Assembly: GCA_964612335.1 (NCBI GenBank)
Contig: CAZTDU010000014.1
Coordinates: forward strand, 288 to 64,287
From: an uncultured Enterobacteriaceae bacterium
GTDB taxonomy: Bacteria > Pseudomonadota > Gammaproteobacteria > Burkholderiales > SG8-39
Direction of reading: 5' to 3'
Length of the DNA: 64,000 nt
Part shown: positions 1 through 64,000 of the stretch, one piece after another
Position numbering within the stretch: position 1 is the first letter of the stretch
How the letters are laid out: each line of letters starts with the position of its first letter
Program-made: the position numbers and the translations under genes
The notes under the pieces: generated by a model
Told to the model about the DNA's origin: nothing
What the model saw: only the letters and a program-made list of their open reading frames with translations
The model's database searches: none

Positions 1-430
<430 letters not shown>

Positions 431-524
431 TGCATTGTCCTTGCGCAGGCGAATTGGTTCCGTGCAATTCCGCACAGTGAGACGTCGATAGTCCCACTGT
501 GCCGCGCCTGCGCGGCGCGCCGGC

Positions 525-818
525 TTAGTACGCCGGGGTCCAGATCGAGTCGATGGTCACGCTGCGGGTGCTTTCCGCGCGCGCTTCCGCCGCCGAGCGC
601 CCCGCCAGACCCTGCTCGTAGCCAGCCTGCTCGGCGAAGTCGACGAACGACGGCAGCGGGTTGGCGGCCGCGACGCCGGAAGACTGGTGGTGCGCGCCTT
701 CGGCCAGCGTGGTGAACACGACCGGGTAGTCGTTGAACGACGGCGTCGGATCGGCGAACACGGGGGTGGCGGACACGGCGAGGACTGCGGCTGCGATGAT
801 GGTGCGGTTCATGGTCAT
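525..818 (-). CDS. Small secreted hypothetical protein (SFND motif, C-terminal PAY)
   Basis: AGGAG RBS before ATG 818; signal peptide MTMNRTIIAAAVLAVSATPVFA; mature part DPTPSFNDYP...WTPAY. Confidence 0.7.
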   Translation of the reverse strand: MTMNRTIIAAAVLAVSATPVFADPTPSFNDYPVVFTTLAEGAHHQSSGVAAANPLPSFVDFAEQAGYEQGLAGRSAAEARAESTRSVTIDSIWTPAY

Positions 819-1046
819 GCTCCTATCGGTTGTGGTTGATCGTTTCGGCGGGAAGCTGCTTCCTGCAGCCCCGTCGCTCACACCCTTTGGACGTGGCAGC
901 GTGGGAAAAGATGCTGCGGACTAATACGTAGCCGCGGCCCGGCGACTACTTAGGGGGCACCCTGAGTCGTTCCCGCGCGGCCGCGGTTGACGGTCCTGCG
1001 CCAGGCGGGGTTAAATCACTTCGGCATGGCGTCAGGAACCCCTTCC

Positions 1047-1895
1047 ATGTATGCGGTCTATACCCTTCGCCTTGCAGGGGTGCTCGCCGGCATGCTGATG
1101 GCGCTGCCGTTGCAGGCGCGCGAAGCCCCCGCTGAGGCACGCATCGAGCTTGCGGTGCTCGAGGCCGACTGGGGTGCCGCCGACGCGACCGAGGTCCAGG
1201 CCGTGCTCTCCGGCGTGGCGGCAGAACTCCTCGCCCTGTTCCCCGACCACCCGGCATTGCGCGTGCAGGTTGCGCCGACCGCGGAGTCGCCGATGGTGCT
1301 GTTCCGCCGCGGCAGCAACGGTTCGCACCGCGTGCTGCTGCGCGCCCGGGACCACGAATGGGCGGACTACGTCTACGAGTTCGCGCACGAGCTCGGCCAC
1401 ATCCTCACCAACTACGGACGCCACGCGCGCCATCCGGGGCTGGCGCGCTACCAGTGGTTCGAGGAGGCGCTGTGCGACATGGTTGCGCTGCATGCCTTGC
1501 GCCGCATTGCCGATCGCGCGCAGGCCGGCGCGCTCGGCCCGCAACTGGCGGCGCACGCCGGCGCGATGCGCGAGTTCGCCGACCAGCTGCTCAAGGCACC
1601 GCACCGTGCGTCGCTGCACGGCGCCGACCTGTCCGCATGGCTGCGCCTGCACGAACCGGCGCTGCGCACCAATCCTTACCAGCGCGCGCGCAACGAGGAG
1701 GTGGCGGCACACCTGCTGCGCATCTTCGAACGCGACCCGTCTGGTTTCGCCGCCCTCGTGTTCGTCAATGCAAGCCGCGGGCCTGCGCCCGGGAGCTTCG
1801 CCGACTATCTTGCCGAGTGGTGCGACCACACGCCCGAATCGGCACAGCCGGTGGTCAGGCAGATCATCGCGGCGTTCGGCTTCGCGGCCCGCTGA
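1047..1895 (+). CDS. Secreted hypothetical protein with HExxH zinc-metallopeptidase motif
   Basis: Signal-like N-terminus (..LLMALPLQA-type, MALPLQA); YEFAHELGH and a downstream WFEEALC glutamate, i.e. gluzincin-like spacing; start uncertain. Confidence 0.6.
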   Translation: MYAVYTLRLAGVLAGMLMALPLQAREAPAEARIELAVLEADWGAADATEVQAVLSGVAAELLALFPDHPALRVQVAPTAESPMVLFRRGSNGSHRVLLRARDHEWADYVYEFAHELGHILTNYGRHARHPGLARYQWFEEALCDMVALHALRRIADRAQAGALGPQLAAHAGAMREFADQLLKAPHRASLHGADLSAWLRLHEPALRTNPYQRARNEEVAAHLLRIFERDPSGFAALVFVNASRGPAPGSFADYLAEWCDHTPESAQPVVRQIIAAFGFAAR

Positions 1896-1914
1896 GCCAG
1901 GGCAGCGAAACCGG

Positions 1915-1934
1915 CGGCGGCGGGCCCGCCGCCG
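1915..1934. terminator. GC-rich palindrome between convergent genes (possible bidirectional terminator)
   Basis: Perfect 20-bp palindrome CGGCGGCGGGCCCGCCGCCG, no U-tract. Confidence 0.3.
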
Positions 1935-1937
1935 ACT

Positions 1938-2786
1938 TCAGGCGCCGCGGACTTCGCGCTGCGCCGCGCGGCGGTACTCGGAGGGCGGAATGCCGACCTG
2001 GTTGAGGAAGAAGCGCGTGAAATTGCTCTGCGCGGAAAAGCCCAGGTCCGCCGACACATCGGCGATCTTCGCGCCGCGGGCGGCGAGGCGGGAGATTGCC
2101 GTCTCGACGCACAGCTTGTCGAGGTAGTCGCGCGGCGACAGCCCCGTGCAGGACTGGAACAGGTCGTAGAAGCGCGAGCGCGATAGCCCGACCTTGCCGG
2201 CGACTACGTCCATGTTGAGTTCCTTGTTCGGCCGCGCACGCAGCAGTGCGATCGCGTCGCGTATGCGCGAATCCGCGAAGCGCGAGCCTTCCCATGCGGG
2301 CGACGCCGCACGCCGCCGCGCGACATACGCGTCGACCACCGACAAGGTGAGCTCCTGCACCATGAACTCGAGCCGCTCGGTGGCGAGGAACTGGTCGTTC
2401 AGCATCTCCACCGCCAGCGCATCGAACAGGCGGCGGATGCGCGGCGTGATCTCCTCCTGCGCCCGCGCAAAGGGCGTGGCGGATTCACCAAACACCGCCG
2501 GGAAGCGCTCCTGCGCCCAGGGCTGGGCCAGGCGCACCGACAGCAGCATCGGCAGCGGGTCCTCGGGCGCGCATGCGCAGCCGTGCGTCTGGCCCGGATT
2601 GACCAGGACCAGCGAGTCCTCCCTGCAGGTCTGCGCCTCGCCGCCGACCGCGTACTCGCAGTCCGGGCCCTGGTGCTTGGCGAAGATCAGCGGTCCGCCC
2701 TCGGCCTGCGCCTGGCAGTGTTCGCGCGCCCCGAGCAGCGAAACGCGCCCGTAGCGGCCCTCGAAGAAGCGGATCGGCATGCTCAT
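1938..2786 (-). CDS. AraC family transcriptional regulator
   Basis: C-terminal AraC double HTH (VGLSRSRFYDLF...SADLGFSAQSNFTRFF..GIPPSEYR). Confidence 0.9.
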   Translation of the reverse strand: MSMPIRFFEGRYGRVSLLGAREHCQAQAEGGPLIFAKHQGPDCEYAVGGEAQTCREDSLVLVNPGQTHGCACAPEDPLPMLLSVRLAQPWAQERFPAVFGESATPFARAQEEITPRIRRLFDALAVEMLNDQFLATERLEFMVQELTLSVVDAYVARRRAASPAWEGSRFADSRIRDAIALLRARPNKELNMDVVAGKVGLSRSRFYDLFQSCTGLSPRDYLDKLCVETAISRLAARGAKIADVSADLGFSAQSNFTRFFLNQVGIPPSEYRRAAQREVRGA

Positions 2787-2793
2787 GGCACGC

Positions 2794-3264
2794 TCAGTAT
2801 GCCAGCCATTGGGGACGCCGGGCGGAGATGACGCGGGTGTTCACGCCCACCCAGTTCAGGCCGCCAAACAGGCGCGCGTGCTCGATTTTCACGCAGCGGT
2901 CCATCACCGTGTCCAGGCCGGCGGCGCGCGCCTTGGCATCCGCCGCCTCGTTCTTCACCCCGATCTGCTGCCACAGCACCTTCGCGCCGATCGCGATCGC
3001 CGCGTCCGCTATCGGACCGATGTCCTCGGTCCTGCGAAAGCAGTCGACGATGTCGACTTTCTCCGGGATGTCGGCGAGCGAGGCATACGACTTCTGGCCG
3101 AGGATTTCCGGGTACTTGGGGTTCACCGGGATCACCCGGTAGCCGTGCTCGATCATGTACTTCGCGGCGAAGTAGCTGGGGCGGTACCAGTCGCCCGACA
3201 GGCCGACTACCGCGATGACGCGGTTCTGCTTGAGGATCCGGCGCAGGGTATTGATGTCGTCCAT
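2794..3264 (-). CDS. CoA-binding protein (YccU-like)
   Basis: IAVVGLS..RPSY, IPVNP, DIVDCFR, VMDRCVKIEH motifs; start at MDDINTL. Confidence 0.9.
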   Translation of the reverse strand: MDDINTLRRILKQNRVIAVVGLSGDWYRPSYFAAKYMIEHGYRVIPVNPKYPEILGQKSYASLADIPEKVDIVDCFRRTEDIGPIADAAIAIGAKVLWQQIGVKNEAADAKARAAGLDTVMDRCVKIEHARLFGGLNWVGVNTRVISARRPQWLAY

Positions 3265-3293
3265 GAGTCGGTGGCAATTATAATCCCGCGGAC

Positions 3294-4247
3294 ATGACGC
3301 TCCATCTACAGGTTGCCGCTTTGCTTGAGCGCGCGGCACAGTCGCCGCTGCCCCCCTATTACACGGTTCCGCCCCACGTGGCGCGCCGCATCTACCGCGA
3401 CACGCGCGCCGCTGTTTCGCCTGCCGCGCCCGCGGTCGCGGAAGCGAAGTTGATGATCATTCCCGGCCCGGCGTCGCCGATCGCGCTGCGCGCGTACCGG
3501 CCGGCCGGTGCCGTGCCGCAGGAGGTGCTGCCCGCGCTGGTGTACTTCCATGGCGGCGGCTGGGTGATCGGCGACATCGACACGCACGACGTGGTGTGCC
3601 GCCAGCTTGCCAACGGCGCGCGCTGCGCGGTGTTCTCGGTCGATTACCGCAAGGCCCCGGAACACCGCTTTCCCGGCGCGGTGGAGGATTGCATCGCGGC
3701 GGTGCGCCACGTCGCCGCGAACGCCGCTGCGCTGCGGGTGGACGCAGCGCGCATCGCGGTGGGCGGCGACAGCGCGGGCGGCAACCTTGCCGCGGTGGTC
3801 GCGCTGGACGCGCGCGACTCGGGCTCTCCGGCGATCGTGCTGCAGATGCTGGTCTACCCGGCGACCGACCAGCGCATGGGCCACCCGTCGATCGAGCGCA
3901 ACGGCGATGGCTACCTGCTGACCAAGGCAGCGATGCAGTACTTCGGCTCGCATTACCTGCCCGAGGCGAAGGACAAGCTGGACTGGCGCGCCTCGCCCCT
4001 GCTGGCAAAGAGCCTTGCCGGCGTGGCGCCGGCTTACGTCGTCACCGCCGGATTCGATCCGCTGGTCGATGAGGGCCGCGCCTACGCCGAACGGCTGGCG
4101 AAGGAGGGCGTCGAGGTCGCCTACCTCGACTATCCCGACATGGTGCACGGCTTCCTGCTGATGGGCGGCGTGCTCGATACCGCGCGGCAGGCGGTGGACG
4201 AATGCTGCGCGCGGCTGCGCGCCGCGTTCGCGAGGGGGGCAGCATGA
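3294..4247 (+). CDS. Alpha/beta hydrolase, hormone-sensitive lipase / acetyl esterase family
   Basis: HGGGW oxyanion motif, GDSAGG nucleophile elbow, DPL and HGF catalytic motifs. Confidence 0.9.
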   Translation: MTLHLQVAALLERAAQSPLPPYYTVPPHVARRIYRDTRAAVSPAAPAVAEAKLMIIPGPASPIALRAYRPAGAVPQEVLPALVYFHGGGWVIGDIDTHDVVCRQLANGARCAVFSVDYRKAPEHRFPGAVEDCIAAVRHVAANAAALRVDAARIAVGGDSAGGNLAAVVALDARDSGSPAIVLQMLVYPATDQRMGHPSIERNGDGYLLTKAAMQYFGSHYLPEAKDKLDWRASPLLAKSLAGVAPAYVVTAGFDPLVDEGRAYAERLAKEGVEVAYLDYPDMVHGFLLMGGVLDTARQAVDECCARLRAAFARGAA

Positions 4248-5926
4248 AGAAGGAACCGAAGCTGCGCCACGGCGGCAGGATTCTCGCGGATGCGCTCGCT
4301 GCGCACGGCGTCACCACCGCGTTCGGCGTCCCCGGCGAGAGCTACCTGCCGGTGCTGGACGGTTTTCACGACCATCGCGGGCGCATGCAGTTCGTCGTCT
4401 GCAGGAACGAAGGCGGCGCATCCTACATGGCCGAGGCGAGCGCCAAGCTCACCGGCAAGCCCGGCATCCTCTTCGTCACGCGCGGTCCGGGCGCCACCAA
4501 TGGCGCGGTCGGCGTGCACACCGGGTTCCAGGATTCCTCGCCGATGGTGGTGTTCATCGGCCAGGTCGGCAACGACTTCGTCGAGCGCGAGGCGTTCCAG
4601 GAGATCGACTACCGGCGCATGTACGGGCCGATGTCGAAGTGGGTGGCGCAGATCGACCGCGTCGAGCGCATCCCCGAATACGTCAGCCACGCCTTCCACA
4701 CCGCGATGGCCGGGCGCCGCGGCCCGGTCGTGCTCGCACTGCCCGAGGACGCGCTCTTCGCCGAAGCCGCGGTGGCCGACGCGCCGCACTACAAGGTGGT
4801 GCGCGCCGCGCCGGCGTCTGCCGACATGCACGAGGTGGAGCACCTGCTGGCGAAGGCGTCGAAGCCTTTCGTGCTGCTCGGCGGCGGCGGCTGGGACCGG
4901 CCCACCTGCGATGCGCTGCGCGCCTGGGTCGAGTCGGCCGGCCTGCCGGTGGGCACGTCGTTCCGCTGCCAGGACCTGTACGACAACCGCGGCCCGAACT
5001 ACGCCGGGGACGTCGGCATCGGCATCAATCCGAAGCTCGCACAGCGCGTGAAGGACGCCGACCTGGTGCTCGCCATCGGTTCGCGCCTGGACGAGATGAC
5101 GACCAGCGGATACACGCTGTTCGACATCCCGGTGCCGAAGCAGAAGCTGGTCCACGTGCAGCCCGGCGCCGAGGAACTGGGCCGCGTCTACCACGCCACG
5201 CTGCCCATCGTGTCGGGCATGGGGAAGTTCGTCGAGGCGCTCGCCAAGCTCAAGGTGGATGGCGCGCGCTGGCGCAAGTGGACGCAGTCAGCGCACGAGG
5301 ACTACCTGGCGTGGATCCGCCCGCAGCCGATTCCGGGCCGGCTGCAGTACGCCGAGATCGTCAACTGGCTGGACGCCACGCTGCCCGAAGACGTCATCAT
5401 GACCGGCGGTGCCGGGAACTTCTCCGGCTGGGTGCATCGCTATTTCCGCTACCGCGGTTTCCGCACGCAACTGGGGCCGACCAACGGCTCGATGGGCTAC
5501 GGGCTGCCGGCGGCGGTGGCGGCGAAGATCGTGGCGCCGACGCGCACCGTGGTCTGCGTCGCCGGCGACGGCGACTTCCTCATGAACGGCCAGGAGTTCG
5601 CCACCGCGGTGCAGTACGACGCGCCGGTGATCGCGCTGGTGGTGAACAACGGCATGTACGGCACCATCCGCATGCACCAGGAGCGCGAGTATCCGGGGCG
5701 TATTTCGGGCACCGAACTGAAGAACCCGGACTTCGCCGCCTATGCGCGCGCCTTCGGCGGGCACGGCGAACTGGTGGAAACCACCGAGGACTTTGCACCC
5801 GCTTTCGAACGCGCCAAAGCCTCTGGCAAGCCGTCGATCATCGAACTGCGCCTCGACCCCGACGCCATCACCACATCGACGACGCTCTCCGCAATCCGCA
5901 GCGCTGCGGAGAATCGCAAGCACTAG
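4244..5926 (+). CDS. Thiamine pyrophosphate-dependent enzyme (acetolactate synthase-like)
   Basis: FGVPGESY, RGPGATN, GDGDFLM...NNGMYG TPP motif; ATGA overlap with the upstream esterase. Confidence 0.9.
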   Translation: MKKEPKLRHGGRILADALAAHGVTTAFGVPGESYLPVLDGFHDHRGRMQFVVCRNEGGASYMAEASAKLTGKPGILFVTRGPGATNGAVGVHTGFQDSSPMVVFIGQVGNDFVEREAFQEIDYRRMYGPMSKWVAQIDRVERIPEYVSHAFHTAMAGRRGPVVLALPEDALFAEAAVADAPHYKVVRAAPASADMHEVEHLLAKASKPFVLLGGGGWDRPTCDALRAWVESAGLPVGTSFRCQDLYDNRGPNYAGDVGIGINPKLAQRVKDADLVLAIGSRLDEMTTSGYTLFDIPVPKQKLVHVQPGAEELGRVYHATLPIVSGMGKFVEALAKLKVDGARWRKWTQSAHEDYLAWIRPQPIPGRLQYAEIVNWLDATLPEDVIMTGGAGNFSGWVHRYFRYRGFRTQLGPTNGSMGYGLPAAVAAKIVAPTRTVVCVAGDGDFLMNGQEFATAVQYDAPVIALVVNNGMYGTIRMHQEREYPGRISGTELKNPDFAAYARAFGGHGELVETTEDFAPAFERAKASGKPSIIELRLDPDAITTSTTLSAIRSAAENRKH

Positions 5927-5947
5927 AAGGCGGGTGGGGAAGGGGTC

Positions 5948-5980
5948 ACAAGGGGAAGGGGCAAGGCCCTTTCCCCTTGT
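5948..5980. terminator. Hairpin between convergent genes
   Basis: ACAAGGGGAAGGG...CCCTTTCCCCTTGT near-perfect inverted repeat. Confidence 0.45.
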
Positions 5981-5984
5981 TCGA

Positions 5985-6347
5985 TCAGGTCAGAGCTATC
6001 CACTTCGGGTCGTCCTGCTGCTGGCGCTCGAACTTGAGGAACTCGTAGTAGCCGCAGCGCTTCGTGGTGGGGAACTCCCTGCACACGCCCGGGCGCGACT
6101 CGTACACGGTGCACTGGCGCTTCCTGGTGTCGAAGAACTGGCACACCGTCTTGAAAATCCTGTCCTTCTTGTGCCGCAGCGCAAGCGACTTCTCACCCTT
6201 GTCGTACTTGGTGAAGCGCTTCTCGGCGGTCTCGTAGTCGAGGTCGAAGTGCCTGGCCAGGCGCGCGACGTCGCGCTTGGTGATCTCGATGAGGGGGTAG
6301 CTGCAGCAGTATCCCGGGCACTTCTTGCAGGAGTAGTAGGCGGACAT
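5985..6347 (-). CDS. YkgJ family cysteine-cluster protein
   Basis: CKKCPGYCC, CQFFD..CTVYESRPGVCREFP pattern. Confidence 0.85.
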   Translation of the reverse strand: MSAYYSCKKCPGYCCSYPLIEITKRDVARLARHFDLDYETAEKRFTKYDKGEKSLALRHKKDRIFKTVCQFFDTRKRQCTVYESRPGVCREFPTTKRCGYYEFLKFERQQQDDPKWIALT

Positions 6348-6399
6348 GGGGCCGTTTGCGGTTGCGAAGGCGCGCATTCTACGCGCCTCCGGCGATTCG

Positions 6400-6425
6400 T
6401 GACCCGTTTCGCGGTGCGCTGCGTT
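6400..6425 (+). promoter_or_regulatory. Candidate ECF sigma-factor promoter
   Basis: TGACCC-N16-CGTT upstream of an operon that encodes an ECF sigma factor. Confidence 0.3.
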
Positions 6426-6462
6426 CAATCAGGCACTGACATCACGCACGAGGAGAGACCCC

Positions 6463-7284
6463 ATGAGCAACGTTCGTATTCTGCTCGCCGCGGCGCTTGC
6501 CGGCATCTCGGTGCAGGCGCAGGCGGTGGGCAGCATCGTGGAACTGAGCGTGTTCGATCGCAGCGCCAACGTGAGGCTGCCGGTGTACTGGCATGCCGGC
6601 CGCGCCTGGGTTGCCGGCACGCCCGGCAACGAATACTCGGTGAGCCTCCGCAACCGCCAGGGCGGCGATGTGCTCGCCGTGGTGTCGGTGGACGGCGTGA
6701 ACGTCGTCAGCGGCGCGACCGCGCACCCGAACCAGAGCGGCTATGTGCTGGCGCCGCGGCGCACGCTCGACATCCGCGGCTGGCGCAAGAGCCTTGCCGA
6801 GACCGCGGCGTTCTATTTCACCTCGCTGGGGGATTCCTACGCCGCGCGCACCGGCAGGCCGGGTGATGTCGGCGTCATCGGCGTCGCGGTGTTCAGGAAG
6901 AAAGTGGTGCCGCCGCCGCAGCGTCCGCAACCAATTGGCCGCATCGCGCCGGGCGAGAAGCCGCGGCGCGACGCGGCCGCGGAGGACAGCGCCGGCGCGG
7001 CAACGCGCAGCGAGGCCATGGCGCGCCACGCGCCCTCGGCCCCGCTCGGCACCGGCCATGGCCGCAGGGAAGCGTCGCACGCGCGCCACGTGGGTTTCGA
7101 GCGCGCCAGCAGCGAACCCGCCGAGGTGATCACCATCCACTACGACAGCCGCGAGAACCTGCTGGCGATGGGCGTGATCCGCGAGCCGGTGCATATCGCG
7201 CCGCGGCAGCCGCGGCCGTTTCCCGGCTTCGTGCCCGATCCGGTCAGTGCATGGCCGCTGCCCGCGCCCACGCACGACGGCTGA
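6463..7284 (+). CDS. Secreted conserved hypothetical protein (first gene of ECF operon)
   Basis: GAGGAG RBS, signal peptide ending AQA, beta-rich N-terminal domain (VLAVVSVDGVNV), Pro-rich tail. Confidence 0.75.
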   Translation: MSNVRILLAAALAGISVQAQAVGSIVELSVFDRSANVRLPVYWHAGRAWVAGTPGNEYSVSLRNRQGGDVLAVVSVDGVNVVSGATAHPNQSGYVLAPRRTLDIRGWRKSLAETAAFYFTSLGDSYAARTGRPGDVGVIGVAVFRKKVVPPPQRPQPIGRIAPGEKPRRDAAAEDSAGAATRSEAMARHAPSAPLGTGHGRREASHARHVGFERASSEPAEVITIHYDSRENLLAMGVIREPVHIAPRQPRPFPGFVPDPVSAWPLPAPTHDG

Positions 7285-7309
7285 AGCGACTCTCGCTACA
7301 CTCCGGGGC

Positions 7310-7867
7310 ATGGCCGAGGCCCCGGACGAGGAACTCATGCTCGCCTATCAGGGCGGCGACGCCGGCGCCTTCCAGACGCTGTACACGCGGCACAAGGGCC
7401 GCCTGTACCGCTTCATGCTGCGCGCGGTGAAGAACGGCGGCGAGACGGACGAACTGTTCCAGGACGTGTGGATGCGCATCATCGAGTCGCGCGCCAGGTA
7501 CACGCCGAGCGCGAAGTTCACCACCTGGCTGTACACCATCGCGCACAATCGCATGATGGATCACTTTCGCCGGCATTCCCTGCGCGCGGCGGACGGCATC
7601 GACGACGTGCAGGCCGCGGCCGAGGCGATACCCCTGCGCGCCGGCGAGCAGCCCGAGGCGCTCGCCGAGACGCGCGCAGACCTGCGCCGCCTGGCGGCAG
7701 CCATTGCCGCGTTGCCGCATGCGCAGCGCGAGGTGTTCCTGCTGCACGAGGAGTCCGGCCTGAGCGTGCCGGAGATCGCAGAGGCGACAGGCGACAAGGC
7801 CGAAGCAGTGAAGAGCCGCCTGCGCTACGCGTTGCAGAAACTGCGCGAGGCCCTGCGTGACGACTGA
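7310..7867 (+). CDS. ECF RNA polymerase sigma factor
   Basis: Region 2 DELFQDVWMRI and region 4 LPHAQREVFLL...EIAEATG..AVKSRLRYA. Confidence 0.92.
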   Translation: MAEAPDEELMLAYQGGDAGAFQTLYTRHKGRLYRFMLRAVKNGGETDELFQDVWMRIIESRARYTPSAKFTTWLYTIAHNRMMDHFRRHSLRAADGIDDVQAAAEAIPLRAGEQPEALAETRADLRRLAAAIAALPHAQREVFLLHEESGLSVPEIAEATGDKAEAVKSRLRYALQKLREALRDD

Positions 7868-8705
7868 CGACGACAAGGACGATCGCGTCTCGGCCCGTTA
7901 TCGCGAGCTGGCGCGCGCCGAGCCTCCGGCGGGCCTCGACGACGCCATCCTCGCCGCGTCGCGCCGGGCAGTACACGCCGGTCCCGGGAAGGCGTCGGTG
8001 CGCCGCTGGGCGCTGCCGGTGTCGCTCGCGGCGGCGGTGGTGCTGTCGGTGATGGTGACGCTGAACGTGCGCGAGGAACACCCTGACCTCGAACTGCCCG
8101 CGCCGGCCGACTCGCCGGTCGCGCCGGCGCCGGCGCCACCCCGGCCTGCGCCCGAGCCTGCCGCCAGCGCCAGGTCGGAAGCGCGCGTCGAGCCTGCGCC
8201 CGCGCCTGCACCTGCGCGGGCGCGCGAAGCCCTGCCGGCATCGAAGCCGGCGGAGGCCATGCCGCCATCGCCGGAGCGCCGCGCACCGCGTTTCGTACCG
8301 GAACCGCCGCGCGCAGCAGCGCCCGCCGCGTCCATCGCGGGCTCCGGGCCGGCTGCGTCGGGTCAGGGCAGCGGAGAACTCGCCGCGCCTGCGCCGGCCG
8401 CGCCGGCCGCGCCAGCACCGGCCGCGACAGCCCCCGCCGCGACAGCCCCCGCCGCACGCGCCTCGTCGCGGCCCGCGCCTGCCCAGATGCGCGACCGCAC
8501 CGAGGCGATGGCGAAGCGCGCCGAACAGGTAGAGGAGAGTGCCGCGGACACGGAGACGCCCGAGCGCATGCTCGAGCGTATCGCCGCGCTGCGCCTGGAG
8601 GGCAAGCACGAGGAGGCCGACCGGCTGCTGGCGGAGTTCCGCCGGCGTCATCCGCAGTACCGCATTCCCGAGGCGATGCTCGAGAAGGTGCAGCCGCCAC
8701 GCTAG
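7857..8705 (+). CDS. Putative anti-sigma factor with Pro/Ala-rich linker
   Basis: Overlaps sigma stop; N-terminal helical domain (EPPAGLDDAILAASRR), one TM helix, long PA linker, C-terminal helical domain. Confidence 0.7.
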   Translation: MTTDDDKDDRVSARYRELARAEPPAGLDDAILAASRRAVHAGPGKASVRRWALPVSLAAAVVLSVMVTLNVREEHPDLELPAPADSPVAPAPAPPRPAPEPAASARSEARVEPAPAPAPARAREALPASKPAEAMPPSPERRAPRFVPEPPRAAAPAASIAGSGPAASGQGSGELAAPAPAAPAAPAPAATAPAATAPAARASSRPAPAQMRDRTEAMAKRAEQVEESAADTETPERMLERIAALRLEGKHEEADRLLAEFRRRHPQYRIPEAMLEKVQPPR

Positions 8706-8733
8706 CGGCGCCGGCTGTCCGTCCTCGCGGCGG

Positions 8734-9459
8734 TCAGTGCGCGAGCACCCTGGAGAGGAAAAGCTGCGCGCGCGGCGAGCGCGGCGTCGCGAAGAAATCG
8801 TCCTTCGCGGTGTCCTCGACGATCCTGCCGGCGTCCATGAACACCACGCGGTGCGCGACCTTGCGGGCGAAGCCCATCTCGTGCGTCACCACCATCATGG
8901 TCATGCCCTCGGCGGCGAGCGTCACCATCACGTCCAGCACCTCGTGGATGGTCTCCGGATCGAGCGCGGAGGTCGGCTCGTCGAACAGCATCGCCACCGG
9001 GTCCATGCACAGCGCGCGCGCGATCGCCACGCGTTGCTGCTGGCCGCCGGACAGCGCGGCCGGGTACTTGTCCGCGTGCGCGGCGAGGCCCACCCGCTCC
9101 AGCAGCGCCAGCGCCTTCGCGCGCGCCGCGTCCGGCGTACGCCCGAGCACGCGCTGCTGCGCCAGCGTGAGGTTCGCGGTGACGCTCATGTGCGGAAACA
9201 GCTCGAAGTTCTGGAACACCATGCCGATGCGCGCGCGCAGCCGCGGCAGGTCGGCGCCTTGTCCTACCGCAACGCCATCGACGACGATCTCGCCCGCGTC
9301 GAAGGGTTCCAGCGCGTTCACGCACTTGAGCAGCGTCGATTTGCCGCTGCCCGAGGGTCCGCAGACGACGACCACCTCGCCGCGCGCGACCCCGGTCGAG
9401 CAGTCCTCGAGCACGCGGACTGTGCCGTAAGACTTGCTGATGTGCCTGATGGCGATCAT
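8734..9459 (-). CDS. Polar amino-acid ABC transporter ATP-binding protein (GlnQ/GltL-like)
   Basis: [36 protein letters not shown]. Confidence 0.92.
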
Positions 9460-9534
9460 CGCGCGACCGTATCACACGCACGCAGCGCGCCGCGCCGGCG
9501 GCATAGAATCGGCGCATCCCCCGGGGAGCCAGAC

Positions 9535-11616
9535 ATGAGCCGCCTGTTTTCGAATCGCGATCGGCCCTACGACATGGGCGTCCTCCCCACCGAGCTGCTC
9601 GAGCGCGATGCCGGTGCGCCCGAGCTTCCGGCGCGCATGCCGTCGGATGCGGCTGCCGCGGGGGCGGACTCGGTTGCCGCGGCGATGCCCGAGTACCGCG
9701 AGCTGTGCGCCGCGTTCCTCGATGGCGAACCGGCGCCGGCGCGCGCACCGGTGCCGCAGGATCCGCTGCTGCGCGCGCGCAACCTCAAGGCCTCGGCGTA
9801 CTTCCTCGATGCCACGCTTGCGGGCGTCTGCCGCATCGCGCCGGGCGACTGGACCGGTGCCGCGCCGGCGGCGCACACGCATGCCTTCGTGTTCCTGGTC
9901 GAATTCGGCCGCGAACCCGCGCCGGACGATGCGGGCGAATCGTGGCTGCGCGGCGCCAACGCGGCGCGCACCGACCTGCGTTGCGCCGAACTCGCCGTAG
10001 TGCTCGCCGGCTACCTGCGCGCGCTCGGCTGGTCTGCGCGCGGCCACGTCGAAGGCGACGCGGTGATAGACATCGCGCGCCTGGCGCAGCGCGCCGGCAT
10101 CGCGAAGGCGGTGGACGGCGTGCTGCACGCGCCGTACATCCGGCGGGGCTTTCGCATCGGCGTGGTCAGCACCGACTACGACATGGCGCCCGACCTGCCG
10201 ATCGCGGCGCAGGCGTCGCTTTCGTGGCCGGACGAGGCCGCCTACATGGGCCGCATGGGCACGCGCCCGGGCTGGACCGAAGCGGAAGAGGAACTGCGGC
10301 CGCTGCACATGGGTCGCTACCCGATGGAGACGATCCGGCGCGTCGATGAGCCGACGACGCTGGTGCTGCGCGACGAAATCGTGCGCATGCCCAAGCGCGC
10401 CGACCTGTTCACGCGCGCGCTCGCCGGCGACCTGGGCGAGAAGTTCGCGGTCGAGCGCCGCCGCTTCGCCATCAAGCACCCGCTCGCTTTCGCGATGACG
10501 CCGCTGATCCGCGGCATGGTGCCGCTGCAGGGCACGCGCGAACCGCTGGCGGGTGGCGAGCTGCGGGACGCCAGGCGCAATAGCGAGGCGGTGAAGGCGC
10601 TGGGCTACTTCCTCGGCGCCGACCTGGTCGGCATCTGCCGCGCGGAACCGTGGATGTACTACTCGCACGACGAAGAGCAAGGCGCGCCGATCGAGCCCTA
10701 CCATCCGTGGGCGGTGGTGATGCTGCTCGACCAGGGCTTCGAAACCATGGAGGGCGCATCGGGCGACGACTGGATCTCGGGTGCGCAGTCGATGCGCGCC
10801 TACATGCGCGGCGCGCTGCTCGCCGGCGTCATGGCCGCGCACCTGCGGCGCCTGGGCTACTCCTCGCGCGTGCATTCGAACGCGCATTCGGAGCTGCTGC
10901 ACATTCCCGCGGTGCTGATGGCCGGGCTGGGCGAGCTGTCGCGCATCGGCGAACTGGTGCTGAACCCGTTCCTCGGTCCGCGCTCGAAATCGGTGGTTTT
11001 CACCACCGACCTGCCGCTGGAGGCGGATCGCCCGGTCGACTTCGGCCTGCAGGAAACCTGCGAGATGTGCAACAAGTGCGCGCGCGAATGCCCGTGCAAT
11101 GCGATTCCCTTCGGGCCGAAGGTGATGTTCAACGGCTACGAAATCTGGAAGCCCGACGTCGACAAGTGCGGGCGCTACCGGCTCAGCAACGCCAAGGGCT
11201 CGGCCTGCGGGCGCTGCATGAAGACCTGCCCCTACAACCGCGAGGACCTGGTCGAATCCGCAAGGCTGCTGCAGTTGTCGATCGCGGTGCCCGAGGCGCG
11301 CCGCGCGCTGATCGACTACGACGACCAGGCGGGCGGCGGCGAGCGCAATCCGGTGAAGCGCTGGTGGTTCGACCTCGAGATCGTCGACGGCCGCGCGGTG
11401 AAGCCCGCCGGCGCCAACGAGCGCGACCTCGACCGCGGACGCGCGCAGAAGCTGGCGGCGCAGCAGAAGCTGGCGTACTTTCCGCCCGCGCTGCAGCCGG
11501 CCGGCGGCACGACTGTAAAGCGCGTCGTTCCGCTGGATCGCGCGGCGGGCCTTGCCGCCTACGCCGCCGCGGAGTCGCCGCTGGACGCGCGGCGGCGATC
11601 GGGCGGGGAGGACTGA
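9535..11616 (+). CDS. rdhA: Catabolic-type reductive dehalogenase (cobalamin and 2x[4Fe-4S]; BhbA/NpRdhA-like)
   Basis: Start MSRLFSNRDRP; CEMCNKCARECP and CGRCMKTCP Fe-S motifs; duplicated KAxxYFLxAxxxGxC segments; no Tat signal. Confidence 0.8.
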   Translation: MSRLFSNRDRPYDMGVLPTELLERDAGAPELPARMPSDAAAAGADSVAAAMPEYRELCAAFLDGEPAPARAPVPQDPLLRARNLKASAYFLDATLAGVCRIAPGDWTGAAPAAHTHAFVFLVEFGREPAPDDAGESWLRGANAARTDLRCAELAVVLAGYLRALGWSARGHVEGDAVIDIARLAQRAGIAKAVDGVLHAPYIRRGFRIGVVSTDYDMAPDLPIAAQASLSWPDEAAYMGRMGTRPGWTEAEEELRPLHMGRYPMETIRRVDEPTTLVLRDEIVRMPKRADLFTRALAGDLGEKFAVERRRFAIKHPLAFAMTPLIRGMVPLQGTREPLAGGELRDARRNSEAVKALGYFLGADLVGICRAEPWMYYSHDEEQGAPIEPYHPWAVVMLLDQGFETMEGASGDDWISGAQSMRAYMRGALLAGVMAAHLRRLGYSSRVHSNAHSELLHIPAVLMAGLGELSRIGELVLNPFLGPRSKSVVFTTDLPLEADRPVDFGLQETCEMCNKCARECPCNAIPFGPKVMFNGYEIWKPDVDKCGRYRLSNAKGSACGRCMKTCPYNREDLVESARLLQLSIAVPEARRALIDYDDQAGGGERNPVKRWWFDLEIVDGRAVKPAGANERDLDRGRAQKLAAQQKLAYFPPALQPAGGTTVKRVVPLDRAAGLAAYAAAESPLDARRRSGGED

Positions 11617-11831
11617 ATCCGGCGGCGCATCACTGACACCTGGGCGCCGTCGAACTTGCGCTAGTCGTCGCCCGGTGAGTAGGACCCCGCGCCCGGACCT
11701 TACGCTGCATTGCGGCATACGACCCGCATAAGGTTCCCGTGGTCTGGTCGACCAAGTCTGCAGTCGCGATCCGTGCGTACGCAAACCGCGGCGCTGGTGC
11801 GACCCCTCGACCATTCTCAAGGAGTGCTCAC

Positions 11832-12116
11832 ATGATGAACCGCAGTGTTGCCCTCGCCGCGCTTGCCGCCGGCATCCTCGCGGCAGGCCCGGTATCGGCG
11901 CAGGACAAAAAGGCGGACGGCAAGTCCGCGATGGAGAAGTGCTACGGCGTCTCGCTCGCCGGCAAGAACGACTGCGGCGCCGGACCCGGGACCACCTGCG
12001 CCGGCACCTCGAAAGTCGACTACCAGGGCAATGCCTGGAAGAACGTACCCAAGGGAACCTGTACCAGCATCAAGACGCCGAAGGGACAGGGCTCGCTCAA
12101 GCCGATCAAGGGCTGA
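11832..12116 (+). CDS. DUF2282 bufferin precursor peptide (BufA-type)
   Basis: Signal peptide plus [14 protein letters not shown]-x7-CAG...W..VPKGTC four-Cys core; AAGGAG RBS. Confidence 0.9.
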
Positions 12117-12129
12117 GCGGTTCCGGGCG

Positions 12130-12969
12130 ATGGGTGCGGTGCTGTCGGCGGGTGTCGGCCTGAAGCCGGAGCATTTCGCCGCTGCGCTGGCGACGAACGC
12201 CCGCGGCCTGTGGTTCGAGGTGCATGCCGAGAACTACATGGTCGAGGGCGGGCCCCGCCTGCGCTGGCTGGACGCGATCAGGACCCGGCATCCGGTGTCC
12301 GTTCACGGTGTCGGCCTGTCGCTCGCCGCCGATGCCGACCTGGACGCGGCGCACCTTCGCCGCGTTGCTGCCCTCGTGCAGCGCGTCAAGCCGGCGCTCG
12401 TGTCGGAGCACCTCGCCTGGTCGGCCTGGCGCGGCGCCTGTTACCCGGACCTGCTGCCGTTTCCGCGCACCTCGCAATCCCTGGCGCGCGTGGCTGCGAA
12501 CGTCGAGCAACTCCAGGACGCGATCGGCTGCAGCGTCGCGGTGGAGAACCCGTCGCATTACCTGCGCATCGATGCGCATGAGTGGGACGAGATCGACTTC
12601 CTGTCCGAGCTTGCGCGTCGTACCGGATGTGCGCTGCTGCTGGACGTCAACAACGTGTACGTCAGTGCCCGCAACCTGCGGGCGTCGGCGCGGGCCTACA
12701 TCGACGCTTTTCCCGCCGAGCTGGTGGCGGAAATCCACCTGGCCGGGCACAGCGAGGACCCCGCACTGGGCGAGGACCTGCTGGTGGATTCTCACGATGC
12801 CGCGGTGGCGCCCGCGGTCTGGGCGCTCTACGAGCGCCTGGTGGCGCGCATCGGCCCGCGTCCGACCCTGATCGAGCGCGACGGCAATGTCCCGGCGTTC
12901 GCGGATCTGATGGCGGAGCGCGAGCTTGCGCATGGCGTCCTGTGCACGCGGCACGCGAAGGCCGCATGA
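12130..12969 (+). CDS. DUF692 multinuclear non-heme iron oxidative enzyme (MNIO; BufB-type)
   Basis: FEVHAENY, VSEHLAW, ENP, LLLDVNNVYV, EIHLAGH, DSH, LIERD metal-ligand motifs. Confidence 0.93.
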   Translation: MGAVLSAGVGLKPEHFAAALATNARGLWFEVHAENYMVEGGPRLRWLDAIRTRHPVSVHGVGLSLAADADLDAAHLRRVAALVQRVKPALVSEHLAWSAWRGACYPDLLPFPRTSQSLARVAANVEQLQDAIGCSVAVENPSHYLRIDAHEWDEIDFLSELARRTGCALLLDVNNVYVSARNLRASARAYIDAFPAELVAEIHLAGHSEDPALGEDLLVDSHDAAVAPAVWALYERLVARIGPRPTLIERDGNVPAFADLMAERELAHGVLCTRHAKAA

Positions 12970-13751
12970 TGCGCGCGCTGGCGAGTTTCCAGGACGGGTT
13001 CGTGCGTGCCTTGCTGGACCCGGAGGCAGGCGTGGATGACGCCGTCGGCGCGCTTGCGGCGCAGCCGGCGTTCGCGGTCTACCGGAACACGGTAATCAAG
13101 GCTTGCATCGACGCGCTGCAGGCCAACTTCCCGGCGGTGGCGCGACTGGTGGGTGACGAGTGGTTCCGCTCCGCGGCTGCGGCGTACGCGCGCAGCCAGC
13201 CCCCGGCCGTGCCCATGATGAACGCGTACGGCAGCGGGTTCCCCGCCTTCCTCGAGCGCCATTTGCAGACCGACGAGCGCGCGTATCTCCCTGCGGTGGC
13301 GAGGCTGGATCTGCTGTGGACCGAATGCCACGGTGCCGCTGACGCGCCGCCGCTCGCGCAGGCCGCGCTCGCGCAACTGGAACCGCAGGCGCTCGGCGTG
13401 CTGCGCCTGCGGCCGCATCCGGCGACGCGCTGGGCGTGGTTCGCGGACGCGCCGGCGTACACGATCTGGTCCCTGAACCGCGGCGACCCTACGCCTGCGG
13501 CCGCCGCGCCGCAGATCGCCTGGCGCGGCGAGGGAGCCCTGTTTGCGCGGCCGCTGGACGCCGTGGTCTCGCGTGAGATCGGCGAACCGGTTTGCGCGTT
13601 CCTGGATGCGTGTGCCGCAGGCGCATCGCTTGACGACGCCGCGCAAGCCGCGCTTGCCGTCGACCCCGCGGCGGACCTCGGCGGGCTGATGGCGCGGCTG
13701 CTCGAATGCGGCGCCTTCGCCGCGCAAACAAGCAAGGAGGATCTCGCATGA
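12966..13751 (+). CDS. DUF2063 partner protein (BufC/HvfC-type)
   Basis: FAVYRNTV..LQANFPAVARLVGDEWF, YGxxFPAFL, VARLD motifs; ATGA overlap with DUF692. Confidence 0.88.
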   Translation: MMRALASFQDGFVRALLDPEAGVDDAVGALAAQPAFAVYRNTVIKACIDALQANFPAVARLVGDEWFRSAAAAYARSQPPAVPMMNAYGSGFPAFLERHLQTDERAYLPAVARLDLLWTECHGAADAPPLAQAALAQLEPQALGVLRLRPHPATRWAWFADAPAYTIWSLNRGDPTPAAAAPQIAWRGEGALFARPLDAVVSREIGEPVCAFLDACAAGASLDDAAQAALAVDPAADLGGLMARLLECGAFAAQTSKEDLA

Positions 13752-14221
13752 CGAATGCCAGTGACATGTCCGCCCCCCAGCCTGGCGGCTTGCGGGGAAT
13801 GCACAACCGGCTTGCCGACCTGCTTGGCGCCGCGACCGGGCACGCGCTCATCGCGCTGGCTGCGCGCTTCGGCGTTGGCGCGACCTTCTTCTATTCCGGC
13901 CGGACGAAGGTCGACGGTTTCTTTACCGTCAACGACAGCGCCTATTCGCTGTTCCGCGAGGAATACAAGGTCCCGCTGCTGCCGCCGGAGTTCGCGGCGC
14001 ACATGGCCACCTATGCGGAACACCTTCTGCCCGTGCTGCTGTTCGCCGGGCTGCTCACCCGGCTATCGGCGCTCGGGCTGCTCGGCATGACCGCCGTCAT
14101 CCAGGTGTTCGTCTATCCGGACGCCTGGCCGACGCACCTGACGTGGGCGGTGGCGCTGCTCTACCTCGTGGGGCGCGGCGGCGGCCCCGTTTCGCTGGAC
14201 CGCTGGCTCGGCCTGCGCTGA
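13748..14221 (+). CDS. DoxX family membrane protein (BufD-type)
   Basis: FFYSGRTK, LLFAGLLTRLSA, VYPDAWPTH, GGGPVSLD. Confidence 0.9.
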   Translation: MTNASDMSAPQPGGLRGMHNRLADLLGAATGHALIALAARFGVGATFFYSGRTKVDGFFTVNDSAYSLFREEYKVPLLPPEFAAHMATYAEHLLPVLLFAGLLTRLSALGLLGMTAVIQVFVYPDAWPTHLTWAVALLYLVGRGGGPVSLDRWLGLR

Positions 14222-14238
14222 CGCGCGCGGACCAGGAA

Positions 14239-15012
14239 ATGGAGCGGCGGGTTGCCGGGCGGCTGGCCGACGCACTCGACGCCGTGCTTGCGCGCTGGTA
14301 CTCCGCGGACGGACGGAATTGCGACTACGCGGGGCTGGCGCGCTCGGCCGAGCACGCGGCGCTGCGGGAAGCGTCTGCGGCGCTCGATCCGCTGGACCCG
14401 CGCACCCTGGCGATTCCAGGGCCGCTCGCGTTCTGGATCAACGCCTACAACGCCGCCGCACTGCTTGGCGTGCTGGAAGCCGGCGCTCCCGAGAGCGTGC
14501 ACCGCATCGCCGACTACTTCTCCGCTCCTCGCCTGCGGGTCGCGGGCCACGCATACTCGCTCGACGACATCGAGCACGGCCTGCTGCGCGGCAACGCAGC
14601 ACCTTACGGCCGGCTGATGCCGCCGCTGGGTTCTGGCGACCCGCGACTCGCGTTTGCGCCGCGCCTGTGGGACGAGCGGGTGCATTTCGCCCTTCACTGC
14701 GCGAGCCGCTCGGCGCCGGCGCTGCGGGTGTTCCGCGCGGCAACGCTGTCCGCGCAGCTCGAGACGGCGGCATGCACCTGTGTCGAGGCAGAAGTGGAGG
14801 CGCGGCACGCCGAGGGCGATCTGCAGCTTCCCATGATCTTCAAGTGGTACCAGGGCGATTTCGGCGGCCGCCGGGGCGTCATCGCGTTCGTGGTGGCGCG
14901 GCTCGAGGACGCGGACGCCGTGGACTACATCGACAGCAGGGGCGATGCGCTGAAGCTTTCGTACCGCGCATACGACTGGACCTTGAACGCCCCGCCGCAC
15001 GCGCGTGCATGA
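14239..15012 (+). CDS. DUF547 domain-containing protein
   Basis: AFWINAYNA, SLDDIEHGLLR, RVHFALHCASRSAP, IFKWY..DF, YDWTLN. Confidence 0.88.
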   Translation: MERRVAGRLADALDAVLARWYSADGRNCDYAGLARSAEHAALREASAALDPLDPRTLAIPGPLAFWINAYNAAALLGVLEAGAPESVHRIADYFSAPRLRVAGHAYSLDDIEHGLLRGNAAPYGRLMPPLGSGDPRLAFAPRLWDERVHFALHCASRSAPALRVFRAATLSAQLETAACTCVEAEVEARHAEGDLQLPMIFKWYQGDFGGRRGVIAFVVARLEDADAVDYIDSRGDALKLSYRAYDWTLNAPPHARA

Positions 15013-15022
15013 GGAGATACCC

Positions 15023-15709
15023 GTGACACAACTACGCCTGAGCGGTATTCGTGCCTGCGTGTTCGATGCGTACGGCACTTTGTTCGACGTCAACAGCGCC
15101 GCAGCGCAAGCCAAGGACGCGCTCGGCGAGAAATGGCAGCCGCTCGCGGACCTTTGGCGGGTGAAGCAGCTGCAATACACCTGGCTGCGGGGATTGATGG
15201 GCAGGCACGCGGATTTCTGGCAAGTCACCGGCGACGCCCTCGATTACGCCATGGGGAGCCTGGGGTTCGACGATGCGCCGCTGCGCGAGCGCTTGATGGG
15301 CTTGTATCTCACGCTGAATGCCTATCCGGAAGTGAAGGACACCCTCAAGCAGCTGAAGGCGGGTGGCCTGAAACTCGCGATCCTCTCCAACGGCGCGCCG
15401 AACATGCTGGCGGCAGCGGTCGCGAACTCGGGCATCGCGGAGTTGCTGGACGCCGTGCTGTCGGTGGAGGAGGTCCAGGTGTTCAAGCCCCATCCATCGG
15501 TTTACGGTCTGGCGACTGATCGGCTCGCGCTGGAAAGGGAACGGATCTGCTTTCTGTCATCGAATGCCTGGGACGCGCACGCCGCGAAGGCGTTCGGTTC
15601 TCGCGTGATCTGGTGCAACCGCTTCGGCCAGGTGCCGGAGCGGATTCCCGAGCGGCCTGACGGCGAGATTGGCACACTGAGTGCGTTGCCCGCAATACTC
15701 GGAATATGA
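15023..15709 (+). CDS. Haloacid dehalogenase type II (L-2-haloacid dehalogenase-like)
   Basis: FDAYGTLFDV, WRxKQLQYTW, LSNG, FKPHP, SSNAWD motifs; GAGGAG RBS before GTG. Confidence 0.88.
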   Translation: MTQLRLSGIRACVFDAYGTLFDVNSAAAQAKDALGEKWQPLADLWRVKQLQYTWLRGLMGRHADFWQVTGDALDYAMGSLGFDDAPLRERLMGLYLTLNAYPEVKDTLKQLKAGGLKLAILSNGAPNMLAAAVANSGIAELLDAVLSVEEVQVFKPHPSVYGLATDRLALERERICFLSSNAWDAHAAKAFGSRVIWCNRFGQVPERIPERPDGEIGTLSALPAILGI

Positions 15710-15852
15710 CTCTCTCATTCGTTATTGGTCCGCTCGTACTTGCGATTGTAGGCGTGATCTTCGGCGCCGGCCTGATCGCATTTCGCCTGCACCGGGTCCG
15801 CGGCTCAGGAAAGGCTGATTTGAAGGTAACGAGAGACATTTGCGGCCAGTGA
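15706..15852 (+). CDS. Small single-pass membrane protein (48 aa), below the ORF-track cut-off
   Basis: MTLSFVIGPLVLAIVGVIFGAGLIAFRLHRVRGSGKADLKVTRDICGQ; ATGA overlap with the HAD stop. Confidence 0.45.
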   Translation: MTLSFVIGPLVLAIVGVIFGAGLIAFRLHRVRGSGKADLKVTRDICGQ

Positions 15853-15900
15853 AAGCTGCGTGGTCTCTGTCTGTCGGCAGCCGATCGGTTCGCGCTGTCG

Positions 15901-16296
15901 TCACCCCGTCAGCGTAGCGATGATCGGGCAGGCGACTTTGCCGCGGCGCACGTCGCAGCGCGCGACCAGTTCACTGAGAACGTCCCGCATTCGCGCCAGG
16001 TCCGCCAGACGCGCTTCCACCAGCGCGAGTTTCTCCGCGGCAAGCGATCGTGCCGTGCCGCAGCTTTGCGGGTCTTCAAGGGCCAACAGGCGCTGTATCT
16101 CGGCAAGCGAAAAGCCGAGCCGTTGCGCCCGTTTGACGAAGCGCAGGCGGGATACGAACTCAACCCCGTAGCGCCGCATGCCGCCGGCTGGTCTCGTCGG
16201 CTCCGCCAGAAGGCCCAGGCGCTGGTAGAAGCGGATGGCTTCCACGGTGACGCCGGCCGCTTCGGCGACACGGCCGATGGTCATGGTTGCGCTCAT
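15901..16296 (-). CDS. merR: Hg(II)-responsive MerR regulator
   Basis: [23 protein letters not shown]; three Hg-binding Cys ([16 protein letters not shown]); divergent from merT; start could be 16308 or 16284. Confidence 0.9.
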
Positions 16297-16334
16297 GGCA
16301 CGACTCATCCTTGAAAAGGAAAGGAACAGTAAGC

Positions 16335-16366
16335 TTGACTCCGTACATGACTACGGACCTTAGAGT
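16335..16366 (+). promoter_or_regulatory. mer operator/promoter 1 (merTPA)
   Basis: TTGACT-CCGTACATGACTACGGACCT-TAGAGT: near-Tn21/Tn501 dyad with a 20-bp spacer. Confidence 0.9.
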
Positions 16367-16396
16367 ACACCCGGTCGGATTGCTTGCGGAGACGAT

Positions 16397-16804
16397 ATGG
16401 ACGTGGTCAGGACGCACTCGACTGTCAAGCTGGACGTGCCCGCCACGGCAGGTTCAGACAGGGTCAGCAAGGCAACGCTTGCGGGCGGGCTGATCGCGGC
16501 GATCATCGCTTCGGCGTGCTGTCTCGGGCCGTTGGTACTCGTCATGGTGGGGGTCAGTGGAGCCTGGATCTCGAACCTTACGCTGCTTGAGCCGTACCGT
16601 CCGGTGTCTATCGGGGTCGCGCTGGTTTTCATGGGGCTGGCATGGCGCCGTATCTACCGCGCGCCCGCAGCCGCATCATGCGATCCCGGAACACTGTGCG
16701 CGCTGCCGCAGACCAATCGCGCCTACCGGCTCATATTCTGGGTGGTGTCAGCGCTGGTGCTGCTTGCCGTTGGATTCCCGTACCTCGCGCCGCTTTTTTA
16801 CTAG
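16397..16804 (+). CDS. merT: Mercuric ion transport protein MerT
   Basis: ASACCLGPLVL, WISNLTLLEPYRP, CDPGTLC cytoplasmic Cys pair. Confidence 0.93.
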   Translation: MDVVRTHSTVKLDVPATAGSDRVSKATLAGGLIAAIIASACCLGPLVLVMVGVSGAWISNLTLLEPYRPVSIGVALVFMGLAWRRIYRAPAAASCDPGTLCALPQTNRAYRLIFWVVSALVLLAVGFPYLAPLFY

Positions 16805-16814
16805 GAGATAGCTG

Positions 16815-18612
<1,798 letters not shown>

Positions 18613-18644
18613 TCGTGCGCCGGCGTCCTGCCATAGCCCCGGAC

Positions 18645-18676
18645 TTGACTCCGTACCATAGTACGGAGCAAAGACT
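18645..18676 (+). promoter_or_regulatory. mer-type operator/promoter 2
   Basis: TTGACT-CCGTACCATAGTACGGAGCA-AAGACT; perfect dyad TCCGTAC-N4-GTACGGA. Confidence 0.85.
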
Positions 18677-18692
18677 TGTCGCCCAGCCCGAT

Positions 18693-19382
18693 ATGTCTCT
18701 CGGTACCGCTCAGAAGCACCTCACCATTGGCGAACTGGCCCAGCGGGCCGACGTCGGTGTCGAGACGATCCGCTTCTACGAGCGCAAGGGCCTGATCGCG
18801 CAGCCGGTGCGTCCCGCGGCAGGCTTTCGGGCCTACCCGCAGGACGTCCTTGAGCGACTGGGGTTCGTGCATGAAGCGAAGCAGCTTGGCTTCACTTTGA
18901 AGGAGATCCGCGATCTGCTGAGGTTGCGCGACAGCCCTGAAGCGGACGCCGCCGCCGTGCGCGGCCGCGCCGCCGCGAAGCTTGCGCAGATCGAGGACCG
19001 GATCATCCGGTTACAGCGCATGCGCGTTACTTTGCAGAATCTGCTTTCCCAATGCCCCGGTAGCGGTGAGTTGAGCAATTGTTCCATCGTCAAGGCACTG
19101 TCCGTCTCGACTACGCAGCCGGACGGGGGCCGCGCACATGGCACAAAGAAGGAATTTCCAATGAAAACCATCGATCTGATGATCCAGGGCATGCACTGCG
19201 ACGGTTGTGCCAAGACCATAGAGGCGCTGCTAACGACGGAGCTGGGCGTCAAAGCCGCCACCGTTTCTTACGGCAGCGGCAGCGGCAGCGCCAGGGTCCT
19301 GTTCGACCCGGCAAGCATCGATATCCCACGCCTTGTCAAAGCGGTGGAGCGCGCAGGCTATCGAGTAACCGGGCCGCGCTAG
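18693..19382 (+). CDS. MerR-family regulator fused to C-terminal HMA (CopZ-like) domain
   Basis: TIGELA..VETIRFYERKGL HTH, QCPGSGELSNC loop, then MKTIDLMIQGMHCDGC HMA from 19161. Confidence 0.85.
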   Translation: MSLGTAQKHLTIGELAQRADVGVETIRFYERKGLIAQPVRPAAGFRAYPQDVLERLGFVHEAKQLGFTLKEIRDLLRLRDSPEADAAAVRGRAAAKLAQIEDRIIRLQRMRVTLQNLLSQCPGSGELSNCSIVKALSVSTTQPDGGRAHGTKKEFPMKTIDLMIQGMHCDGCAKTIEALLTTELGVKAATVSYGSGSGSARVLFDPASIDIPRLVKAVERAGYRVTGPR

Positions 19383-20053
19383 TGCCTGGCGGCGATATCG
19401 CGGCGTTGGTCCTGTGGCCAATTGCGTTCGGCCTGCTGGGTTTTATCGAGCCCTGCGCGATCGGCAGTACGCTGCTGTTCATCAAGACCACCGAGGGACA
19501 GGCACCCGCGGTCAGGATCGGACAGGTCTTCGCGTTCACGCTCAGCCGCGCTCTTTTCATCGGCTTGCTGGGCGCGTCGGCGGCGTTCATCGGATCGATG
19601 TTTCTCGGTGTGCAGAAGGCGGTCTGGATACTGATGGGTGCCTTGTACGTCGCCATCGGTTTTCTTTACGTCACCGGGCGGATAGGATCGCTGATGGTAT
19701 CGATCGGTCCGCGCCTCGCATCCATTTCCAGCCCCCGCGGCTCGATCTTTCTTGGGGTAGCGTTCGGTCTCAACATCCCGGCCTGCGCGGGCCCGATCCT
19801 GCTCGCGCTGCTTGCCGCTTCCGCGGCGGGAGGCGCAAGCGGTGAGACCGTGGCGCGAGGGTTCATCTCGCTCGCGCTGTTTGGATTCGCCCTGTCGCTG
19901 CCGCTCGTGGCGGCGGTGCTGTTCGAACGCGCGCGCCGCACGCTCGACTGGCTCGCCGGTCTCACGCGGCGAATGCCCCTGTGGACCGGCGTGCTGTTCG
20001 TCTTGCTGGGTGCCTGGTCGATCTGGTTCGGCCTTTTTGTCTCCGTCAGGTAA
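19382..20053 (+). CDS. CcdA/DsbD-like transmembrane thiol-redox protein
   Basis: About 6 TM helices with IEPCAIG and IPACAGP Cys motifs; GTG overlaps the upstream TAG. Confidence 0.7.
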   Translation: MPGGDIAALVLWPIAFGLLGFIEPCAIGSTLLFIKTTEGQAPAVRIGQVFAFTLSRALFIGLLGASAAFIGSMFLGVQKAVWILMGALYVAIGFLYVTGRIGSLMVSIGPRLASISSPRGSIFLGVAFGLNIPACAGPILLALLAASAAGGASGETVARGFISLALFGFALSLPLVAAVLFERARRTLDWLAGLTRRMPLWTGVLFVLLGAWSIWFGLFVSVR

Positions 20054-20078
20054 CCGTCGGGCGCGCGCTAGACAGAGC

Positions 20079-20110
20079 TTGACACCGGGCCAAGGTACGG
20101 CGCCTACGCT
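20079..20110 (+). promoter_or_regulatory. mer-type operator/promoter 3 (upstream of P1B ATPase)
   Basis: TTGACA-CCGGGCCAAGGTACGGCGCC-TACGCT; right half-site GTACGG intact, left half degenerate. Confidence 0.7.
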
Positions 20111-20146
20111 GAAGTCCGGAATTGTCCCTTTGACCGGAGATCGACC

Positions 20147-22585
20147 ATGACTGCCGATTTCGACCTCGCCGTTCCACTATGGACCCATGAACCGGCAAGT
20201 CGCCCGGATCGCGCCCGCATCCGCGCCCGTATCGCCGGAATGCATTGCTCGCTGTGCACGGGGACCATCGAGAAGGCGCTTGGCCGTCACGAAGGCGTGG
20301 ACGCGGTCACCGTGAACCTGACCCATGAACAGGCGCTGGTCGAGTACGACCCGCGCAGAGTGCAGCCGCAAGCGCTGCTCTCAACCCTGCGCCAGATGGG
20401 TTACTCAATTTCCGACCCGCGCAAGCTGAAGCCGTTCGAAGAGGAGGAGCGTCAACTGGTGCAAGAGGGTCGCCGCTTTCTCTGGGCCACCGTTTTCAGT
20501 CTGGGTTCGCTGACGCTCATCGCGCGCCCCGGGGATTTCTGGTACGCCGTGCTGGAGGCCTTCGTGGCCCTGGGCCTGCTCGCGCTCGTCTTTCTGGTGT
20601 TGCGCGCCCAGGGGTTGTGGAACGCCGTGGCTGGAACGTCAGGCGCGCTGGCGCTGGTAGTGGGCCTTTCCTGGCTCAAACAGGCGGGGACGCTGGAGGG
20701 CTGGGATGCGTGGATAGCCGCAGTGTTGGCCGTCTCAGTAGTGTTTTTCCTGGCGCGCCACATTCTTGCGATCGCGTGGCAGTCCCTGCGGCGCGGCATC
20801 ATCAACCAGCATGTGCTCCTCGAAGCCGCGGCCTTCGCGGGGCTGGCCGGCGGCGTCTACGGCCTTTCGGCGGGCGGACCGGACTTTCCCACGGCACCGT
20901 TCTTCTGCGTGGCTGTGATGGTCTGCAACTATCACATCTTTTCGGAATGGCTGTCCCTGATCGTCAAAACGCGCAGTTCGCAGGCGGTGCGGCGGCTCCT
21001 GGCGTTGCAGCCGGAGACCGCTTGCGTGCTGCGCGATGGACGCGAAACGGAGCGCCGCATCGAGGACGTTGCCGTGGGCGACCTGGTACGCATTCGGCCG
21101 GGCGAACGCATTCCCGTGGACGGCTCGGTCGCCGAAGGCCATTCGGCCGTGGATCAATCACTGGTCACCGGTGAGCCGTTGCCGGTTGAACGCGTCGCGG
21201 GCGACGACGTCATCGGGGGATCGATGAACGGGCTGGGCACGCTTCTGGTACGGGTGACGGCGGTCGGGGAGTCGAGCTTTCTGCACCGTGTGGTGCGCGA
21301 AGTCGAGGATGCGCGCGCCCTGAAACCCGGCATGCTGCATCTCGTCGATCGGGTGTTGAAGGTATATGCGCCCGCGGTGCTCACGCTGGCGCTGCTTGCC
21401 ATGCTGGGCTGGCTGATTCTGCCAATGCTTGCCGGCACTGATTCCGATATGGAGCGGGCGGTGTTCGCGGGGTTGACGGTACTGGTGATGGGTTATCCGT
21501 GCGCCCTCGGCATCTCCGCGCCATTGTCCATCGTTCGCGGCGCTGGAGAAGCGGCGGAGCGCGGGATACTGATGCGCACGGGCGAAGCCTTCCAGGGTTT
21601 CCGACTGGCCACCCATGTGGTTTTTGACAAGACCGGCACGCTCACCGAGGGCAAGCCCAGACTGCGCGAACTCGAAGCGGTCAGCGGAACGGAGTCCGAT
21701 TTGCTCGGATTGGCCGCGGCGGCGGAGTCCGCGTCGGAACACCCCTTGGCCAAGGCGGTGATGAATGCTGCCCTGGAGCAGGGCGTCACACTGCCTGAGC
21801 TTGAGAATTTTGAAGCGGTCCCCGGACGCGGCGTACGAACCACATCGGCAGGAAGCGAAATCCTGGTCGGTAACCCTCGCTTCCTCGAGGAAAATGGCGT
21901 TTCGTTCGATCCATTGCGCGTCCGTACCGAAACTCTCGAGAAAGCGGGACGCACGGTGGTCATGGTTGCGCGCGCGAAGCGCGTACTGGGTCTGCTCGCT
22001 TTCGGGGACGCGCTCCGCCCGGGAGCGGCGGGTACCGTGTCAGCGTTGCGCCGTGCAGGTGTGCGCACAGTGTTGATGAGCGGCGACAATGCCGCGGCCT
22101 CCCGGAGGATCGCCGCTGAGGCGGGTATAGACGACGTCCACGGCGGGCTTTTGCCGCAGGACAAGGCGGCGTTGATCCGTACCTTGCAAAGCAACGGCAA
22201 CGTCGCCATGGTCGGTGACGGAATCAACGACGCTCCGGCGCTGATGCAGGCCAACGTGGGCATCGCGATGGGCGGCGGCACCGATATCGCCATCGATTCG
22301 GCGGACATCATCATTTTGAACAACCGCCTGGAAGCGTTGCTCGATGCCCGCGAGATCAGCCGCTGGAGCTACCGCAAGATGGTGCAGAACGTGTGCCTCG
22401 CGGTGACGTTCAATGGAATCGGTGTGCCGCTCGCCGCAACGGGGCTGGTCTATCCGATCTGGGCGATGGCGGCGATGGCCATCAGCGTGACGGCAATCTT
22501 CATCAATTCGCTGCGTGGCCGGCCATGGCTGTTTTTCGACGCGGTGTTGAGCGTCGGGCGCGTACCCGGGCCCGGGGTCGCCTGA
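20147..22585 (+). CDS. Heavy-metal-translocating P1B-type ATPase with non-canonical YPC motif
   Basis: GMHCSLC HMA, TGEP, GYPCALG, DKTGTLT, SEHP, GDGINDAP. Confidence 0.92.
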   Translation: MTADFDLAVPLWTHEPASRPDRARIRARIAGMHCSLCTGTIEKALGRHEGVDAVTVNLTHEQALVEYDPRRVQPQALLSTLRQMGYSISDPRKLKPFEEEERQLVQEGRRFLWATVFSLGSLTLIARPGDFWYAVLEAFVALGLLALVFLVLRAQGLWNAVAGTSGALALVVGLSWLKQAGTLEGWDAWIAAVLAVSVVFFLARHILAIAWQSLRRGIINQHVLLEAAAFAGLAGGVYGLSAGGPDFPTAPFFCVAVMVCNYHIFSEWLSLIVKTRSSQAVRRLLALQPETACVLRDGRETERRIEDVAVGDLVRIRPGERIPVDGSVAEGHSAVDQSLVTGEPLPVERVAGDDVIGGSMNGLGTLLVRVTAVGESSFLHRVVREVEDARALKPGMLHLVDRVLKVYAPAVLTLALLAMLGWLILPMLAGTDSDMERAVFAGLTVLVMGYPCALGISAPLSIVRGAGEAAERGILMRTGEAFQGFRLATHVVFDKTGTLTEGKPRLRELEAVSGTESDLLGLAAAAESASEHPLAKAVMNAALEQGVTLPELENFEAVPGRGVRTTSAGSEILVGNPRFLEENGVSFDPLRVRTETLEKAGRTVVMVARAKRVLGLLAFGDALRPGAAGTVSALRRAGVRTVLMSGDNAAASRRIAAEAGIDDVHGGLLPQDKAALIRTLQSNGNVAMVGDGINDAPALMQANVGIAMGGGTDIAIDSADIIILNNRLEALLDAREISRWSYRKMVQNVCLAVTFNGIGVPLAATGLVYPIWAMAAMAISVTAIFINSLRGRPWLFFDAVLSVGRVPGPGVA

Positions 22586-22750
22586 AACGGCGAATGGCCG
22601 GCCCGTCGAAGATGCGCTTGACGCATGGCCGCCGCGCCGCGTGGAGACCCGGTGTGGGCGGAGAGCTGACTTCGTCTGATTGACGCGGTTGAACACCGTC
22701 GTTGTAAGGATTTCCATGAATCCATGGTCCTGTGCTGAGGAGGAATCACC

Positions 22751-23722
22751 ATGAGTCTGGCTGTACCCGTTCCGGGGCGAATCGCAGCAAGCGCCATCGG
22801 CCTGGCGTTGATGTTCGTCGCGACCGCGGTTCTCGCAGAGCCGATCCGCAACGGCTTCGACCTGGCCGGCGCATTGGTTCCGGCCGAGGAGATCCTGCAG
22901 GGTGGACCGCCGAAGGACGGCATCCCCGCTATCGACAAGCCCGAGTTCGTCGCGGCGGGCAAGGCCCGTGGCCTGCGCGGCAAGGACATGGTGCTCGGCA
23001 TCGCGCGCAACGGCATCGCCAAGGCCTACCCGATCCTGATTCTGAATTGGCATGAAGTGGTGAACGATCGGTTCGGCGCGGAGCCGATCGTGGTGACCTT
23101 CTGCCCGCTGTGCGGGTCGGGCGTTGCGTTCGAGGCGACCGCCGGCGGGCGCGCGCTACAGTTCGGCGTATCGGGGCTGCTGTACAACAGCGACGTGCTC
23201 CTGTACGACCGCGCGACGAGTTCGCTCTGGTCGCAGATCCGCGCGCAGGCGGTCACCGGCCCGTTGAAGGGCGCGCGCCTGGTCCAGGTGCCGATGCTGC
23301 ATATGACCTGGGACGACTGGCGCCGGCGGCATCCGCAGACGCTGGTGTTGAGCGAGCGCACCGGATTCGGGCGCGACTACAGCCGCGATCCCTACGACGG
23401 CTACGACAAGACCGAGGCGCTGATGTTTCCCGCGCGTTTCCGTGCCGAGGGATTCCATCCGAAGGAGCGCGTGCTCGGCGTCCTCGTCGGCGGCAAGGCG
23501 AAAGCGTATCCATTCTCGGAACTCGCCCGGGCGGCGGGCCCCGTTTCGGACATCGTCGGCGGCCAGCGCGTGATCGTCCGCTTCCTGCCGCAAGGGCCGG
23601 CCGCCGAGGCGCAGGACGCGAGCGGCCGCACGCTGGCGACGACGACCCTGTTCTGGTTCGCCTGGGCGGCATTCCATCCCGGGACGGAAATCTTCCGCGC
23701 GCAGAAGCCCACGCCGCGCTGA
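22751..23722 (+). CDS. DUF3179 domain secreted protein (CxxC)
   Basis: Signal peptide; GGPPKDGIPAID, HEVVND, FCPLCGSG, SGLLYNSD..YDRATSSLWSQ. Confidence 0.85.
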   Translation: MSLAVPVPGRIAASAIGLALMFVATAVLAEPIRNGFDLAGALVPAEEILQGGPPKDGIPAIDKPEFVAAGKARGLRGKDMVLGIARNGIAKAYPILILNWHEVVNDRFGAEPIVVTFCPLCGSGVAFEATAGGRALQFGVSGLLYNSDVLLYDRATSSLWSQIRAQAVTGPLKGARLVQVPMLHMTWDDWRRRHPQTLVLSERTGFGRDYSRDPYDGYDKTEALMFPARFRAEGFHPKERVLGVLVGGKAKAYPFSELARAAGPVSDIVGGQRVIVRFLPQGPAAEAQDASGRTLATTTLFWFAWAAFHPGTEIFRAQKPTPR

Positions 23723-23737
23723 GTCCGGCACCTCGGA

Positions 23738-23887
23738 GTGCGGGACCGCCATCGAGCGGATGACATCGTCCAGGAAGCATCGTTGCGCGAACATCGCCCG
23801 CATTGCGCGTCATGCGCACAGGCCCTGCGGGAGTAGCAAGAACTGGAGGCCGGTCTGAGGCGCGCATTCGAGGTGACGATCCCGGCG
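23738..23887 (+). pseudogene. Relic of an ECF sigma factor / zinc anti-sigma pair collapsed by deletion
   Basis: One frame reads VRDRHRADDIVQEASLR (sigma region 2-like) then EHRPHCASCAQALRE*QELEAGLRRAFEVTIPA (HxxxCxxC anti-sigma-like, premature TAG). Confidence 0.55.
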
Positions 23888-24044
23888 CGCTGCGCTCGCA
23901 GGAGAGCGCCATGGCACCGCAGCATCGGCTACGTGCAAACGCGTAGTAGGTATTTGTTCGTAGCAACTCGTGGTTGGCTGGTTCGTCCAATTGGCATGGA
24001 CGGTGCATATCGCACCGAACAGCGAACAACCAAGGAGACACACC

Positions 24045-24233
24045 ATGAAACGTTCCATCCTCGCAGTAGCCGCCCTCAGCCTCGCCATTCCGTTCGCCGC
24101 ATCGGCGCGCCCGGTGGCTTCCTTCAACGACCACGCGGAGCACTACACGGTGAGCGCAGCGGTGACGGACAGCCGCGCGGTCGCGGGGTGGATCGTGCTC
24201 GCGGGCGGCGGGTTCAACTACCCGGCGTACTGA
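24045..24233 (+). CDS. Small secreted hypothetical protein (SFND motif, C-terminal PAY)
   Basis: AAGGAG RBS; MKRSILAVAALSLAIPFAASA signal; RPVASFNDH...FNYPAY. Confidence 0.7.
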   Translation: MKRSILAVAALSLAIPFAASARPVASFNDHAEHYTVSAAVTDSRAVAGWIVLAGGGFNYPAY

Positions 24234-24266
24234 GTCCCGGGCGGGCGTGCTGGAGCCGGGGGCGAA

Positions 24267-25433
24267 TCAGATCGTTTGCGCGTCGAGCGGCACACAGCCG
24301 GTCGGCACGTGGTTCGCCGTGCGTGCGTACTGCGCGGCGATCCAGGGGATCTCTTTCTCGATGCGGATCGTGGCCCGCTTGAGCAGCGTCGGCAAGAACA
24401 TGGTCGTACTGTAGATGCGCGTCCACCGTTGCGTATGTTCGGTCAGGGGCCGCTCGCGCGACTCCCACGACCGGAGCGCCGCGTCGAGATCCGGTGCCTC
24501 GCGCAATGCACTTGCCAGCCCGAGCGCGTTCATCATTGCGTGCCCGGCCCCCTGGGCCAGATACGGCGGCATCGCATGCGCCGCATCCCCCAGCACGGCC
24601 ACGCGCCCGCTCGACCAGCGCTTGAGGCGAATCGTCTGGAAGTGATCCCAGCGCGCCTGCTCCCAATCGGCCTGGTCACGGATCCGGACGAACAGATCGT
24701 GCAGGAACGGGAACGAGCGCGCCCACGCTGCGGGGTCGATCGGCGTCGTCCGCCCAGCCTGATCGCTCACCGTGCAAGTGAGTAGCACATAGAACTCGCC
24801 TCTGGACACCGGGCAGAAGAGCACGCGGCGCTTGTCCGCCCACGCTTCGATCATCACGGTGCCGCCCCCGTCATCGGCCGCGATCTCAGCCGGCAGACGC
24901 GGAATGGTGACCCGCACCCCGCCGTCCCGGCCCCAGATGCGATGCTTCAACAAGCCGAGCGAATCGCGGACCGCGGAATTCACCCCGTCGGCCGCCACGA
25001 CGAGGTCCGCTCGCTGCTGGCGTCCATCGCGAAACGCAATCACGCCATCGGGTGTCGCGCCGACGACTTCGGACTCGAAGTGAATCGTCGCGCCGGCTTC
25101 GAGCGCGCGGCCTGCGAGCAGATTGACGATGTGCTGGCGATCGATGCGATAGGGGCTGCGAATCGTCTTGGCGCTCATGACCACATTGCCGTGCCGATCC
25201 GCGGAGTCGCGCCGGTCGATATGCATGCCGCCTGCGAGCACCTGCTTCAGCAGTCCGAATGTGGCGAAGATGTGCGCCATGTTCCGATGGATCGCGATGC
25301 CATAGCCCTCGCCGCGCAGCGAGGCGCGCCGCTCATGGACGTGCACGCGCCAACCGTGCTCGGCCAGACTGATAGCCGCCACCAGGCCACCGAATCCGGC
25401 ACCGACGACTTCCGCATTACCGGGCTGAACCAC
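24267..25433 (-). CDS. FAD-dependent monooxygenase (MHPCO / aromatic hydroxylase-like)
   Basis: VGAGFGGL, ADGVNSAVR, GDAAHAMPPYLAQGA fingerprints of class A flavoprotein monooxygenases. Confidence 0.85.
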   Translation of the reverse strand: MVQPGNAEVVGAGFGGLVAAISLAEHGWRVHVHERRASLRGEGYGIAIHRNMAHIFATFGLLKQVLAGGMHIDRRDSADRHGNVVMSAKTIRSPYRIDRQHIVNLLAGRALEAGATIHFESEVVGATPDGVIAFRDGRQQRADLVVAADGVNSAVRDSLGLLKHRIWGRDGGVRVTIPRLPAEIAADDGGGTVMIEAWADKRRVLFCPVSRGEFYVLLTCTVSDQAGRTTPIDPAAWARSFPFLHDLFVRIRDQADWEQARWDHFQTIRLKRWSSGRVAVLGDAAHAMPPYLAQGAGHAMMNALGLASALREAPDLDAALRSWESRERPLTEHTQRWTRIYSTTMFLPTLLKRATIRIEKEIPWIAAQYARTANHVPTGCVPLDAQTI

Positions 25434-25617
25434 TGCTGCCTCGCATCTCGCTGCTACGGTGCCCGATCGTGCCGGAAAATGGACCGGATGACTATTTCGT
25501 CCATGTGCGCGACTTCACGCAGCACGGACGCTATCGCCGCGAGGGCTGGTACGCTCGCTGTCCGCATAGCGGACCCGTGGCGCGGATCCGTCCGAAGCGG
25601 CGCCAGAGGAGACACGC

Positions 25618-26838
25618 ATGAAAAGCATTTCGATACGCATCCCGGGTTCGCAGGGCCATGAACTCGCCGCATTGCTCGATTCCCCGCCCGAGGCGCCGCG
25701 CGCATATGCGCTCTTCGCGCACTGCTTCACCTGTTCCAAGGATTCGAAGGCCGCGGCGTACATCGCGCGCGCGCTCGCCGCGCACGGCATCGCCACGCTG
25801 CGCTTCGACTTCACCGGCCTCGGCATGAGCGAGGGTGAATTCGCCGAGACCGGCTTCTCGTCCAACGTCGAGGACCTGGTCGCCGCCGCCGACTGGCTGC
25901 GCGCCAACCACGCCGCGCCGCAGCTCCTCGTCGGCCACAGCCTGGGCGGCGCGGCGGTGCTGGCGGCCGCGGCGCGCATGCCCGAGGCGCGCGCGGTGGC
26001 GACCATCGCCGCACCCTTCGAGCCCGCGCATGTCGCAAGGCTGGTCGAGCCGGGCCGCGCCGAGATCGAGGCGCGGGGCGAGGCCGAGGTAAACATCGGC
26101 GGCAGGCCGTTTCGCGTGCGCCAGGCCTTCCTCGACGACCTGCAGTCGCAGCGCCCGGCCGAGGCGATCCGTGCGCTCGGCAAGGCGCTGATGGTGTTCC
26201 ATTCGCCCCGCGACGCCATGGTCGACATAGACAACGCAGCCCAGATCTTCATGGCGGCCAGGCACCCGAAGAGCTTCGTGTCGCTGGACGATGCCGACCA
26301 CCTGCTGACCAGCCAGGCGCATGCGGCGTACGTCGCCGACGTGCTCGCCGCGTGGGCCTCGCGTTACCTCGATCCGCTGCCGGCGAGCGACGCGCCGGTG
26401 CATGGCGTGCACGTCGCCGAGACCGGCGAGGGGCGCTTTGCGCAACTCATACTCGCCGGCAGGCACCGGTTGCGCGCCGACGAGCCGGTGGCCATCGGCG
26501 GTGCCGATTCCGGGCCTTCGCCCTACGAACTGCTGCTTGCCGCGCTCGGTGCCTGCACGGCGATGACCATGCGCATGTACGCGGCGCAGAAGAAATGGCC
26601 GCTCGCGCGCGTCAGCGTGGACCTGCGGCACGAGAAGATCCACGCCACCGACTGCGCCGAATGCGAAACGAAGGAAGGCCGCATCGACCGCATCCAGCGC
26701 GAGATCCGCATCGAGGGCGCGCTGGACGACGCCCAGCGCGCGCGCCTGATGGAGATTGCGGACCGCTGCCCGGTGCACCGCACGCTGCATGCGGAGGTGC
26801 TGGTGGTCTCCAGGCTCGCCGGAGACGCGGTCGTGTAA
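25618..26838 (+). CDS. Bifunctional alpha/beta hydrolase - OsmC family protein
   Basis: [15 protein letters not shown]; C-terminal [20 protein letters not shown]...CPVHRTL. Confidence 0.9.
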
Positions 26839-26877
26839 CGCGGCTTGAGCGATAATCACCCCTTCCCCGGGGAGACC

Positions 26878-28724
26878 ATGAACACGTTCCAGGAGGTGCT
26901 GGCCGCGCGCCTGTCGCGCCGTGATGTGCTCAAGGGCGCGCTTGCGCTCGGGCTTGCCGGTGCGCTGCCGGGTTACGCCGCGCGCGGCCCGTCTCCTGCG
27001 ATCGGCTTCACGCCTGTCGCCGTATCGTCTGACGACGCGCTGCGCGTGCCGCCAGAGTACGAGGCTCGCGTGCTTTACCGCTGGGGCGATGCGGTGGGGT
27101 CTGCCGCCGGCATGCCGGCGTGGAAGCCCGATGCCTCGAACTCCGCGGCGGACCAGGCGCTGCAGTCCGGCATGCATCACGACGGCATGCATTTCTTTCC
27201 GCTGCCGCGCGGCAAGGCGAATTCCTCGCACGGCCTGCTTGCGATCAACCACGAGTACGCCGACGTGCGGCTGCTGTATCCGGCCGGACTCGCGACCTGG
27301 AGCGCGGACGAGGTCGCGAAAGGCCAGCACGCGGTAGGCGTGTCGGTAATCGAGGTCGCGCTGCGCCAGGGCCGCTGGGAAGTGGTGCGTCCGTCGCGCT
27401 ATGCGCGGCGCATCCATGCACGCACCGCTTGCCGCATATCGGGGCCTGCCGCGGGCCACGCCGCGATGCGCACCGCGGCGGACCCTGAGGGGCGCACCGT
27501 GCTCGGCACCTTCGGCGGCTGCGCGCACGGCTGGACGCCCTGGGGCACTTACCTTACCTGCGAAGAGAACGTGCAGTACAACTTCGTCTACCCGGGCGAG
27601 GTGCCTGCCGACCAGCGCCGCTTCGGCTACACCGACAAGGGCCGGCCTTACCGCTGGCAGGAGCACGACGAGCGCTTCGACGCCTCGAAACACCCGCACG
27701 AGCCGAACCGCTTCGGCTGGGTGGTGGAGATCGACCCCTACGATCCGCAGTCCGTGCCGGTGAAGCGCACCGCGCTCGGGCGCATGGCGCACGAGGGCGC
27801 GGCCTGCGCGGTCGGCGCCGATGGCCGGCTCGCCTTCTACATGGGGGATGACCGCGCCTTCGAATACGTCTACAAATTCGTCACCGCGAAGCCGTGGAAC
27901 CCGGCCGATCGCGAGGCCAATCGCGACCTGCTGGACGAAGGCACGCTGTACGCCGCGCGCTTCGATGCCGACGGCAGCGGCGCGTGGCTGCCGCTGGTGC
28001 ACGGCCAGGGGCCGCTCGTCGCGGCGAACGGCTTTCGCGACCAGGGCGAAGTGGTCATCCGCGCGCGCTTCGCCGCCGATGCGCTCGGCGCGACGAAGAT
28101 GGACCGGCCCGAGTGGATCGTGCCGCACCCGGTGACGCGCGAAGTGTTCTGCACCTGCACCAACAACGCCGCGCGCGGGCATGGCCAGCTCGAGGGTGCC
28201 AACCCCGCGAACCGGCGCGAGGGCAACGTCATGGGCCACATCCTGCGCTGGCGCGAAGCCGGCGGCGATGTCGCCGCGACGCGCTTTGCGTGGGACGTGT
28301 TCGTCGAGGCGGGCGACCCGGCGCTGATCGAGCCGGAGAAGCAGGGCAACATCCGCGGCGACATCTTCAGCTGCCCGGACGGTCTGTGGATCGACGCGAT
28401 GGGCACGCTGTGGGTGCAGACAGACATGTCCGGCTCGCGCATCGGCAAGGGCGATTACGCCGGCTTCGGCAACAACCAGATGCTGGCGGTCGACCCGGCT
28501 ACCGGCGTGTTCCGGCGCTTCCTCACCGGGCCGCGCGGCTGCGAGATCACCGGCTTTCACACCACGCCGGACAACCGCACCGCGTTCGTCAACATCCAGC
28601 ACCCGGGCGAGGGCTGGCGCGCGCATCCGCGCGAGGTGTCGAACTGGCCGGACTACGACCCGAACGGCAGGCCGCGTTCGGCCACGGTGGTGATACGCAG
28701 GAAAGACGGAGGCATCGTCGGCAC

Positions 28725-28728
<4 letters not shown>
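26878..28728 (+). CDS. phoX: PhoX family alkaline phosphatase (DUF839), Tat-exported
   Basis: SRRDVLKG Tat motif; [46 protein letters not shown]. Confidence 0.9.
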
Positions 28729-30687
<1,959 letters not shown>

Positions 30688-30701
<14 letters not shown>

Positions 30702-31359
30702 CTCGCCGCCCCTCGTAAATCCCCTGCAATAGCCGCAGGGAGCCCAGGCTCACCGCCTGGTGGTCGATGACGTGGCCGAGCTGCTCGACGATGTCCAGCG
30801 TCACCGGCACGTGCAGCGCCGACAGCACGCGCTCGGCGCGCTCGGCATGCACGCGCGACACGATCGTATCCGCGGCGCCGTGCACCAGGTGGATGCGCGC
30901 GCCGATGCGCGCGCCGGCGCGCGGCAGCCGCGCGAAGCGCGACGCGTAGGCCACCACCGCGCCGGCGATGCCGGGCACCGACTTCGCCATCTCTAGCGCC
31001 ACGGTGCCGCCCTGCGAATAGCCGATCAGCACCGTGCGCCCGGGCGATACGCGGTGCTGCGCCTGCTCGCTCCTTACCAGGCCCTCCAGCCGCGGCAGGA
31101 TCTCGCTGACGCGCTGCACGCGGTTGTCGTCGTTCAGCCCGCGCATCGAGAACCAATCGTTGCGCTCTCCGTCGCAGTCGGCGGCGCGAAAGCCGCTGGG
31201 CAGTACCAGCGCCGCGCTGGGAAAGCGCGCCTGGAAGCGGAACGCGAGCGGGATCATCGACTGCGCGCTGGCGCCGCTGCCGTGCAGGAACACGAACAGG
31301 TGCCCCGGGCGGCGAGCGGGTGCGGGCGAGAAACGATAGGTCTTGTGTGTCAGTGCCAT
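30688..31359 (-). CDS. Phospholipase/carboxylesterase (YpfH-like)
   Basis: FLHGSG, GYSQGG, LVHGAAD, GH motifs. Confidence 0.8.
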
Positions 31360-31454
31360 CGTCCGGGGGCGCCGCCTTTGGCCTCGCCCCGGGGCCATTC
31401 TCGCCCCGCCTCGCGCCTTCTGTAAACTGTTTTCGACCTCTCCGGGAGCATTCC

Positions 31455-33200
31455 ATGCAGCAACACGCACACCCGTCGGCGCGCACGCGCGGACAGTTCC
31501 TCCGCGCGTTCTGGTCCCTGACGCGCCCCTACTGGCAGTCCAGCCAGCGCGGCAAGGGCTTCGTGCTGCTCGCCGCGGTGATCTGCCTCGCGCTCGGCCT
31601 GGTATGGCTGGAGGTGCAGTTCAACGCCTGGTACAAGGACTTCTACGACAGCCTCGAAGCGAAGAACGCCGACAAGTTCTACGCCTCGCTGATGACCTTC
31701 ACGATGATCGGCTTCGGCTTCATCGTCGTGTACGTCTACAAGCTCTACCTGCAGCAGATGCTGCAGATCGAATGGCGCACCTGGCTCACCGAGACCTTTC
31801 TCGCCGACTGGCTGAAGGACCGCGCCTATTACCGGCTCGAGCTGCTCGACGCCGGCACCGACAACCCCGACCAGCGGATCGCCGAGGACCTGCGGCTGTT
31901 CGTCGACCTGACGCTGATGCTGTCGCTGGGTCTCTTGTCCGCGCTGGTGACGCTCGGGTCCTTCGCGTGGATCCTGTGGACGCTGTCCGGGCCGCTCGTG
32001 CTGCCGGAATCGATCCCGCTGGTCGGCGGCATGTCGATCCCGGGGTACCTCGTCTGGTGCGCGGTGCTGTACGCCGTGTTCGGCACCGCGTTCACGCACC
32101 TGATCGGCCGCCGGCTGATCAGGCTGGACTACGACCAGCAGCGCTTCGAGGCCGATTTCCGCTACAGCCTGGTGCGGCTGCGCGAGAACGCCGAGGGCGT
32201 GGCGCTGTACGGCGGCGAGCGCGACGAGAACGGCGTGTTCCGCACGCGCTTCTCGCACGTGATCACCAACTGGTGGGAGATCATGAAGAAGCGCAAGCAA
32301 CTGGGCTGGTTCACCTACTCGATCGACCAGCTCGCCATCGTGTTCCCGTACGTGGTGGTCGCGCCGCGCTATTTTTCCGGCGCGATCGCGCTCGGCACGC
32401 TGGTGCAGACCGCGACCGCGTTCGGCCAGGTGAGGAACGCGCTCTCCTGGTTCATCGAGGCCTACGTGCGGCTCGCCGAATGGAAGGCCACCGTGGACCG
32501 CCTGACAGGATTCGCCGAGGCGCTGGAGCGCGCGCGCATCGAGGCCGCGCGCCTGGACGGCGAGCGCACGGAAGGCTCGCGCGCGGGTGTGCTGTCGCTC
32601 GACGCATTGTCGGTGTCGCTGCCGCAGGGGAAACCGCTGCTCGCGCCCACGTCGCTGGAATTCAGGCAGGGCGAGCACGTGCTGGTCACCGGCGCCTCGG
32701 GGTCGGGCAAGTCGACGCTGTTCCGTTCGCTCGCCGGCATCTGGCCGTACTGGAAGGGGCGCATCGTGCTGCCGCGCGGCGCGCGGCTGCTGTTCCTGCC
32801 GCAGAAGCCATACTTTCCCATCGGTTCGCTGAAGCTCGCGGTGTGCTATCCGGGCGAAGCCGCGACGGTGGGCGACGACGAGGCGCGCGAGGCGCTCGAG
32901 GCGGTGGGCCTCGCGCACCTCGCCGGCGAACTCGAGCGCGAGGACGCATGGGGTCGCGTGCTCTCGGGCGGCGAGCAGCAGCGGCTGGCGTTCGCGCGCG
33001 CGCTCGTCAACCGGCCGGACTGGCTGTTCCTCGACGAAGCGACCGCGTCGCTGCCGGACGACGTGCAGGCGGCGCTGTACCGGCTGCTGCGCGAGCGGCT
33101 GCCCGGTACCACGCTGGTGTCGATCGGCCACCGGCCGGAGCTGGCCGCGTTCCACGACCGCCGGCTCGCCTGGCGCGGCGAAGCGCTGGCGGCGACCTAG
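31455..33200 (+). CDS. ABC transporter fused permease/ATPase (YddA / SbmA-BacA-like)
   Basis: DNPDQRIAED, EADFRYSLVR.RENAE, GASGSGKS, LSGGEQQR, FLDEAT. Confidence 0.9.
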   Translation: MQQHAHPSARTRGQFLRAFWSLTRPYWQSSQRGKGFVLLAAVICLALGLVWLEVQFNAWYKDFYDSLEAKNADKFYASLMTFTMIGFGFIVVYVYKLYLQQMLQIEWRTWLTETFLADWLKDRAYYRLELLDAGTDNPDQRIAEDLRLFVDLTLMLSLGLLSALVTLGSFAWILWTLSGPLVLPESIPLVGGMSIPGYLVWCAVLYAVFGTAFTHLIGRRLIRLDYDQQRFEADFRYSLVRLRENAEGVALYGGERDENGVFRTRFSHVITNWWEIMKKRKQLGWFTYSIDQLAIVFPYVVVAPRYFSGAIALGTLVQTATAFGQVRNALSWFIEAYVRLAEWKATVDRLTGFAEALERARIEAARLDGERTEGSRAGVLSLDALSVSLPQGKPLLAPTSLEFRQGEHVLVTGASGSGKSTLFRSLAGIWPYWKGRIVLPRGARLLFLPQKPYFPIGSLKLAVCYPGEAATVGDDEAREALEAVGLAHLAGELEREDAWGRVLSGGEQQRLAFARALVNRPDWLFLDEATASLPDDVQAALYRLLRERLPGTTLVSIGHRPELAAFHDRRLAWRGEALAAT

Positions 33201-33544
33201 CCGCCGTGCACGCGGCGCGAGTCCTCGGGCGCCTGCGCGCGCTCGTGCATGTCGTAGTCGCGCAGCACCTGCGCGACGCGCAGCCGGTAGCCGGCGAAGA
33301 GCCCGCCGCGGCCGGCTTCCTGCGCGCGGCGGTGTTCTTCCAGGTTGCGCCACTGGCGCACCGCATCCTCGTCGCGCCAGTAGGACAGCGACAGCATCCT
33401 GCCCGGCTGCGACAGGCTCTCGAAGCGTTCGATGGAGATGAAGCCGTCGGCCTTCTCCAGCAGCGGGCGCAGGCTCGCCGCGGTGTCCAGGTAGGCCTGC
33501 CTCGACTCGGCCTGCGGTTCGAATTCGAAGATGACTGCGATCAT
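33197..33544 (-). CDS. Antibiotic biosynthesis monooxygenase family protein
   Basis: MIAVIFE..P, GFISIERFES, LSLSYWRDE..WRN..EHRRAQ..GR. Confidence 0.88.
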   Translation of the reverse strand: MIAVIFEFEPQAESRQAYLDTAASLRPLLEKADGFISIERFESLSQPGRMLSLSYWRDEDAVRQWRNLEEHRRAQEAGRGGLFAGYRLRVAQVLRDYDMHERAQAPEDSRRVHGG

Positions 33545-33681
33545 GTCTGCGCCTCGCGTACTCGCCGGGTTGCGATGCCGCGCAGCATAAGCCCTTGCGC
33601 GGGCGAGGCGCGGGCTGGCCGCATGCCGGCGCGCGGCGGTAGCATCGGGCGGTCCATGGACCGGGGCCGGGAACACGCGCG

Positions 33682-33951
33682 ATGACACTGGGGGAACGCC
33701 TGCGCTGGGCGAGCGCGCCGATCCAGCGGCGCAGCCTCGCGTTGCTGTGGGGTGGCCTCGCCGCGTTCCTTGCCGCGGGCTGGCTCTTCACCATGGCGGA
33801 CCTGCCCGGCGCCGCCGGCCTGCTGCTCTACCCGTTGCTCGTCGCGAGCTGGGTCGCGGCGATGTGCGGCGCGATCGGCTACGTGCGCTGGATGCTCGCC
33901 GATGCGCGCGCCGACGCGGCGAGGGAGGTTCAACCGCCGCGCGAGGATTGA
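33682..33951 (+). CDS. Small two-TM hypothetical protein
   Basis: Two hydrophobic helices, GC-typical codon usage. Confidence 0.55.
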   Translation: MTLGERLRWASAPIQRRSLALLWGGLAAFLAAGWLFTMADLPGAAGLLLYPLLVASWVAAMCGAIGYVRWMLADARADAAREVQPPRED

Positions 33952-33981
33952 GCGCGGGCTTCGTGTTAGCTTCGCGGGACC

Positions 33982-34287
33982 ATGATCTTCCTCGTCATCA
34001 GCCATCCGCGCCCCGAGCGCCCGTCCATGGTCGCGCCGCGGCGCATGGATTTCTGGCGCTGGATCGCGCCCAAGCTCAAATCCCGCGAGGCGCTGTGGGC
34101 CTACCCGCGCGTCGGCCGCGGCGTCGCCGCCGCCTTCGACGTCGCCTCGCACGAGGCGCTGCACGCGCTGCTCACCGAGTGGGCCGAGATGGTGCCTGCC
34201 GAGTTCGACGTCTATCCGCTGCTGGACGCCGCGAAGGCGCAGCGCATGCTCGGCGCGCCGCGCCGCGCGAAGAAGAAACACCGCTAG
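33982..34287 (+). CDS. Hypothetical protein (DUF3303 / ferredoxin-like fold candidate)
   Basis: AAAFDVASHEALHALLTEW...FDVYPL pattern. Confidence 0.55.
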   Translation: MIFLVISHPRPERPSMVAPRRMDFWRWIAPKLKSREALWAYPRVGRGVAAAFDVASHEALHALLTEWAEMVPAEFDVYPLLDAAKAQRMLGAPRRAKKKHR

Positions 34288-34303
34288 GAGCCTGGAGCCC
34301 GCG

Positions 34304-34978
34304 ATGCGCATCGGCATGCTGATCTTTCCCGACATGACGCAACTGGATTTCACCGGCCCGTACGAGGTGTTCTCGCAGGTCCCCGGCGCCACGCTGCACG
34401 TGATCGCCGCGGGCGCGCAGCCGGTGGCCGCGAAGGGCGGGCTGAAGTTCGTCCCGGACACCACGCTCGCGGATGCGCCGCAGCTCGACCTGGTGTTCGT
34501 GCCCGGCGGCCCGGGCGTGGGCGCGCTGATGGAGGATCGCGCGGTGCTGGAGTTCCTGCGCCGCCAGGCGGAGAAAGCGCAGTACGTCACCGCGGTGTGC
34601 ACCGGCGCGCTGGTGCTGGGCGCGGCGGGCCTCCTGAAGGGCTACCGCGCGGCGACGCACTGGCTGTCGATGGACCTGCTGCCGGTGTTCGGCGCGATCC
34701 CCGTCGCCGAGCGCGTCGTCATCGACCGCAACCGCATCACCGGCGGCGGCGTCACCGCCGGCATCGACTTCGCGCTCGTCATCGCCGGCAAGGTGGCGGG
34801 CGAGGACGTGGCCAAGTCGATACAACTGCTGATCGAATACAACCCCGCGCCGCCCTGGGCCTGCGGCCACCCAGCCACCGCCGACCCCGGCGTGGTCGAC
34901 AAGGTGCGCCAGCAGCGCGCGCCGATGCAGGCCGCGCGCCTCGCGCAGGCAAAGCGCGCTGCGGAGCTGTATTGCTGA
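34304..34978 (+). CDS. inhA: DJ-1/PfpI family protein, isonitrile hydratase-like
   Basis: QLDFTGP, VPGGPGV..LMED, VCTGA nucleophile, GGGVTAGIDFA, QLLIEYNPAPP. Confidence 0.75.
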   Translation: MRIGMLIFPDMTQLDFTGPYEVFSQVPGATLHVIAAGAQPVAAKGGLKFVPDTTLADAPQLDLVFVPGGPGVGALMEDRAVLEFLRRQAEKAQYVTAVCTGALVLGAAGLLKGYRAATHWLSMDLLPVFGAIPVAERVVIDRNRITGGGVTAGIDFALVIAGKVAGEDVAKSIQLLIEYNPAPPWACGHPATADPGVVDKVRQQRAPMQAARLAQAKRAAELYC

Positions 34979-35042
34979 GCGGTCGCCTTCACACGTGATG
35001 CGCGCCCTGTCGGCCACCCCCGGAGTTGGGTAGGATAAAAAT

Positions 35043-35264
35043 ATGAGCGCAGCCCTGAAGAGCCTTGGAATCGAGCGCCTCAGCGTTGACGAGAGAATTG
35101 CGCTCGTTGAAGAAATATGGGACAGCATCGCCGAGGTGACACCCCTTACCGAGGCACAGCGCCGGGAACTGGATCGGCGGCTGGAGGATCACGAAGCGAA
35201 CCCGGATGACGTAGTGCCCTGGGAGGCCGTCAAGGCGGCCATCGAAGCGCGCCTGAAGAGATGA
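35043..35264 (+). CDS. Addiction module antitoxin (TIGR02574-like)
   Basis: LSVDERIALVEEIWDSI...QRRELDRRL...VVPWEAVK; ATGA overlap with toxin. Confidence 0.88.
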   Translation: MSAALKSLGIERLSVDERIALVEEIWDSIAEVTPLTEAQRRELDRRLEDHEANPDDVVPWEAVKAAIEARLKR

Positions 35265-35476
35265 CGCTCAAGGTCGTCTTTCGGCCAGCTGCCCGGGCCG
35301 AATTCGACGGCGCTTCTCTCTGGTACGAAGACCGGCAACCCGGTCTGGGAATTCAGTTCGTGGCGGAGATCGACCGTGTAATCGATCTCGCGTCCAGGTA
35401 CCCCGACCGGTACCCGGTCAAGCATAAAGAGATCCGCTGCATTCCGGCGCGTCGCTTTCCCTATTCGATGTTCTAC
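35261..35476 (+). pseudogene. RelE/ParE family toxin, C-terminally truncated, no stop codon
   Basis: VVFRPAARAEF..WYE..GLG..F..RRFPYSMFY, then unrelated sequence; the usual last beta-strand and basic tail are missing. Confidence 0.65.
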
Positions 35477-35608
35477 ACGCGCTCGATTCGCGCGGGCGCG
35501 CCGAACCGGCTGAATGCGGGGAGAATCCGAATCCCGCAAGCCTCTGCTTCAGGCCGGTACGGAAACGGGGGCAGTTGCGCGATGCGCCTTCAGACCCGGA
35601 GCTTGTCC

Positions 35609-36490
35609 ATGAGCACCAGACCGATCGTCATATGCGCGTTCCTGGTGATGGCCTTCGGGCTTGCCGTTCAGGATGCGCACTCCCAGCAACGGCCAAAGCT
35701 GAACTGGGAAACGATCTGGATCCCGGCGAACGAGCGCGGCGTCCAGGATCCGGTCCGGGACATCAAGCTCGAAGCGAACATCGTCAAGCCGGACGGCAAG
35801 GGTCCTTTCCCGGTCGCCATCATCAGTCATGGCTCGACCGGGCGGGGTCGCGTCCCGGTCAGCCAGACGCTGCGGTCGGATTTCGTCGCAAGCGAGTTCC
35901 TCAAGCACGGCTTCGCGGTCGTCGCGCCGATGCGCAGCGGCCGCGGACAATCGGGCGGCGCGTACGACGAGCCCTACGACTGCGATGGCGCCGCGGCTGC
36001 CGGCGGCTTGCAGAACGCGATGCGGGATACCGACCACGTGGTGGCGTACGTGAGGACGCGGCCCGAGTTCGACATCTCGCGCCTGGTGCTGTCCGGAAAC
36101 TCGCGCGGCGGCATCCTCTCGGTGCTGTATGCGTCGCAGCGGCCGGGCGTGGCGCGCGGTGTGGTCAACTTTGTCGGCGTCTGGACGAACGACACCTGCT
36201 CGAACCGGGCCGGAGGATTCAACGAGAAGGTCTTCAGGGACGCCGGAACCGCTTCGGCAGCCGCGCACGTTCCCATGCTCTTCCTCTACGCGGGGAACGA
36301 CAGCCACTACGCGCCGGACTCGGCGAGGAACTTCGCCGCGCTTGTCCAGCAATCCGGAGGAAGCGTGCAGTTGCAGCTGTACGGCGCGGTCGGCAGCGAC
36401 GGCCACCGGCTGTTCGCGCATCCGGACGTCTGGGGGCCGGATTTCCATGGTTTCCTCGACAAGCTCGGGTTTCCCCGAGTCAGGGAGTGA
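35609..36490 (+). CDS. Secreted dienelactone hydrolase / peptidase S9-like alpha/beta hydrolase
   Basis: Signal peptide, GPFPVAIISHG, SGNSRGG, LYAGND, GH; GGAG RBS. Confidence 0.75.
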   Translation: MSTRPIVICAFLVMAFGLAVQDAHSQQRPKLNWETIWIPANERGVQDPVRDIKLEANIVKPDGKGPFPVAIISHGSTGRGRVPVSQTLRSDFVASEFLKHGFAVVAPMRSGRGQSGGAYDEPYDCDGAAAAGGLQNAMRDTDHVVAYVRTRPEFDISRLVLSGNSRGGILSVLYASQRPGVARGVVNFVGVWTNDTCSNRAGGFNEKVFRDAGTASAAAHVPMLFLYAGNDSHYAPDSARNFAALVQQSGGSVQLQLYGAVGSDGHRLFAHPDVWGPDFHGFLDKLGFPRVRE

Positions 36491-36610
36491 TGGCGCACCC
36501 GGCAGGCCGGAAGCGAAGGTCCGTGCCCGGCCGCGTGCGCAGGCTTGCGCGCAAGGAGTCGCACATGGCCACGACAATCGCGATCGATCCGGCGCTTCGG
36601 CGCGGCACCG

Positions 36611-36910
36611 ATGGCATCCACTGATCCCGCGACGCCCGAGCCGCGCGCCGAGGCATCGCGCGGCAGGGAGATCCTGGTCGACGCCGCGCAGCGCGAACGC
36701 GAGCGCAGCGCGCTGCGAAAAATCCGCGACAAGCTGAACGCGATCGGCAAGGAGGAGGACGAACTGCGCCGGCACCGGCGCATCGCCCTGTGGATCGCCG
36801 TCGCGCTGCTCATCGTGGCAGCAGCGCTGCTGGCGAACCTGCTGGTCAAGCCGAAGGAACTGTCCGGCCCGCCAATCCAGATCCCCGCGCCCGCGCCGCA
36901 AGCGAAGTGA
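36611..36910 (+). CDS. Hypothetical coiled-coil protein with C-terminal TM helix
   Basis: Charged helix followed by IALWIAVALLIVAAALLANLLV. Confidence 0.55.
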   Translation: MASTDPATPEPRAEASRGREILVDAAQRERERSALRKIRDKLNAIGKEEDELRRHRRIALWIAVALLIVAAALLANLLVKPKELSGPPIQIPAPAPQAK

Positions 36911-37069
36911 AACCCGGCGGCGCGGGTTCGCCGCCTTGCACTAGCGTCATGGCGGGATTGGCAAGCGGTTCGCGCGATGCTGTTATCGAAGTGTTTCCCC
37001 GGCCGGTGTGAGCTAACGCACCGCGCGGGATGGAAGAACCGCGGTCGCGAGGGCAGAATAGGGGCGGTG

Positions 37070-37117
37070 TTAGTTGACAGATCTGTCAACTAATTTGTCA
37101 ACCAATACACGTTAGGC
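37070..37117 (+). other. attI-like integron site: 24-bp perfect palindrome, extra TGTCAAC repeat and GTTAGGC core
   Basis: TTAGTTGACAGATCTGTCAACTAA (37070-37093), TGTCAAC again at 37096, GTTAGGC at 37111. Confidence 0.5.
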
Positions 37118-37693
37118 TGCACAACAGTGACCGCCGAGATTGTTATCGCCGCTATCGGCGTCATCGTTTCCGTTTTGGTGTACGTCGCTGGGGTGAAGAG
37201 AGGCGAGCGGCAAGAGCGTCTTCGGCAGGAGCATGAACGGAGATTGCAGGACACCCGGCAAGCTCATGAGCGCCAGCTAGAGGGTGACCGTCAAGAGCAT
37301 GAGCGGCAGTTGGAGCATGAAAGGCAGCAGCAACAGCTGGCTTCAAAAGTTGCCGATGAATACGTTGATATGGTTCGCCGACGCTATGACTCAGGAATAT
37401 CGGCAATGTCCCGCCTTAACCTAGCCTCGCTAGGCTCGGATGGGTTAATACGTAGAGCAATAGAGGAAATGGGAGCTAGGACCGGAAGAGATCCATGGGG
37501 TGCTTTCGCACCGCAGGTGCAAGACCTAGACCTCATGGCGTTCTTTTCGTATGTACGGGACCGACGCGTCAAATTCTCAGAGACGCCGCTCGAGAATGTC
37601 ATTGAAAAGGTTCGTCGCGCTGGAGGTGTGCGTACTGCCTAACCGCGCGTTCGAAGGGGCGCGCATGAAGCTGCGCGCCCTTCAACGCGGACG
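37111..37693 (+). mobile_element. Integron gene cassette
   Basis: Starts at GTTAGGC core; single promoterless ORF; ends in an attC whose R'' (GCCTAAC) is the exact complement of the 5' core. Confidence 0.85.
37127..37642 (+). CDS. Cassette-borne hypothetical protein with N-terminal TM helix and 11-aa repeats
   Basis: Low-GC ORF; RQEHERRLQDT/RQAHERQLEGD/RQEHERQLEHE repeats; TAA stop inside attC R''. Confidence 0.8.
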   Translation: MTAEIVIAAIGVIVSVLVYVAGVKRGERQERLRQEHERRLQDTRQAHERQLEGDRQEHERQLEHERQQQQLASKVADEYVDMVRRRYDSGISAMSRLNLASLGSDGLIRRAIEEMGARTGRDPWGAFAPQVQDLDLMAFFSYVRDRRVKFSETPLENVIEKVRRAGGVRTA

Positions 37694-37699
37694 TTGAAC
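37637..37699 (+). mobile_element. attC recombination site (63 bp)
   Basis: R'' GCCTAAC, 5-nt spacer, L'' GTTCGAAG (extra base), central stem, L' CTTCAAC, 6-nt spacer, R' GTTGAAC. Confidence 0.88.
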
Positions 37700-37744
37700 C
37701 GAGAAGTTCGGGTCGGCGTACAATTTGCCGCCTGAGGATCCGCC

Positions 37745-37945
37745 ATGAGCGAAGTCGAGCAGATCGAGGCCCGCATCAGGAAACTGTCGCCTGAGGAACT
37801 GGCGAGGCTGCGGGCATGGTTCGCGGAGTTCGACGCGAAGGCCTGGGACCGGCAGATCGAAGCGGACTCCAAGGCAGGAAAACTCGATCAACTCATCGAG
37901 AAGTCCAAGGCGGAGCACAAGGCGGGGAAGAGCACCCCGCTTTGA
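37745..37945 (+). CDS. Putative type II antitoxin
   Basis: 66-aa helical protein (LSPEELARLRAWFAEFD..WDRQIEAD..AGKLD) overlapping the toxin start. Confidence 0.75.
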   Translation: MSEVEQIEARIRKLSPEELARLRAWFAEFDAKAWDRQIEADSKAGKLDQLIEKSKAEHKAGKSTPL

Positions 37946-38196
37946 AGCACTGGGCCTCCGCAGGCTTCTGGGCCTGCTACGACGCCCTGCCTGCCAGGGT
38001 ACGCGCTACCGCGGACAAGAACTTCGAGTTGCTGAAAACCGACCCGAGACATCCGTCGCTTCACTTCAAGCGGGTCGGAACCGTCTGGTCCGCTCGCGTG
38101 GGTGAGGGCTATCGGGCACTCGCGCACGACGTCGAGGGCGGCATCAAGTGGTTCTGGATCGGCTCGCATGCGGAGTACGACAAGTTGATTGGCTAA
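37942..38196 (+). CDS. ParE/RelE-like toxin
   Basis: TTG start; FWACYDALP..ADKNFELLK.DPRHPSLHFK...WFWIGSHAEYD. Confidence 0.8.
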   Translation: MKHWASAGFWACYDALPARVRATADKNFELLKTDPRHPSLHFKRVGTVWSARVGEGYRALAHDVEGGIKWFWIGSHAEYDKLIG

Positions 38197-38246
38197 GCAC
38201 CCGCCACCGCCGGGAGGCATGACGGGACGTCAAGAAAGAGGAATGG

Positions 38247-39023
38247 ATGGATCTGGGCCTGAAAGGCAAGTTCGCCCTCGTCACCGGGGGCAGCATGGGA
38301 ATCGGCAAGGCGGCGGCGCTGGCGCTGGCGGCGGAAGGCTGCCGCATCGCCATCGGCGCGCGCGGCAGGGAGGCGCTCGACGCCGCCGCGGCGGAAATCG
38401 GCGGCGGCACGCTGGCGGTGCAGGTGGACTGCACCAAACCCGCCGACATCCGCCGCATGGTGGACGAAGTCGTCGCGCGCTTCGGCCGCATCGACGTGCT
38501 GGTCAACAGCGTCGGCTCGGCCAAGTCCGGCAACTTCCTCGAGCTCGCCGACGAGGACTGGCGCTCGAGCCTCGACCTCAAGCTCTACGGCATCGTGCAC
38601 ACCTGCCGCGAGGTCGTGCCGCACATGCGGCGCCAGCGCTGGGGGCGCATCGTCAACGTCATCGGCCATCGCGGCCGCCAGCCCGAGACGCAGGCCATGC
38701 CCGCGGGCGTGGCCAATGCCGGCCTGATCAACTTCACCAAGGCGCTCGGCGACGAGGTGGTGCGCGACGGCATCCTCGTCAACGGCGTCAGCCCCTGCCC
38801 GATGGAGACGCGGCGCCTGGACTACATGGTGCAGGCCAAGGCCGCGATGATGGGCATCTCGGAAGAGGCGGCGCGCGACGAATTCCTGCACGACATCCCG
38901 ATCGGCCGCTTCGCGCGGCCCGAGGAGATCGCGCCGCTGATCGCCTTCCTCGCGTCCGAGCGGAACAGCTACATCAGCGGTACCACCATCGCCATCGACG
39001 GCGGCGCCACGCGCACCGCCTGA
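38247..39023 (+). CDS. SDR family oxidoreductase
   Basis: TGGSMGIG, DVLVNS, VNGVSP, GRFARPEEIA; catalytic Tyr not obvious. Confidence 0.88.
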   Translation: MDLGLKGKFALVTGGSMGIGKAAALALAAEGCRIAIGARGREALDAAAAEIGGGTLAVQVDCTKPADIRRMVDEVVARFGRIDVLVNSVGSAKSGNFLELADEDWRSSLDLKLYGIVHTCREVVPHMRRQRWGRIVNVIGHRGRQPETQAMPAGVANAGLINFTKALGDEVVRDGILVNGVSPCPMETRRLDYMVQAKAAMMGISEEAARDEFLHDIPIGRFARPEEIAPLIAFLASERNSYISGTTIAIDGGATRTA

Positions 39024-39052
39024 CGGGCGCACGCCGCCGCGGAGAGGATCCC

Positions 39053-39463
39053 ATGTCCTACATCGAGGAATCGCTGTCCACCGGAGAGAAGGTCGAGGCG
39101 CGGTTCCGGCTGCACTGGGTGTCGAAGCTGCCGATGGTGATGTGGATCGTCCTCGGCATTCCGACGCTCGGGCTGACGTGGCTGGTGGCGATCTACGAGT
39201 ACCTGCGGCTCAGGTACATGGAGCAGGGCATCACGAACAAGCGCGTGATCCTCAAGCGCGGCATCATCAGCCGCAGGACCGAGGAAATGAAAATCGCGTC
39301 CATCGAGACCGTCGAGATCGACCAGGGGGTGTTCGGCCGCATGCTCGGCTTCGGCACCGTGAAGGTCACCGGGCGCGGCATCAGCGACGTGGTGTTCCGC
39401 GGCATGGACGATCCCATGGCGGTGAAGCGGCAGATCGAAAGCATCAGCCACCCGGCATCCTGA
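39053..39463 (+). CDS. Bacterial PH domain membrane protein
   Basis: ITNKRVILKRGIISR..EE..IETVEIDQG..GRMLGFGTV. Confidence 0.85.
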   Translation: MSYIEESLSTGEKVEARFRLHWVSKLPMVMWIVLGIPTLGLTWLVAIYEYLRLRYMEQGITNKRVILKRGIISRRTEEMKIASIETVEIDQGVFGRMLGFGTVKVTGRGISDVVFRGMDDPMAVKRQIESISHPAS

Positions 39464-39476
39464 GCCGGCGGTTCCC

Positions 39477-40448
39477 TCAGGCGTCGCCGCGCTGCGCCGC
39501 CGCGGTGCGCCGCAGGATGTCGATGAACACCTCCATCGCCGGGCTGCGCGGGCGCTTGGCGCGCGTGATCAGCGCGACCGGCCCGTAGAGGTCCTTCAGC
39601 GGCACCGGCAGTACGTGGATCAGCCGCAGGCGCGCGAAGTGGCGCGCGATGTCGGCCGGCATCACGCCGAGCATGCGCGTCTCCTGCAGCATCGTCAGGT
39701 TGGTCAGCAGCGACACCGATTCGATGGCGTTGCGCGGGCGCGCGCCGGCCTGCGCCATGAACAGGATGTCGAAGCGCTGGCGCACCGGCGCCGAGGGCGC
39801 GGGGAGGATCCAGCGCTCGCCCGCCAGCGCCGCCAGGCGCAAGCGGCCGGCGCGCGCGAGCGGGTTGCCGCGCCCGCAGACGATGCGGAAGTCGTCGCCG
39901 TAGAGCACCTCGTGCTCGAGGTCGTCCATCTGCGCGCCGCCCATCACGCGCCCGAGCATCAGGTCGATCTCGCCGCGCTTCAGCGCGCCGACCAGCATGT
40001 CGTGCGCGCCTTCCTGGATGGAGATGCGCAGCTCCGGCTGCAGCGCGGCGAGCGCGGCCACGCTGCGCGGCAGCACCACCGAGGCGGTGGAGGCCATGGC
40101 GCCGATGGTCAGCGTGCCGGCGGCACCCTCGGCGAGCGCGCGTATGCCCTCGTGCGCGGCGTCCAGGTCGGCGAGCAGCGCGTGCGCGCGCCGGATCATC
40201 TCGGCGCCGTACAGCGTCGGCTCCATGCCGCGGCGCGAGCGCTCGAAGAGCTTCACCCCCAGCGCCGCCTCGACCTCGTGCAGCAGGCGGGTCGCGGTGG
40301 GCTGCGTCATCGCCAGTTGCGCCGCGGCGCGGCGCAGGTTCCCGGATTCCCCCAGCACCGACACCAGCAGCAGCTGGCGCAGCTTGATGCGGTTGCGCAG
40401 GAACCAGGCGGGCGGGATGCGCGCGGCGGCGTCGGGCATGGCGGCCAT
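39477..40448 (-). CDS. LysR family regulator (PcaQ/GbpR-like)
   Basis: RIKLRQL..GNLRRAA..MTQPTATRLL..LFERSRRGM. Confidence 0.92.
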   Translation of the reverse strand: MAAMPDAAARIPPAWFLRNRIKLRQLLLVSVLGESGNLRRAAAQLAMTQPTATRLLHEVEAALGVKLFERSRRGMEPTLYGAEMIRRAHALLADLDAAHEGIRALAEGAAGTLTIGAMASTASVVLPRSVAALAALQPELRISIQEGAHDMLVGALKRGEIDLMLGRVMGGAQMDDLEHEVLYGDDFRIVCGRGNPLARAGRLRLAALAGERWILPAPSAPVRQRFDILFMAQAGARPRNAIESVSLLTNLTMLQETRMLGVMPADIARHFARLRLIHVLPVPLKDLYGPVALITRAKRPRSPAMEVFIDILRRTAAAQRGDA

Positions 40449-40551
40449 GGTAGCGCTTCATGATATCGAAAGCGGGATCGATCCATGCCGAATGCCGATT
40501 ATGCTGGCATCACGCAGCGGCGTAAGGTCACGGGCTGCACGAGGAGAGACG

Positions 40552-41235
40552 GTGTCGGCAGCATTCGACGTGGACCTGTACTGGTCGTTCCGCAGCCCCT
40601 ACAGTTACCTTGCGCTGGACCGCGTCAAGCGCATGGCGGCGGACTACGGCGTGGTGTGGCACGTGAGGATCGTCTACCCGCTCGCGGTGCGTAAGCCCGA
40701 GCACTTCGCGCGCCTCGATCCGCTGGCGCGGCCGTATTTCTACCGCGACTGCGTGCGCGTCGCTGAGTACCTGGGGCTGCCGTTCCGGCGGCCGGAGCCC
40801 GACCCGATCGCGCAAGACCCGGTGACGCTGGAGATCGCGCCGCAGCAGCCGCACATCCGCCGGCTGACGCTGCTGGGCGCGGAAGCGACGCTGCGCGGCC
40901 GCGCGCTGGAATTCATCGACGAGGTGAGTCGCCTGCTGTGGAACGGCGAGGTAAGCGGCTGGGACCGCGGGGAGCACCTTGCGCTCGCCGCGCAACGCGC
41001 GGGGCTGAACCTCGCCGACATGGAGCGCGCGATCGCCGCCGACCCGGCGGCGCGCGAGTCGCTCATCGAGCACAACCAGGCGGCGCAGCGCGCCGCCGGG
41101 CACTGGGGCGTGCCGATGTTCGTCTACGCGGGCGAGCCGTTCTTCGGCCAGGACCGCATGGACATGCTGCTGTGGCGCATGCAGCGCAACGGCCTGCGCC
41201 GCCGCGCCGCGCAGGGCGAGGGACTCACCCGGTAA
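40552..41235 (+). CDS. 2-hydroxychromene-2-carboxylate isomerase-like protein (DsbA fold, kappa GST)
   Basis: YWSFRSPYSYLA and GVPMF..GEPFFGQDR motifs; GAGGAG RBS before GTG. Confidence 0.82.
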   Translation: MSAAFDVDLYWSFRSPYSYLALDRVKRMAADYGVVWHVRIVYPLAVRKPEHFARLDPLARPYFYRDCVRVAEYLGLPFRRPEPDPIAQDPVTLEIAPQQPHIRRLTLLGAEATLRGRALEFIDEVSRLLWNGEVSGWDRGEHLALAAQRAGLNLADMERAIAADPAARESLIEHNQAAQRAAGHWGVPMFVYAGEPFFGQDRMDMLLWRMQRNGLRRRAAQGEGLTR

Positions 41236-41285
41236 CGGCACAGGCAGTCAACGCAACCAACACGCAGTCAGATCGAGGAGAAACC

Positions 41286-42254
41286 ATGTTCAGCAAAGCG
41301 CTCAAGCACCTTGTCGTCGCCGCCTCCGCGCTCGCCGCGACCGCGGCCCAGGCCGAGTACCCGGAAAAGCCGATCCGGCTGGTGGTGCCGTTCGCCGCCG
41401 GCGGGCCGAGCGACATCCTCGCGCGCATGCTCGCCGACGGCCTGAGCACGCGCCTCGGCGCGAGCATCATCACCGAGAACAAGCCGGGCGCCGGCGGCAA
41501 CATCGGCACCGAGCAGGTGGCGAAGTCGGCGCCGGACGGCCATACGCTGGTGATCGGCTACATCGGTCCGCTGGCGATCAACCCGTGGCTGTTCCCGAAG
41601 CTGGGCTACAAGCCGCTGCAGGACCTGACGCCGGTGAGCCTGCTTACGACGACGCCGCTGGTGGTCGTCGTGCATCCCGCGCTGCAGGCGAAGAACATGG
41701 CCGACATCGTCAAGCTCTCCAAGGCCGACCCCAAGGGCTTGAGCTACGCGTCCGGCGGCAACGGCTCGGCGAACCACATGGCGGCGGAGCTCTTTCGCCT
41801 CGCCTCCGGCGCGAACCTGGTGCACATCCCGTACAAGGGCATCGCGCCCGCCACCACCGACGTCATGGCCGGCCAGGTGCCGATGATCTTCAACGGGCTG
41901 TCGCTGTCGGTGAAGCAGGTGAAGGCAGGCAAGCTGCGCGCGCTGGCGGTGACGACGAAGGATCGCGCGCCGCTGCTGCCCGAGGTGCCGACCATGCAGG
42001 AGGAAGGCTACAAGGGCTACGACGTGTCGGCCTGGTTCGGGCTGCTCGGGCCGGCGAAGCTGCCGGCGCCGGTGCTCGCGCGGCTGGAGAAGGCCACCAA
42101 CGACGTCATGCGCACGCCGGAGTCCGTCGCTCGCGTCGAAGGGCTGGGCATGAGCGCGCGGCCGGGCAGCTCGCAGGAGTTCGCGCGCTTCATGAAGCAG
42201 GAACTGGACGTCTGGGGCAAGGTGGTGAAGGATGCCGGCCTGAAGGTCGATTGA
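41286..42254 (+). CDS. Bug/TctC tripartite tricarboxylate transporter substrate-binding protein
   Basis: YPEKPIRLVVPFAAGG.SD, ENKPGAGGNIG, HIPYKG, VPTM.E.G. Confidence 0.93.
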   Translation: MFSKALKHLVVAASALAATAAQAEYPEKPIRLVVPFAAGGPSDILARMLADGLSTRLGASIITENKPGAGGNIGTEQVAKSAPDGHTLVIGYIGPLAINPWLFPKLGYKPLQDLTPVSLLTTTPLVVVVHPALQAKNMADIVKLSKADPKGLSYASGGNGSANHMAAELFRLASGANLVHIPYKGIAPATTDVMAGQVPMIFNGLSLSVKQVKAGKLRALAVTTKDRAPLLPEVPTMQEEGYKGYDVSAWFGLLGPAKLPAPVLARLEKATNDVMRTPESVARVEGLGMSARPGSSQEFARFMKQELDVWGKVVKDAGLKVD

Positions 42255-42264
42255 GACTCGCGCG

Positions 42265-43827
42265 ATGAAAAAGCCCCTGAACGTCCTGCACGTGATGTGC
42301 GACCAGATGATCTCGTCGGTGCTGCGCCCCTGGGGCAACCGCATCGCGAAGACGCCGCACATCGACGCGCTGGCGGCGCGGGGCGCGGTGTTCGAGAACC
42401 ACTACTGCAACTTCCCGCTGTGCGCGCCCTCGCGCGCGTCGATGCTGACCGGGCGCCTGGCGACGCGGCTGGGCGTGTTCGACAACGCCGCCGACTACCC
42501 GTCGCAGGCGCCGACCATCCCGTACTACATGGCGGCGCTCGGCTACCACACCGCGCTGTCGGGCAAGATGCACTTCGTCGGCGCCGACCAGCTGCACGGC
42601 TACCAGGAGCGGCTCACCACCGACATCTACCCGGCGGACTTCGGCTGGACGCCGGACTGGCGGCAGGCGATCCCGGTCGCTTCCACCGGCGTCAACCTGA
42701 GAAGCGTGGTCGAGGCGGGCACCTGCCGCCGCAACCTGCAGCTCGACTACGACGACGAGGTGGGCGCGAAGGCGGTGCAGTGGCTCTACGACTATGGCCG
42801 CATGGCGGACGCGAAGCCGTTCTTCTTCACCGTGTCGTTCAGCCATCCGCACAATCCGTACGTGATCACGCAGCCGTACTGGGACCTGTACGAGCACGCC
42901 GAGATCGACATGCCGCGGGTCGGCCCGATCCCGTTCGACGAGCTCGATGCGCACAGCCGGCGCCTGGCGAAGGTGTACAAGTTCGCGCAGTACAAGGTGA
43001 CGCCGGAAGACGTGCGGCGCGCGCGCCACGCCTACTACGGCATGGTGAGCTACGTCGACGACCACGTCGGCAGGCTCGTCGCCGCGCTGCGCGACATGGA
43101 CCTGGAGGAAAACACCGTCGTGGTGTTCAACTCCGACCACGGCGACATGCTCGGCGAGCGCGGCCTCTGGTACAAGTGGATGCACTTCGAGGGCGCGATG
43201 CGCATCCCGCTGATCGTGTCGGTGCCGGGTGCGAAGGCGACGCGCATTGCCGCGCCGGTGTCGCTCATCGACCTGTTGCCCACGCTGGTGGACGTCGGCT
43301 CGATGAGCGGGCGCGCGGTCGAGCAGGTGGCCGAGACCGAGGGCACGAGCCTGCTGCCGGCGATCCTCGGGCAGGCGGCGCTGTCGCCCGAGCGCCCGGT
43401 GTATTCGGAGATGACCGCCGACGGCACCGTGAACCCCGGCCTGATGGTGCGCAAGGGCGACTGGAAGTACATCGTCTGCGAAGGCGATCCGCCGATGCTC
43501 TTCAACCTGAAGCGGGACCCGGACGAGGTGTCGAACCTCGCCGGCACCCCTGCCGCCGCGGCGGTCGAGCAAGAGCTTGCGGCGCTGGTGGCGAAGAACT
43601 GGGACGCCGCCGCGCTGAAGGTGGAGATGCGCGAAAGCGCGCGCCGCAGGCAGTTCATCCAGCAGGCGCGCAACGATTCGGGTGCGCCGGCCTGGGACTA
43701 CCAGCCGTTCAGGGACGCGACGAAACAGTACGTGCGCGGCGGCGGCGCCGCGGCCGGCGCCACCGCCACCAAGGCACGCGCGCGCTACCCCTTCGTGCCG
43801 CCGAAGCCGCCCGACAATCCGGAGTAG
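42265..43827 (+). CDS. Sulfatase, choline-sulfatase (BetC)-like
   Basis: CAPSR formylglycine motif, [23 protein letters not shown]. Confidence 0.88.
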
Positions 43828-43874
43828 GCGCTTCGGCTAAAGTAGGCGCTTCCAATCCAGCGCAGGACGGCACG

Positions 43875-44762
43875 ATGAGCGAAGCGCAGTTCCATGGCGT
43901 GTTTCCCTACCTGGTGTCGCCGGTCAAGCCCTCGGGCGAGGTCGACGCCGAGGTGCTCGGCAGGCTGAGCGACGACCTCATCAAGGCCGGCGTGCACGGG
44001 CTGACGCCGCTCGGCTCGACCGGCGAATTCGCGTATCTCACGCGCGAGCAGCGCCGGCGCGTGGTCGAGGTCGTGGTCGAGGCCGCCGCGGGCCGAGTGC
44101 CGGTGGTGGCCGGTGTCGCCTCCACCACCACCGACGACGCGGTGCTGCAGGCGCGCGATTACGAGAAGCTCGGCTGCGACGGCATCCTCGCGATCCTGGA
44201 GGCGTACTTCCCGATCGCGGATGAAGGCGTGCACGCGTACTTCAAGGCGATCGCCGACGCGGTGGGCCTGCCGGTGGTGCTGTACACCAACCCGAACTTC
44301 CAGCGCTCGGACCTCAGCCTGCCGGTGATCGAGCGCCTGTCGCGCGTGGCGAACATCGGCTACATCAAGGATGCGTCCAGCAACACCGGGCGGCTGCTGT
44401 CCATCATCAACCGCGTCGAGGGCCGCATGCAGGTGTTCGCCGCCTCGGCGCACATCCCGGTGTGCGTGATGATGATCGGCGGCGTCGGCTGGATGGCCGG
44501 GCCGGCCTGCGTCGCGCCGCGCCAGAGCGTCGAGCTGTACGAGCTGTGCAGGCGCGGCGACTGGGCCGCGGCGATGCAGCGCCAGCGCCCGCTGTGGGCG
44601 CTGAACCAGGCGTTCGCGAAGTACAACCTCGCCGCCTGCATCAAGGGCGGGCTCGCGCTGCAGGGCTATGCCGTTGGCGCGCCGCTTGCGCCGCAGGCGC
44701 CGCTGTCGCCGGAAGGCGTGGAAGAGGTGCGCCGCGCGCTGGGAGCGATCGGGGCGTTGTAG
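43875..44762 (+). CDS. Dihydrodipicolinate synthase / N-acetylneuraminate lyase family aldolase
   Basis: GSTGEF, VLYTNP, YIKDAS Schiff-base Lys. Confidence 0.88.
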
Positions 44763-45101
44763 GTGGATACGCGCTGTCCTGCCTGCGGCGCGGCCCTCGG
44801 CAAGCGCAAGCTCGCCGCGGCCATCGTCGCGCGCATGGACATGGACTGCATGCACTGCAAGGCGAGGATCAGGCTGAACCTGCATCCGCTCGAGCTGCGC
44901 ATCGTGCTCCTCGCCAGCGCCGCGTTCGTCGCGGCGGCACTGCTCGCCACCCTGATGCAGAGCGACGCGCTGATGCTGCTCGCCTTCGGCGTCGCGGCGG
45001 CGGGCGCGATCGCGCTCGAGGTGCACGAGCGCGTGCGGCTGCGCGACTGGCCGCGCTATGCGCGCACCGAGCCGCCCGGCGGCACTGCGCCGCCTCAGTA
45101 G
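44763..45101 (+). CDS. Hypothetical membrane protein with zinc-ribbon-like N-terminus
   Basis: CPACG...CMHC followed by two TM helices. Confidence 0.55.
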   Translation: MDTRCPACGAALGKRKLAAAIVARMDMDCMHCKARIRLNLHPLELRIVLLASAAFVAAALLATLMQSDALMLLAFGVAAAGAIALEVHERVRLRDWPRYARTEPPGGTAPPQ

Positions 45102-45880
45102 ACGAAGGCCCGCACCAGGTTCAGGTCGCCGATCTTGCGCAGCGGCACGACGAAGCTCTCGCGCCGCTCGCGCAGCGTGTTCTCGTGCACGATCAGGCTC
45201 ACGCGCGCGGTGATGAGGTCGCGCTCGCGCGTGGATTCGTCGAAGTGGTAGCCCGAGGCGCCGAAGTTGCCCCAGTAGTTGACGTACACGCGCCACGCGC
45301 CGCGGTGCGGCGCGGTGACCGAGAAGATCTCGGGCCCCGCACCGTCCACGCTGTCGACGTCGAAGCCGCCGCCAGCGGCGAGCACCGGCCGCGCCCAGTA
45401 GGCGTGCTGGCCGTCGGGCGCGAGCACATGCAGGTCGACTTCTGCCTGCGGGTCGTCCCAGGTCAGCACCATGCGCAGCTGCGCCTGCGGCCGGCTCGCG
45501 TTGGCCTCGTAGAACTGCACGCGCTTCGCCTTGCCATCGGGCAGGCGCACCTCCACCCCGTTGGAGCCGGCGCCGAACGCCCAGGGCCGCGCGAAGGCGC
45601 CGTCCTTGCCGGTGTACAGCGGCATCGGGTTGCCGTTCACCACCAGCGTCGGCGGCCGGCGCGACTGGCCCGCGGCCTTCAGCGTGCCGGCGATCAGCGC
45701 GCGGTGCTTCTGGCCGCCGCGATCTATCGGCGGCGTCGGGTAGGCGTGGCGCACCTCGCCCGCGGCGTCGACGAGGCCGCTGTGGTTCCAGCCGCCGGTC
45801 GGGCGCTGCAGCGACACCTGCCCCTGCGCCAGGGCGCTCGCGCAGGCCGACGCCAGGACCAGCAGCAGCGCGGCGCGCAT
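45095..45880 (-). CDS. DUF2135 YfaP/MagA-like protein (second copy)
   Basis: LVVNGNPMPL, LTWDD...DLHV.APDG, DVD..DG.GPEIF, VYVNYWG. Confidence 0.8.
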   Translation of the reverse strand: MRAALLLVLASACASALAQGQVSLQRPTGGWNHSGLVDAAGEVRHAYPTPPIDRGGQKHRALIAGTLKAAGQSRRPPTLVVNGNPMPLYTGKDGAFARPWAFGAGSNGVEVRLPDGKAKRVQFYEANASRPQAQLRMVLTWDDPQAEVDLHVLAPDGQHAYWARPVLAAGGGFDVDSVDGAGPEIFSVTAPHRGAWRVYVNYWGNFGASGYHFDESTRERDLITARVSLIVHENTLRERRESFVVPLRKIGDLNLVRAFVY

Positions 45881-46650
45881 CAGCGGTAGGCGAACGAGGC
45901 CACGCGGGTCAGTTCGCCGGGCTTGCGCATCGGCACGCGAAAGCTGCGCACGGTTTCGCGGTCGGTGCCTTCGCCCGCGACCACCGCGAGCTGCGCGGTG
46001 GTGACGATGCCGCGGTGCTCCTCGCCGCCGGCGCCGAAGTAGTTGACGAACACGTGCCAGATGCCGGGCGCGGGCGCGGCGCTGGCGTAGATCTCGGGGC
46101 CGTAGCCGGTGGTGACATCCACGTCCAGCGCGCCGCCGCTCGCGCCGACGCGATGCGCGTAGTACACGTGCTCGCCGTCGGGCGCGATGACGTGCAGGTC
46201 GAGGTCGGTGCCGTCGGTATCCCACGAAAGCACGATGCGCAGCCGCGCCTGCGGCCGCAGCGCGTTCGCGTCGTAGAACTGCGCACGGCGCCGCGCCTTG
46301 CCGTCGGCCGAGCGCACCTCGACCGCGTTCGAGCGCGCGGCGAAGGAGTACGCGCGCGCGAAGGCGCCGGTCTCGTCGGTGGGCAGCGGCATGGCGATGC
46401 CGTTCACCACCAGCGTGCCCGGGCGCCGGTCGCCGCGCGGCGCTTTCGGCGCGCTCGCGATGCGGCCGCGGATCAGCGACGCGTTGCCGTGCACGCCGGT
46501 ATTGGCGGAGGACGCCGGGTAGTTCACTTCCTGGATGAAGCCGGATTCGCCACCGCCGTGGCGCCAGCCGCCGACCGGCAGTTCGATCGCGGCCTGCGCG
46601 AACGCGCCGCCGGCGAGGCTGCACAGGACGATGGCGGCGAGCGCGCGCAA
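45880..46650 (-). CDS. yfaP: DUF2135 YfaP/MagF-like protein
   Basis: LVVNGIAMP, LSWDTDGTDLDLHV, LDVDVTTGYGPEIY; TTG start. Confidence 0.82.
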   Translation of the reverse strand: MRALAAIVLCSLAGGAFAQAAIELPVGGWRHGGGESGFIQEVNYPASSANTGVHGNASLIRGRIASAPKAPRGDRRPGTLVVNGIAMPLPTDETGAFARAYSFAARSNAVEVRSADGKARRRAQFYDANALRPQARLRIVLSWDTDGTDLDLHVIAPDGEHVYYAHRVGASGGALDVDVTTGYGPEIYASAAPAPGIWHVFVNYFGAGGEEHRGIVTTAQLAVVAGEGTDRETVRSFRVPMRKPGELTRVASFAYR

Positions 46651-46653
46651 GGT

Positions 46654-48198
46654 TCAGAGCTCCAGCAGCCGGCGCGCGAGGCGCTCGACATAGGCCTCGT
46701 CCGCGCCGTTCGGATGAAAGCGCAGCGCAAGGTGCAGGTACTCGTGCGCCAGCGCAAGGCGGCCTTCGCGCGTGCGCCAGTCGCGCGCGTAGATGCGCAG
46801 CCGCTGCTGGTCGGCGTAGGGGTTGCCGCCGGCGAGCGCGCAGACGCGCAGCGGCGCGCCGGGCGGCTCGAAGCCGGGCTCGCCGTGCAGCTGCCTGCGC
46901 CAGCCGTCGGCTGCGCGCGCGAGCCAGGCCTCGGCTTCGCCGATGCGCCTGCAGTCCTCGCCGCCGGCGAGGCCGGCGAGCTCGGCCTCCGGGTAGGCGC
47001 GCGCGAGGATGGCGTCGAAGCCCGCGCCATCGCGCGACCACTCGAGCGCGTCGCGCCAGGACATCCGGTTCGGCGCCGGCGCGTCGCGGTGGTAGCGCAC
47101 CGGGACTCCGCGCAACACCAGGTCGTCGGTGAACTTCGCCGCCGCAAGCGCCTGCGCGCTGGGCGGATTCGGGCTGACGCGCTGCGTGCGCGTGGAATCG
47201 GCAATGCGCCAGCAGCCGGCCTCGAAGCCGGCGTTTTGCACCAGGTAGCTGCGCGCCGCCACCGCCAGCGCGCGCGCTGCCGCGGTTTGCGCGCCGCCGC
47301 CTTCGCGGTCGATGACGCGCGCGACGTAGTCGTTCAGCGTGAAGCGGCCGCTGATGCGCCTGTCCGCGTCGATCGCGAGCTCGCCGCGCGCGCCGGCGTC
47401 GATGCGCAGCCAGTTGCCGTTCTCGAACGCGATGCGATAGGCGCCATGCATGCGGCCCGTCGCCGCCGGCAGCACTGCCTTGACCGGATAGCGGACGAAG
47501 AAGTCCACCTCGACGCAAGGCGCCTGCGCGGGCTCGCGGTCGCGCGGTTCGGGCAGCGCAGCGGCAAGCGCCTGCGCGTGGCTGCGCAACGCGCTGCGGC
47601 TTGCGCCGCGCGCGCCGAACCAGAACGGCGTGCCATCCGCGAGCCAGCCGGCGGCGCCGCCCATGCCGTCCCAGGTCCAGGTCTTGAAGCGCACGCCGCT
47701 GCCGAGGGCGCGCCAGGCGTCGCGGCCGTAGCCGGCAAGGCTGACTTCCAGCAGTGCGCGCCGCGCTTCGCCACGCGCGGCGACCGACAGGCCATCCAGC
47801 GCTTCCAGGATGTCGCGCACGCTGGCGCGCGAATCCTCGCGCCAGCGCGGCGGCGGCAGGCCGAGCCGCCGATGGTCGAAGTAAGCGCCGCAGGAGCGCG
47901 CGAGCGCCACGTCGCGCCCTATGCTCTCGCCGGGGGCGCAGCAATGGTGTTCCGGGTCGCTCGCCTTGCGCGCGTGGCTGGTGCAGACATACGGCGGCTC
48001 CTGCGCGTTTGCATCGACGAGCTGCGCGTAGGTGAAGAGCTTCCACAGGCTGCCGACCGGCACCGGCGCAGCGGGCAGGTTGCGGCCTGCAAGCTCGCCG
48101 TCGCGCAGCCATGCGGCGCCGAAGTTGGCGCTCGCCGCCAGCGCCGAGGCGAACACGGTGAGGGCGGCGGCAAGGCTAGCGAATCTCGATGCGCGCAC
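46654..48198 (-). CDS. yfaQ: DUF2300 YfaQ/MagE-like protein (SpoIID/LytB-like C-terminal region)
   Basis: PVGSLWKLF, CCAPG..ALARSCG, YVARVIDREG, DSTRTQRV, HEYLHL; start estimated at GTG 48198. Confidence 0.8.
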   Translation of the reverse strand: MRASRFASLAAALTVFASALAASANFGAAWLRDGELAGRNLPAAPVPVGSLWKLFTYAQLVDANAQEPPYVCTSHARKASDPEHHCCAPGESIGRDVALARSCGAYFDHRRLGLPPPRWREDSRASVRDILEALDGLSVAARGEARRALLEVSLAGYGRDAWRALGSGVRFKTWTWDGMGGAAGWLADGTPFWFGARGASRSALRSHAQALAAALPEPRDREPAQAPCVEVDFFVRYPVKAVLPAATGRMHGAYRIAFENGNWLRIDAGARGELAIDADRRISGRFTLNDYVARVIDREGGGAQTAAARALAVAARSYLVQNAGFEAGCWRIADSTRTQRVSPNPPSAQALAAAKFTDDLVLRGVPVRYHRDAPAPNRMSWRDALEWSRDGAGFDAILARAYPEAELAGLAGGEDCRRIGEAEAWLARAADGWRRQLHGEPGFEPPGAPLRVCALAGGNPYADQQRLRIYARDWRTREGRLALAHEYLHLALRFHPNGADEAYVERLARRLLEL

Positions 48199-51100
48199 GC
48201 GGCCGCTCCTCGAAGGCCTTCTGCTCCGGCTGGTACATGCGCGTGTAGCGCACCGGTGGCAGCGCATAGCTACCCGCCTGCGCGACGCGCAGCAAATGGC
48301 CGATGCTCAACTCGCCCGTGAGTTCTTCCACCGGGAAGGCGTAGCCGGTGGGATTGGACTCGAACCTGGCGCGCTCGAGCGCGGCCGCCTCCTTGCTGCC
48401 CGGTTTCCTTACCGCGATGCCCCAGGTAGAGCGGTCCGCGCTGGCGCCGGGCGGCAGCGCCACCTCGACGACGCCGTAGCGCAGCCGTGCGCCAAGGCGC
48501 GGCTTCAGCACGATTTCGTCCAGGTACAGCGCATCGGTCTGCAACGGCGTATTCGCGCCCACCGCTTCCAGGGCGTATTCCGCGGGCGCGGCGGCTGGAT
48601 CGAGCGGCGCGGGTGGGCCGTCACCTGAGCGCGCGGCGGGCTTTGCCGCAGGCTGCGCGCTCGCGTCGATGCGCGTCAGGCGCCAGATGCGCCGCTCTAT
48701 CGTCAGCGGCAGCGTGCTGCGCTCGGGTTCGCGCGAGGCGTAGCTGACGATGGCCTGCGTGCCTGCCGGCACCGGGGCGGCGAGCGGCAGCGCGGATGGC
48801 AGCGGCGCGCCCGCAGGCAGGCGCCAGAGCCGCTGGCCGGTGGCGCTGCTCACCGCTTCCCAGGGGGCGTCGAGCGTCACGCCGCTGTCGCTGCCGCGCG
48901 GCGCTGCGCCGCCGAGCGCGCGCTGGATCCACACCAGTGCCAGCGCGCGGTCCACGGTGGCCATGTCGGCCGACACCTCCTGCAGCACGCGCGCGGCGTC
49001 TGCCGCCGGGCCGCGCTTTGCCATCAGCGCCAGCGCCTGCGCCAGCGGCACGCCGCTGGCGCGCAGCGACTCGATCGTGGCCGCCTGCTCCTTCGCGAGC
49101 CGCGGCGGCAGCGGGGCCTTCGCGCGCTGCGCCACGTAAACGGCGAGCACGCGCGTCATCGCGTCCACGCCCGCCTGCTCGTCATCGGCGAGCACGAGGC
49201 TGTCCGCGCGCGCCGCCGGCTGCGCCGTGGCCGGTGCCGGCCGCGCGGCGAGCTCGTCGGCCAGCGCGGCGGCCAGCGATCGTATCGGCAGGCCGAGTTC
49301 CTGCATCCAGTAGAGCATCAGCGCGCGATGCCAGTGCGAGCGCTTCACACCCGCGCTGCGGTATACCTCGAGCAGCCTGTCCCAGTGGCCGGCGGGCATG
49401 GCAAGTCCCAGTGCGCGGCTCGCGTGCCAGTCGGCGTAGTAGGCGTACGCGGTCAGCAAGGCGTCGCCGTCCCTGGCGGGCGCGCTCCACCAGCCGAACA
49501 CGGCCTTCGGGCCGGCGAACTGCGCCAGCCGGAATCGCTGCGTGTGCAACTGCTGCGTGAGGCGCGGCGCGAGGCGTTCGTCGCCGGCGACCAGCGACTG
49601 CACCGCGAGGCTGTAGGGAATCAGGCGGCTTGCGGTCTGCTCGACGCAGCCGTGCGGGTAGTCGATGAGCTCGTCCATGACGCGGCGGAACTGCGCCGCG
49701 GCGGAATCGGCGAAGCGCACCGTGATGCCGCTCGCATCCGGCGGCAGCTCGAGCGGCGCATCCGCGGCGATGCTCGTGGAACGCGCGCCGGGCCAGTGCA
49801 CCGGGACCGATTTCAGCGGCACGCTCAGGCTGTCGACGACCTGGCCGGCGGCGGCAAGCGACAGCGTGACGCTCGCGTCGCCGGAGGAGACGTCCAGCGG
49901 CAGGCGGACGAAGTTCGCGCCCGGGTTCAGCGTCAGGCGCTCGGATTTCGCCAGCCCGGCGCCGCGCGCGGAGAACTCCGCCAGCACCGGCTCGGTGCCC
50001 TGGTTGAACAGCGCCGCGCTCGCCTGCGGCGCATCGCTCGCGCGCAGCCAGGTCGGGCTCGCCCATTTCACGTACAGCGCCTTGTCCGAGCGCACGTGGC
50101 TGGCGGACTGGCCGACCACGCCGGCGGCATCGATCGCGCGCGCGGTGATGCGCCAGCGCGTCAGCGCATCGGGCATGGTGAATTCGAGCGTCGCGCGCCC
50201 GTCGGCGCCGGCGACCAGGTCGGGCTGCCACAGCGCGGTGTCGCGGTCGTCGCGCCGCGGGCGCTCGAGCACCTTGACGGCGCGCTCGGGCGACCGGCGC
50301 CGCGACGGCGCGGATTCGCGCCCGCGCGGGCGCGCGAGGTCGTAGCCGATGAAATTCAGGCTCGCCGAGGTGCGCACGTTGTTGCGGCGCGGATGGTAGA
50401 AGAAATCGAAGATGTCGGGCGCGATCTCGGGTTGCAGCACGTAGACCATTTCGTCCACCACCGATACCGTCAGCCGCGCGCCGGCGGCGGGCTTGCCGGC
50501 GATGCTGGCGGCGAGCTCCAGCTTTACCGTCTCGCCCGGCGCATACACCGGCTTGTCGGCCTTCACACGCACGTCGATCTTCGGCTGCTCGACGCGCAGG
50601 CCCTGGTTCTGGAACGCGTACTCGCCGGCCTTCACGTACGCCACGGACAGCGTGATGTTGGGGCCGTAGTCCTCGCCCACCGGCAGCGCGGCACGCCACT
50701 GCGTCGGCGTGACGCGCGTGGTGTTCACCCAGGACTCGCCCGAGACGAGCAGCGCGGTCTTCTCGACGCGATCGCGCTCCAGCGTGATGAGGGCGTGGTC
50801 CACCGGCTGCGGAAAGGTGATCAGCGCGCTGGCGGTGTCGCCCGGCCGGTAGCTGGCGCGGTCCAGCACGATCTCGATGGTGCCCTGCGGCGCGGCGATG
50901 CCCTCGCCGCTTACCCAGTGCGAGGCGGCGCCGACGATGTTTCCGGCGGCGTCGCGCAGGTTCACCGTGTAGCTGCCCGGCTGCTCGAACGCGATCACGA
51001 GCTGCGCGCGGTCGGCGAGGCGGCCGGTGGCGCGCTTGCGGTCCTCGAGCCGGATGCTTTCCCAGCTCTCGGGCGGCATGCCCTGCTGCCGCAGTGCGCG

Positions 51101-52765
51101 GATCGCAAAGCGCACGCTTTCCTTCGGCGCCGAGAACGACTTCGCCGCGGACAGCGCGTACAGGCCGGCGCCGCGCTCGATGAGGATTTCCTTCGTCGTG
51201 CGCACGCGGTATGCGGCGCCGTCGGTGGCGAGCGCGGTCAGCACGTAGCGGCTGGGCTCGGTCGCCGCGGGCAGCGTGAACTGCGCCATGCCGTCGGCGT
51301 CGGTGGTGAGCGAGGTGCTCGCGAGCTTGAGCGCGAACTGCCCCGCGTAGCCGAGGTCGCCCTCGACCATGGTGAGGCGCTGCGCGCGCACGCCGAGTTC
51401 CACCTTTGCGCCGGGCACCGGCTTGCCGTCCGGATAGCTCAGCTGCAGCCGGCCGGAGATGGCATCGCCGGTCCGGTAGTCCCGCTTGTCGGTGACGAGC
51501 CCGATCTCGAAGTGCGGCTTCTGGTAGTCGGCGACGCGGAACGCCGCGCCATAGGCGTCGCCCTTGTAGGTGAAGCGCAGCTCGTAGCCGCCCGCGCCGG
51601 CGTTCTCCGGCAGGCGAAAGCTGGTGGCCGCCCCGGCATCGGCATCGAAGCGCACTTTCTGCGTCGCGACCGGAAAGCCGCCGGGATCGAACACCGAGAT
51701 GTCGAGCTCGGCGGCCGCCGCCGCGCGCGTTTCGCGCGCCGACAGGAGCTCCCGGCCGAGGAACTTCACGAACACCTCGTCGCCCGGCCGGTACAGCGGC
51801 CGGTCGGTCACCGCGTACAGGCGGGTGTTGTAGATCTCGCTGTCGTAGTAGTAGTTCTCGGAAACGAACACGCCGCCCGCCGGGTCTTCGCCGAACACAT
51901 AGGTCTTCTCCGGCGCGCTGCGCGAGAACACTGCCAGGCCGGAACGGTCGGTGGCCCCGCTTTGCAGCACGCCGACGCCGTCGGTCCACACCACTTTTGC
52001 GTTCGCCACCGGCCTGCCGTCGCCGCGCTCGGCGACCCACGCCAGCATCTGCCCGGCGGAGACCTTGGTTACCGCGACCGTGCTGGACACGAACACCAGC
52101 GTCGTCGCGCGATGCTCGCCGAGCAGCGCCTCGACCAGGTACAGCCCGGGTTCGCGCCTGCCGAGCGGGATCATCACGTTGCCCTGCTGCACGCGGATGA
52201 AGTTGCTCGAGGAGCCCGACAGCTTCACGCCCCTGGGCGGCTCGATCGGGCGCGCCAGCTCCACCGGGTAGCGGAAGCTGTCGGCGAGCACCATGCCCCG
52301 GATCGGCGCGTACTGCGGGTGCTGCGCCTCGGGTGCGCGCTTGCCGATCTGCGCATGCGTCTTCGTGCCCGGCGCCTGGCTGGTCACCGCAAGCCGCGCC
52401 TCCGGCGTAAAGAGCCTGCGCCACACCATGCGCGACTGCAGCCACCAGGTGTCCCAGACTCGCGCCAGGGCATTCGACAGGCCTTCGCCCGCGTAGGCGC
52501 CGGCAGCGTCGACGCGATGCAGGTTCTTCTGTTTCTGCAGGAATTCGAGCGGCTGAGGAATGCGGTACACGCGCAGGTCGACGCCGCCGTACGCCGCCAC
52601 CGCGTGCAGCGACGTGGCTTCGAGCCTCACCATGGCTTCTGCCTGCGGCGACCAGGAAGCATCCGACAGCAGGAAGAAGGGGTCGCCGCGCTCGGGCGCG
52701 TAGTCGGCGTGAAGCGGCGCGGCGAGGAGCGCGGCGACGATGAACGCAAGCGCGCGCAGCATCAT
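48176..52765 (-). CDS. yfaS: Bacterial alpha-2-macroglobulin, YfaS/MagD type
   Basis: 1529 aa; [36 protein letters not shown]; yfa operon context. Confidence 0.92.
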
Positions 52766-53394
52766 GCGCCGAGGAAGGCGAGCCGGAACACGCCGGCGAA
52801 GTTAGGGTTGCGGCGATCGGGCTGCCAGCGCGTGTCGCTCCAGCGCAGCAACTGCGGCAGGCCGACCGCGCGCAGCCCGTTGTCGTGCGGCGTTTCGGTC
52901 CCGGTGTGGTACGCGATCGACGTGCCCATCCATACCATCACGTGCTGGTCGTCGCCCTGGTCGAAAAAGAGCAGGTCCGCCGGCTGCGCGAGGTTGCAGT
53001 CGCGCGCCACCAGGCGCGTGTTTTCCTGCACCAGGTCGATGGCGCCGGCGTAGGCGGCGTGCGAGCCGTCGGCGAGCCGCCAGCGGTGGCGCAGCGCGGA
53101 GAGCTGCGCTGCGTCCAGCGCCGGTTCAGGCGGCACCGGGCGGCCGAGGAATCCGTTCGCCCGCCTCCATGCCGGGTCGTGCGCGCGCAGCGCTTCGGCG
53201 ACCGCGAAGCGCACCAGGCCGGCGCAGTCGCGATGATGCCAGCGCGGCGTCGGCCCGCGCTCGACCTGCGCCGAGACGATCAGCACCATCCAGGCGCGGA
53301 ATGCGCGCGATTGCTGCGGCGTGAGGCGGCCCGCCGCGAGCGCAGGCATCGCCGCCAGCGCCAGCAGCGCGCCGAGGAAGTCGCGACGCCTCAC
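52762..53394 (-). CDS. yfaT: DUF1175 YfaT/MagC-like protein
   Basis: [39 protein letters not shown]. Confidence 0.85.
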
Positions 53395-55007
53395 TCGAGC
53401 GGCTCCCAGCGCGCCGGCTGCCAGCCGTCGCGACGTGCCGCGTCCTCATCCAGCACCAGGCGGTGCGCGGGATACTTCGCCAGCGCCGCGAGTCGCGGCG
53501 CGAGGTGCGTCTTCAGCGCCGCGGACAGCACCGACTCGTGCGCACGCGGCACCGCGGCGCCGGCCTCGCGGGCCACCATGTCCGCAAGCATGCGCGGCGT
53601 CACCACGGCGAGCGTGACGCCCTCGCGCGGCAGCTGGTCGGCGACGCCGGGATGCCTGCGTGCGATGGTGTCGATGGCAAGGTCCACCAGCGCGGCGTCG
53701 GGCGAGAACACGCCCAGCGTGCCGCTCGCGGCCAGCGTGGGCGCGGCGAGCAGCGCGGTGACGTGCCGGCGGGACGCATCCGGCGCGGCGCCCGCGGCGC
53801 GCCAGGTCTGCGCGCCGCCGCCTGCTTCCCGCCGCGGCAGCGCTGCCGGTTCGCGCGCCAGCGTCGCGTCCTTCTCCTGGCCGCTGCTGAAGCCGGGTTT
53901 GCGCAGCGCCCATTTCGCCATGCCGGCGAACAGCGCCTCGTTGTCGGCGGCGGATTTCGTCAGCCTGGCGACGAACAGCGGCGCGTACAGCGTCGAGTGC
54001 GGGTACCAGCAGGCGATGGCGCTGGATGCCTCCGGTACGTTGACCGCCTTCTGCGCCACCCTGGCCGGCATGCGTGCGTCCAGCGGCAGCAGCAGGCAGG
54101 CGCCGGCGTTGGCCGGCGCGGCGCTCCACAGCGCCGCGTCGTCGAATGCCTTGCGCGTCGTCTGTCCCGGGCGCAGCAGCAGCCGCGTGCTCCAGGTGTC
54201 GCCCGCGAGGTCGAAGCGCAGCGCCTCGATGCCGGGCACGAAATCCTCGTAGCCGAGCGCGAACGCCGAAGCGCCCACCGCCAGCGCGTGCGTCGAGCGC
54301 GCGGCGCCGAGGCGGAAACGGCTGGTCAGCGCGCCATCGGCGCGCAGCCACGAGGACAGCGCGTCGCGCGAGGCGGCGACGAAGCGGCCCCTGGCGTCCA
54401 GCAGCATGCCCGGGTCGGAGAGCACCGCGATGCGTTCGCCGCGCACCGCGATGATCAGCGTGCGCCTGGGGCCGATTCTCAATGCGTACACCGGGAAGTC
54501 GAGGCCGTGTCCCGCCGCATCCTGCAGCCGCGTGAGCTGCCTGTCCTTCAGCGCCACCGCGGCGGCCTGCTGCAGCACGCGCGCGATCGCGCCGCGCCGC
54601 ATCACCAGCGCATAGTGGCGCAGCGCGCCATTGCCGTCGCGCCAGAACGCGAGCTCGGCGGGCTCGTCCAGCGCCATGCCGAGGATGCGGTCCGACCAGT
54701 CGAGCCTGTGCTCCCAGGCGATGCGCCGCAAGCTTCCCTTGAGGCCGAGCCTGTCCTCGTGCTGCTCGTAGTAGAAGACGAAGTCCTCGGTAAGCACGTC
54801 ACGCAGCACCGGCACGCGCAACAGGTCGCGCGGCAGCTTCGACAGGCTTGCCGACATGATCGCCGCGTCGGGCGCGGCGAGGTCGACCGCGAGGCGCGTC
54901 GCCGTCAGCGTGGCAGGTTTCCAGAGGAAGTGTCGATAGGCGAGGGCGGCCGCGATCGCGACGAGCACGACGGCGGCGGCAAGCAGGCTGATGCGGAGGG
55001 TGCGCAC
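53391..55007 (-). CDS. yfaA: DUF2138 YfaA/MagB-like protein
   Basis: [38 protein letters not shown]. Confidence 0.85.
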
Positions 55008-55021
55008 GGCTGATGCCGATA

Positions 55022-57904
<2,883 letters not shown>

Positions 57905-57997
57905 ATGGAAGTCCCGGAGAGGGTAACTTGCTACTATAGCGGTTTCCCCTTGCCCGTCTCCAGCTTCGCTGTTCCCCCTGTGAACGATCCCATACGC

Positions 57998-59206
57998 ATG
58001 TCGCCCGCGGAAATCCGCGCCGGCGCGAGCCTCGCCGGCGTGTTCGGCCTGCGCATGCTGGGACTGTTCATCATCCTGCCCGTGTTCGCGGTGCACGCCC
58101 CCGGGCTTGCCGGCGGTGACGACGTGCTGCTGGTGGGAATCGCGCTGGGCGCCTACGGCCTGACGCAGGCGGTGCTGCAACTGCCCTTCGGCATCGCGTC
58201 GGATCGCTGGGGCAGAAAGCCGGTGATCGCCGCCGGCCTTCTGATATTTGCCGCGGGAAGCTTCCTTGCCGCGTTCTCGACCGACATCTGGACGACCATC
58301 GCGGGCCGGGCGCTGCAGGGGGCCGGGGCGATCTCGTCCGTGGTGGTGGCGCTGGCCGCGGACCTGACGCGCGAGCAGCACCGCGCCAAGACCATGGCGA
58401 TGGTTGGCGCATCGATCGGATTCATGTTCGCGCTGTCGCTGGTGGCGGCGCCGGCGCTCTACGGGCTGATCGGCATGGGAGGCCTGTTCGCGCTCACCGG
58501 AGTGCTGTCGCTCGCGGCGCTGTGGCTGGTGCTGGTCGTTGTCCCGGCTGCGCCCACGATTCCGCGCGCCGCGCGCGGCGAGGGCGGCCTCGCGCGGGTG
58601 CTGGCGCCTGAGCTCTTGCGCCTGGACGCGGGCATCTTCGTACTGCACCTCGTACAGATGGCGATGTTCGTCGTCGTGCCGCCGCTGATCGTCGAGGCCG
58701 GCCTGCCGATGGCCGCGCAATGGAAGCTGTACCTGCCGGTGGTGCTGGCGTCGTTCGCCATCATGGTGCCGGCGATCCTGCATGCCGACCGCCGCAACAG
58801 CGCCAAGCCGGTGATGCTGGCGGCGATCGCGCTGCTTGCCGCGTCCCAGCTGGCGATGGGACTGTTTTCCCCCGGCATCGCGCTGCTGGCGACCGGGCTG
58901 CTGGTGTTCTTCGTCGCCTTCAATGTGCTCGAGGCGTTGATACCATCGCTGGTGTCGCGCATCGCGCCGGCGCATGCACGCGGCGCGGCGATCGGGGTAT
59001 ACAACACGACCCAGACCCTGGGACTGTTTTTCGGCGGGCTGGGCGGCGGCTGGATCGCCAAGCTGTGGGGCGCGCCGGCGGTGTTCGCGGCCTGCGGCGT
59101 GCTGTCGCTGGCCTGGCTGGGAATCGCCGCAGGAATGCGGCAGGTCCGGGCGCCGGCGGTCAACGCCGGCTCCGGTTTTGCGTTGGGTGAGAAGCCGCGC
59201 ACGTAA
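57998..59206 (+). CDS. MFS transporter (YajR-like)
   Basis: [30 protein letters not shown]; conserved uvrA-MFS-ssb context. Confidence 0.9.
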
Positions 59207-59227
59207 ACGACTCTAGGAGGGACGCTC

Positions 59228-59683
59228 ATGGCATCGGTCAACAAGGTCATCATCATCGGCAACCTGGGCGCCGACCCGGAAACGCGCTACCTGCCCAGCG
59301 GCGAGGCGGTCACCAACATCCGCGTGGCCACCACCGAGAAGTGGAAGGACAAGGCCTCGGGCGAGATGAAGGAGGCAACCGAATGGCACCGCATCTCCTT
59401 CTTCGGGCGGCAGGCGGAGATCGCCGGGGAGTACCTGCGCAAGGGCTCACAGGTCTACGTCGAGGGCAGCCTGCGCACGCGCAAGTGGCAGGACAAGGAA
59501 ACAGGCAAGGACCGCTATTCCACCGAGATTCGCGCAGACAGCATGAAGATGCTCGGCTCGCGCCCGGGCGGCGGCGAGCCGCGTGACGATGGCGATGCGC
59601 CCGCGCGCAGCGCCGCCAAGCCTGCTCCTGCGAAGAAGCCTGCCGGCAAGTTCGAGGACATGGAAGATGACATCCCGTTCTAG
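59228..59683 (+). CDS. ssb: Single-stranded DNA-binding protein
   Basis: [22 protein letters not shown]-terminal DDIPF. Confidence 0.97.
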
Positions 59684-60173
59684 CGCGATCCGCACCAGGC
59701 TCCTGGTCGCCGCAGTGCTGTCGGTCGCCTGTGCCATCGCCCAGGCCCAGGCGCCGATGTACCGCTCGACCATGAAGGATGGCAAGAAGGTGATCTCGGA
59801 CAGGCCGATGCCTGGCGCGGTCAAGGTCGAGGAACTCAGGCTGCGCCAGGGCAATTACGCACCCGGCGCGCCGGTGCCGCAGTCGGCGCCGACCGGTTCC
59901 GATACACCGGAGCCGAAAGCGCAGGACGCGAATGCGCAGCGGCGCGCGAAGGCACAGAAGGAACTCGCTGAGGCGCAGCGCGCCTACGATGAGGCGCTCG
60001 CCAGGCAGGAGAAGGGAAAGGCGGAGGGGCCAGGCGATCGCATCGGCACGGCGAAGGGCGGAGCACGCATCTCGGATGCCTACTACAAGCGCCAGGAGGC
60101 GCTCGAGGCGGAAGTGGATGCGGCGCGCGATCGCCTGAGCGCTGCGAAGGAAGCGGCGCAGGACAACCGCTGA
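59667..60173 (+). CDS. Secreted hypothetical protein (DUF4124-like)
   Basis: Signal peptide, [17 protein letters not shown], coiled-coil C-terminus. Confidence 0.65.
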
Positions 60174-60229
60174 GGCCATCCTCCGGCATGGTGCGCTGCG
60201 GTACAATCCATGCCTCAGGAAGACAGTCC

Positions 60230-60565
60230 ATGCCCATCTACGAATACAAATGCGCGGAATGCGGATTCCGCGACGAGCACCTGCAGAAGCTGGGCGAGCG
60301 CCCGCTGAAGGTCTGCCCATCGTGCGGCAGGAAGTCATACAAGAAGCAGTTGAGCGCGGCGGGTTTCCAGCTGAAGGGCAGCGGCTGGTACGCGACGGAC
60401 TTCAAGGGCGGCGGCAAGGCTCCGGCGGCCGACGAGCCGAAGGCCGACTCCAAGGCGGACGCCAAGGCAGAAGGAAAACCGGACGCGGCGCCCGCTGGCA
60501 AGGCTGCGGCAACGAGCGACGCCAAGCCGGCGAAGAAGGCCAAGCCGGAGGCGGCGTCGGCCTGA
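60230..60565 (+). CDS. FmdB family zinc ribbon protein
   Basis: MPIYEYKCAECG..CPSCG..GFQLKGSGWYATDF. Confidence 0.93.
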   Translation: MPIYEYKCAECGFRDEHLQKLGERPLKVCPSCGRKSYKKQLSAAGFQLKGSGWYATDFKGGGKAPAADEPKADSKADAKAEGKPDAAPAGKAAATSDAKPAKKAKPEAASA

Positions 60566-60595
60566 AGCCGCTGCGCGGCTGGCGGCGCACTGCAT

Positions 60596-60618
60596 GCCCG
60601 GCAAGTGCCGGGCTTTTT
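60596..60618 (+). terminator. Rho-independent terminator
   Basis: GCCCGGCA-AG-TGCCGGGC-TTTTT. Confidence 0.7.
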
Positions 60619-60638
60619 GTTTGGGAAGCCGAGGGACC

Positions 60639-61259
60639 GTGAAGAAATACCTTATCACCGGGCTGCTCATCTGGATTCCCCTGGTCATCACGATCTGGGT
60701 GCTGAAGCTCGTCGTCGACACGCTGGACCAGACGCTGCACCTGCTGCCCGACGCGTGGCGCACGGAGAAGTGGCTGGGCGTGCACGTCCCGGGCATGGGA
60801 GTGATCCTGACGCTGCTGATCGTGCTGGGCACGGGGATGCTGACGGCGAACATCGTCGGCGCGAAGCTGGTGGACTGGTGGCACGAGATCCTGCACCGCA
60901 TCCCGGTGGTGTCGTCGATCTATTCCAGCGTGAAGCAGGTGAGCGACACGCTGTTTTCCTCGAGCGGGCAGGCGTTCCGCAAGGCGGTGCTGGTGAAGTG
61001 GCCTCGCGACGGCATGTGGACCATTGCCTTCCTGACCGGGGTGCCGGGCGGGGACGTCGTCAATCACCTGCATGGCGACTATGTCAGCATCTACGTGCCG
61101 ACCACGCCCAACCCGACCGGTGGCTATTTCGTCATGATGCCGCGCAGCGAGGTCATCGAGCTCGACATGAGCGTGGACGAGGCGCTCAAGTACATCATAT
61201 CCATGGGCGTCGTCTCGCCCGGCGGCGGCGGCAGGAACGGCAAGAACGGCAGGAGTTGA
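60639..61259 (+). CDS. DUF502 membrane protein
   Basis: [32 protein letters not shown]. Confidence 0.92.
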
Positions 61260-61263
61260 ATCG

Positions 61264-63039
61264 ATGCGCACCCACTACACCGGCGGGCTTTCCTCCGCCC
61301 TGATCGGCCAGGTCGTCAGCATCGCGGGCTGGGCGCAGCGCCGTCGCGACCATGGCGGCGTGATCTTCATCGACCTGCGCGACCGCGACGGGCTGGCGCA
61401 GGTGGTGTGCGATCCCGACAGGCGCGAAGCGTTCGCCGCCGCCGAGCGCGTACGCAACGAATTCGTGCTCAGGGTCACCGGGCTGGTGCGCGCCCGCCCG
61501 GCGGGCACGGTGAACCAGAACCTCGCATCGGGCGAAGTCGAGGTTTTCGCGCATGACGTCGAGATCCTGAACGCGTCGATCACGCCGCCATTCCAGCTCG
61601 ACGACGAGAACCTGTCCGAGACGGTACGCCTCGAGCACCGCGTGCTCGACCTGCGCCGCGAGCAGATGCAGAAGAACCTGCGCACGCGCCACCGCGCCGC
61701 GTCCTCGGCACGCCGCTACCTCGACGCGCACGCCTTCGTCGACATCGAGACGCCTTTCCTCTACAAGTCGACCCCGGAGGGCGCGCGCGAATTCCTCGTG
61801 CCATCCCGGCTGCATGACGGACATTTCTACGCGCTGCCGCAGTCGCCGCAGCTGTTCAAGCAGATGCTGATGATCGCGGGATTCGACCGTTACTACCAGA
61901 TCGTGAAGTGCTTCCGCGACGAGGACCTGCGCGCCGACCGTCAGCCGGAGTTCACGCAGATCGACATCGAGACCTCGTTCCTCGCCGAGCGCGAGATACA
62001 CGCGCTCATGGAGGGGCTGGTGCGCCACATGTTTCGCGAGGCGGCCGGCATCGAACTGCCCGATCCTTTCCCGGTGATGCGCTATGACGACGCGATCCGT
62101 GACTATGGCGTCGACAAGCCCGACCTGCGCGTCAGCCTGAAGCTCACCGAGCTGACGGACGTGATGAAGGACGTCGACTTCAAGGTCTTTTCAGGGCCCG
62201 CGAATTCGCCCGGCGGCCGCGTGGCCGCGCTTTGCCTGCCCGGCGGCGGTACGCTGACGCGCGGCGAGATAGACGCGCTCGGCGAGTTCGTCAAGGGGCA
62301 TGGCGCCAGGGGCCTCGCGTGGATCAAGGTGAACGCTGCCGCGAAGGGTGCCGAGGGCCTGCAGTCGCCGATCGTGAAGAACCTGCACGCCAGGGCGCTT
62401 GCCGAGATCCTCGCGCGCACCGGCGCGCAGGACGGTGACCTCATTTTCTTCGGCGCGGACCGGGCCAACCGGGTGAACGACTCCATGGGCGCGCTGCGCC
62501 AGAAGCTTGGCCATGAGCGCGGGCATGCCGAGCCGGGCTGGAAGCCGCTCTGGGTGGTGGACTTCCCGATGTTCGAGCAGGACGAGGCGAGCGGGGAATG
62601 GAAGGCGCGCCATCACCCGTTCACCAGCCCTCAGGACGGCCACGAGGCGTACCTTGAATCGGCGCCCGGGCAGGCGTACGCGAAGGCGTACGACATCGTC
62701 ATCAACGGCTGGGAGATCGGTGGTGGCTCGGTGCGCATCCATCGCCCGGAGCTGCAGCAGCGGGTGTTCCGCGCGCTGAATATTTCGCCCGAGGAGCAGC
62801 GTGCGAAGTTCGGCTTCCTGCTGGATGCGCTGCAGTATGGCGCGCCGCCACATGGCGGCATCGCCTTCGGGCTGGATCGCATGGTCGCGCTGATGACCGG
62901 CGCGGAGGCGATTCGCGATGTCATCGCGTTCCCGAAGACGCAGCGCGGGCAGGATCTGCTCACCGGCGCACCGACGCCGGCAACCGAGAAGCAGTTGCGC
63001 GAGCTGCACCTGCGGCTGCGCAACCCGCCGCCTCAGTAG
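61264..63039 (+). CDS. aspS: Aspartate--tRNA ligase, likely non-discriminating
   Basis: MRTHY, RRRDHGG (His) and RPAGTVN (Gly) as in ND-Asp[28 protein letters not shown]. Confidence 0.97.
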
Positions 63040-63045
63040 CACCGC

Positions 63046-63384
63046 ATGCGCGCCCTGGTCGCGCTGCTGTTCCTCGCGTTCGTGCAGGGCGCGGCGGCGT
63101 TCGCCGGCATCGGCGAAGTCAGGACCGAGCAGCTGCCCGCGGAGGCGCGGCAAACGCTCGAACGGATCAGGCAGGGCGGCCCTTTTCCGTACCAGCGGGA
63201 CGGCATCACGTTCCACAATCGCGAACGCCTGCTGCCCGCGCGGCCGCGCGGGCACTACCGCGAGTACACGGTGAAGACGCCGGGCAGGCGCGATCGCGGC
63301 GCGCGGCGGATAGTCGCGGCGAGCTCGGGCGAGTTCTACTACACCGACGACCACTACCGCAGTTTCCGGAGGATCGTGGAATGA
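63046..63384 (+). CDS. Secreted guanyl-specific ribonuclease (barnase / RNase Sa family)
   Basis: Signal peptide; GGPFPY..DG..F.NRE..LP, YREYTV, RGARRI, YYTDDHY. Confidence 0.9.
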   Translation: MRALVALLFLAFVQGAAAFAGIGEVRTEQLPAEARQTLERIRQGGPFPYQRDGITFHNRERLLPARPRGHYREYTVKTPGRRDRGARRIVAASSGEFYYTDDHYRSFRRIVE

Positions 63385-63812
63385 GCAAGCTGCTGGCACG
63401 ACTGTCCGACGCCACGCGCTCGGGCGTTTTCTGGACGCATGGCGACGCCGAGGTGCGCGATGCGACCAGGGGTAGCGCGCTGGACGTCGTCCGCATCGAT
63501 CTGCGCCCGGTGACGACGAAGGCGGCGCTGCTCGACGCGTTCTCGCGCGCGCTCGGCTTTCCCGACTGGTTCGGCGGCAACTGGGACGCGCTCGAGGACT
63601 GCCTGGGAGACCTGTCCTGGCGTAGCGGCGAGGGGCTGGTGCTGCTGCTCGAGGGGGGCGGCGGGATCGCGCCGGACGACCTCGGCGTGCTGCGCGACAT
63701 CCTCGAATCGTGCGCGCAATCCTGGGCCGCGCGCGGCAAGCCGTTCTTCGCCGCCTTCGTCGGCGGCAACAACCCGATGGCATTGCCGGAGCTGTTCCGC
63801 CGCCGGGCATGA
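63381..63812 (+). CDS. Barstar family RNase inhibitor
   Basis: FPDWFGGNWDALEDCLGDL; ATGA overlap with the RNase. Confidence 0.9.
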   Translation: MSKLLARLSDATRSGVFWTHGDAEVRDATRGSALDVVRIDLRPVTTKAALLDAFSRALGFPDWFGGNWDALEDCLGDLSWRSGEGLVLLLEGGGGIAPDDLGVLRDILESCAQSWAARGKPFFAAFVGGNNPMALPELFRRRA

Positions 63813-64000
63813 AGCTTCCGGTATCGGTGCTGGTCGTGATTCACACGCCCGCGCTGGACGTGCTGCTGCTCGAGCGCGCACAGCGGCCAGGCTACTGGCA
63901 GTCGGTCACCGGCTCGCTCGATCGCCTGGACGAACCTCTCGCGCACGCCGCGCTGCGCGAAGTGCACGAGGAAACGGGCATTGCCGCCGCGGAAGAGGCG
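63809..64000 (+). CDS. nudB: Dihydroneopterin triphosphate diphosphatase (Nudix), partial
   Basis: KLPVSVLVVIHT..VLLLER..WQSVTGS..AALREVHEETG; follows aspS. Confidence 0.88.
   Translation, partial: MKLPVSVLVVIHTPALDVLLLERAQRPGYWQSVTGSLDRLDEPLAHAALREVHEETGIAAAEEA

Follow-up and report, generated by a model that had tools for sequence, protein, structure and literature searches.

Gene content and mer-type promoters of the locus

The window, a 64,000-nt stretch of DNA, carries a canonical Hg(II) reduction operon, merR/merTPA, at 15901–18612. Beside it lie three genes encoding a MerR-HMA regulator, a CcdA-like membrane protein and a P1B-type ATPase, which together form a conserved and apparently undescribed cassette; a DUF3179 gene follows. 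The features are listed below, and the gene content recorded in a first-pass annotation (merR, merTPA, MerR-HMA, membrane protein, ATPase and DUF3179) was confirmed in full.

15901–16308, minus strand: merR, canonical Hg(II) regulator, 135 aa (Pfam MerR/MerR-DNA-bind)
16335–16366, plus strand: promoter/operator 1, divergent merR/merTPA (1 mismatch to the mer consensus)
16397–16804, plus strand: merT (Pfam MerT, 148 bits; NCBIfam MerT equivalog, 164.9, cutoff 150)
16815–17111, plus strand: merP (TIGR02052 MerP, 114 bits, cutoff 92.55)
17113–18612, plus strand: merA, mercuric reductase core (TIGR02053, 562.8 bits; PRK13748, 783 bits)
18645–18676, plus strand: promoter/operator 2 (0 mismatches to the mer consensus)
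18693–19382, plus strand: MerR-HMA fusion regulator, 229 aa (best NCBIfam model MerR, 125 bits, below cutoff)
19382–20053, plus strand: CcdA-like membrane protein, 223 aa (PDB profile search, AF2/Foldseek)
20079–20110, plus strand: promoter/operator 3, degenerate (sequence and orthologous sites)
20147–22585, plus strand: P1B-type ATPase of the 'YPC' clade, 812 aa (profile and structure comparison)
22625–22699, no strand: strain-specific deletion junction (blastn of contig L007 against the window)
22751–23722, plus strand: DUF3179 periplasmic protein with signal peptide and FCPLCG (Pfam DUF3179, 301 bits)

Alignment of the merR product shows all three metal-binding cysteines (PQSC...C-X8-C), and its score against the NCBIfam MerR model TIGR02051 is 151.0, with a cutoff of 150.85. 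MerT has a Cys-Cys pair within TM1 and a CDPGTLC loop, MerP a signal peptide and the motif GMNCSAC, and MerA both CVNVGC and a C-terminal LSCCAG. The NmerA domain of MerA is a remnant, MTCENCAPH, and the profile match covers positions 86–560 only.

Using the published mer operator consensus and spacer rule (PMC1526738), we recognized in the window the mer-type pattern TTGAC-N-CCGTAC-N4-GTACGG with a 20-bp spacer. The whole 64 kb was searched for TTGACTCCGTACNNNNGTACGGA with up to 3 mismatches, alongside shuffled controls; matches were found at 16335 and 18645 only, and the number expected from the shuffles was 0.00. Promoter 1 consists of TTGACT, the dyad TCCGTAC-ATGA-CTACGGA and a −10 element, TAGAGT, at 20 bp. 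Promoter 2, 33 bp downstream of the merA stop codon, has TTGACT, a perfect dyad (TCCGTAC-CATA-GTACGGA) and AAGACT at 20 bp. At the third site, 20079 (TTGACACCGGGCCAAGGTACGGC), TTGACA is followed by a degenerate left half-site (ACCGGGC), CAAG, an intact right half-site (GTACGGC) and TACGCT at 20 bp. Three of its 4 mismatches fall in the left half-site, which makes it weak if taken alone. All three sites nonetheless share one geometry, in which the dyad begins at the final −35 base and the spacer is 20 bp. A generic sigma-70 promoter scan gave no match at the mer-type promoters, owing to their over-long spacers.

Comparison with orthologous loci strengthens the third site. An 11-locus alignment of the CcdA-like/ATPase intergenic region shows no variation in CTTGAC, in the GTACGG of the right half-site or in the −10 A/T. 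At the orthologous position, distant loci possess a complete CCGTAC-N4-GTACGG, that is, a clean mer operator. An operator with up to 3 mismatches precedes the regulator gene in 34 of 54 orthologous loci, and 23 of 55 have one between the CcdA-like and ATPase genes, while 0.8% of random 170-bp segments are positive at the same threshold. The earlier proposal that mer-type operators also govern the second and third putative transcription units is therefore upheld, through a perfect site at 18645 and a degenerate but conserved one at 20079. Given that promoters 2 and 3 each contain the mer operator of proteobacteria, TCCGTAC-N4-GTACGGA in an over-long spacer, either MerR paralogue would be expected to repress them when metal is absent and, once metal-bound, to activate them through DNA distortion. 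On this evidence, mercury-type control of the cassette genes, which we read as an accessory module, is well supported.

Recurrence of the cassette and its linkage to mer genes

We surveyed 80 species-level loci and based the joint counts on the 37 that are fully flanked. Alpha-, Beta- and Gammaproteobacteria all retain the MerR-HMA/CcdA-like/P1B-ATPase block. A MerR-type regulator lies immediately 5′ of the CcdA-like gene in 49/69 loci, a YPC ATPase lies 3′ of it in 46/61, and both flank it in 28/37, identifying the block as a real recurrent module, as had been suspected from the window. The same layout occurs in MAG contigs, and on plasmids of Thalassobaculum, Leisingera and Marinobacter.

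Linkage of the cassette to mer genes is strong, yet not obligatory. A bona fide merA is present within 8–10 kb in 15 of the 37 fully flanked loci. Measured against the first-pass annotation's own objection, that such blocks might usually be unlinked from mer genes, the outcome is mixed: some 59% have no merA at that distance, and the ~41% that do are far above chance. Every merA match near a cassette (23/23) has CxxxxC and a C-terminal LSCCAG. The CcdA-like gene is the last gene of a merTPA operon in two loci (L051 and L083) and belongs to a merF-merA-CcdA-like operon in L063 and a merR-CcdA-like operon in L013. On the Marinobacter plasmid pSMR5, the MerR-HMA gene is divergent from merTPA, and mer operators are also found 5′ of the CcdA-like and ATPase genes, 5–6 kb away.

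Features of the cassette proteins

The MerR-HMA protein comprises a MerR HTH, a dimerisation helix, a C-X8-C loop and a C-terminal HMA domain (GMHCDGC). MerR is its top NCBIfam model at 125 bits (equivalog cutoff 150.85), with CueR and ZntR at 109–113 bits. In an alignment of 52 orthologues, most retain three Hg-type cysteines with C-X8-C spacing, and the clade of the window protein has Ala at the Cys82-equivalent position; this Cys is missing from the window regulator, its close relatives and the pSMR5 protein. In Tn501 MerR, trigonal Hg(II) binding requires Cys82. The window regulator differs in this respect, and its remaining two-Cys site resembles those of monovalent-metal sensors.

The CcdA-like gene starts at a GTG that overlaps the TAG stop codon of the preceding regulator gene. 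Its product has no match in Pfam or NCBIfam, and a PDB profile search returned CcdA (5vkv) as the sole match, with E=0.0046 and both Cys motifs aligned. For the AF2 model (pLDDT 83), 5vkv was also the best Foldseek hit by both probability and TM-score (TM 0.43). The resemblance is faint, but the invariant E-P-C25 and P-A-C135-x-x-P of the orthologues place the protein as a distant, divergent member of the CcdA family with two invariant membrane-embedded Pro-Cys motifs, in line with its first-pass assignment. It departs from CcdA in its second motif, P-A-C rather than P-C, and in the invariant Glu before Cys25. Canonical CcdA is present alongside it in ~17/80 loci, so its role is perhaps not standard electron transfer. 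None of the cassette genes encodes a thioredoxin-fold periplasmic partner.

The ATPase has an N-terminal HMA domain (GMHCSLC), DKTGT, HP and GDGIND motifs, and the sequence VLVMGYPCALG. Its transmembrane motifs are M448-G-Y-P-C452, F755-N756-G and W-A-M774-x-A-M777-A-x-S780-V-T, and H222 and Y262-H263 are conserved. The nearest solved structures are CopA proteins, all Cu(I) pumps. GYPC replaces CPC in every cassette-linked ATPase with a readable motif region (identity 45–99%); the YPC ATPases have invariant GYPC, FNG and M-x-x-M-A-x-S-V-T, whereas CopA proteins encoded at these loci carry CPC, YN and MALSS. Judged by these sequence motifs, the ATPase belongs to a CopA-like group of P1B ATPases that forms its own clade and always has YPC in place of the transmembrane CPC. 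CopAL6, a metagenomic YPC ATPase, did not complement an E. coli copA mutant, and with it Cu resistance decreased and Cu accumulation increased (PMC11082258), results that disfavour a plain Cu exporter. A YPC ATPase with 59% identity, encoded on a plasmid of B. thailandensis, accompanies thioredoxin and canonical CcdA genes adjoining a Tn21-type mer operon; the pairing of YPC pumps with redox proteins is thus recurrent. Unlike in the window, the operator there is of a non-mer type and the MerR-family regulator is differently built, which indicates that the pump clade is not everywhere tied to mer regulation.

Proposed function and competing explanations

The reading we prefer, to which we assign a probability of about 0.5, is that of two joined modules under one regulatory logic, with DUF3179 as an unrelated neighbour. 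The canonical merR/merTPA operon takes in Hg(II) and reduces it to Hg(0). The cassette, in which the CcdA-like protein is translationally coupled to the MerR-HMA regulator, would be turned on by Hg(II); its YPC ATPase would move Hg(II), or another metal with a like affinity for thiols, from the cytoplasm out to the periplasm. The CcdA-like protein would carry reducing equivalents or thiol chemistry over the membrane, so that periplasm-facing cysteines (those of MerP, MerT and MerF, and periplasmic thiols in general) stay functional under soft-metal stress. Counting against this proposal, Hg(II) export alongside MerT/MerP import looks futile. Also weighing against it are the missing Cys82 equivalent and sub-cutoff MerR score of the window regulator, the loci with no merA nearby, the two MAG cassettes adjoining cusCBA/cusF, the non-mer operator in B. 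thailandensis, the lack of a thioredoxin-fold partner, the co-occurrence of canonical CcdA and the faint CcdA match.

There is a lesser though real chance that the CcdA-like protein is itself a new type of Hg(II) carrier, one that works through thiols and uses the alternating-access architecture of CcdA as its scaffold. Hg(II) would be captured on the periplasmic side by its pair of membrane cysteines and then passed to thiols in the cytoplasm, to MerA or to the coupled regulator's HMA domain, which would make the protein a functional analogue of MerC, MerF, MerE and MerH. The accessory-transporter position of its gene at the ends of merTPA and merFA operons, the conserved overlap with the HMA-bearing regulator, the divergent Cys motifs, the missing thioredoxin-like partner and a lack of redundancy with co-occurring canonical CcdA all agree with such a role. 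Yet every mer operon holding the gene also has MerT/MerP or MerF, so that it is never the only transporter, and it is chiefly paired with a P1B ATPase; an importer would be futile if the pump exports, especially in loci without merA. The pairing of a YPC ATPase with canonical CcdA and thioredoxin elsewhere points instead to redox support, and the idea that MerH is CcdA-like was rejected, MerH being MerC-like. We consider it rather improbable that the cassette serves Cu(I)/Ag(I)/Au(I) and not mercury. A CueR-like two-Cys sensor with an inherited mer-like operator would then govern a pump derived from CopA and a CcdA-type protector of periplasmic thiols from copper, and the mer linkage would reflect general clustering in metal-resistance islands. 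DsbD/Scs systems do shield periplasmic thiols from copper. The Ala at the Cys82 position and CPG...C loop of the window regulator, the closeness of its CueR/ZntR and MerR scores, and the Cu(I) pumps nearest to the ATPase fit this account, as do cassettes adjoining cusCBA/cusF in two MAG loci (L002 and L004) and beside multicopper oxidase, SCO, TlpA and copB genes on a Thalassobaculum plasmid. However, the operator is the MerR-specific dyad and not that of CueR, most orthologues have three cysteines and C-X8-C where CueR has C-X7-C, and the only regulator adjoining merTPA on pSMR5 is a Cys82-less MerR-HMA. The CcdA-like gene also occurs within mer operons, the pump has lost CPC, YN and MxxSS, the residues by which Cu(I) sites are defined, and 41% merA linkage greatly exceeds what island clustering would give for an arbitrary gene. 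CopAL6 altered cellular Cu content but conferred no Cu resistance (PMC11082258).

The full model of the first-pass annotation is very unlikely; it would have electrons flow from the CcdA-like protein to the CxxC of DUF3179 or to MerP, with DUF3179 co-transcribed from promoter 3. DUF3179 is periplasmic with a CPLC invariant across the family, selenocysteine forms (UxxC) suggest redox chemistry (PMC9312934), and canonical CcdA and thioredoxin are nearby in ~5/80 DUF3179 loci. In 7/80 loci, above chance, DUF3179 and the cassette are also no more than 10 kb apart, and in one of these (L044) DUF3179 adjoins merR/merP-CcdA-like. Against this, its position next to the pump in the window results from a strain-specific deletion of ~2.2 kb. 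The sister contig L007 (97% identical) has that much extra DNA at the junction, where the ATPase gene is followed by a minus-strand gene resembling solute symporters; DUF3179 comes at a distance of 2.3 kb, with an ECF sigma/anti-sigma pair of its own behind it. The same opposite-strand transporter gene follows the ATPase on L008 (87%), a contig on which DUF3179 was not found, and in the MAG of L002 DUF3179 is ~25 kb from the cassette. Only 2 of 80 DUF3179 orthologue loci have mer or cassette genes, the commonest neighbour being an ECF sigma factor (19/80). Neither the 64-kb pattern search nor the sequence revealed a mer operator in the 165-bp gap before the gene, and the predicted fold gives partial NirD/Rieske-like matches only and is not thioredoxin-like. 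We judge DUF3179 to be an unrelated neighbour outside the regulon, neither a member of the system nor a target of the CcdA-like protein. The one-system view thus survives in its mer-type control and recurrent cassette, without DUF3179.

For the preferred reading of a mer operon joined to an Hg(II)-induced cassette, we infer that the cassette functions in soft-metal, probably Hg(II), efflux and as a membrane thiol relay. In bacteria that carry it, the cassette may supplement mercury reduction with metal efflux.

The mer operon, its promoters and the limits of the block

Open reading frame listing, combined with Pfam and NCBIfam family scans, gave eight genes, which are shown with model scores against cutoffs where these apply.

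Genes of the mer block (window positions)
15901-16308, minus strand: merR, three Hg-type Cys; TIGR02051 score 151.0 against 150.85, just passing the equivalog
16397-16804, plus strand: merT; MerT equivalog 164.9 against 150
16815-17111, plus strand: merP; equivalog 114 against 92.55
17113-18612, plus strand: merA, with CVNVGC and C-terminal LSCCAG; TIGR02053 562.8 against 454.45
18693-19382, plus strand: MerR-HMA regulator, 229 aa, C-terminal HMA
19382-20053, plus strand: polytopic membrane protein, 223 aa; its GTG start codon overlaps the regulator's TAG stop codon
20147-22585, plus strand: HMA-P1B ATPase, 812 aa
22751-23722, plus strand: DUF3179 protein with signal peptide (Pfam)

The leftmost genes carry every feature of merR-o/p-merTPA: the MerR cysteines and model, the operator, and the MerA, MerT and MerP models. 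Alignment of the merR product places its PQSC and C-X8-C motifs at the equivalents of Cys82, Cys117 and Cys126. As in Tn501/Tn21-type operons, merR is divergent, a 7-4-7 operator sits in an over-long promoter spacer, and MerT, MerP and MerA keep all catalytic and transport cysteines; the same operator is reused at the promoters of the adjoining cassette (the regulator, membrane-protein and ATPase genes). Unlike those operons, the window lacks merD, merE, merC and merB, and adds an HMA-fused second MerR paralogue, a CcdA-like protein and a P1B ATPase under mer-type operators. Its MerA has also lost nearly all of the N-terminal NmerA domain, which is shrunk to the remnant MTCENCAPH (17113-17230), resembling a GMTCxxC loop. 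The GMxCxxC N-terminus is likewise absent from 15 of the 23 cassette-neighbouring merA genes, and these NmerA-poor genes raise the question of whether the regulator's HMA domain stands in for NmerA.

The proteobacterial MerR signal is TCCGTAC-N4-GTACGGA within an over-long -35/-10 spacer (PMC1526738). When up to 3 mismatches were allowed, TTGACTCCGTACNNNNGTACGGA matched the 64-kb window only at 16335 (1 mismatch) and 18645 (perfect), against 0.00 matches expected from shuffles. The first of these (P1, 16335-16366) is a 7-4-7 dyad of the 19-20-bp spacer class between divergent merR and merT, and the second is P2. A third candidate, P3 at 20079, reads TTGACA-CCGGGC-CAAG-GTACGG-C; its left half-site is degenerate and doubtful on its own. 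We aligned the homologous intergenic region of 11 loci, a set that spans the sister strain, Alphaproteobacteria and a Marinobacter plasmid. All of them keep CTTGAC, the GTACGG of the right half-site, and the A and T of the -10 element, and the complete dyad is present in more distant loci. All three sites share one geometry, in which the dyad begins at the last base of the -35 element and a TAnnnT-like hexamer follows 20 bp on (TAGAGT at P1, AAGACT at P2, TACGCT at P3). The first-pass annotation had described three transcription units with mer-type promoters, and this observation is upheld for the predicted units, since P1 and P2 match the consensus and P3 is conserved across 11 loci. Generic sigma-70 and terminator scans are uninformative for promoters with such long spacers. 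The window sequence was found in DNA metagenomes only (landfill, activated sludge), with no RNA runs among them.

G+C content is 63–64% over 16–22 kb, compared with about 69% on both sides. A search of 14.5–24.5 kb for direct or inverted repeats that could serve as transposon ends returned only the operator repeats and chance-level short matches, and megablast of the entire block against plasmids gave no near-identical copy. Where the block begins on the left cannot be fixed, as the sister contig L007 starts at window 14393 and is collinear with the window from there. Upstream of merR (12582-15709) lie genes for DUF2063, DoxX, DUF547 and a HAD hydrolase; two other loci (L002, L004) likewise have DUF547, together with NrsF-type anti-sigma genes, close to the cassette, a possible loose association with a stress or metal-response neighbourhood. 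We considered an island inserted between HAD and DUF3179 genes, as locus L171 has a HAD hydrolase directly 5′ of DUF3179 and the window has one 5′ of merR. This idea is unsupported because the two HADs are not orthologous (23% identity, versus 72% for the DUF3179 pair). Elsewhere in the window, a second local G+C dip (63.3%) at 36000-38000 contains no Pfam-annotated ORF of at least 200 aa and is flanked by genes for an alpha/beta hydrolase (35261-36490) and a bPH_2-domain protein (38189-39463).

The first-pass annotation had also counted the DUF3179 gene as a member of the regulon, and this part was not borne out. The assignment to DUF3179 (PF11376), a family without assigned function, is strong (301.1 bits versus a gathering cutoff of 27). 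L007 is 97% identical to the window over 14393-22625, and beyond its ATPase gene it carries an opposite-strand solute-symporter-like gene, then DUF3179 2.3 kb past the ATPase, then an ECF sigma/anti-sigma pair; the same symporter gene follows the ATPase in L008, a second lineage. Relative to L007, the window lacks about 2.2 kb at 22625-22699 (L007 8225-10413, the symporter-like gene, minus strand) and about 1.2 kb after DUF3179 at 23722-23884 (L007 11436-12639, the sigma/anti-sigma pair). Divergence is complete beyond window 24234, with an FAD monooxygenase in the window and GGDEF-EAL in L007. By this comparison, the 165-bp ATPase-DUF3179 spacing is a deletion junction. Among the 80 closest DUF3179 loci (metagenomes), 2 held mer or cassette genes; the genuine neighbour met most often was an ECF sigma factor (19/80), and canonical CcdA plus thioredoxin lay near DUF3179 in about 5. 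Three genomic contexts of DUF3179 held nothing related to the cassette or mer. Viewed in reverse, DUF3179 lies within 10 kb of the cassette in 7 of 80 cassette loci, above chance but minor. Its AlphaFold model (pLDDT 84.5) is mostly beta rather than a thioredoxin fold and has the invariant CPLC at a beta-hairpin; against the PDB it gave no significant full-length match, the best partial ones being NirD/Rieske-type small domains (probability 0.8–0.9, about 80–120 columns). The CPLC motif is probably functional, since selenocysteine (UxxC) forms of DUF3179 have been reported (PMC9312934). In these results nothing links DUF3179 to the mer-type regulon.

Conservation of the cassette and its linkage to mer genes

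Metagenomes contain more than 1,600 close homologues of the CcdA-like protein. Three MAG contigs have MerR-HMA upstream and an HMA-ATPase downstream of the membrane-protein gene, and the stop/start overlap between regulator and membrane-protein genes is identical in L002 and L006. For a wider view we took one genome per GTDB species and scored the resulting 80 loci with the window's proteins. These come from Beta- and Alphaproteobacteria, with a few from other phyla, and include several cultured isolates; plasmid-borne copies occur in Thalassobaculum, Leisingera and Marinobacter. Among cultured carriers are Marinobacter salarius SMR5 (pSMR5), Thalassospira profundimaris WP0211, Leisingera aquaemixtae and Acidiphilium iwatense. 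A MerR-type regulator lies directly upstream in 49 of the 69 loci with enough flank, a related ATPase follows in the same orientation in 46 of 61, and both are present in 28 of the 37 loci having at least 8 kb on each side. The operator, at up to 3 mismatches of 19, was found upstream of the regulator in 34/54 loci and between the membrane-protein gene and the ATPase in 23/55, against a background of 0.8% in random 170-bp segments from the same loci.

A MerA homologue (at least 45% identity) is encoded in 23 of the 80 loci; counting only the 37 loci with full flanks, the figure is 15. All 23 proteins retain the CxxxxC active site and the C-terminal LSCCAG. L008 (86–88% nucleotide identity) matches the window in its merR-merTPA-merR-HMA-X-ATPase block, X being the gene of the CcdA-like protein. 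X also occurs within mer operons that have no ATPase gene, as merT-merP-merA-X (L051, L083), merF-merA-X (L063), merR-X divergent from merTP (L013) and merP-X (L044). On Marinobacter salarius plasmid pSMR5, a 225-aa MerR-HMA is the only regulator next to merTPA, and mer operators are again found ahead of the membrane-protein and ATPase genes, 5–6 kb away; under any standard of comparative genomics this arrangement is a single regulon. The first-pass annotation had joined the cassette and merTPA in one metal-response system, a proposal that homologous blocks usually unlinked from mer genes would weaken. The survey gave a divided answer, since linkage to merA or a mer operon was seen in only part of the loci: the cassette is mer-linked in slightly under half and autonomous in slightly more than half.

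Two variant arrangements were observed. At L010 (325-2387), a CcdA-like gene whose product is 82% identical is followed at once by a gene for a flavoprotein disulfide reductase, 27% identical to MerA, which may be a different redox partner. Clade-B loci (such as L039, L045, L057, L058 and L087), whose YPC ATPase bears a C-terminal HMA and is often followed by canonical CcdA, have a gene of about 500 aa between the CcdA-like gene and the ATPase; on the Leisingera plasmid (L087 7673-9196) its product is secreted and 507 aa long, matches no Pfam model and lacks Cys in the mature region.

Properties of the three cassette proteins

Among NCBIfam models, MerR-HMA scored best with MerR at 125.3 bits, below the cutoff of 150.85, followed by ZntR (112.8) and CueR (109.5). 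An alignment of 52 orthologues showed that the majority have all three MerR-type cysteines (ADC, then C-X8-C), among them L004, L014, L017, L032, L052 and L088. The window protein has the C-X8-C pair only, with Ala at the Cys82 equivalent; this Ala is common to its clade (window, L002, L006, L007, L008), and the pSMR5 regulator has Ser there. Some orthologues lack the HMA domain. We infer that the family is ancestrally of the Hg(II) type, with the metal specificity of the two-Cys variants uncertain. The window's canonical three-Cys MerR recognises the same operator and could drive all three promoters. There are hints in the sequence that the regulator's HMA domain was recruited from MerP/NmerA-like sequence; the start of mature MerP (16892-16928) and the start of this domain (19163-19199) share 78% nucleotide identity over 37 nt (12 residues / KTIDLMIQGMHC).

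CueR-CopA-type regulons consist of a MerR-family activator, a P1B pump and a long-spacer promoter with a dyad. The cassette resembles CueR-CopA, ZntR-ZntA, CadR-CadA, PbrR-PbrA and GolS-GolT in pairing one MerR-family activator with one HMA-bearing P1B pump, and resembles MerR-family/P1B efflux regulons in placing the regulator's dyad in a promoter with a 19–20-bp spacer. It differs from CueR-CopA-type regulons in its Hg-type dyad, in the extra HMA domain of the regulator, and in having the CcdA-like gene as an integral, translationally coupled member. The regulator gene is also co-directional with its targets rather than divergent, and MerR-HMA is for this reason predicted to be autoactivating.

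The 223-aa membrane protein had no Pfam or NCBIfam match even at E=10, including DsbD_TM (PF02683) and DsbD_2 (PF13386), and precomputed matches to DsbD_2 or a related model exist for only 2 of 120 close homologues. All 35 aligned homologues keep E23-P24-C25 and P133-A134-C135-x-x-P138. A family profile searched against the PDB matched only Thermus CcdA (5vkv), over its full length at E=0.0046, and paired both Cys motifs with the SPC and TPCxGP of 5vkv, the second motif of the family having an inserted Ala. Two membrane-embedded cysteines, each beside a Pro in pseudo-symmetric helices as in CcdA/DsbD, are thus present. The AlphaFold model is all-helical (pLDDT 83); Foldseek ranked 5vkv first on both probability (0.89) and TM-score (0.43), with E=0.24; no match was significant. 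An exhaustive profile search of 1.84 billion representatives yielded only 583 clusters at 50% identity, which indicates a small family separate from mainstream CcdA. Based on these comparisons, the protein appears to be a divergent member of the CcdA superfamily, which may move either electrons or metal. It is like CcdA/DsbD/ScsB (5vkv) in length (223 versus 232 aa), all-helical build and the two Pro-Cys motifs in equivalent helices, and differs in having E-P-C and P-A-C in place of S/N-P-C and P-C, in lacking an adjacent thioredoxin-fold partner (none is encoded in the window cassette by ORF listing and Pfam scan), and in often coexisting with canonical CcdA (Pfam DsbD_TM), which is additionally present in about 17 of 80 cassette loci. 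DsbD-type proteins contribute to copper tolerance. Like MerC, MerF, MerE and MerH, it is a small Cys-bearing inner-membrane protein at the distal end of some mer operons, but it has no sequence relationship to them, has at least 6 helices compared with their 2–4, and its family's usual partner is the ATPase, not merA. MerH of M. marinum (pMM23) was considered as a CcdA-like precedent and rejected: the gene is MerC-like by its Pfam match (MerC), and its product shows no relationship to the window protein (BLASTP, E=0.41).

The ATPase has intact TGE, DKTGT, HP and GDGxND motifs, an N-terminal HMA, and HMA, E1-E2 and Hydrolase domains (TIGR01525, 547 bits). Its closest PDB chains are the Cu(I) pumps CopA and ATP7B, but it departs from the P1B-1 signature CPC/YN/MxxSS, having GYPC, FN and MAISV, and it scores 450 with the CopA equivalog against a cutoff of 1316. 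M-G-Y-P-C, F-N-G and W-A-M-x-A-M-A-x-S-V-T occur in every cassette-linked ATPase with a readable motif region (46 proteins, 45–99% identity), which form two subclades, the second with a C-terminal HMA. Compared with CueR-CopA-type pumps, the cassette pump thus has YPC/FN/M-x-x-M-A-x-S-V for CPC/YN/MxxSS, together with His222 and Tyr262-His263, conserved in all cassette-linked ATPases read; bystander CopA genes in the same loci encode CPC, YN and MALSS. Two apparent extra hydrophobic helices lie at window 20447-20575 (residues ~101–142), between the HMA and the CopA-MA-aligned region, and the alignment to L. pneumophila CopA begins at residue 156.

With CopAL6, a YPC pump from functional metagenomics, cells of an E. 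coli copA mutant became less resistant to Cu and accumulated more of it (PMC11082258); the open-access literature yielded no other experimental datum on a YPC pump. CopAL6 has YPC in the metal-binding TM helix and HMA at both termini, as in clade-B cassette ATPases, a likeness of described motifs rather than of sequence, and it was assayed with copper only (PMC11082258). A Burkholderia thailandensis plasmid carries a YPC ATPase with 59% identity next to a mer operon of the Tn21 type. The ATPase gene shares a unit with genes for thioredoxin, canonical CcdA, two small HMA proteins and a MerR-family regulator of different build. The promoter dyad of this unit is not mer-type, and the pairing of pump and CcdA-type protein is therefore more general than mer-type regulation.

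Proposed mechanism and significance

The firm findings are that the operator is shared, that the operon structure is conserved and linked to mer, and that the pump has the YPC signature and the membrane protein the CcdA-type Cys motifs. In the mechanism that we propose, Hg(II) binding by MerR or MerR-HMA would activate P2 and P3, the YPC pump would clear cytoplasmic Hg(II) or another soft metal, and the CcdA-like protein would support periplasm-facing thiols. The alternative that carries substantial weight makes the CcdA-like protein an Hg(II) importer. Import is favoured by where the gene sits in mer operons, by the protein's coexistence with canonical CcdA, by the missing thioredoxin-fold partner and by the altered P-A-C motif. 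We prefer the thiol relay because the dominant partner of the protein is an exporter-type pump, because YPC pumps also pair with canonical CcdA and thioredoxin, and because no mer operon has the protein as its only transporter. A Cu/Ag/Au system is a weaker alternative, put forward for the two-Cys regulator clade.

A bolder version of the model is speculative, and we think it unlikely. The YPC clade would consist of dedicated Hg(II) efflux pumps in which a single Cys with a Tyr/His/Met site replaces CPC for Hg(II) release; the CcdA-derived partner would hand off or transport Hg(II) by an alternating-access Cys pair instead of serving as an electron wire, and the regulator's HMA would receive metal directly from the membrane machinery.

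Current annotation calls the three products 'MerR family', 'cytochrome c biogenesis protein CcdA' or 'hypothetical', and 'heavy metal/cation-translocating P-type ATPase'. Open-access literature searched for mer with CcdA and P-type ATPase, YPC P1B, mercury efflux, MerR-HMA and DUF3179 does not describe the cassette. As judged by comparison of genes, it extends known kinds, the MerR-family/P1B efflux regulon and the extended mer operon, with predicted functions. Three unnamed families would be defined: MerR-HMA regulators, a CcdA-derived two-Cys membrane protein without a Pfam model, and YPC P1B ATPases, which annotation now lumps with CopA. The finding bears on merA-based metagenomic estimates of microbial Hg resistance and on the design of MerR-based biosensors, and cultured carriers allow the question of substrate to be tested directly.

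For detoxification by import and reduction, mercury resistance is the textbook example, and we know of no dedicated Hg(II) efflux pump that has been established. A pump cassette under a mer operator would give the mer regulon a second arm; it occurs in dozens of alpha-, beta- and gammaproteobacterial species as well as on plasmids, and is frequently fused to mer operons. If the YPC pumps are true Hg(II) exporters, they would be the first mercury exporters and would overturn the view that resistance works by uptake and reduction only.

What the first reader, a model, noticed from the sequence alone, without database searches (positions are those of the whole stretch)
20147..22585. P1B ATPase with a rewired transport site (YPC / FN / MAISV)
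Seen: the metal-binding helix motif is GYPCALG instead of CPC. The next-to-last TM reads VTFNG where Cu+ ATPases have YN, and the last TM reads MAISV where they have MxxSS. The catalytic motifs DKTGT, HP and GDGIND and an N-terminal GMHCSLC are intact. Known: CPC, YN and MxxxS form the Cu+ site of P1B-1 pumps. Inference: three ligands changed together, which suggests a different substrate (possibly Hg, Ag/Au or a thiol-metal complex) rather than decay.
Basis: partly seen in the sequence, partly recalled or inferred. Interest (0 to 1): 0.65.

Follow-up and report, generated by a model that had tools for sequence, protein, structure and literature searches.

The report
Mercury-operon metal pump with rebuilt ion site
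This gene encodes an intact metal-pumping ATPase from a conserved, almost unstudied branch of the copper pumps whose ion path has been rebuilt; here it is wired into a mercury-resistance operon, so it may pump mercury or another soft divalent metal, which has never been shown for such a pump.

Summary
ORF 20147-22585 (+) encodes an 812-aa P1B ATPase with intact catalytic motifs. It reads YPC, FN and MxxSV where Cu(I) pumps read CPC, YN and MxxSS.

The changes are not strain-specific decay. They are fixed in 118 of 120 close homologs and kept down to 44-51 % identity in Actinobacteria, Gemmatimonadota, Ignavibacteriota and Archaea. All YPC sequences form one clade (support 100) nested inside the Cu(I) pumps.

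The rewiring goes further than reported:
- the entry Met/Asp became Gln/His;
- both pathway Glu are lost;
- an invariant His, a second Met and, in the proteobacterial group, two new Cys appear.

In the window the gene ends an operon, merT-merP-merA-MerR/HMA-CcdA-like protein-ATPase, and has its own mer-operator-like promoter. Regulators beside YPC pumps carry the "+2 ion" Cys (23 of 25). Those beside ordinary pumps carry the CueR Ser (10 of 11). True mer genes flank 13 of 45 YPC loci against 1 of 34 controls.

The family is not wholly unknown. Sulfolobus solfataricus CopB is a deep member, and a synthetic YPC pump failed to rescue E. coli ΔcopA.

The substrate remains unproven; Hg(II) is my best guess (about 0.45).

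The parts
15901..16308 (-). merR, a true Hg(II)-type MerR, divergent from merT
   Evidence: NCBIfam TIGR02051 MerR equivalog scores 151.0 bits against a cut-off of 150.85. Cys at the C82 column and a C-x8-C loop.
16335..16366 (+). Pmer promoter and operator, TTGACT-CCGTACATGACTACGGACC-TTAGAGT (19-nt spacer, dyad CCGTAC-N4-CTACGG)
   Evidence: Read directly and located. The resemblance to the Tn501/Tn21 merO is from memory.
16397..16804 (+). merT
   Evidence: Pfam MerT, 1.3e-43. NCBIfam PRK13751 scores 164.9 bits against a cut-off of 150.
16815..17111 (+). merP (GMNCSAC)
   Evidence: TIGR02052 MerP scores 114 bits against a cut-off of 92.55.
17113..18612 (+). merA core without the NmerA domain
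   Evidence: TIGR02053 scores 562.8 bits against a cut-off of 454. PRK13748 is matched from profile position 86 onward.
18609..19382 (+). MerR-family regulator fused to a C-terminal HMA domain (GMHCDGC). Its start overlaps the merA stop (ATGA).
   Evidence: Pfam MerR, MerR-DNA-bind and HMA. The best NCBIfam model is MerR at 124.9 bits, below its cut-off. It has Ala where relatives have the C82/C79-column Cys. The overlap is read.
19382..20053 (+). 223-aa six-helix-type membrane protein with two invariant membrane Cys (EPC, IPACAGP), CcdA-like. Its GTG start overlaps the upstream TAG stop.
   Evidence: No Pfam hit, even at E 10. Invariant columns are listed. The AF2 model has pLDDT 72.9. The best PDB fold match is CcdA 5VKV, probability 0.96, TM 0.42. 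Some sources name relatives CcdA.
20078..20110 (+). MerR-type promoter and operator directly upstream of the ATPase: CTTGACA-CCGGGCCAAGGTACGGCGCC-TACGCT
   Evidence: The element is conserved at the same place in 12 loci, e.g. L028 CTTGACTCCGTAGCGTGGTACGGCTGCTAGCGT.
20147..22585 (+). YPC-type P1B ATPase, 812 aa (the finding)
20237..20257 (+). N-terminal HMA metal site GMHCSLC. Ser35 and His60 are clade-specific.
20804..20812 (+). N-Q-H on the MB platform, replacing the N-M-D of Cu(I) pumps
   Evidence: Met is present in 100 % and Asp in 73 % of CPC pumps. Gln/His are present in 90 % of YPC pumps. His222 is 100 % conserved in the crown group.
20906..20935 (+). M1/M2 stretch CVAVMVCNYH. Cys254 sits on the column of the 'YFE' Glu. 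It also carries Met258, Cys260 and the invariant His263.
   Evidence: Conservation in the crown group: C254 93 %, M258 100 %, C260 99 %, H263 100 %. His263 is 100 % conserved in the whole YPC clade against 13 % in CPC pumps.
21491..21511 (+). M4 motif GYPCALG
21626..21640 (+). DKTGT phosphorylation motif
22403..22417 (+). M5 motif VTFNG (FN instead of YN)
22460..22489 (+). M6 motif WAMAAMAISV. Met774 is new, Met777 and Ser780 are kept, and Val781 replaces Ser.
22751..23722 (+). DUF3179 protein with a signal-peptide-like N-terminus and a CPLC motif. Its link to the pump is loose.
   Evidence: Pfam DUF3179, 1.1e-89. A 68 % homolog lies 5.4 kb downstream of the pump in L001, and a 97 % copy in L003.

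Best explanation
SHOWN. The gene encodes a functional-looking P1B ATPase of a distinct, ancient subfamily, called here the YPC type. This subfamily arose once inside the Cu(I) pumps (P1B-1). Its whole ion path was rebuilt:
- one Cys is left on M4 (Y-P-C);
- Tyr moves from M5 to M4 (YN becomes FN);
- a second Met appears on M6;
- an invariant His appears on M2;
- Gln/His replace the entry Met/Asp;
- both pathway Glu are lost;
- in the proteobacterial crown group there are two extra Cys on M1/M2.

In this window the gene is the last gene of a mer-type transcription unit, merT-merP-merA-MerR/HMA-CcdA-like protein-ATPase. It also has its own mer-operator-like promoter.

INFERRED. The pump exports a soft divalent cation, most likely Hg(II), from the cytoplasm. 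The proposed steps are:
1. The metal is handed over as a thiolate complex from the HMA domains (GMHCxxC) of the regulator fusion and of the pump.
2. It passes a low-coordination Cys/Met/His relay. This relay binds less tightly than a CPC bis-thiolate site, so Hg(II) can be released.
3. It is given up on the periplasmic side, where thiols kept reduced by the CcdA-like partner could receive it.

The pump would then act as a reductase-independent overflow branch of mercury resistance.
For: 1. Intact pump. Full-length matches to P1B models and to solved CopA structures.

2. Conservation. YPC, FN and MxxSV are fixed in close homologs and kept at 44-51 % identity across phyla.

3. Single origin. All YPC rows form one clade, SH-aLRT 100, nested in CPC pumps.

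4. Extra clade-specific positions: Q221, H222, H263, M774, V781, R390, and C254/C260.

5. Operon structure. ATGA and TAGTG start/stop overlaps join merA, the regulator and the membrane protein. A conserved TTGAC-N19/20 promoter with a CCGTA-N4-GTACGG-like dyad sits in front of the pump in 12 loci. It resembles the window's own Pmer.

6. Regulators within 900 bp. Beside YPC pumps 23 of 25 carry Cys at the CueR-S77/ZntR-C79 column, with C-x8-C or C-x9-C loops. Beside CPC pumps of the same order 10 of 11 carry Ser, with C-x7-C. Fisher p = 1e-7.

7. mer enrichment. True merT/merP/merA lie within 10 kb of 13 of 45 YPC loci, against 1 of 34 matched CPC loci (p = 0.003). There are at least 8 different arrangements, including merB-merA in L002.

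8. Massilia. Three genomes have merR-merT-merP next to the pump but no merA anywhere.

9. The genome already holds canonical CPC/YN/MxxSS pumps.

10. A synthetic YPC pump did not rescue E. coli ΔcopA. It raised Cu accumulation instead (PMC11082258).
Against: - No transport or induction experiment exists for any bacterial member.
- About 70 % of YPC loci show no mer gene within 10 kb. Many lie in mixed metal islands with RND pumps, multicopper oxidase or other P1B pumps, which could inflate the association.
- A deep clade member, S. solfataricus CopB (YPC confirmed), has been reported as a low-affinity Cu/Ag resistance factor. This is from memory of Voellmecke et al. 2012 and was not read here.
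- The window's own MerR-HMA regulator has Ala instead of the third Cys, as do L004 and L005. It may therefore no longer sense Hg(II) the MerR way.
- MerT/MerP import followed by ATP-driven export looks like a futile cycle.
- A second class of YPC-linked regulators (CC ... C-x4-H-x4-C) scores best against ZntR models.
- No Hg(II)-specific P1B pump is known.
Confidence: 0.45

Rival explanations
1. It is a low-affinity Cu(I)/Ag(I) exporter, a back-up CopA as reported for S. solfataricus CopB. The site changes only lower affinity or alter the partner chaperone.
For: The clade is nested in P1B-1. The protein passes the Cu subfamily model TIGR01511 (448.7 bits against a cut-off of 397). It keeps the M4 Cys, M5 Asn, M6 Met and Ser. 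S. solfataricus CopB carries YPC, NEH and His263 and belongs to the clade. PMC4541151 calls it a verified Cu-resistance pump.
Against: Regulators beside YPC pumps follow the +2-ion pattern, not the CueR pattern. The 100 %-conserved entry Met and both pathway Glu of Cu(I) pumps are gone. The genome already has two canonical CopA pumps plus a FixI-like pump. The synthetic YPC pump CopAL6 lowered, rather than restored, Cu tolerance of E. coli ΔcopA. The operon fusion is to merTPA, not to cop or cus genes.
Confidence: 0.25
2. It exports another soft divalent metal, Cd(II), Pb(II) or Zn(II). The mer neighbourhood would reflect only shared metal islands.
For: The regulators carry the +2-type Cys. 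One class (CC plus C-x4-H-x4-C) scores best against ZntR models, at 122.9 bits. Many loci sit among other metal-resistance genes.
Against: The pump lacks the P1B-2 signatures, namely CPC, the M5 Lys and the M6 Asp. It is not related to ZntA or CadA in the tree. The class-A operators resemble merO. The window's regulator scores best against MerR. The fusion is specifically to mer genes.
Confidence: 0.12
3. It is not a detoxifying exporter. It would be a delivery or uptake-like device that loads a soft metal onto periplasmic or membrane thiol proteins, or that raises the cellular metal content.
For: CopAL6, a dual-HMA YPC pump, increased Cu accumulation and sensitivity in E. coli. The proteobacterial group is constantly paired with a CcdA-like two-Cys membrane protein. 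merT and merP occur next to the pump in genomes without merA.
Against: All well-characterised P1B pumps move metal out of the cytoplasm (established knowledge). Stress-type MerR promoters fit detoxification better than cofactor supply. The CopAL6 phenotype may be a heterologous-expression artefact.
Confidence: 0.1
4. It is a decaying or inactive copper-pump paralog.
For: Three canonical Cu(I) ligands are missing.
Against: The frame is open and all catalytic motifs are intact. The altered residues are conserved across phyla and in thousands of homologs.
Confidence: 0.02

Closest known systems
P1B-1 Cu(I)/Ag(I) ATPases (CopA of A. fulgidus, L. pneumophila and E. coli; ATP7A/B)
   Same: Same architecture: HMA, MA/MB helices, six core helices, and A, P and N domains. 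All catalytic motifs are shared. The best solved-structure matches are AfCopA at E 6e-134 and LpCopA at 5e-116. The YPC clade is nested within them. M4 Pro-Cys, M5 Asn, M6 Met and Ser are kept.
   Different: The first Cys of CPC becomes Tyr. The Tyr of YN becomes Phe. The second Ser of MxxSS becomes Val. The entry NMD becomes NQH. Both pathway Glu are lost. There is a new invariant His on M2, a new Met on M6, and extra Cys in the crown group. The regulators are +2-type MerR proteins rather than CueR.
Sulfolobus (Saccharolobus) solfataricus CopB (SSO2896; catalytic domain PDB 2IYE, 2YJ3-6)
   Same: It is a member of the same YPC clade. It carries AYPCAIG, LNEHVL, the M2 His and the M6 pattern AM..M..S. 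P0289 matches 2IYE at 539 bits. Its 59 % relative L105 falls inside the clade, which has support 100.
   Different: It is only about 30-35 % identical to the window protein and sits on a long branch. It keeps YN. It lacks the crown-group Cys254/Cys260, the C-terminal tail, the CcdA-like partner and MerR-type regulation. It has been reported (from memory) as a minor Cu/Ag resistance factor.
CopAL6, a synthetic metagenomic 'CopA-like' pump (PMC11082258)
   Same: The paper reports a YPC motif in the sixth helix and HMA domains at both ends. Several deep YPC members have the same layout (L029, L035, L038, L103).
   Different: It was tested only for Cu in E. coli ΔcopA, where it lowered tolerance and raised Cu content.
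Classical mer operon (Tn501/Tn21 merR-merTP(C)AD(E))
   Same: The window has merR, merO-like Pmer, merT, merP and merA in the canonical order. A MerR-family gene follows merA where merD usually sits.
   Different: No described mer operon includes a P-type ATPase or a CcdA-like protein. I found none in the papers searched. MerA here lacks NmerA.
P1B-2 Zn/Cd/Pb/(Hg) ATPases (ZntA, CadA)
   Same: They are heavy-metal P1B pumps under +2-type MerR regulators (ZntR, CadR, PbrR).
   Different: They form a different clade; ZntA served as the outgroup. The window pump lacks CPC, the M5 Lys and the M6 Asp.

Membership tests
P1B-type heavy-metal ATPase (TIGR01525) | DKTGT, TGE, HP and GDGxNDxP catalytic motifs, and a family HMM score above the cut-off | tested here: met
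   All motifs are present. TIGR01525 scores 547.3 bits against a cut-off of 346.25.
P1B-type heavy-metal ATPase (TIGR01525) | An x-P-C (CPx-type) motif in M4 and an N-terminal HMA domain | tested here: met
   GYPCALG aligns on the CPC of AfCopA. Pfam HMA scores 1.6e-14.
P1B-1 Cu(I) pumps (CopA type) | CPC in M4 | tested here: not met
   The motif is YPC. Cys is 100 % conserved in the 67 CPC comparators and Tyr is 100 % conserved in the YPC clade.
P1B-1 Cu(I) pumps (CopA type) | YN in M5 and MxxSS in M6 | tested here: not met
   The motifs are FN and MAISV. Comparators carry Tyr in 100 % and Ser in 99 %.
P1B-1 Cu(I) pumps (CopA type) | Entry-platform Met (N-M-D) and the two M1/M2 Glu | tested here: not met
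   The platform reads N-Q-H. Cys254 and Ser stand on the Glu columns. The assignment of these residues to entry and exit sites is from memory of the LpCopA structures.
P1B-1 Cu(I) pumps (CopA type) | Phylogenetic position and subfamily HMM | tested here: met
   The clade is nested among CPC pumps. Its sister is a CPC group, with support 100. TIGR01511 scores 448.7 bits against a cut-off of 397.
P1B-1 Cu(I) pumps (CopA type) | Cu(I)-stimulated transport | not testable with these tools
   The only indirect data are that CopAL6 gave no rescue and that SsCopB has a reported weak Cu role.
P1B-2 Zn/Cd/Pb pumps | CPC plus M5 Lys and M6 Asp; clade with ZntA/CadA | tested here: not met
   There is no Lys or Asp at those helices. 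The protein is separated from E. coli ZntA and CadA-like rows in the tree.
YPC-type clade (includes S. solfataricus CopB) | Y-P-C in M4, His on the MB platform (N-x-H), invariant His on M2, a second Met on M6, and monophyly | tested here: met
   All features are present in the window protein. The 31 YPC rows form one clade with SH-aLRT 100.
mer (mercury resistance) operon component | Co-transcription with merTPA under MerR/merO | tested here: inconclusive
   The genes lie on the same strand. Overlapping stops and starts run through the CcdA-like gene. A 93-bp gap then holds the pump's own MerR-type promoter. No transcript data were examined.
mer (mercury resistance) operon component | Demonstrated role in Hg(II) handling | not testable with these tools
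   Only association is available: 13 of 45 YPC loci against 1 of 34 controls have mer genes within 10 kb.

The most novel reading that the evidence does not exclude
YPC-type pumps would be the first dedicated Hg(II)-translocating P-type ATPases. Together with a MerR-HMA sensor/chaperone and a CcdA-like thiol membrane protein, they would form a reductase-independent efflux branch of mercury resistance. This branch can stand alone with merT and merP, as in Massilia genomes that lack merA, or be bolted onto merTPA, as here. The single-Cys/Met/His relay would be the adaptation that lets a protein release Hg(II).
Probability: 0.35. Interest if true: 0.8.

Novelty: new variant of a known kind. Interest (0 to 1): 0.62.

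Why it matters
Metal selectivity of P1B pumps is predicted from a handful of transmembrane residues. Annotation pipelines call this protein a copper or generic cation pump.

A large, ancient clade that has replaced most of those residues is a natural experiment in how ion selectivity and release are encoded. It occurs in roughly 5 % of sampled genomes of this order, with thousands of homologs in metagenomes.

If the substrate is Hg(II), textbook mercury resistance (uptake plus reduction) gains an efflux arm. That would matter for predicting mercury cycling from metagenomes and for bioremediation chassis.

The family has culturable carriers (Massilia, Noviherbaspirillum, Jiangella). One deep member already has solved soluble-domain structures. 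The question is therefore directly testable.

Tried and rejected
- **CcdA-like protein, sequence searches.** Pfam and NCBIfam scans gave nothing, even at E 10. Only the fold search pointed, weakly, to CcdA.
- **Neighbour clustering.** All-against-all clustering of stop-to-stop ORFs around 43 loci was swamped by shadow ORFs of high-GC DNA and was abandoned.
- **Generic promoter scan.** It found no promoter, because MerR-type promoters have 19-20-nt spacers. The promoters were found by reading and aligning the intergenic DNA.
- **'MerA' near distant member P0122.** It turned out to be a mycothione reductase. The 30 %-identity 'MerA' hits near two control pumps are likewise other flavoprotein reductases.
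- **Supplement of PMC4541151.** It held no Sulfolobus accession.
- **Archaeal YPC representatives against PDB.** Searching P0135 and P0137 did not bring up 2IYE. The link to SsCopB came only through a motif scan of 401 Thermoproteota genomes.
- **Literature.** Searches for a mercury P-type ATPase or for a description of YPC pumps found only two papers that mention YPC in passing.
- **Readings rejected.** I considered and rejected sequencing error or pseudogene, and a P1B-2, -3 or -4 assignment.
Full report
**1. The observation**

The ORF at 20147-22585 (+) is open and encodes 812 residues. Pfam finds HMA (28-86), E1-E2_ATPase (287-472) and the HAD hydrolase domain (490-702). NCBIfam places the protein in the heavy-metal P1B subfamily: TIGR01525 scores 547 bits against a cut-off of 346.

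- GMHCSLC at 31-37
- GYPCALG at 449-455
- DKTGT at 494-498
- SEHP at 530-533
- GDGINDAP at 690-697
- VTFNG at 753-757
- MAISV at 777-781

The HMMER alignment to A. fulgidus CopA (PDB 3J09, E 6e-134) puts Tyr450 on the first Cys of CPC. It puts Phe755 on the Tyr of YN and Val781 on the second Ser of MxxSS. The Pro-Cys, the Asn, the Met and the first Ser are retained. From memory, these AfCopA residues are C380, C382, Y682, N683, M711, S714 and S715.

**2. Conservation, not decay**

A search of 5.8 billion clustered proteins returned thousands of hits. Among the 120 best (74-100 % identity), 118 have YPC, 117 have FN, all have MxxSV and 116 have GMHCSLC.

Loci from GTDB species representatives show the same GYPCALG, FNG and PIWAMAAMxxSV at 44-51 % identity. 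The organisms are Jiangella (Actinomycetota), Gemmatimonadota, Melioribacteraceae and a Marsarchaeota archaeon. Some of these proteins carry a second, C-terminal HMA domain.

An exhaustive phmmer search of 1.84 billion 50 %-identity representatives found about 20 YPC clusters among the top 150 hits. After these, ordinary CPC pumps follow at 35-43 % identity.

**3. Phylogeny**

The first tree used 108 P1B sequences, with E. coli ZntA as outgroup and E. coli CopA and the genome's own paralogs included. All YPC sequences fall in one clade with SH-aLRT 100. That clade is nested among CPC/YN/MxxSS pumps, and its sister is a CPC group, also at 100.

A second tree added two archaeal YPC sequences found by a motif scan. 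The single clade held: 31 rows, one change of state, support 100.

In the deepest branches FN and SV are not yet fixed. P0131 and the Sulfolobus type keep YN. YPC is therefore the founding change, and the others followed.

**4. The rewiring is much wider than three residues**

I compared 29 YPC with 67 CPC sequences column by column. Numbering is that of the window protein.

| Position | YPC clade | CPC pumps |
|---|---|---|
| 221 / 222 (N-x-x platform) | Gln / His | Met in 100 %, Asp in 73 % |
| Glu of the M1 'YFE' | lost | present |
| Glu of the M2 'LE.rAk' | lost | present |
| 263 | His in 100 % | His in 13 % |
| 449 / 450 | Gly / Tyr | Ala / Cys |
| 460 | Leu | Thr |
| 755 | Phe | Tyr |
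| 774 | Met (new) | Met in 0 % |
| 781 | Val | Ser |
| 390 | Arg | Gln |
| HMA domain | Ser35 and His60 | not these residues |

In the proteobacterial crown group (n = 120) the M1/M2 stretch reads C254-VAV-M258-V-C260-NY-H263. Conservation there is 93, 100, 99 and 100 %. Cys254 stands exactly on the column of the 'YFE' Glu.

From memory of the L. pneumophila CopA structures, the replaced Met and the two Glu are the entry (M148, E205) and exit (E189) residues. The net result is a path lined by one M4 thiolate, two M6 thioethers, two imidazoles, a phenol and, in the crown group, two more thiolates. It carries no carboxylates.

**5. Context in the window**

The gene order is as follows:
1. merR on the minus strand, 15901-16308. 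It reaches the curated MerR equivalog cut-off.
2. A canonical Pmer/merO at 16335-16366.
3. merT, merP and merA. The merA gene lacks NmerA.
4. A MerR-family gene fused to an HMA domain. Its ATG overlaps the merA stop (ATGA).
5. A 223-aa membrane protein. Its GTG overlaps the preceding TAG.
6. A 93-bp gap.
7. The ATPase.

The gap holds CTTGACA-N20-TACGCT (20078-20110). The same element is conserved at the same place in 12 loci. Its inner dyad is CCGTA(g/c)-N4-GTACGG-like, for example L028 TTGACTCCGTAGCGTGGTACGGCTGCTAGCGT. That is close to the window's own merO, TTGACTCCGTACATGACTACGGACC.

The membrane protein has no Pfam match. It has two invariant membrane Cys (F-x-EPC and IPACAxP). Its AlphaFold model has pLDDT 72.9 and finds the electron transporter CcdA (5VKV) as best PDB fold, with probability 0.96 and TM 0.42. 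Some databases call its relatives CcdA.

G+C drops to 0.63-0.66 across 14-24 kb, against 0.69-0.74 around it. This suggests an acquired island.

**6. Context elsewhere**

The module [MerR-HMA, or MerR plus a small HMA protein] - CcdA-like protein - YPC pump recurs in about 20 of 35 proteobacterial loci. Other layouts are pump - MerR-HMA - MerP-like protein, and a divergent MerR gene. Distant members keep MerR plus HMA plus pump.

True mer genes lie within 10 kb in 13 of about 45 distinct YPC loci. At least eight arrangements occur:
- merTPA fused upstream (window, L004)
- merTP(F)A - HMA (L001)
- pump - MerR - thioredoxin - DsbD - merR-T-P-B-A (L002)
- convergent merAPT (L025)
- merA 7 kb away (L028, L063)
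- merR-T-P only (Massilia, L019, L021, L027)

As a matched control I took 34 CPC pumps from an even sample of 151 genomes of the same order. Only one has merT and merP nearby. Fisher p is 0.003, or 0.02 if only independent arrangements are counted.

In that sample 7 of 151 genomes carry a YPC pump. All of them also carry CPC pumps. The window's own genome has two canonical CopA-type pumps and a FixI-like one.

Three Massilia genomes have merR-merT-merP beside the pump, and the merR is a true MerR at 158 bits. They have no merA anywhere in the genome.

**7. Regulators**

I aligned every MerR-family ORF within 900 bp of a pump with E. coli CueR and ZntR and with the window's MerR. Fisher p for the Cys versus Ser contrast is 1e-7.

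| Regulators beside | n | Residue at the CueR-S77 / ZntR-C79 column | Loop between the two C-terminal Cys |
|---|---|---|---|
| YPC pumps | 25 | Cys 23, Ala 2 | C-x8-C in 15, C-x9-C in 8 |
| CPC pumps | 11 | Ser 10, Arg 1 | C-x7-C in 10 |

From memory, this column discriminates +1 from +2 ions (Changela et al. 2003). The C-x8-C loop is what the window's MerR has. The YPC pumps are therefore switched by divalent-type sensors.

One sub-class is MerR-like in loop, operator and best HMM. The other has CC at the column and a C-x4-H-x4-C loop, and scores best against ZntR.

The window's own regulator and its nearest relatives (L004, L005) are the Ala exceptions, having changed TDC to ADA/TDA. In this lineage control may have passed to the true MerR upstream, with the fusion protein acting mainly as an HMA carrier or a MerD-like co-regulator. 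That is inference.

**8. What is already known**

Full-text searches found no description of a mercury P-type ATPase in mer operons and no classification of YPC pumps. Two papers mention YPC.

PMC11082258 synthesised a metagenomic 'CopAL6' with YPC and HMA domains at both ends. In E. coli ΔcopA it lowered Cu tolerance and gave the highest Cu accumulation.

PMC4541151 remarks that a S. solfataricus copper ATPase uses YPC. I verified this in steps:
1. A GYPCAxG scan of 401 Thermoproteota genomes hit three genomes.
2. One of them, L105, has the S. solfataricus CopB catalytic domain (PDB 2IYE) as its best domain match, at 256 bits.
3. Its 59 % homolog P0289 is named Saccharolobus solfataricus. It matches 2IYE over the whole 263 residues at 539 bits.
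4. P0289 reads AYPCAIG, LNEHVL, SLHLSAGW, TYNGIGIP and AMIIMILSL.

SsCopB is thus a deep member of this clade. From memory (Voellmecke et al. 2012), its deletion matters only at very high copper, and it contributes to silver tolerance. This is compatible either with a weak Cu/Ag pump or with a pump whose real substrate was not tested.

**9. Mechanism and odds**

Shown: an intact, selected pump of a distinct clade; a rebuilt soft-ligand, carboxylate-free path; +2-type MerR control; and a physical and statistical link to mer genes.

Inferred: the pump exports a soft divalent cation, most likely Hg(II), received from GMHCxxC HMA domains. It passes the metal along a low-coordination relay. A single M4 thiolate plus thioethers and imidazoles would bind Hg(II) less irreversibly than a CPC pair.

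I put this at about 0.45. The rivals are a low-affinity Cu/Ag pump (0.25), a Cd/Pb/Zn pump (0.12), a delivery or accumulation device (0.10) and decay (0.02).

The main weaknesses are:
- no experiment exists;
- 70 % of loci lack mer neighbours;
- mixed metal islands are a confounder;
- import by MerT/P followed by export looks futile;
- the SsCopB and CopAL6 data point toward copper handling of some sort.

**10. Novelty**

The kind of protein (P1B ATPase) is known, and one archaeal member has been studied. What is unrecognised is the clade itself, the extent of its pathway rewiring, its regulators and its mer linkage. From memory of the P1B-1 to -7 scheme of Smith et al. 2014, none of those groups has YPC.

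Earlier notes of this scan had reached the 'mercury-linked YPC pump' reading independently. I re-tested the enrichment and the regulator claim with my own controls. I added the SsCopB link, the crown-group Cys pair, the conserved internal promoter and the Ala exception in this window.

Noticed in passing
window 11845-14221: Upstream of the mer genes lie an MbnB/TglH/ChrH-family (DUF692) gene, a DUF2063 gene and a DoxX gene in a row. From memory, this trio resembles the gold-induced gig cluster of Cupriavidus metallidurans. DUF547 and a HAD hydrolase follow.
   Followed up: partly
window 17113-18612: MerA lacks the N-terminal NmerA HMA domain; PRK13748 is matched only from profile position 86. 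It does keep a short N-terminal TCENC motif. HMA domains are instead supplied by MerP, by the MerR-HMA fusion and by the pump.
   Followed up: partly
window 18609-19382: This is a MerR-family regulator fused to an HMA domain, placed after merA where merD usually sits. In this lineage the Cys at the MerR-C82 column is Ala, while 23 of 25 relatives keep Cys.
   Followed up: partly
window 22751-23722: A DUF3179 protein has a signal-peptide-like N-terminus and a CPLC motif. Relatives lie a few kb from the pump in L001, L003 and L018. Papers mention DUF3179 only as a selenoprotein family.
   Followed up: partly
window 25618-26838: A 406-aa fusion joins an alpha/beta hydrolase to a C-terminal OsmC-like domain.
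   Followed up: no
window 14000-24000: G+C falls to 0.63-0.66, against 0.69-0.74 in the flanks. This fits a horizontally acquired metal island.
   Followed up: no
L013 7060-12427 and L015 7061-12427 (Massilia): merP and merT are divergent from a true merR, next to a second MerR-family gene and the YPC pump. These genomes have no merA above the family cut-off. This is a reductase-less mer arrangement.
   Followed up: partly
L002 10519-15490: Downstream of a YPC pump lie MerR, a thioredoxin-like gene and a DsbD_TM gene, followed by merR-merT-merP-merB-merA on the same strand. Organomercury lyase is therefore also found linked to the pump.
   Followed up: no
L057 8930-10852: In an actinobacterial-type YPC locus the pump is followed by a CsoR-family repressor and an ArsP_1/YHS permease. 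It is flanked by mycothione reductase, glutaredoxin and AhpC genes.
   Followed up: no
window protein residues 787-805 (nt 22505-22561): A conserved C-terminal tail, NSLRGRPxLFFDA(I/V)LSVGR, follows M6 in the proteobacterial crown group. It is absent from CopA and from deep YPC members.
   Followed up: no

What the first reader, a model, noticed from the sequence alone, without database searches (positions are those of the whole stretch)
49637..49648. Yfa/Mag-operon alpha-2-macroglobulin with an intact CVEQ thioester motif
Seen: the DNA encodes [15 protein letters not shown] within a 1529-aa A2M in the yfaA-yfaT-yfaS-yfaQ-yfaP context, with an Arg-rich bait-like segment ([27 protein letters not shown]) and a Sec-type signal without a lipobox. 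Known (from recall): the YfaS/MagD class in this operon type is described as lacking the thioester Cys, unlike YfhM-PbpC A2Ms. Inference: this is a thioester-competent member of the nominally thioester-less class, which could covalently trap trypsin-like proteases.
Basis: partly seen in the sequence, partly recalled or inferred. Interest (0 to 1): 0.62.

Follow-up and report, generated by a model that had tools for sequence, protein, structure and literature searches.

The report
Ordinary thioester-bearing Mag/Yfa-operon macroglobulin
The gene encodes a periplasmic protease-trap protein (alpha-2-macroglobulin) with an intact reactive "thioester" motif, but most relatives in this operon type also keep that motif, so it is a typical member rather than an exception.

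Summary
Window 49637-49648 (minus strand) encodes CVEQ within [15 protein letters not shown]. It sits in a 1529-aa alpha-2-macroglobulin (48176-52765) that has one cysteine in total.

- 118 of the 120 nearest homologs carry CxEQ.
- So do 69 of 72 operon-anchored loci from species-representative genomes.
- So do 85 of 99 representatives of 50%-identity clusters.

On trees, the window's protein sits in an all-Cys clade. E. coli YfaS (GVIN) and Pseudomonas MagD-type proteins (GVEQ) share one small, derived clade. An earlier paper already says the second class lacks CxEQ only "in many species".

Thioester competence itself is likely:
- The motif aligns with CLEQ of E. coli YfhM.
- Three of the four known pocket residues are present (Tyr1036, Met1510, Tyr1511); the fourth is His1038.
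- The pocket Met is kept in 99% of Cys-bearing relatives and 22% of Cys-less ones.
- The predicted fold matches native, not activated, bacterial macroglobulins.

Verdict: a new member of a known kind, of low interest.

The parts
53391..55007 (-). yfaA/magB homolog (DUF2138), 538 aa, with an N-terminal hydrophobic helix; presumed inner-membrane anchor of the complex
   Evidence: Pfam PF09909 E=3.6e-112; NCBIfam PRK11410. The anchor role is inferred from MagB (PMC5764988).
52762..53394 (-). yfaT/magC homolog (DUF1175), 210 aa
   Evidence: Pfam PF06672 E=2.5e-54.
48176..52765 (-). Alpha-2-macroglobulin (YfaS/MagD family), 1529 aa, single Cys
   Evidence: Pfam MG2, A2M_BRD and A2M domains. Placed within the YfaS/MagD clade on both trees. 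AF2 model of residues 840-1529 has pLDDT 87 and matches native ECAM and Sa-A2M.
52706..52765 (-). Probable Sec signal peptide (residues 1-20, [20 protein letters not shown]), no lipobox Cys
   Evidence: Read from the translation. The only Cys in the protein is residue 1040. No signal-peptide predictor was available.
50270..50338 (-). Bait region (residues 810-832, [23 protein letters not shown]), 7 Arg in 23 residues
   Evidence: It lies at the position that aligns with the MagD bait ANRSERG (PMC5764988). The family has a segment of 22-25 residues here that is variable in its first part. Arg enrichment has an uncorrected P of 0.003.
49637..49648 (-). CVEQ thioester motif (Cys1040...Gln1043)
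   Evidence: It has the same sequence context as CLEQ of YfhM, YPYGCLEQTASGL.
49652..49660 (-). Pocket positions in the thioester domain (TED): Tyr1036 (-4) and His1038 (-2), corresponding to Tyr1175 and Tyr1177 of Salmonella A2M
   Evidence: Pocket residues are defined in PMC4498604. Tyr/Phe at -4 occurs in 104/105 Cys-bearing rows. His at -2 occurs in only 1/105 of those rows, the window's own protein, where Tyr, Phe or Trp is usual. His at -2 is seen in 7 of the 120 nearest homologs.
48233..48238 (-). Met1510-Tyr1511 of the C-terminal MG domain, counterpart of the thioester-shielding Met-Tyr (EXMY motif) of Type I A2Ms
   Evidence: TRMYQPE aligns with ESMYVPQ of YfhM (PMC4498604). Met is present in 104/105 Cys-bearing rows and 4/18 Cys-less rows.
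46654..48267 (-). yfaQ/magE homolog (DUF2300). The true start is probably near 48198, since the listed ORF overlaps the A2M 3' end
   Evidence: Pfam PF10062 E=6e-29. The N-terminal translation shows a signal-like stretch only after residue ~24.
45880..46650 (-). yfaP/magF homolog (DUF2135), 256 aa
   Evidence: Pfam PF09906.
45095..45880 (-). Sixth operon gene: MagA-like DUF2135 paralog, 261 aa, with a signal peptide. Its ATG overlaps the yfaP stop codon by one base
   Evidence: tblastn shows 58% identity to the ORF upstream of magB in the Pseudomonas-type locus L098. Translation. Pfam DUF2135 E=1.7e-10.

Best explanation
This is a typical member of the Yfa/Mag-operon ('Type II') family of bacterial alpha-2-macroglobulins. 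The family as a whole mostly retains the ancestral CxEQ thioester; E. coli YfaS and Pseudomonas MagD are derived, Cys-less exceptions.

Likely mechanism (inferred):
1. The protein is exported by Sec.
2. It is held at the inner membrane in a complex with YfaA/MagB and the other operon products.
3. It folds with a Cys1040-Gln1043 thioester buried between the thioester domain and the C-terminal MG domain, shielded by Tyr1036, His1038, Met1510 and Tyr1511.
4. A protease that reaches the periplasm cuts the Arg-rich bait (residues 810-832).
5. The C-terminal domain releases the thioester domain, and the exposed thioester acylates the protease, trapping it covalently.

Shown here: the motif, the operon, family placement, the distribution of CxEQ, conservation of pocket residues, and a native-like predicted fold.

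Inferred only: thioester formation, complex assembly, and the identity of the target protease.
For: Motif and ORF. Operon.

CxEQ census:
- 118/120 nearest homologs.
- 69/72 yfaA-anchored GTDB loci; the same five-gene order is seen in 76/90 fetched loci, the rest being cut by contig ends.
- 85/99 representatives of 50%-identity clusters.
- Even taxonomic samples: all families carry CxEQ except one Pseudomonas-like family, which has GVEQ.

Trees (FastTree with 128 rows; IQ-TREE with 66 rows):
- The window's protein lies in a 15-row all-Cys clade (support 97-100).
- YfaS and the MagD-type proteins lie together in a small clade (support 100) that is mostly Cys-less.
- The outgroups carry Cys.
- At least 11-12 state changes are needed.

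Thioester competence:
- Pocket residues are as defined in PMC4498604.
- Of all 1529 columns, only four are conserved at 95% or more in Cys-bearing rows and at 60% or less in Cys-less rows. They are Trp115, Leu267, the Cys itself and Met1510.
- In 11 phylogenetically independent contrasts, loss of Met accompanies loss of Cys in 7 and goes the other way in 0 (sign test p=0.016).
- The AF2 model has pLDDT 87 and pTM 0.82.
- Foldseek matches native ECAM and Sa-A2M at TMq 0.55-0.58, against 0.34 for protease-activated ECAM.
- The protein has a single Cys in 1529 residues.
Against: No experiment shows a thioester in any Mag-operon A2M.

The -2 pocket position is His rather than the usual Tyr, Phe or Trp (1 of 105 Cys-bearing rows). 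This could weaken the pocket or change its chemistry.

The census is dense in Burkholderiales. Counted by sequenced genomes rather than lineages, the Cys-less Enterobacteriaceae and Pseudomonas forms may be the more numerous.

Parsimony cannot strictly tell losses from regains, since Gly to Cys needs only one base change.

MagD traps a protease without a thioester (PMC5764988), so covalent chemistry is not required for trapping in this family.
Confidence: 0.8

Rival explanations
1. One reading: this is a rare, thioester-competent exception within a class that is otherwise thioester-less.
For: The literature on the two studied proteins describes Type II as lacking CXEQ (PMC3735191, PMC5764988). 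E. coli YfaS reads GVIN. The MagD-type proteins read GVEQ.
Against: CxEQ is present in 81-98% of relatives in three independent samples, and in all sampled families but one. The Cys-less model proteins form one small derived clade. PMC3328433 already says the class lacks the motif only 'in many species'.
Confidence: 0.04
2. The CVEQ motif is retained but no thioester forms, or it is unstable. The protein would then act as a non-covalent trap like MagD, with the motif kept for structural reasons.
For: MagD traps TEV protease without a thioester (PMC5764988). Many Cys-less relatives still keep E and Q (GVEQ), which shows these residues can persist without a thioester. The pocket Tyr at -2 is His in this protein.
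Against: The Cys is conserved in nearly all relatives and is the only Cys in the protein. The pocket Met is constrained only where the Cys is present, which is hard to explain without a functional thioester. The predicted arrangement is native-like and closed.
Confidence: 0.14
3. It is really a Type I (YfhM/ECAM-like) macroglobulin that landed next to yfa genes.
For: It has CxEQ, and its TED motif is similar (YPxGCxEQTAS).
Against: There is no lipobox Cys. No pbpC is adjacent, and the draft genome has no second A2M. phmmer against PDB sequences does not reach ECAM or Sa-A2M at E<=0.001. Both trees separate YfhM from the whole YfaS/MagD clade with support of 100. The gene order is the same as in 76 other loci.
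Confidence: 0.01

Closest known systems
Pseudomonas aeruginosa MagD (PA4489), the 'Type II' A2M of the magABCDEF operon
   Same: It belongs to the same protein family and has the same operon partners: DUF2138/MagB, DUF1175/MagC, DUF2300/MagE, DUF2135/MagF and a MagA-like paralog. Both have a Sec signal without a lipobox. The bait is at the homologous position.
   Different: MagD-type proteins read GVEQ, with no Cys, and have Leu or Val in place of the pocket Met. MagD traps proteases non-covalently (PMC5764988). In this window the motif is CVEQ and Met1510 is kept. The MagA-like gene lies at the 3' end of the operon instead of the 5' end.
E. coli YfaS (b4500; a pseudogene in K-12) in yfaA-yfaT-yfaS-yfaQ-yfaP
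   Same: The five core genes are in the same order. The flanking motifs are conserved (SLSFISYD...LERPRRE).
   Different: YfaS reads EPWGGVINTGSRL, so Cys, Glu and Gln are all lost. There is no MagA-like sixth gene in the E. coli locus.
E. coli YfhM (ECAM) / Salmonella A2M, the 'Type I' thioester A2Ms linked to pbpC
   Same: Both have a CxEQ thioester motif in the context YPxGCxEQTAS, a C-terminal Met-Tyr shield motif, and the same fold for the MG7-to-C-terminus region (PMC4498604). This is the mechanism I think the window's protein most likely shares.
   Different: Sequence relationship is very distant and the two form separate clades. YfhM is a lipoprotein, is encoded next to pbpC, and has no Mag partners.

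Membership tests
Yfa/Mag-operon ('Type II') bacterial A2M | Encoded between DUF1175 (yfaT/magC) and DUF2300 (yfaQ/magE), with DUF2138 (yfaA/magB) upstream and DUF2135 (yfaP/magF) downstream | tested here: met
   Pfam hits. The same order is found in 76/90 related loci. A MagA-like sixth gene is present.
Yfa/Mag-operon ('Type II') bacterial A2M | Groups with YfaS and MagD, apart from YfhM-type proteins, on a protein tree | tested here: met
   FastTree and IQ-TREE both separate the outgroup with support of 100.
Yfa/Mag-operon ('Type II') bacterial A2M | Signal peptide without a lipobox cysteine | tested here: met
   The N-terminus has no Cys; the only Cys is residue 1040. The signal peptide was judged by eye only.
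Yfa/Mag-operon ('Type II') bacterial A2M | Absence of the CXEQ thioester motif (as the class is defined in PMC5764988) | tested here: not met
   CVEQ is present. However, this criterion fails for most of the clade. It describes the two model proteins, not the family. I therefore still file the protein here on operon context and phylogeny.
Thioester-containing A2M/C3 superfamily (functional thioester) | CxEQ at the homologous TED position | tested here: met
   [13 protein letters not shown] compared with YPYGCLEQTASGL of YfhM. There is a weak Pfam TED_complement hit over the motif, E=0.015, below the cut-off.
Thioester-containing A2M/C3 superfamily (functional thioester) | Hydrophobic pocket of bacterial A2Ms: two TED Tyr (-4, -2) plus Met-Tyr from the C-terminal MG domain (PMC4498604) | tested here: inconclusive
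   Tyr1036, Met1510 and Tyr1511 are present; position -2 is His1038. The Met covaries with the Cys across the family (p=0.016).
Thioester-containing A2M/C3 superfamily (functional thioester) | Helical TED packed against the C-terminal MG domain in a native (closed) arrangement | tested here: met
   AF2 model pLDDT 87. The best Foldseek matches are native ECAM 5a42/4ziu and Sa-A2M 4u48 (TMq 0.55-0.58), against 0.34 for the activated forms 4ziq/4rtd. This is a prediction, not a solved structure.
Thioester-containing A2M/C3 superfamily (functional thioester) | A Cys-Gln thioester actually forms and reacts with nucleophiles | not testable with these tools
   Needs biochemistry: methylamine/DTNB titration, autolysis, covalent adducts.
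YfhM/ECAM ('Type I') A2M | Lipoprotein signal, pbpC neighbour, YfhM-clade sequence | tested here: not met
   No lipobox. The neighbours are yfa/mag genes. The only PbpC-like hits are on another contig, with no A2M nearby. The protein falls in a separate clade.

The most novel reading that the evidence does not exclude
Most Mag/Yfa-operon macroglobulins, this one included, are true covalent thioester traps working inside a membrane-anchored multi-protein complex. On this reading, the current 'Type II = thioester-less, non-covalent' picture rests on two degenerate model proteins (MagD, YfaS) from one derived clade. In this particular protein, the His that replaces a pocket Tyr next to the thioester might also alter its reactivity.
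Probability: 0.55. Interest if true: 0.4.

Novelty: new member of a known kind. Interest (0 to 1): 0.22.

Why it matters
For this window, the result matters little. The gene is one more ordinary member of a family described since 2004, and the feature that attracted attention is the family's majority state.

The wider point is modestly useful. The definition 'Type II bacterial A2M = no thioester' is drawn from P. aeruginosa and E. coli and does not hold for most lineages. The link between loss of Cys and loss of the pocket Met argues that the thioester is functional where it is retained.

Anyone studying the Mag complex mechanism should therefore consider a CxEQ-bearing ortholog, for example from Ralstonia, Janthinobacterium or Massilia, as a more representative model than MagD.

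Tried and rejected
- Budd et al. 2004, the original description of the two classes, could not be read by PMC id, DOI or PubMed id. The statement that the class is only partly thioester-less therefore rests on Neves 2012 citing it.
- An 8-sequence YfaA alignment was too diverse for the search for related loci. A 4-sequence alignment worked.
- phmmer of the whole protein against PDB sequences did not reach any bacterial A2M. The link to Type I needed a fold comparison.
- NCBIfam has no model for the A2M.
- A class-wide even sample of 400 genomes found the operon in only one further genome, so it added a single data point.
- The promoter/terminator scan of the operon gave nothing above shuffles.
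- Three literature searches (YfaS, MagC, census of Type II thioesters) found no paper that maps CxEQ across the operon class.
- I considered and rejected a Type I identity and a chance CxEQ (expectation 0.002).
- I could not measure Cys1040-Met1510 distances, because the model's coordinates are not exposed to scripts.

Full report
**1. Observation**

The minus strand of window 49622-49666 translates to [19 protein letters not shown] occupies exactly 49637-49648. It lies in the ORF 48176-52765 (-), which encodes 1529 aa.

This protein has one cysteine in total, the one in CVEQ. From its own composition, a chance C.EQ is expected 0.002 times.

Pfam finds MG2, A2M_BRD and A2M domains in the protein. 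In the neighbours, all on the same strand, it finds:
- DUF2138 (53391-55007)
- DUF1175 (52762-53394)
- DUF2300 (46654-48267)
- DUF2135 (45880-46650)

So the yfaA-yfaT-A2M-yfaQ-yfaP context is real. The N-terminus ([22 protein letters not shown]) looks like a Sec signal and has no Cys. This was judged by eye only.

Its ATG overlaps the yfaP stop codon by one base. It is a second DUF2135 protein with a signal peptide. It is 58% identical to the gene that sits upstream of magB in Pseudomonas-type loci, so it is a MagA-like protein.

**2. What the literature says**

The two papers on P. aeruginosa MagD describe 'Type II' A2Ms as lacking CXEQ. They show that MagD traps a protease non-covalently (PMC3735191, PMC5764988).

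I confirmed this directly. E. coli K-12 YfaS, annotated as a pseudogene, reads EPWGGVINTGSRL at the site. Four Pseudomonas-type loci carry MagD's published bait ANRSERG and read YPWGGVEQ or YPYGGVEQ.

However, Neves et al. 2012, citing the original 2004 survey, say the second class lacks the motif 'in many species', not in all (PMC3328433). I could not obtain the 2004 paper itself.

**3. Census of the motif**

I used three independent samples.
- (a) Of the 120 nearest homologs in a 5.8-billion-protein collection, down to about 41% identity over the thioester region, 118 have CxEQ.
- (b) I anchored on the neighbouring gene, so that the A2M's motif state could not bias the sample. I searched species-representative genomes with a YfaA alignment. 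432 loci matched and the best 80 were returned. Of these, 72 contained the A2M thioester region. 69 have CxEQ (CVEQ 51, CAEQ 16, CIEQ 1, CTEQ 1) and 3 have GVEQ. The five-gene order is the same in 76 of 90 fetched loci; the rest are cut by contig ends.
- (c) An exhaustive HMMER search of 1.84 billion representatives of 50%-identity clusters gave 99 hits covering the site. 85 of them have CxEQ.

Even taxonomic samples add the following. Among 401 genomes spread over the phylum, 13 have the operon. Nine of these loci could be read through the site. Five have CxEQ, from four different families. The four GVEQ loci all come from one family, the Pseudomonas-like one. One further family from a class-wide sample has CVEQ.

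**4. Phylogeny**

I built a FastTree of 128 full-length proteins and an IQ-TREE of 66. Both were rooted on E. coli YfhM and other distant Cys-bearing A2Ms.

- The window's protein falls in a clade of 15 rows, all Cys-bearing (support 97 and 100).
- Its nearest neighbours are uncultured Burkholderiales and Rhodocyclaceae/Azonexaceae. Highest identity is 72%.
- E. coli YfaS and the MagD-type proteins fall together in one small clade (support 100) that is mostly Cys-less.
- At least 11-12 changes of state are needed.
- With Cys in the outgroups and in most lineages, the simplest reading is repeated loss. A regain from Gly needs only one base change and cannot be formally excluded.

**5. Is the thioester likely to be functional here?**

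Fyfe et al. 2015 (PMC4498604) define the thioester-protecting pocket of bacterial A2Ms. It consists of two Tyr in the thioester domain (TED), at -4 and -2 from the Cys, plus a Met-Tyr (EXMY motif) from the C-terminal MG domain.

The window's protein has Tyr1036, His1038, and Met1510-Tyr1511. TRMYQPE aligns with ESMYVPQ of YfhM.

I compared conservation between 105 Cys-bearing and 18 Cys-less family members. Only four of the 1529 columns are conserved at 95% or more in the first group and at 60% or less in the second. They are Trp115, Leu267, the Cys itself and Met1510 (99% against 22%).

On the tree there are 11 independent contrasts in Cys state. Met changes in the same direction in 7, in the opposite direction in 0, and not at all in 4 (sign test p=0.016). 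A pocket residue that is constrained only where the Cys is present is what a working thioester predicts.

An AlphaFold2 model of residues 840-1529, built with a 46-sequence alignment, has pLDDT 87 and pTM 0.82. Foldseek places it closest to native ECAM (5a42, 4ziu) and native Salmonella A2M (4u48), with TMq 0.55-0.58. The protease-activated ECAM structures score 0.34. The predicted domain packing is thus the closed, thioester-shielding one.

Caveat: His at -2 occurs in only 1 of the 105 Cys-bearing rows in the tree set, and that row is the window's own protein. It is seen in 7 of the 120 nearest homologs. Its effect is unknown.

**6. Bait**

The family has a segment of 22-25 residues (22 in most rows, 23 here) between SLxFIxYD and LERPRR. 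Its first part is variable and its last part (NERxVKV) is conserved.

The MagD bait ANRSERG was predicted, then replaced by a TEV site, and that site was cleaved. It lies in this segment (PMC5764988).

Here the segment is [23 protein letters not shown] (residues 810-832; window 50270-50338), with 7 Arg. Other rows printed have 3-6 Arg plus Lys. Its C-terminal half (VKVLERPRR) is a family-wide structural motif rather than bait. A preference for Arg-specific proteases is a reasonable guess, nothing more.

**7. Genome context**

The window comes from a 2.97-Mb, 76%-complete draft genome of the same order as Massilia, that is, Burkholderiales in the genome taxonomy used. It has only this one A2M. 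It has no YfhM-PbpC pair in the assembled part.

**8. Verdict**

The claim of exceptionality is not.

The gene is a new member of a known kind. The by-products are:
- CxEQ is the majority and probably ancestral state of the operon class.
- The pocket Met decays after loss of the Cys.
- The MagA-like gene moves around the operon.

These concern the family, not this window. The first is already implied in the literature and was noted earlier in this scan (e1-015874), which my independent census agrees with.

Noticed in passing
It is a MagA-like DUF2135 paralog with a signal peptide, and its ATG overlaps the yfaP stop. Across the loci scored, the MagA-like gene lies downstream of yfaA in 46 (38 together with a yfaP-like gene, 8 without), upstream only in the 4 Pseudomonas-type loci, and is not detected in 26 (E. 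coli among them).
   Followed up: partly
window 49652-49654 (-), His1038: The pocket position two residues before the thioester Cys is His. Nearly all Cys-bearing relatives have Tyr, Phe or Trp there (YPYGC); YPHGC occurs in 7 of the 120 nearest homologs. It could change thioester stability or nucleophile preference. This is untested.
   Followed up: partly
window 48236-48238 (-), Met1510, and the family alignment: Across the family, the C-terminal-domain Met of the thioester pocket is kept in 104/105 Cys-bearing proteins but in only 4/18 Cys-less ones. It is lost after Cys loss in 7 of 11 independent contrasts. This is an evolutionary signature that the thioester is functional where it is retained.
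   Followed up: yes
window 55022-58975 (-): The ORF is 1317 aa, but the UvrA match starts at residue ~359, so the real uvrA start is probably near 57900. The uvrA stop is only 14 bases upstream of the yfaA start on the same strand. No sigma-70-like promoter was found, so read-through transcription from uvrA is possible.
   Followed up: no
window 48176-48267 (-): The listed yfaQ ORF overlaps the A2M 3' end by 92 bases and begins with an Arg/Cys-rich stretch that looks non-native. A signal-like segment starts about 24 codons in, so the true start is probably near 48198.
   Followed up: partly
L017 and L047 (genome-contig loci): The closest relative of this operon (72% A2M identity) is in a metagenome bin labelled 'uncultured Enterobacteriaceae'. 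Another relative is in a bin labelled 'uncultured Bifidobacterium'. Both sit among Burkholderiales/Rhodocyclales sequences on the tree. The record labels are probably wrong, or the contigs are mis-binned.
   Followed up: no
L034, L037, L056 (Massilia / Pseudoduganella / Oxalobacteraceae loci): These are recent, independent Cys-to-Gly losses (GVEQ) nested among close CVEQ-bearing relatives in Oxalobacteraceae. L034 still has the pocket Met, while L037 and L056 have Val. This could serve as a natural time series of pocket decay.
   Followed up: partly
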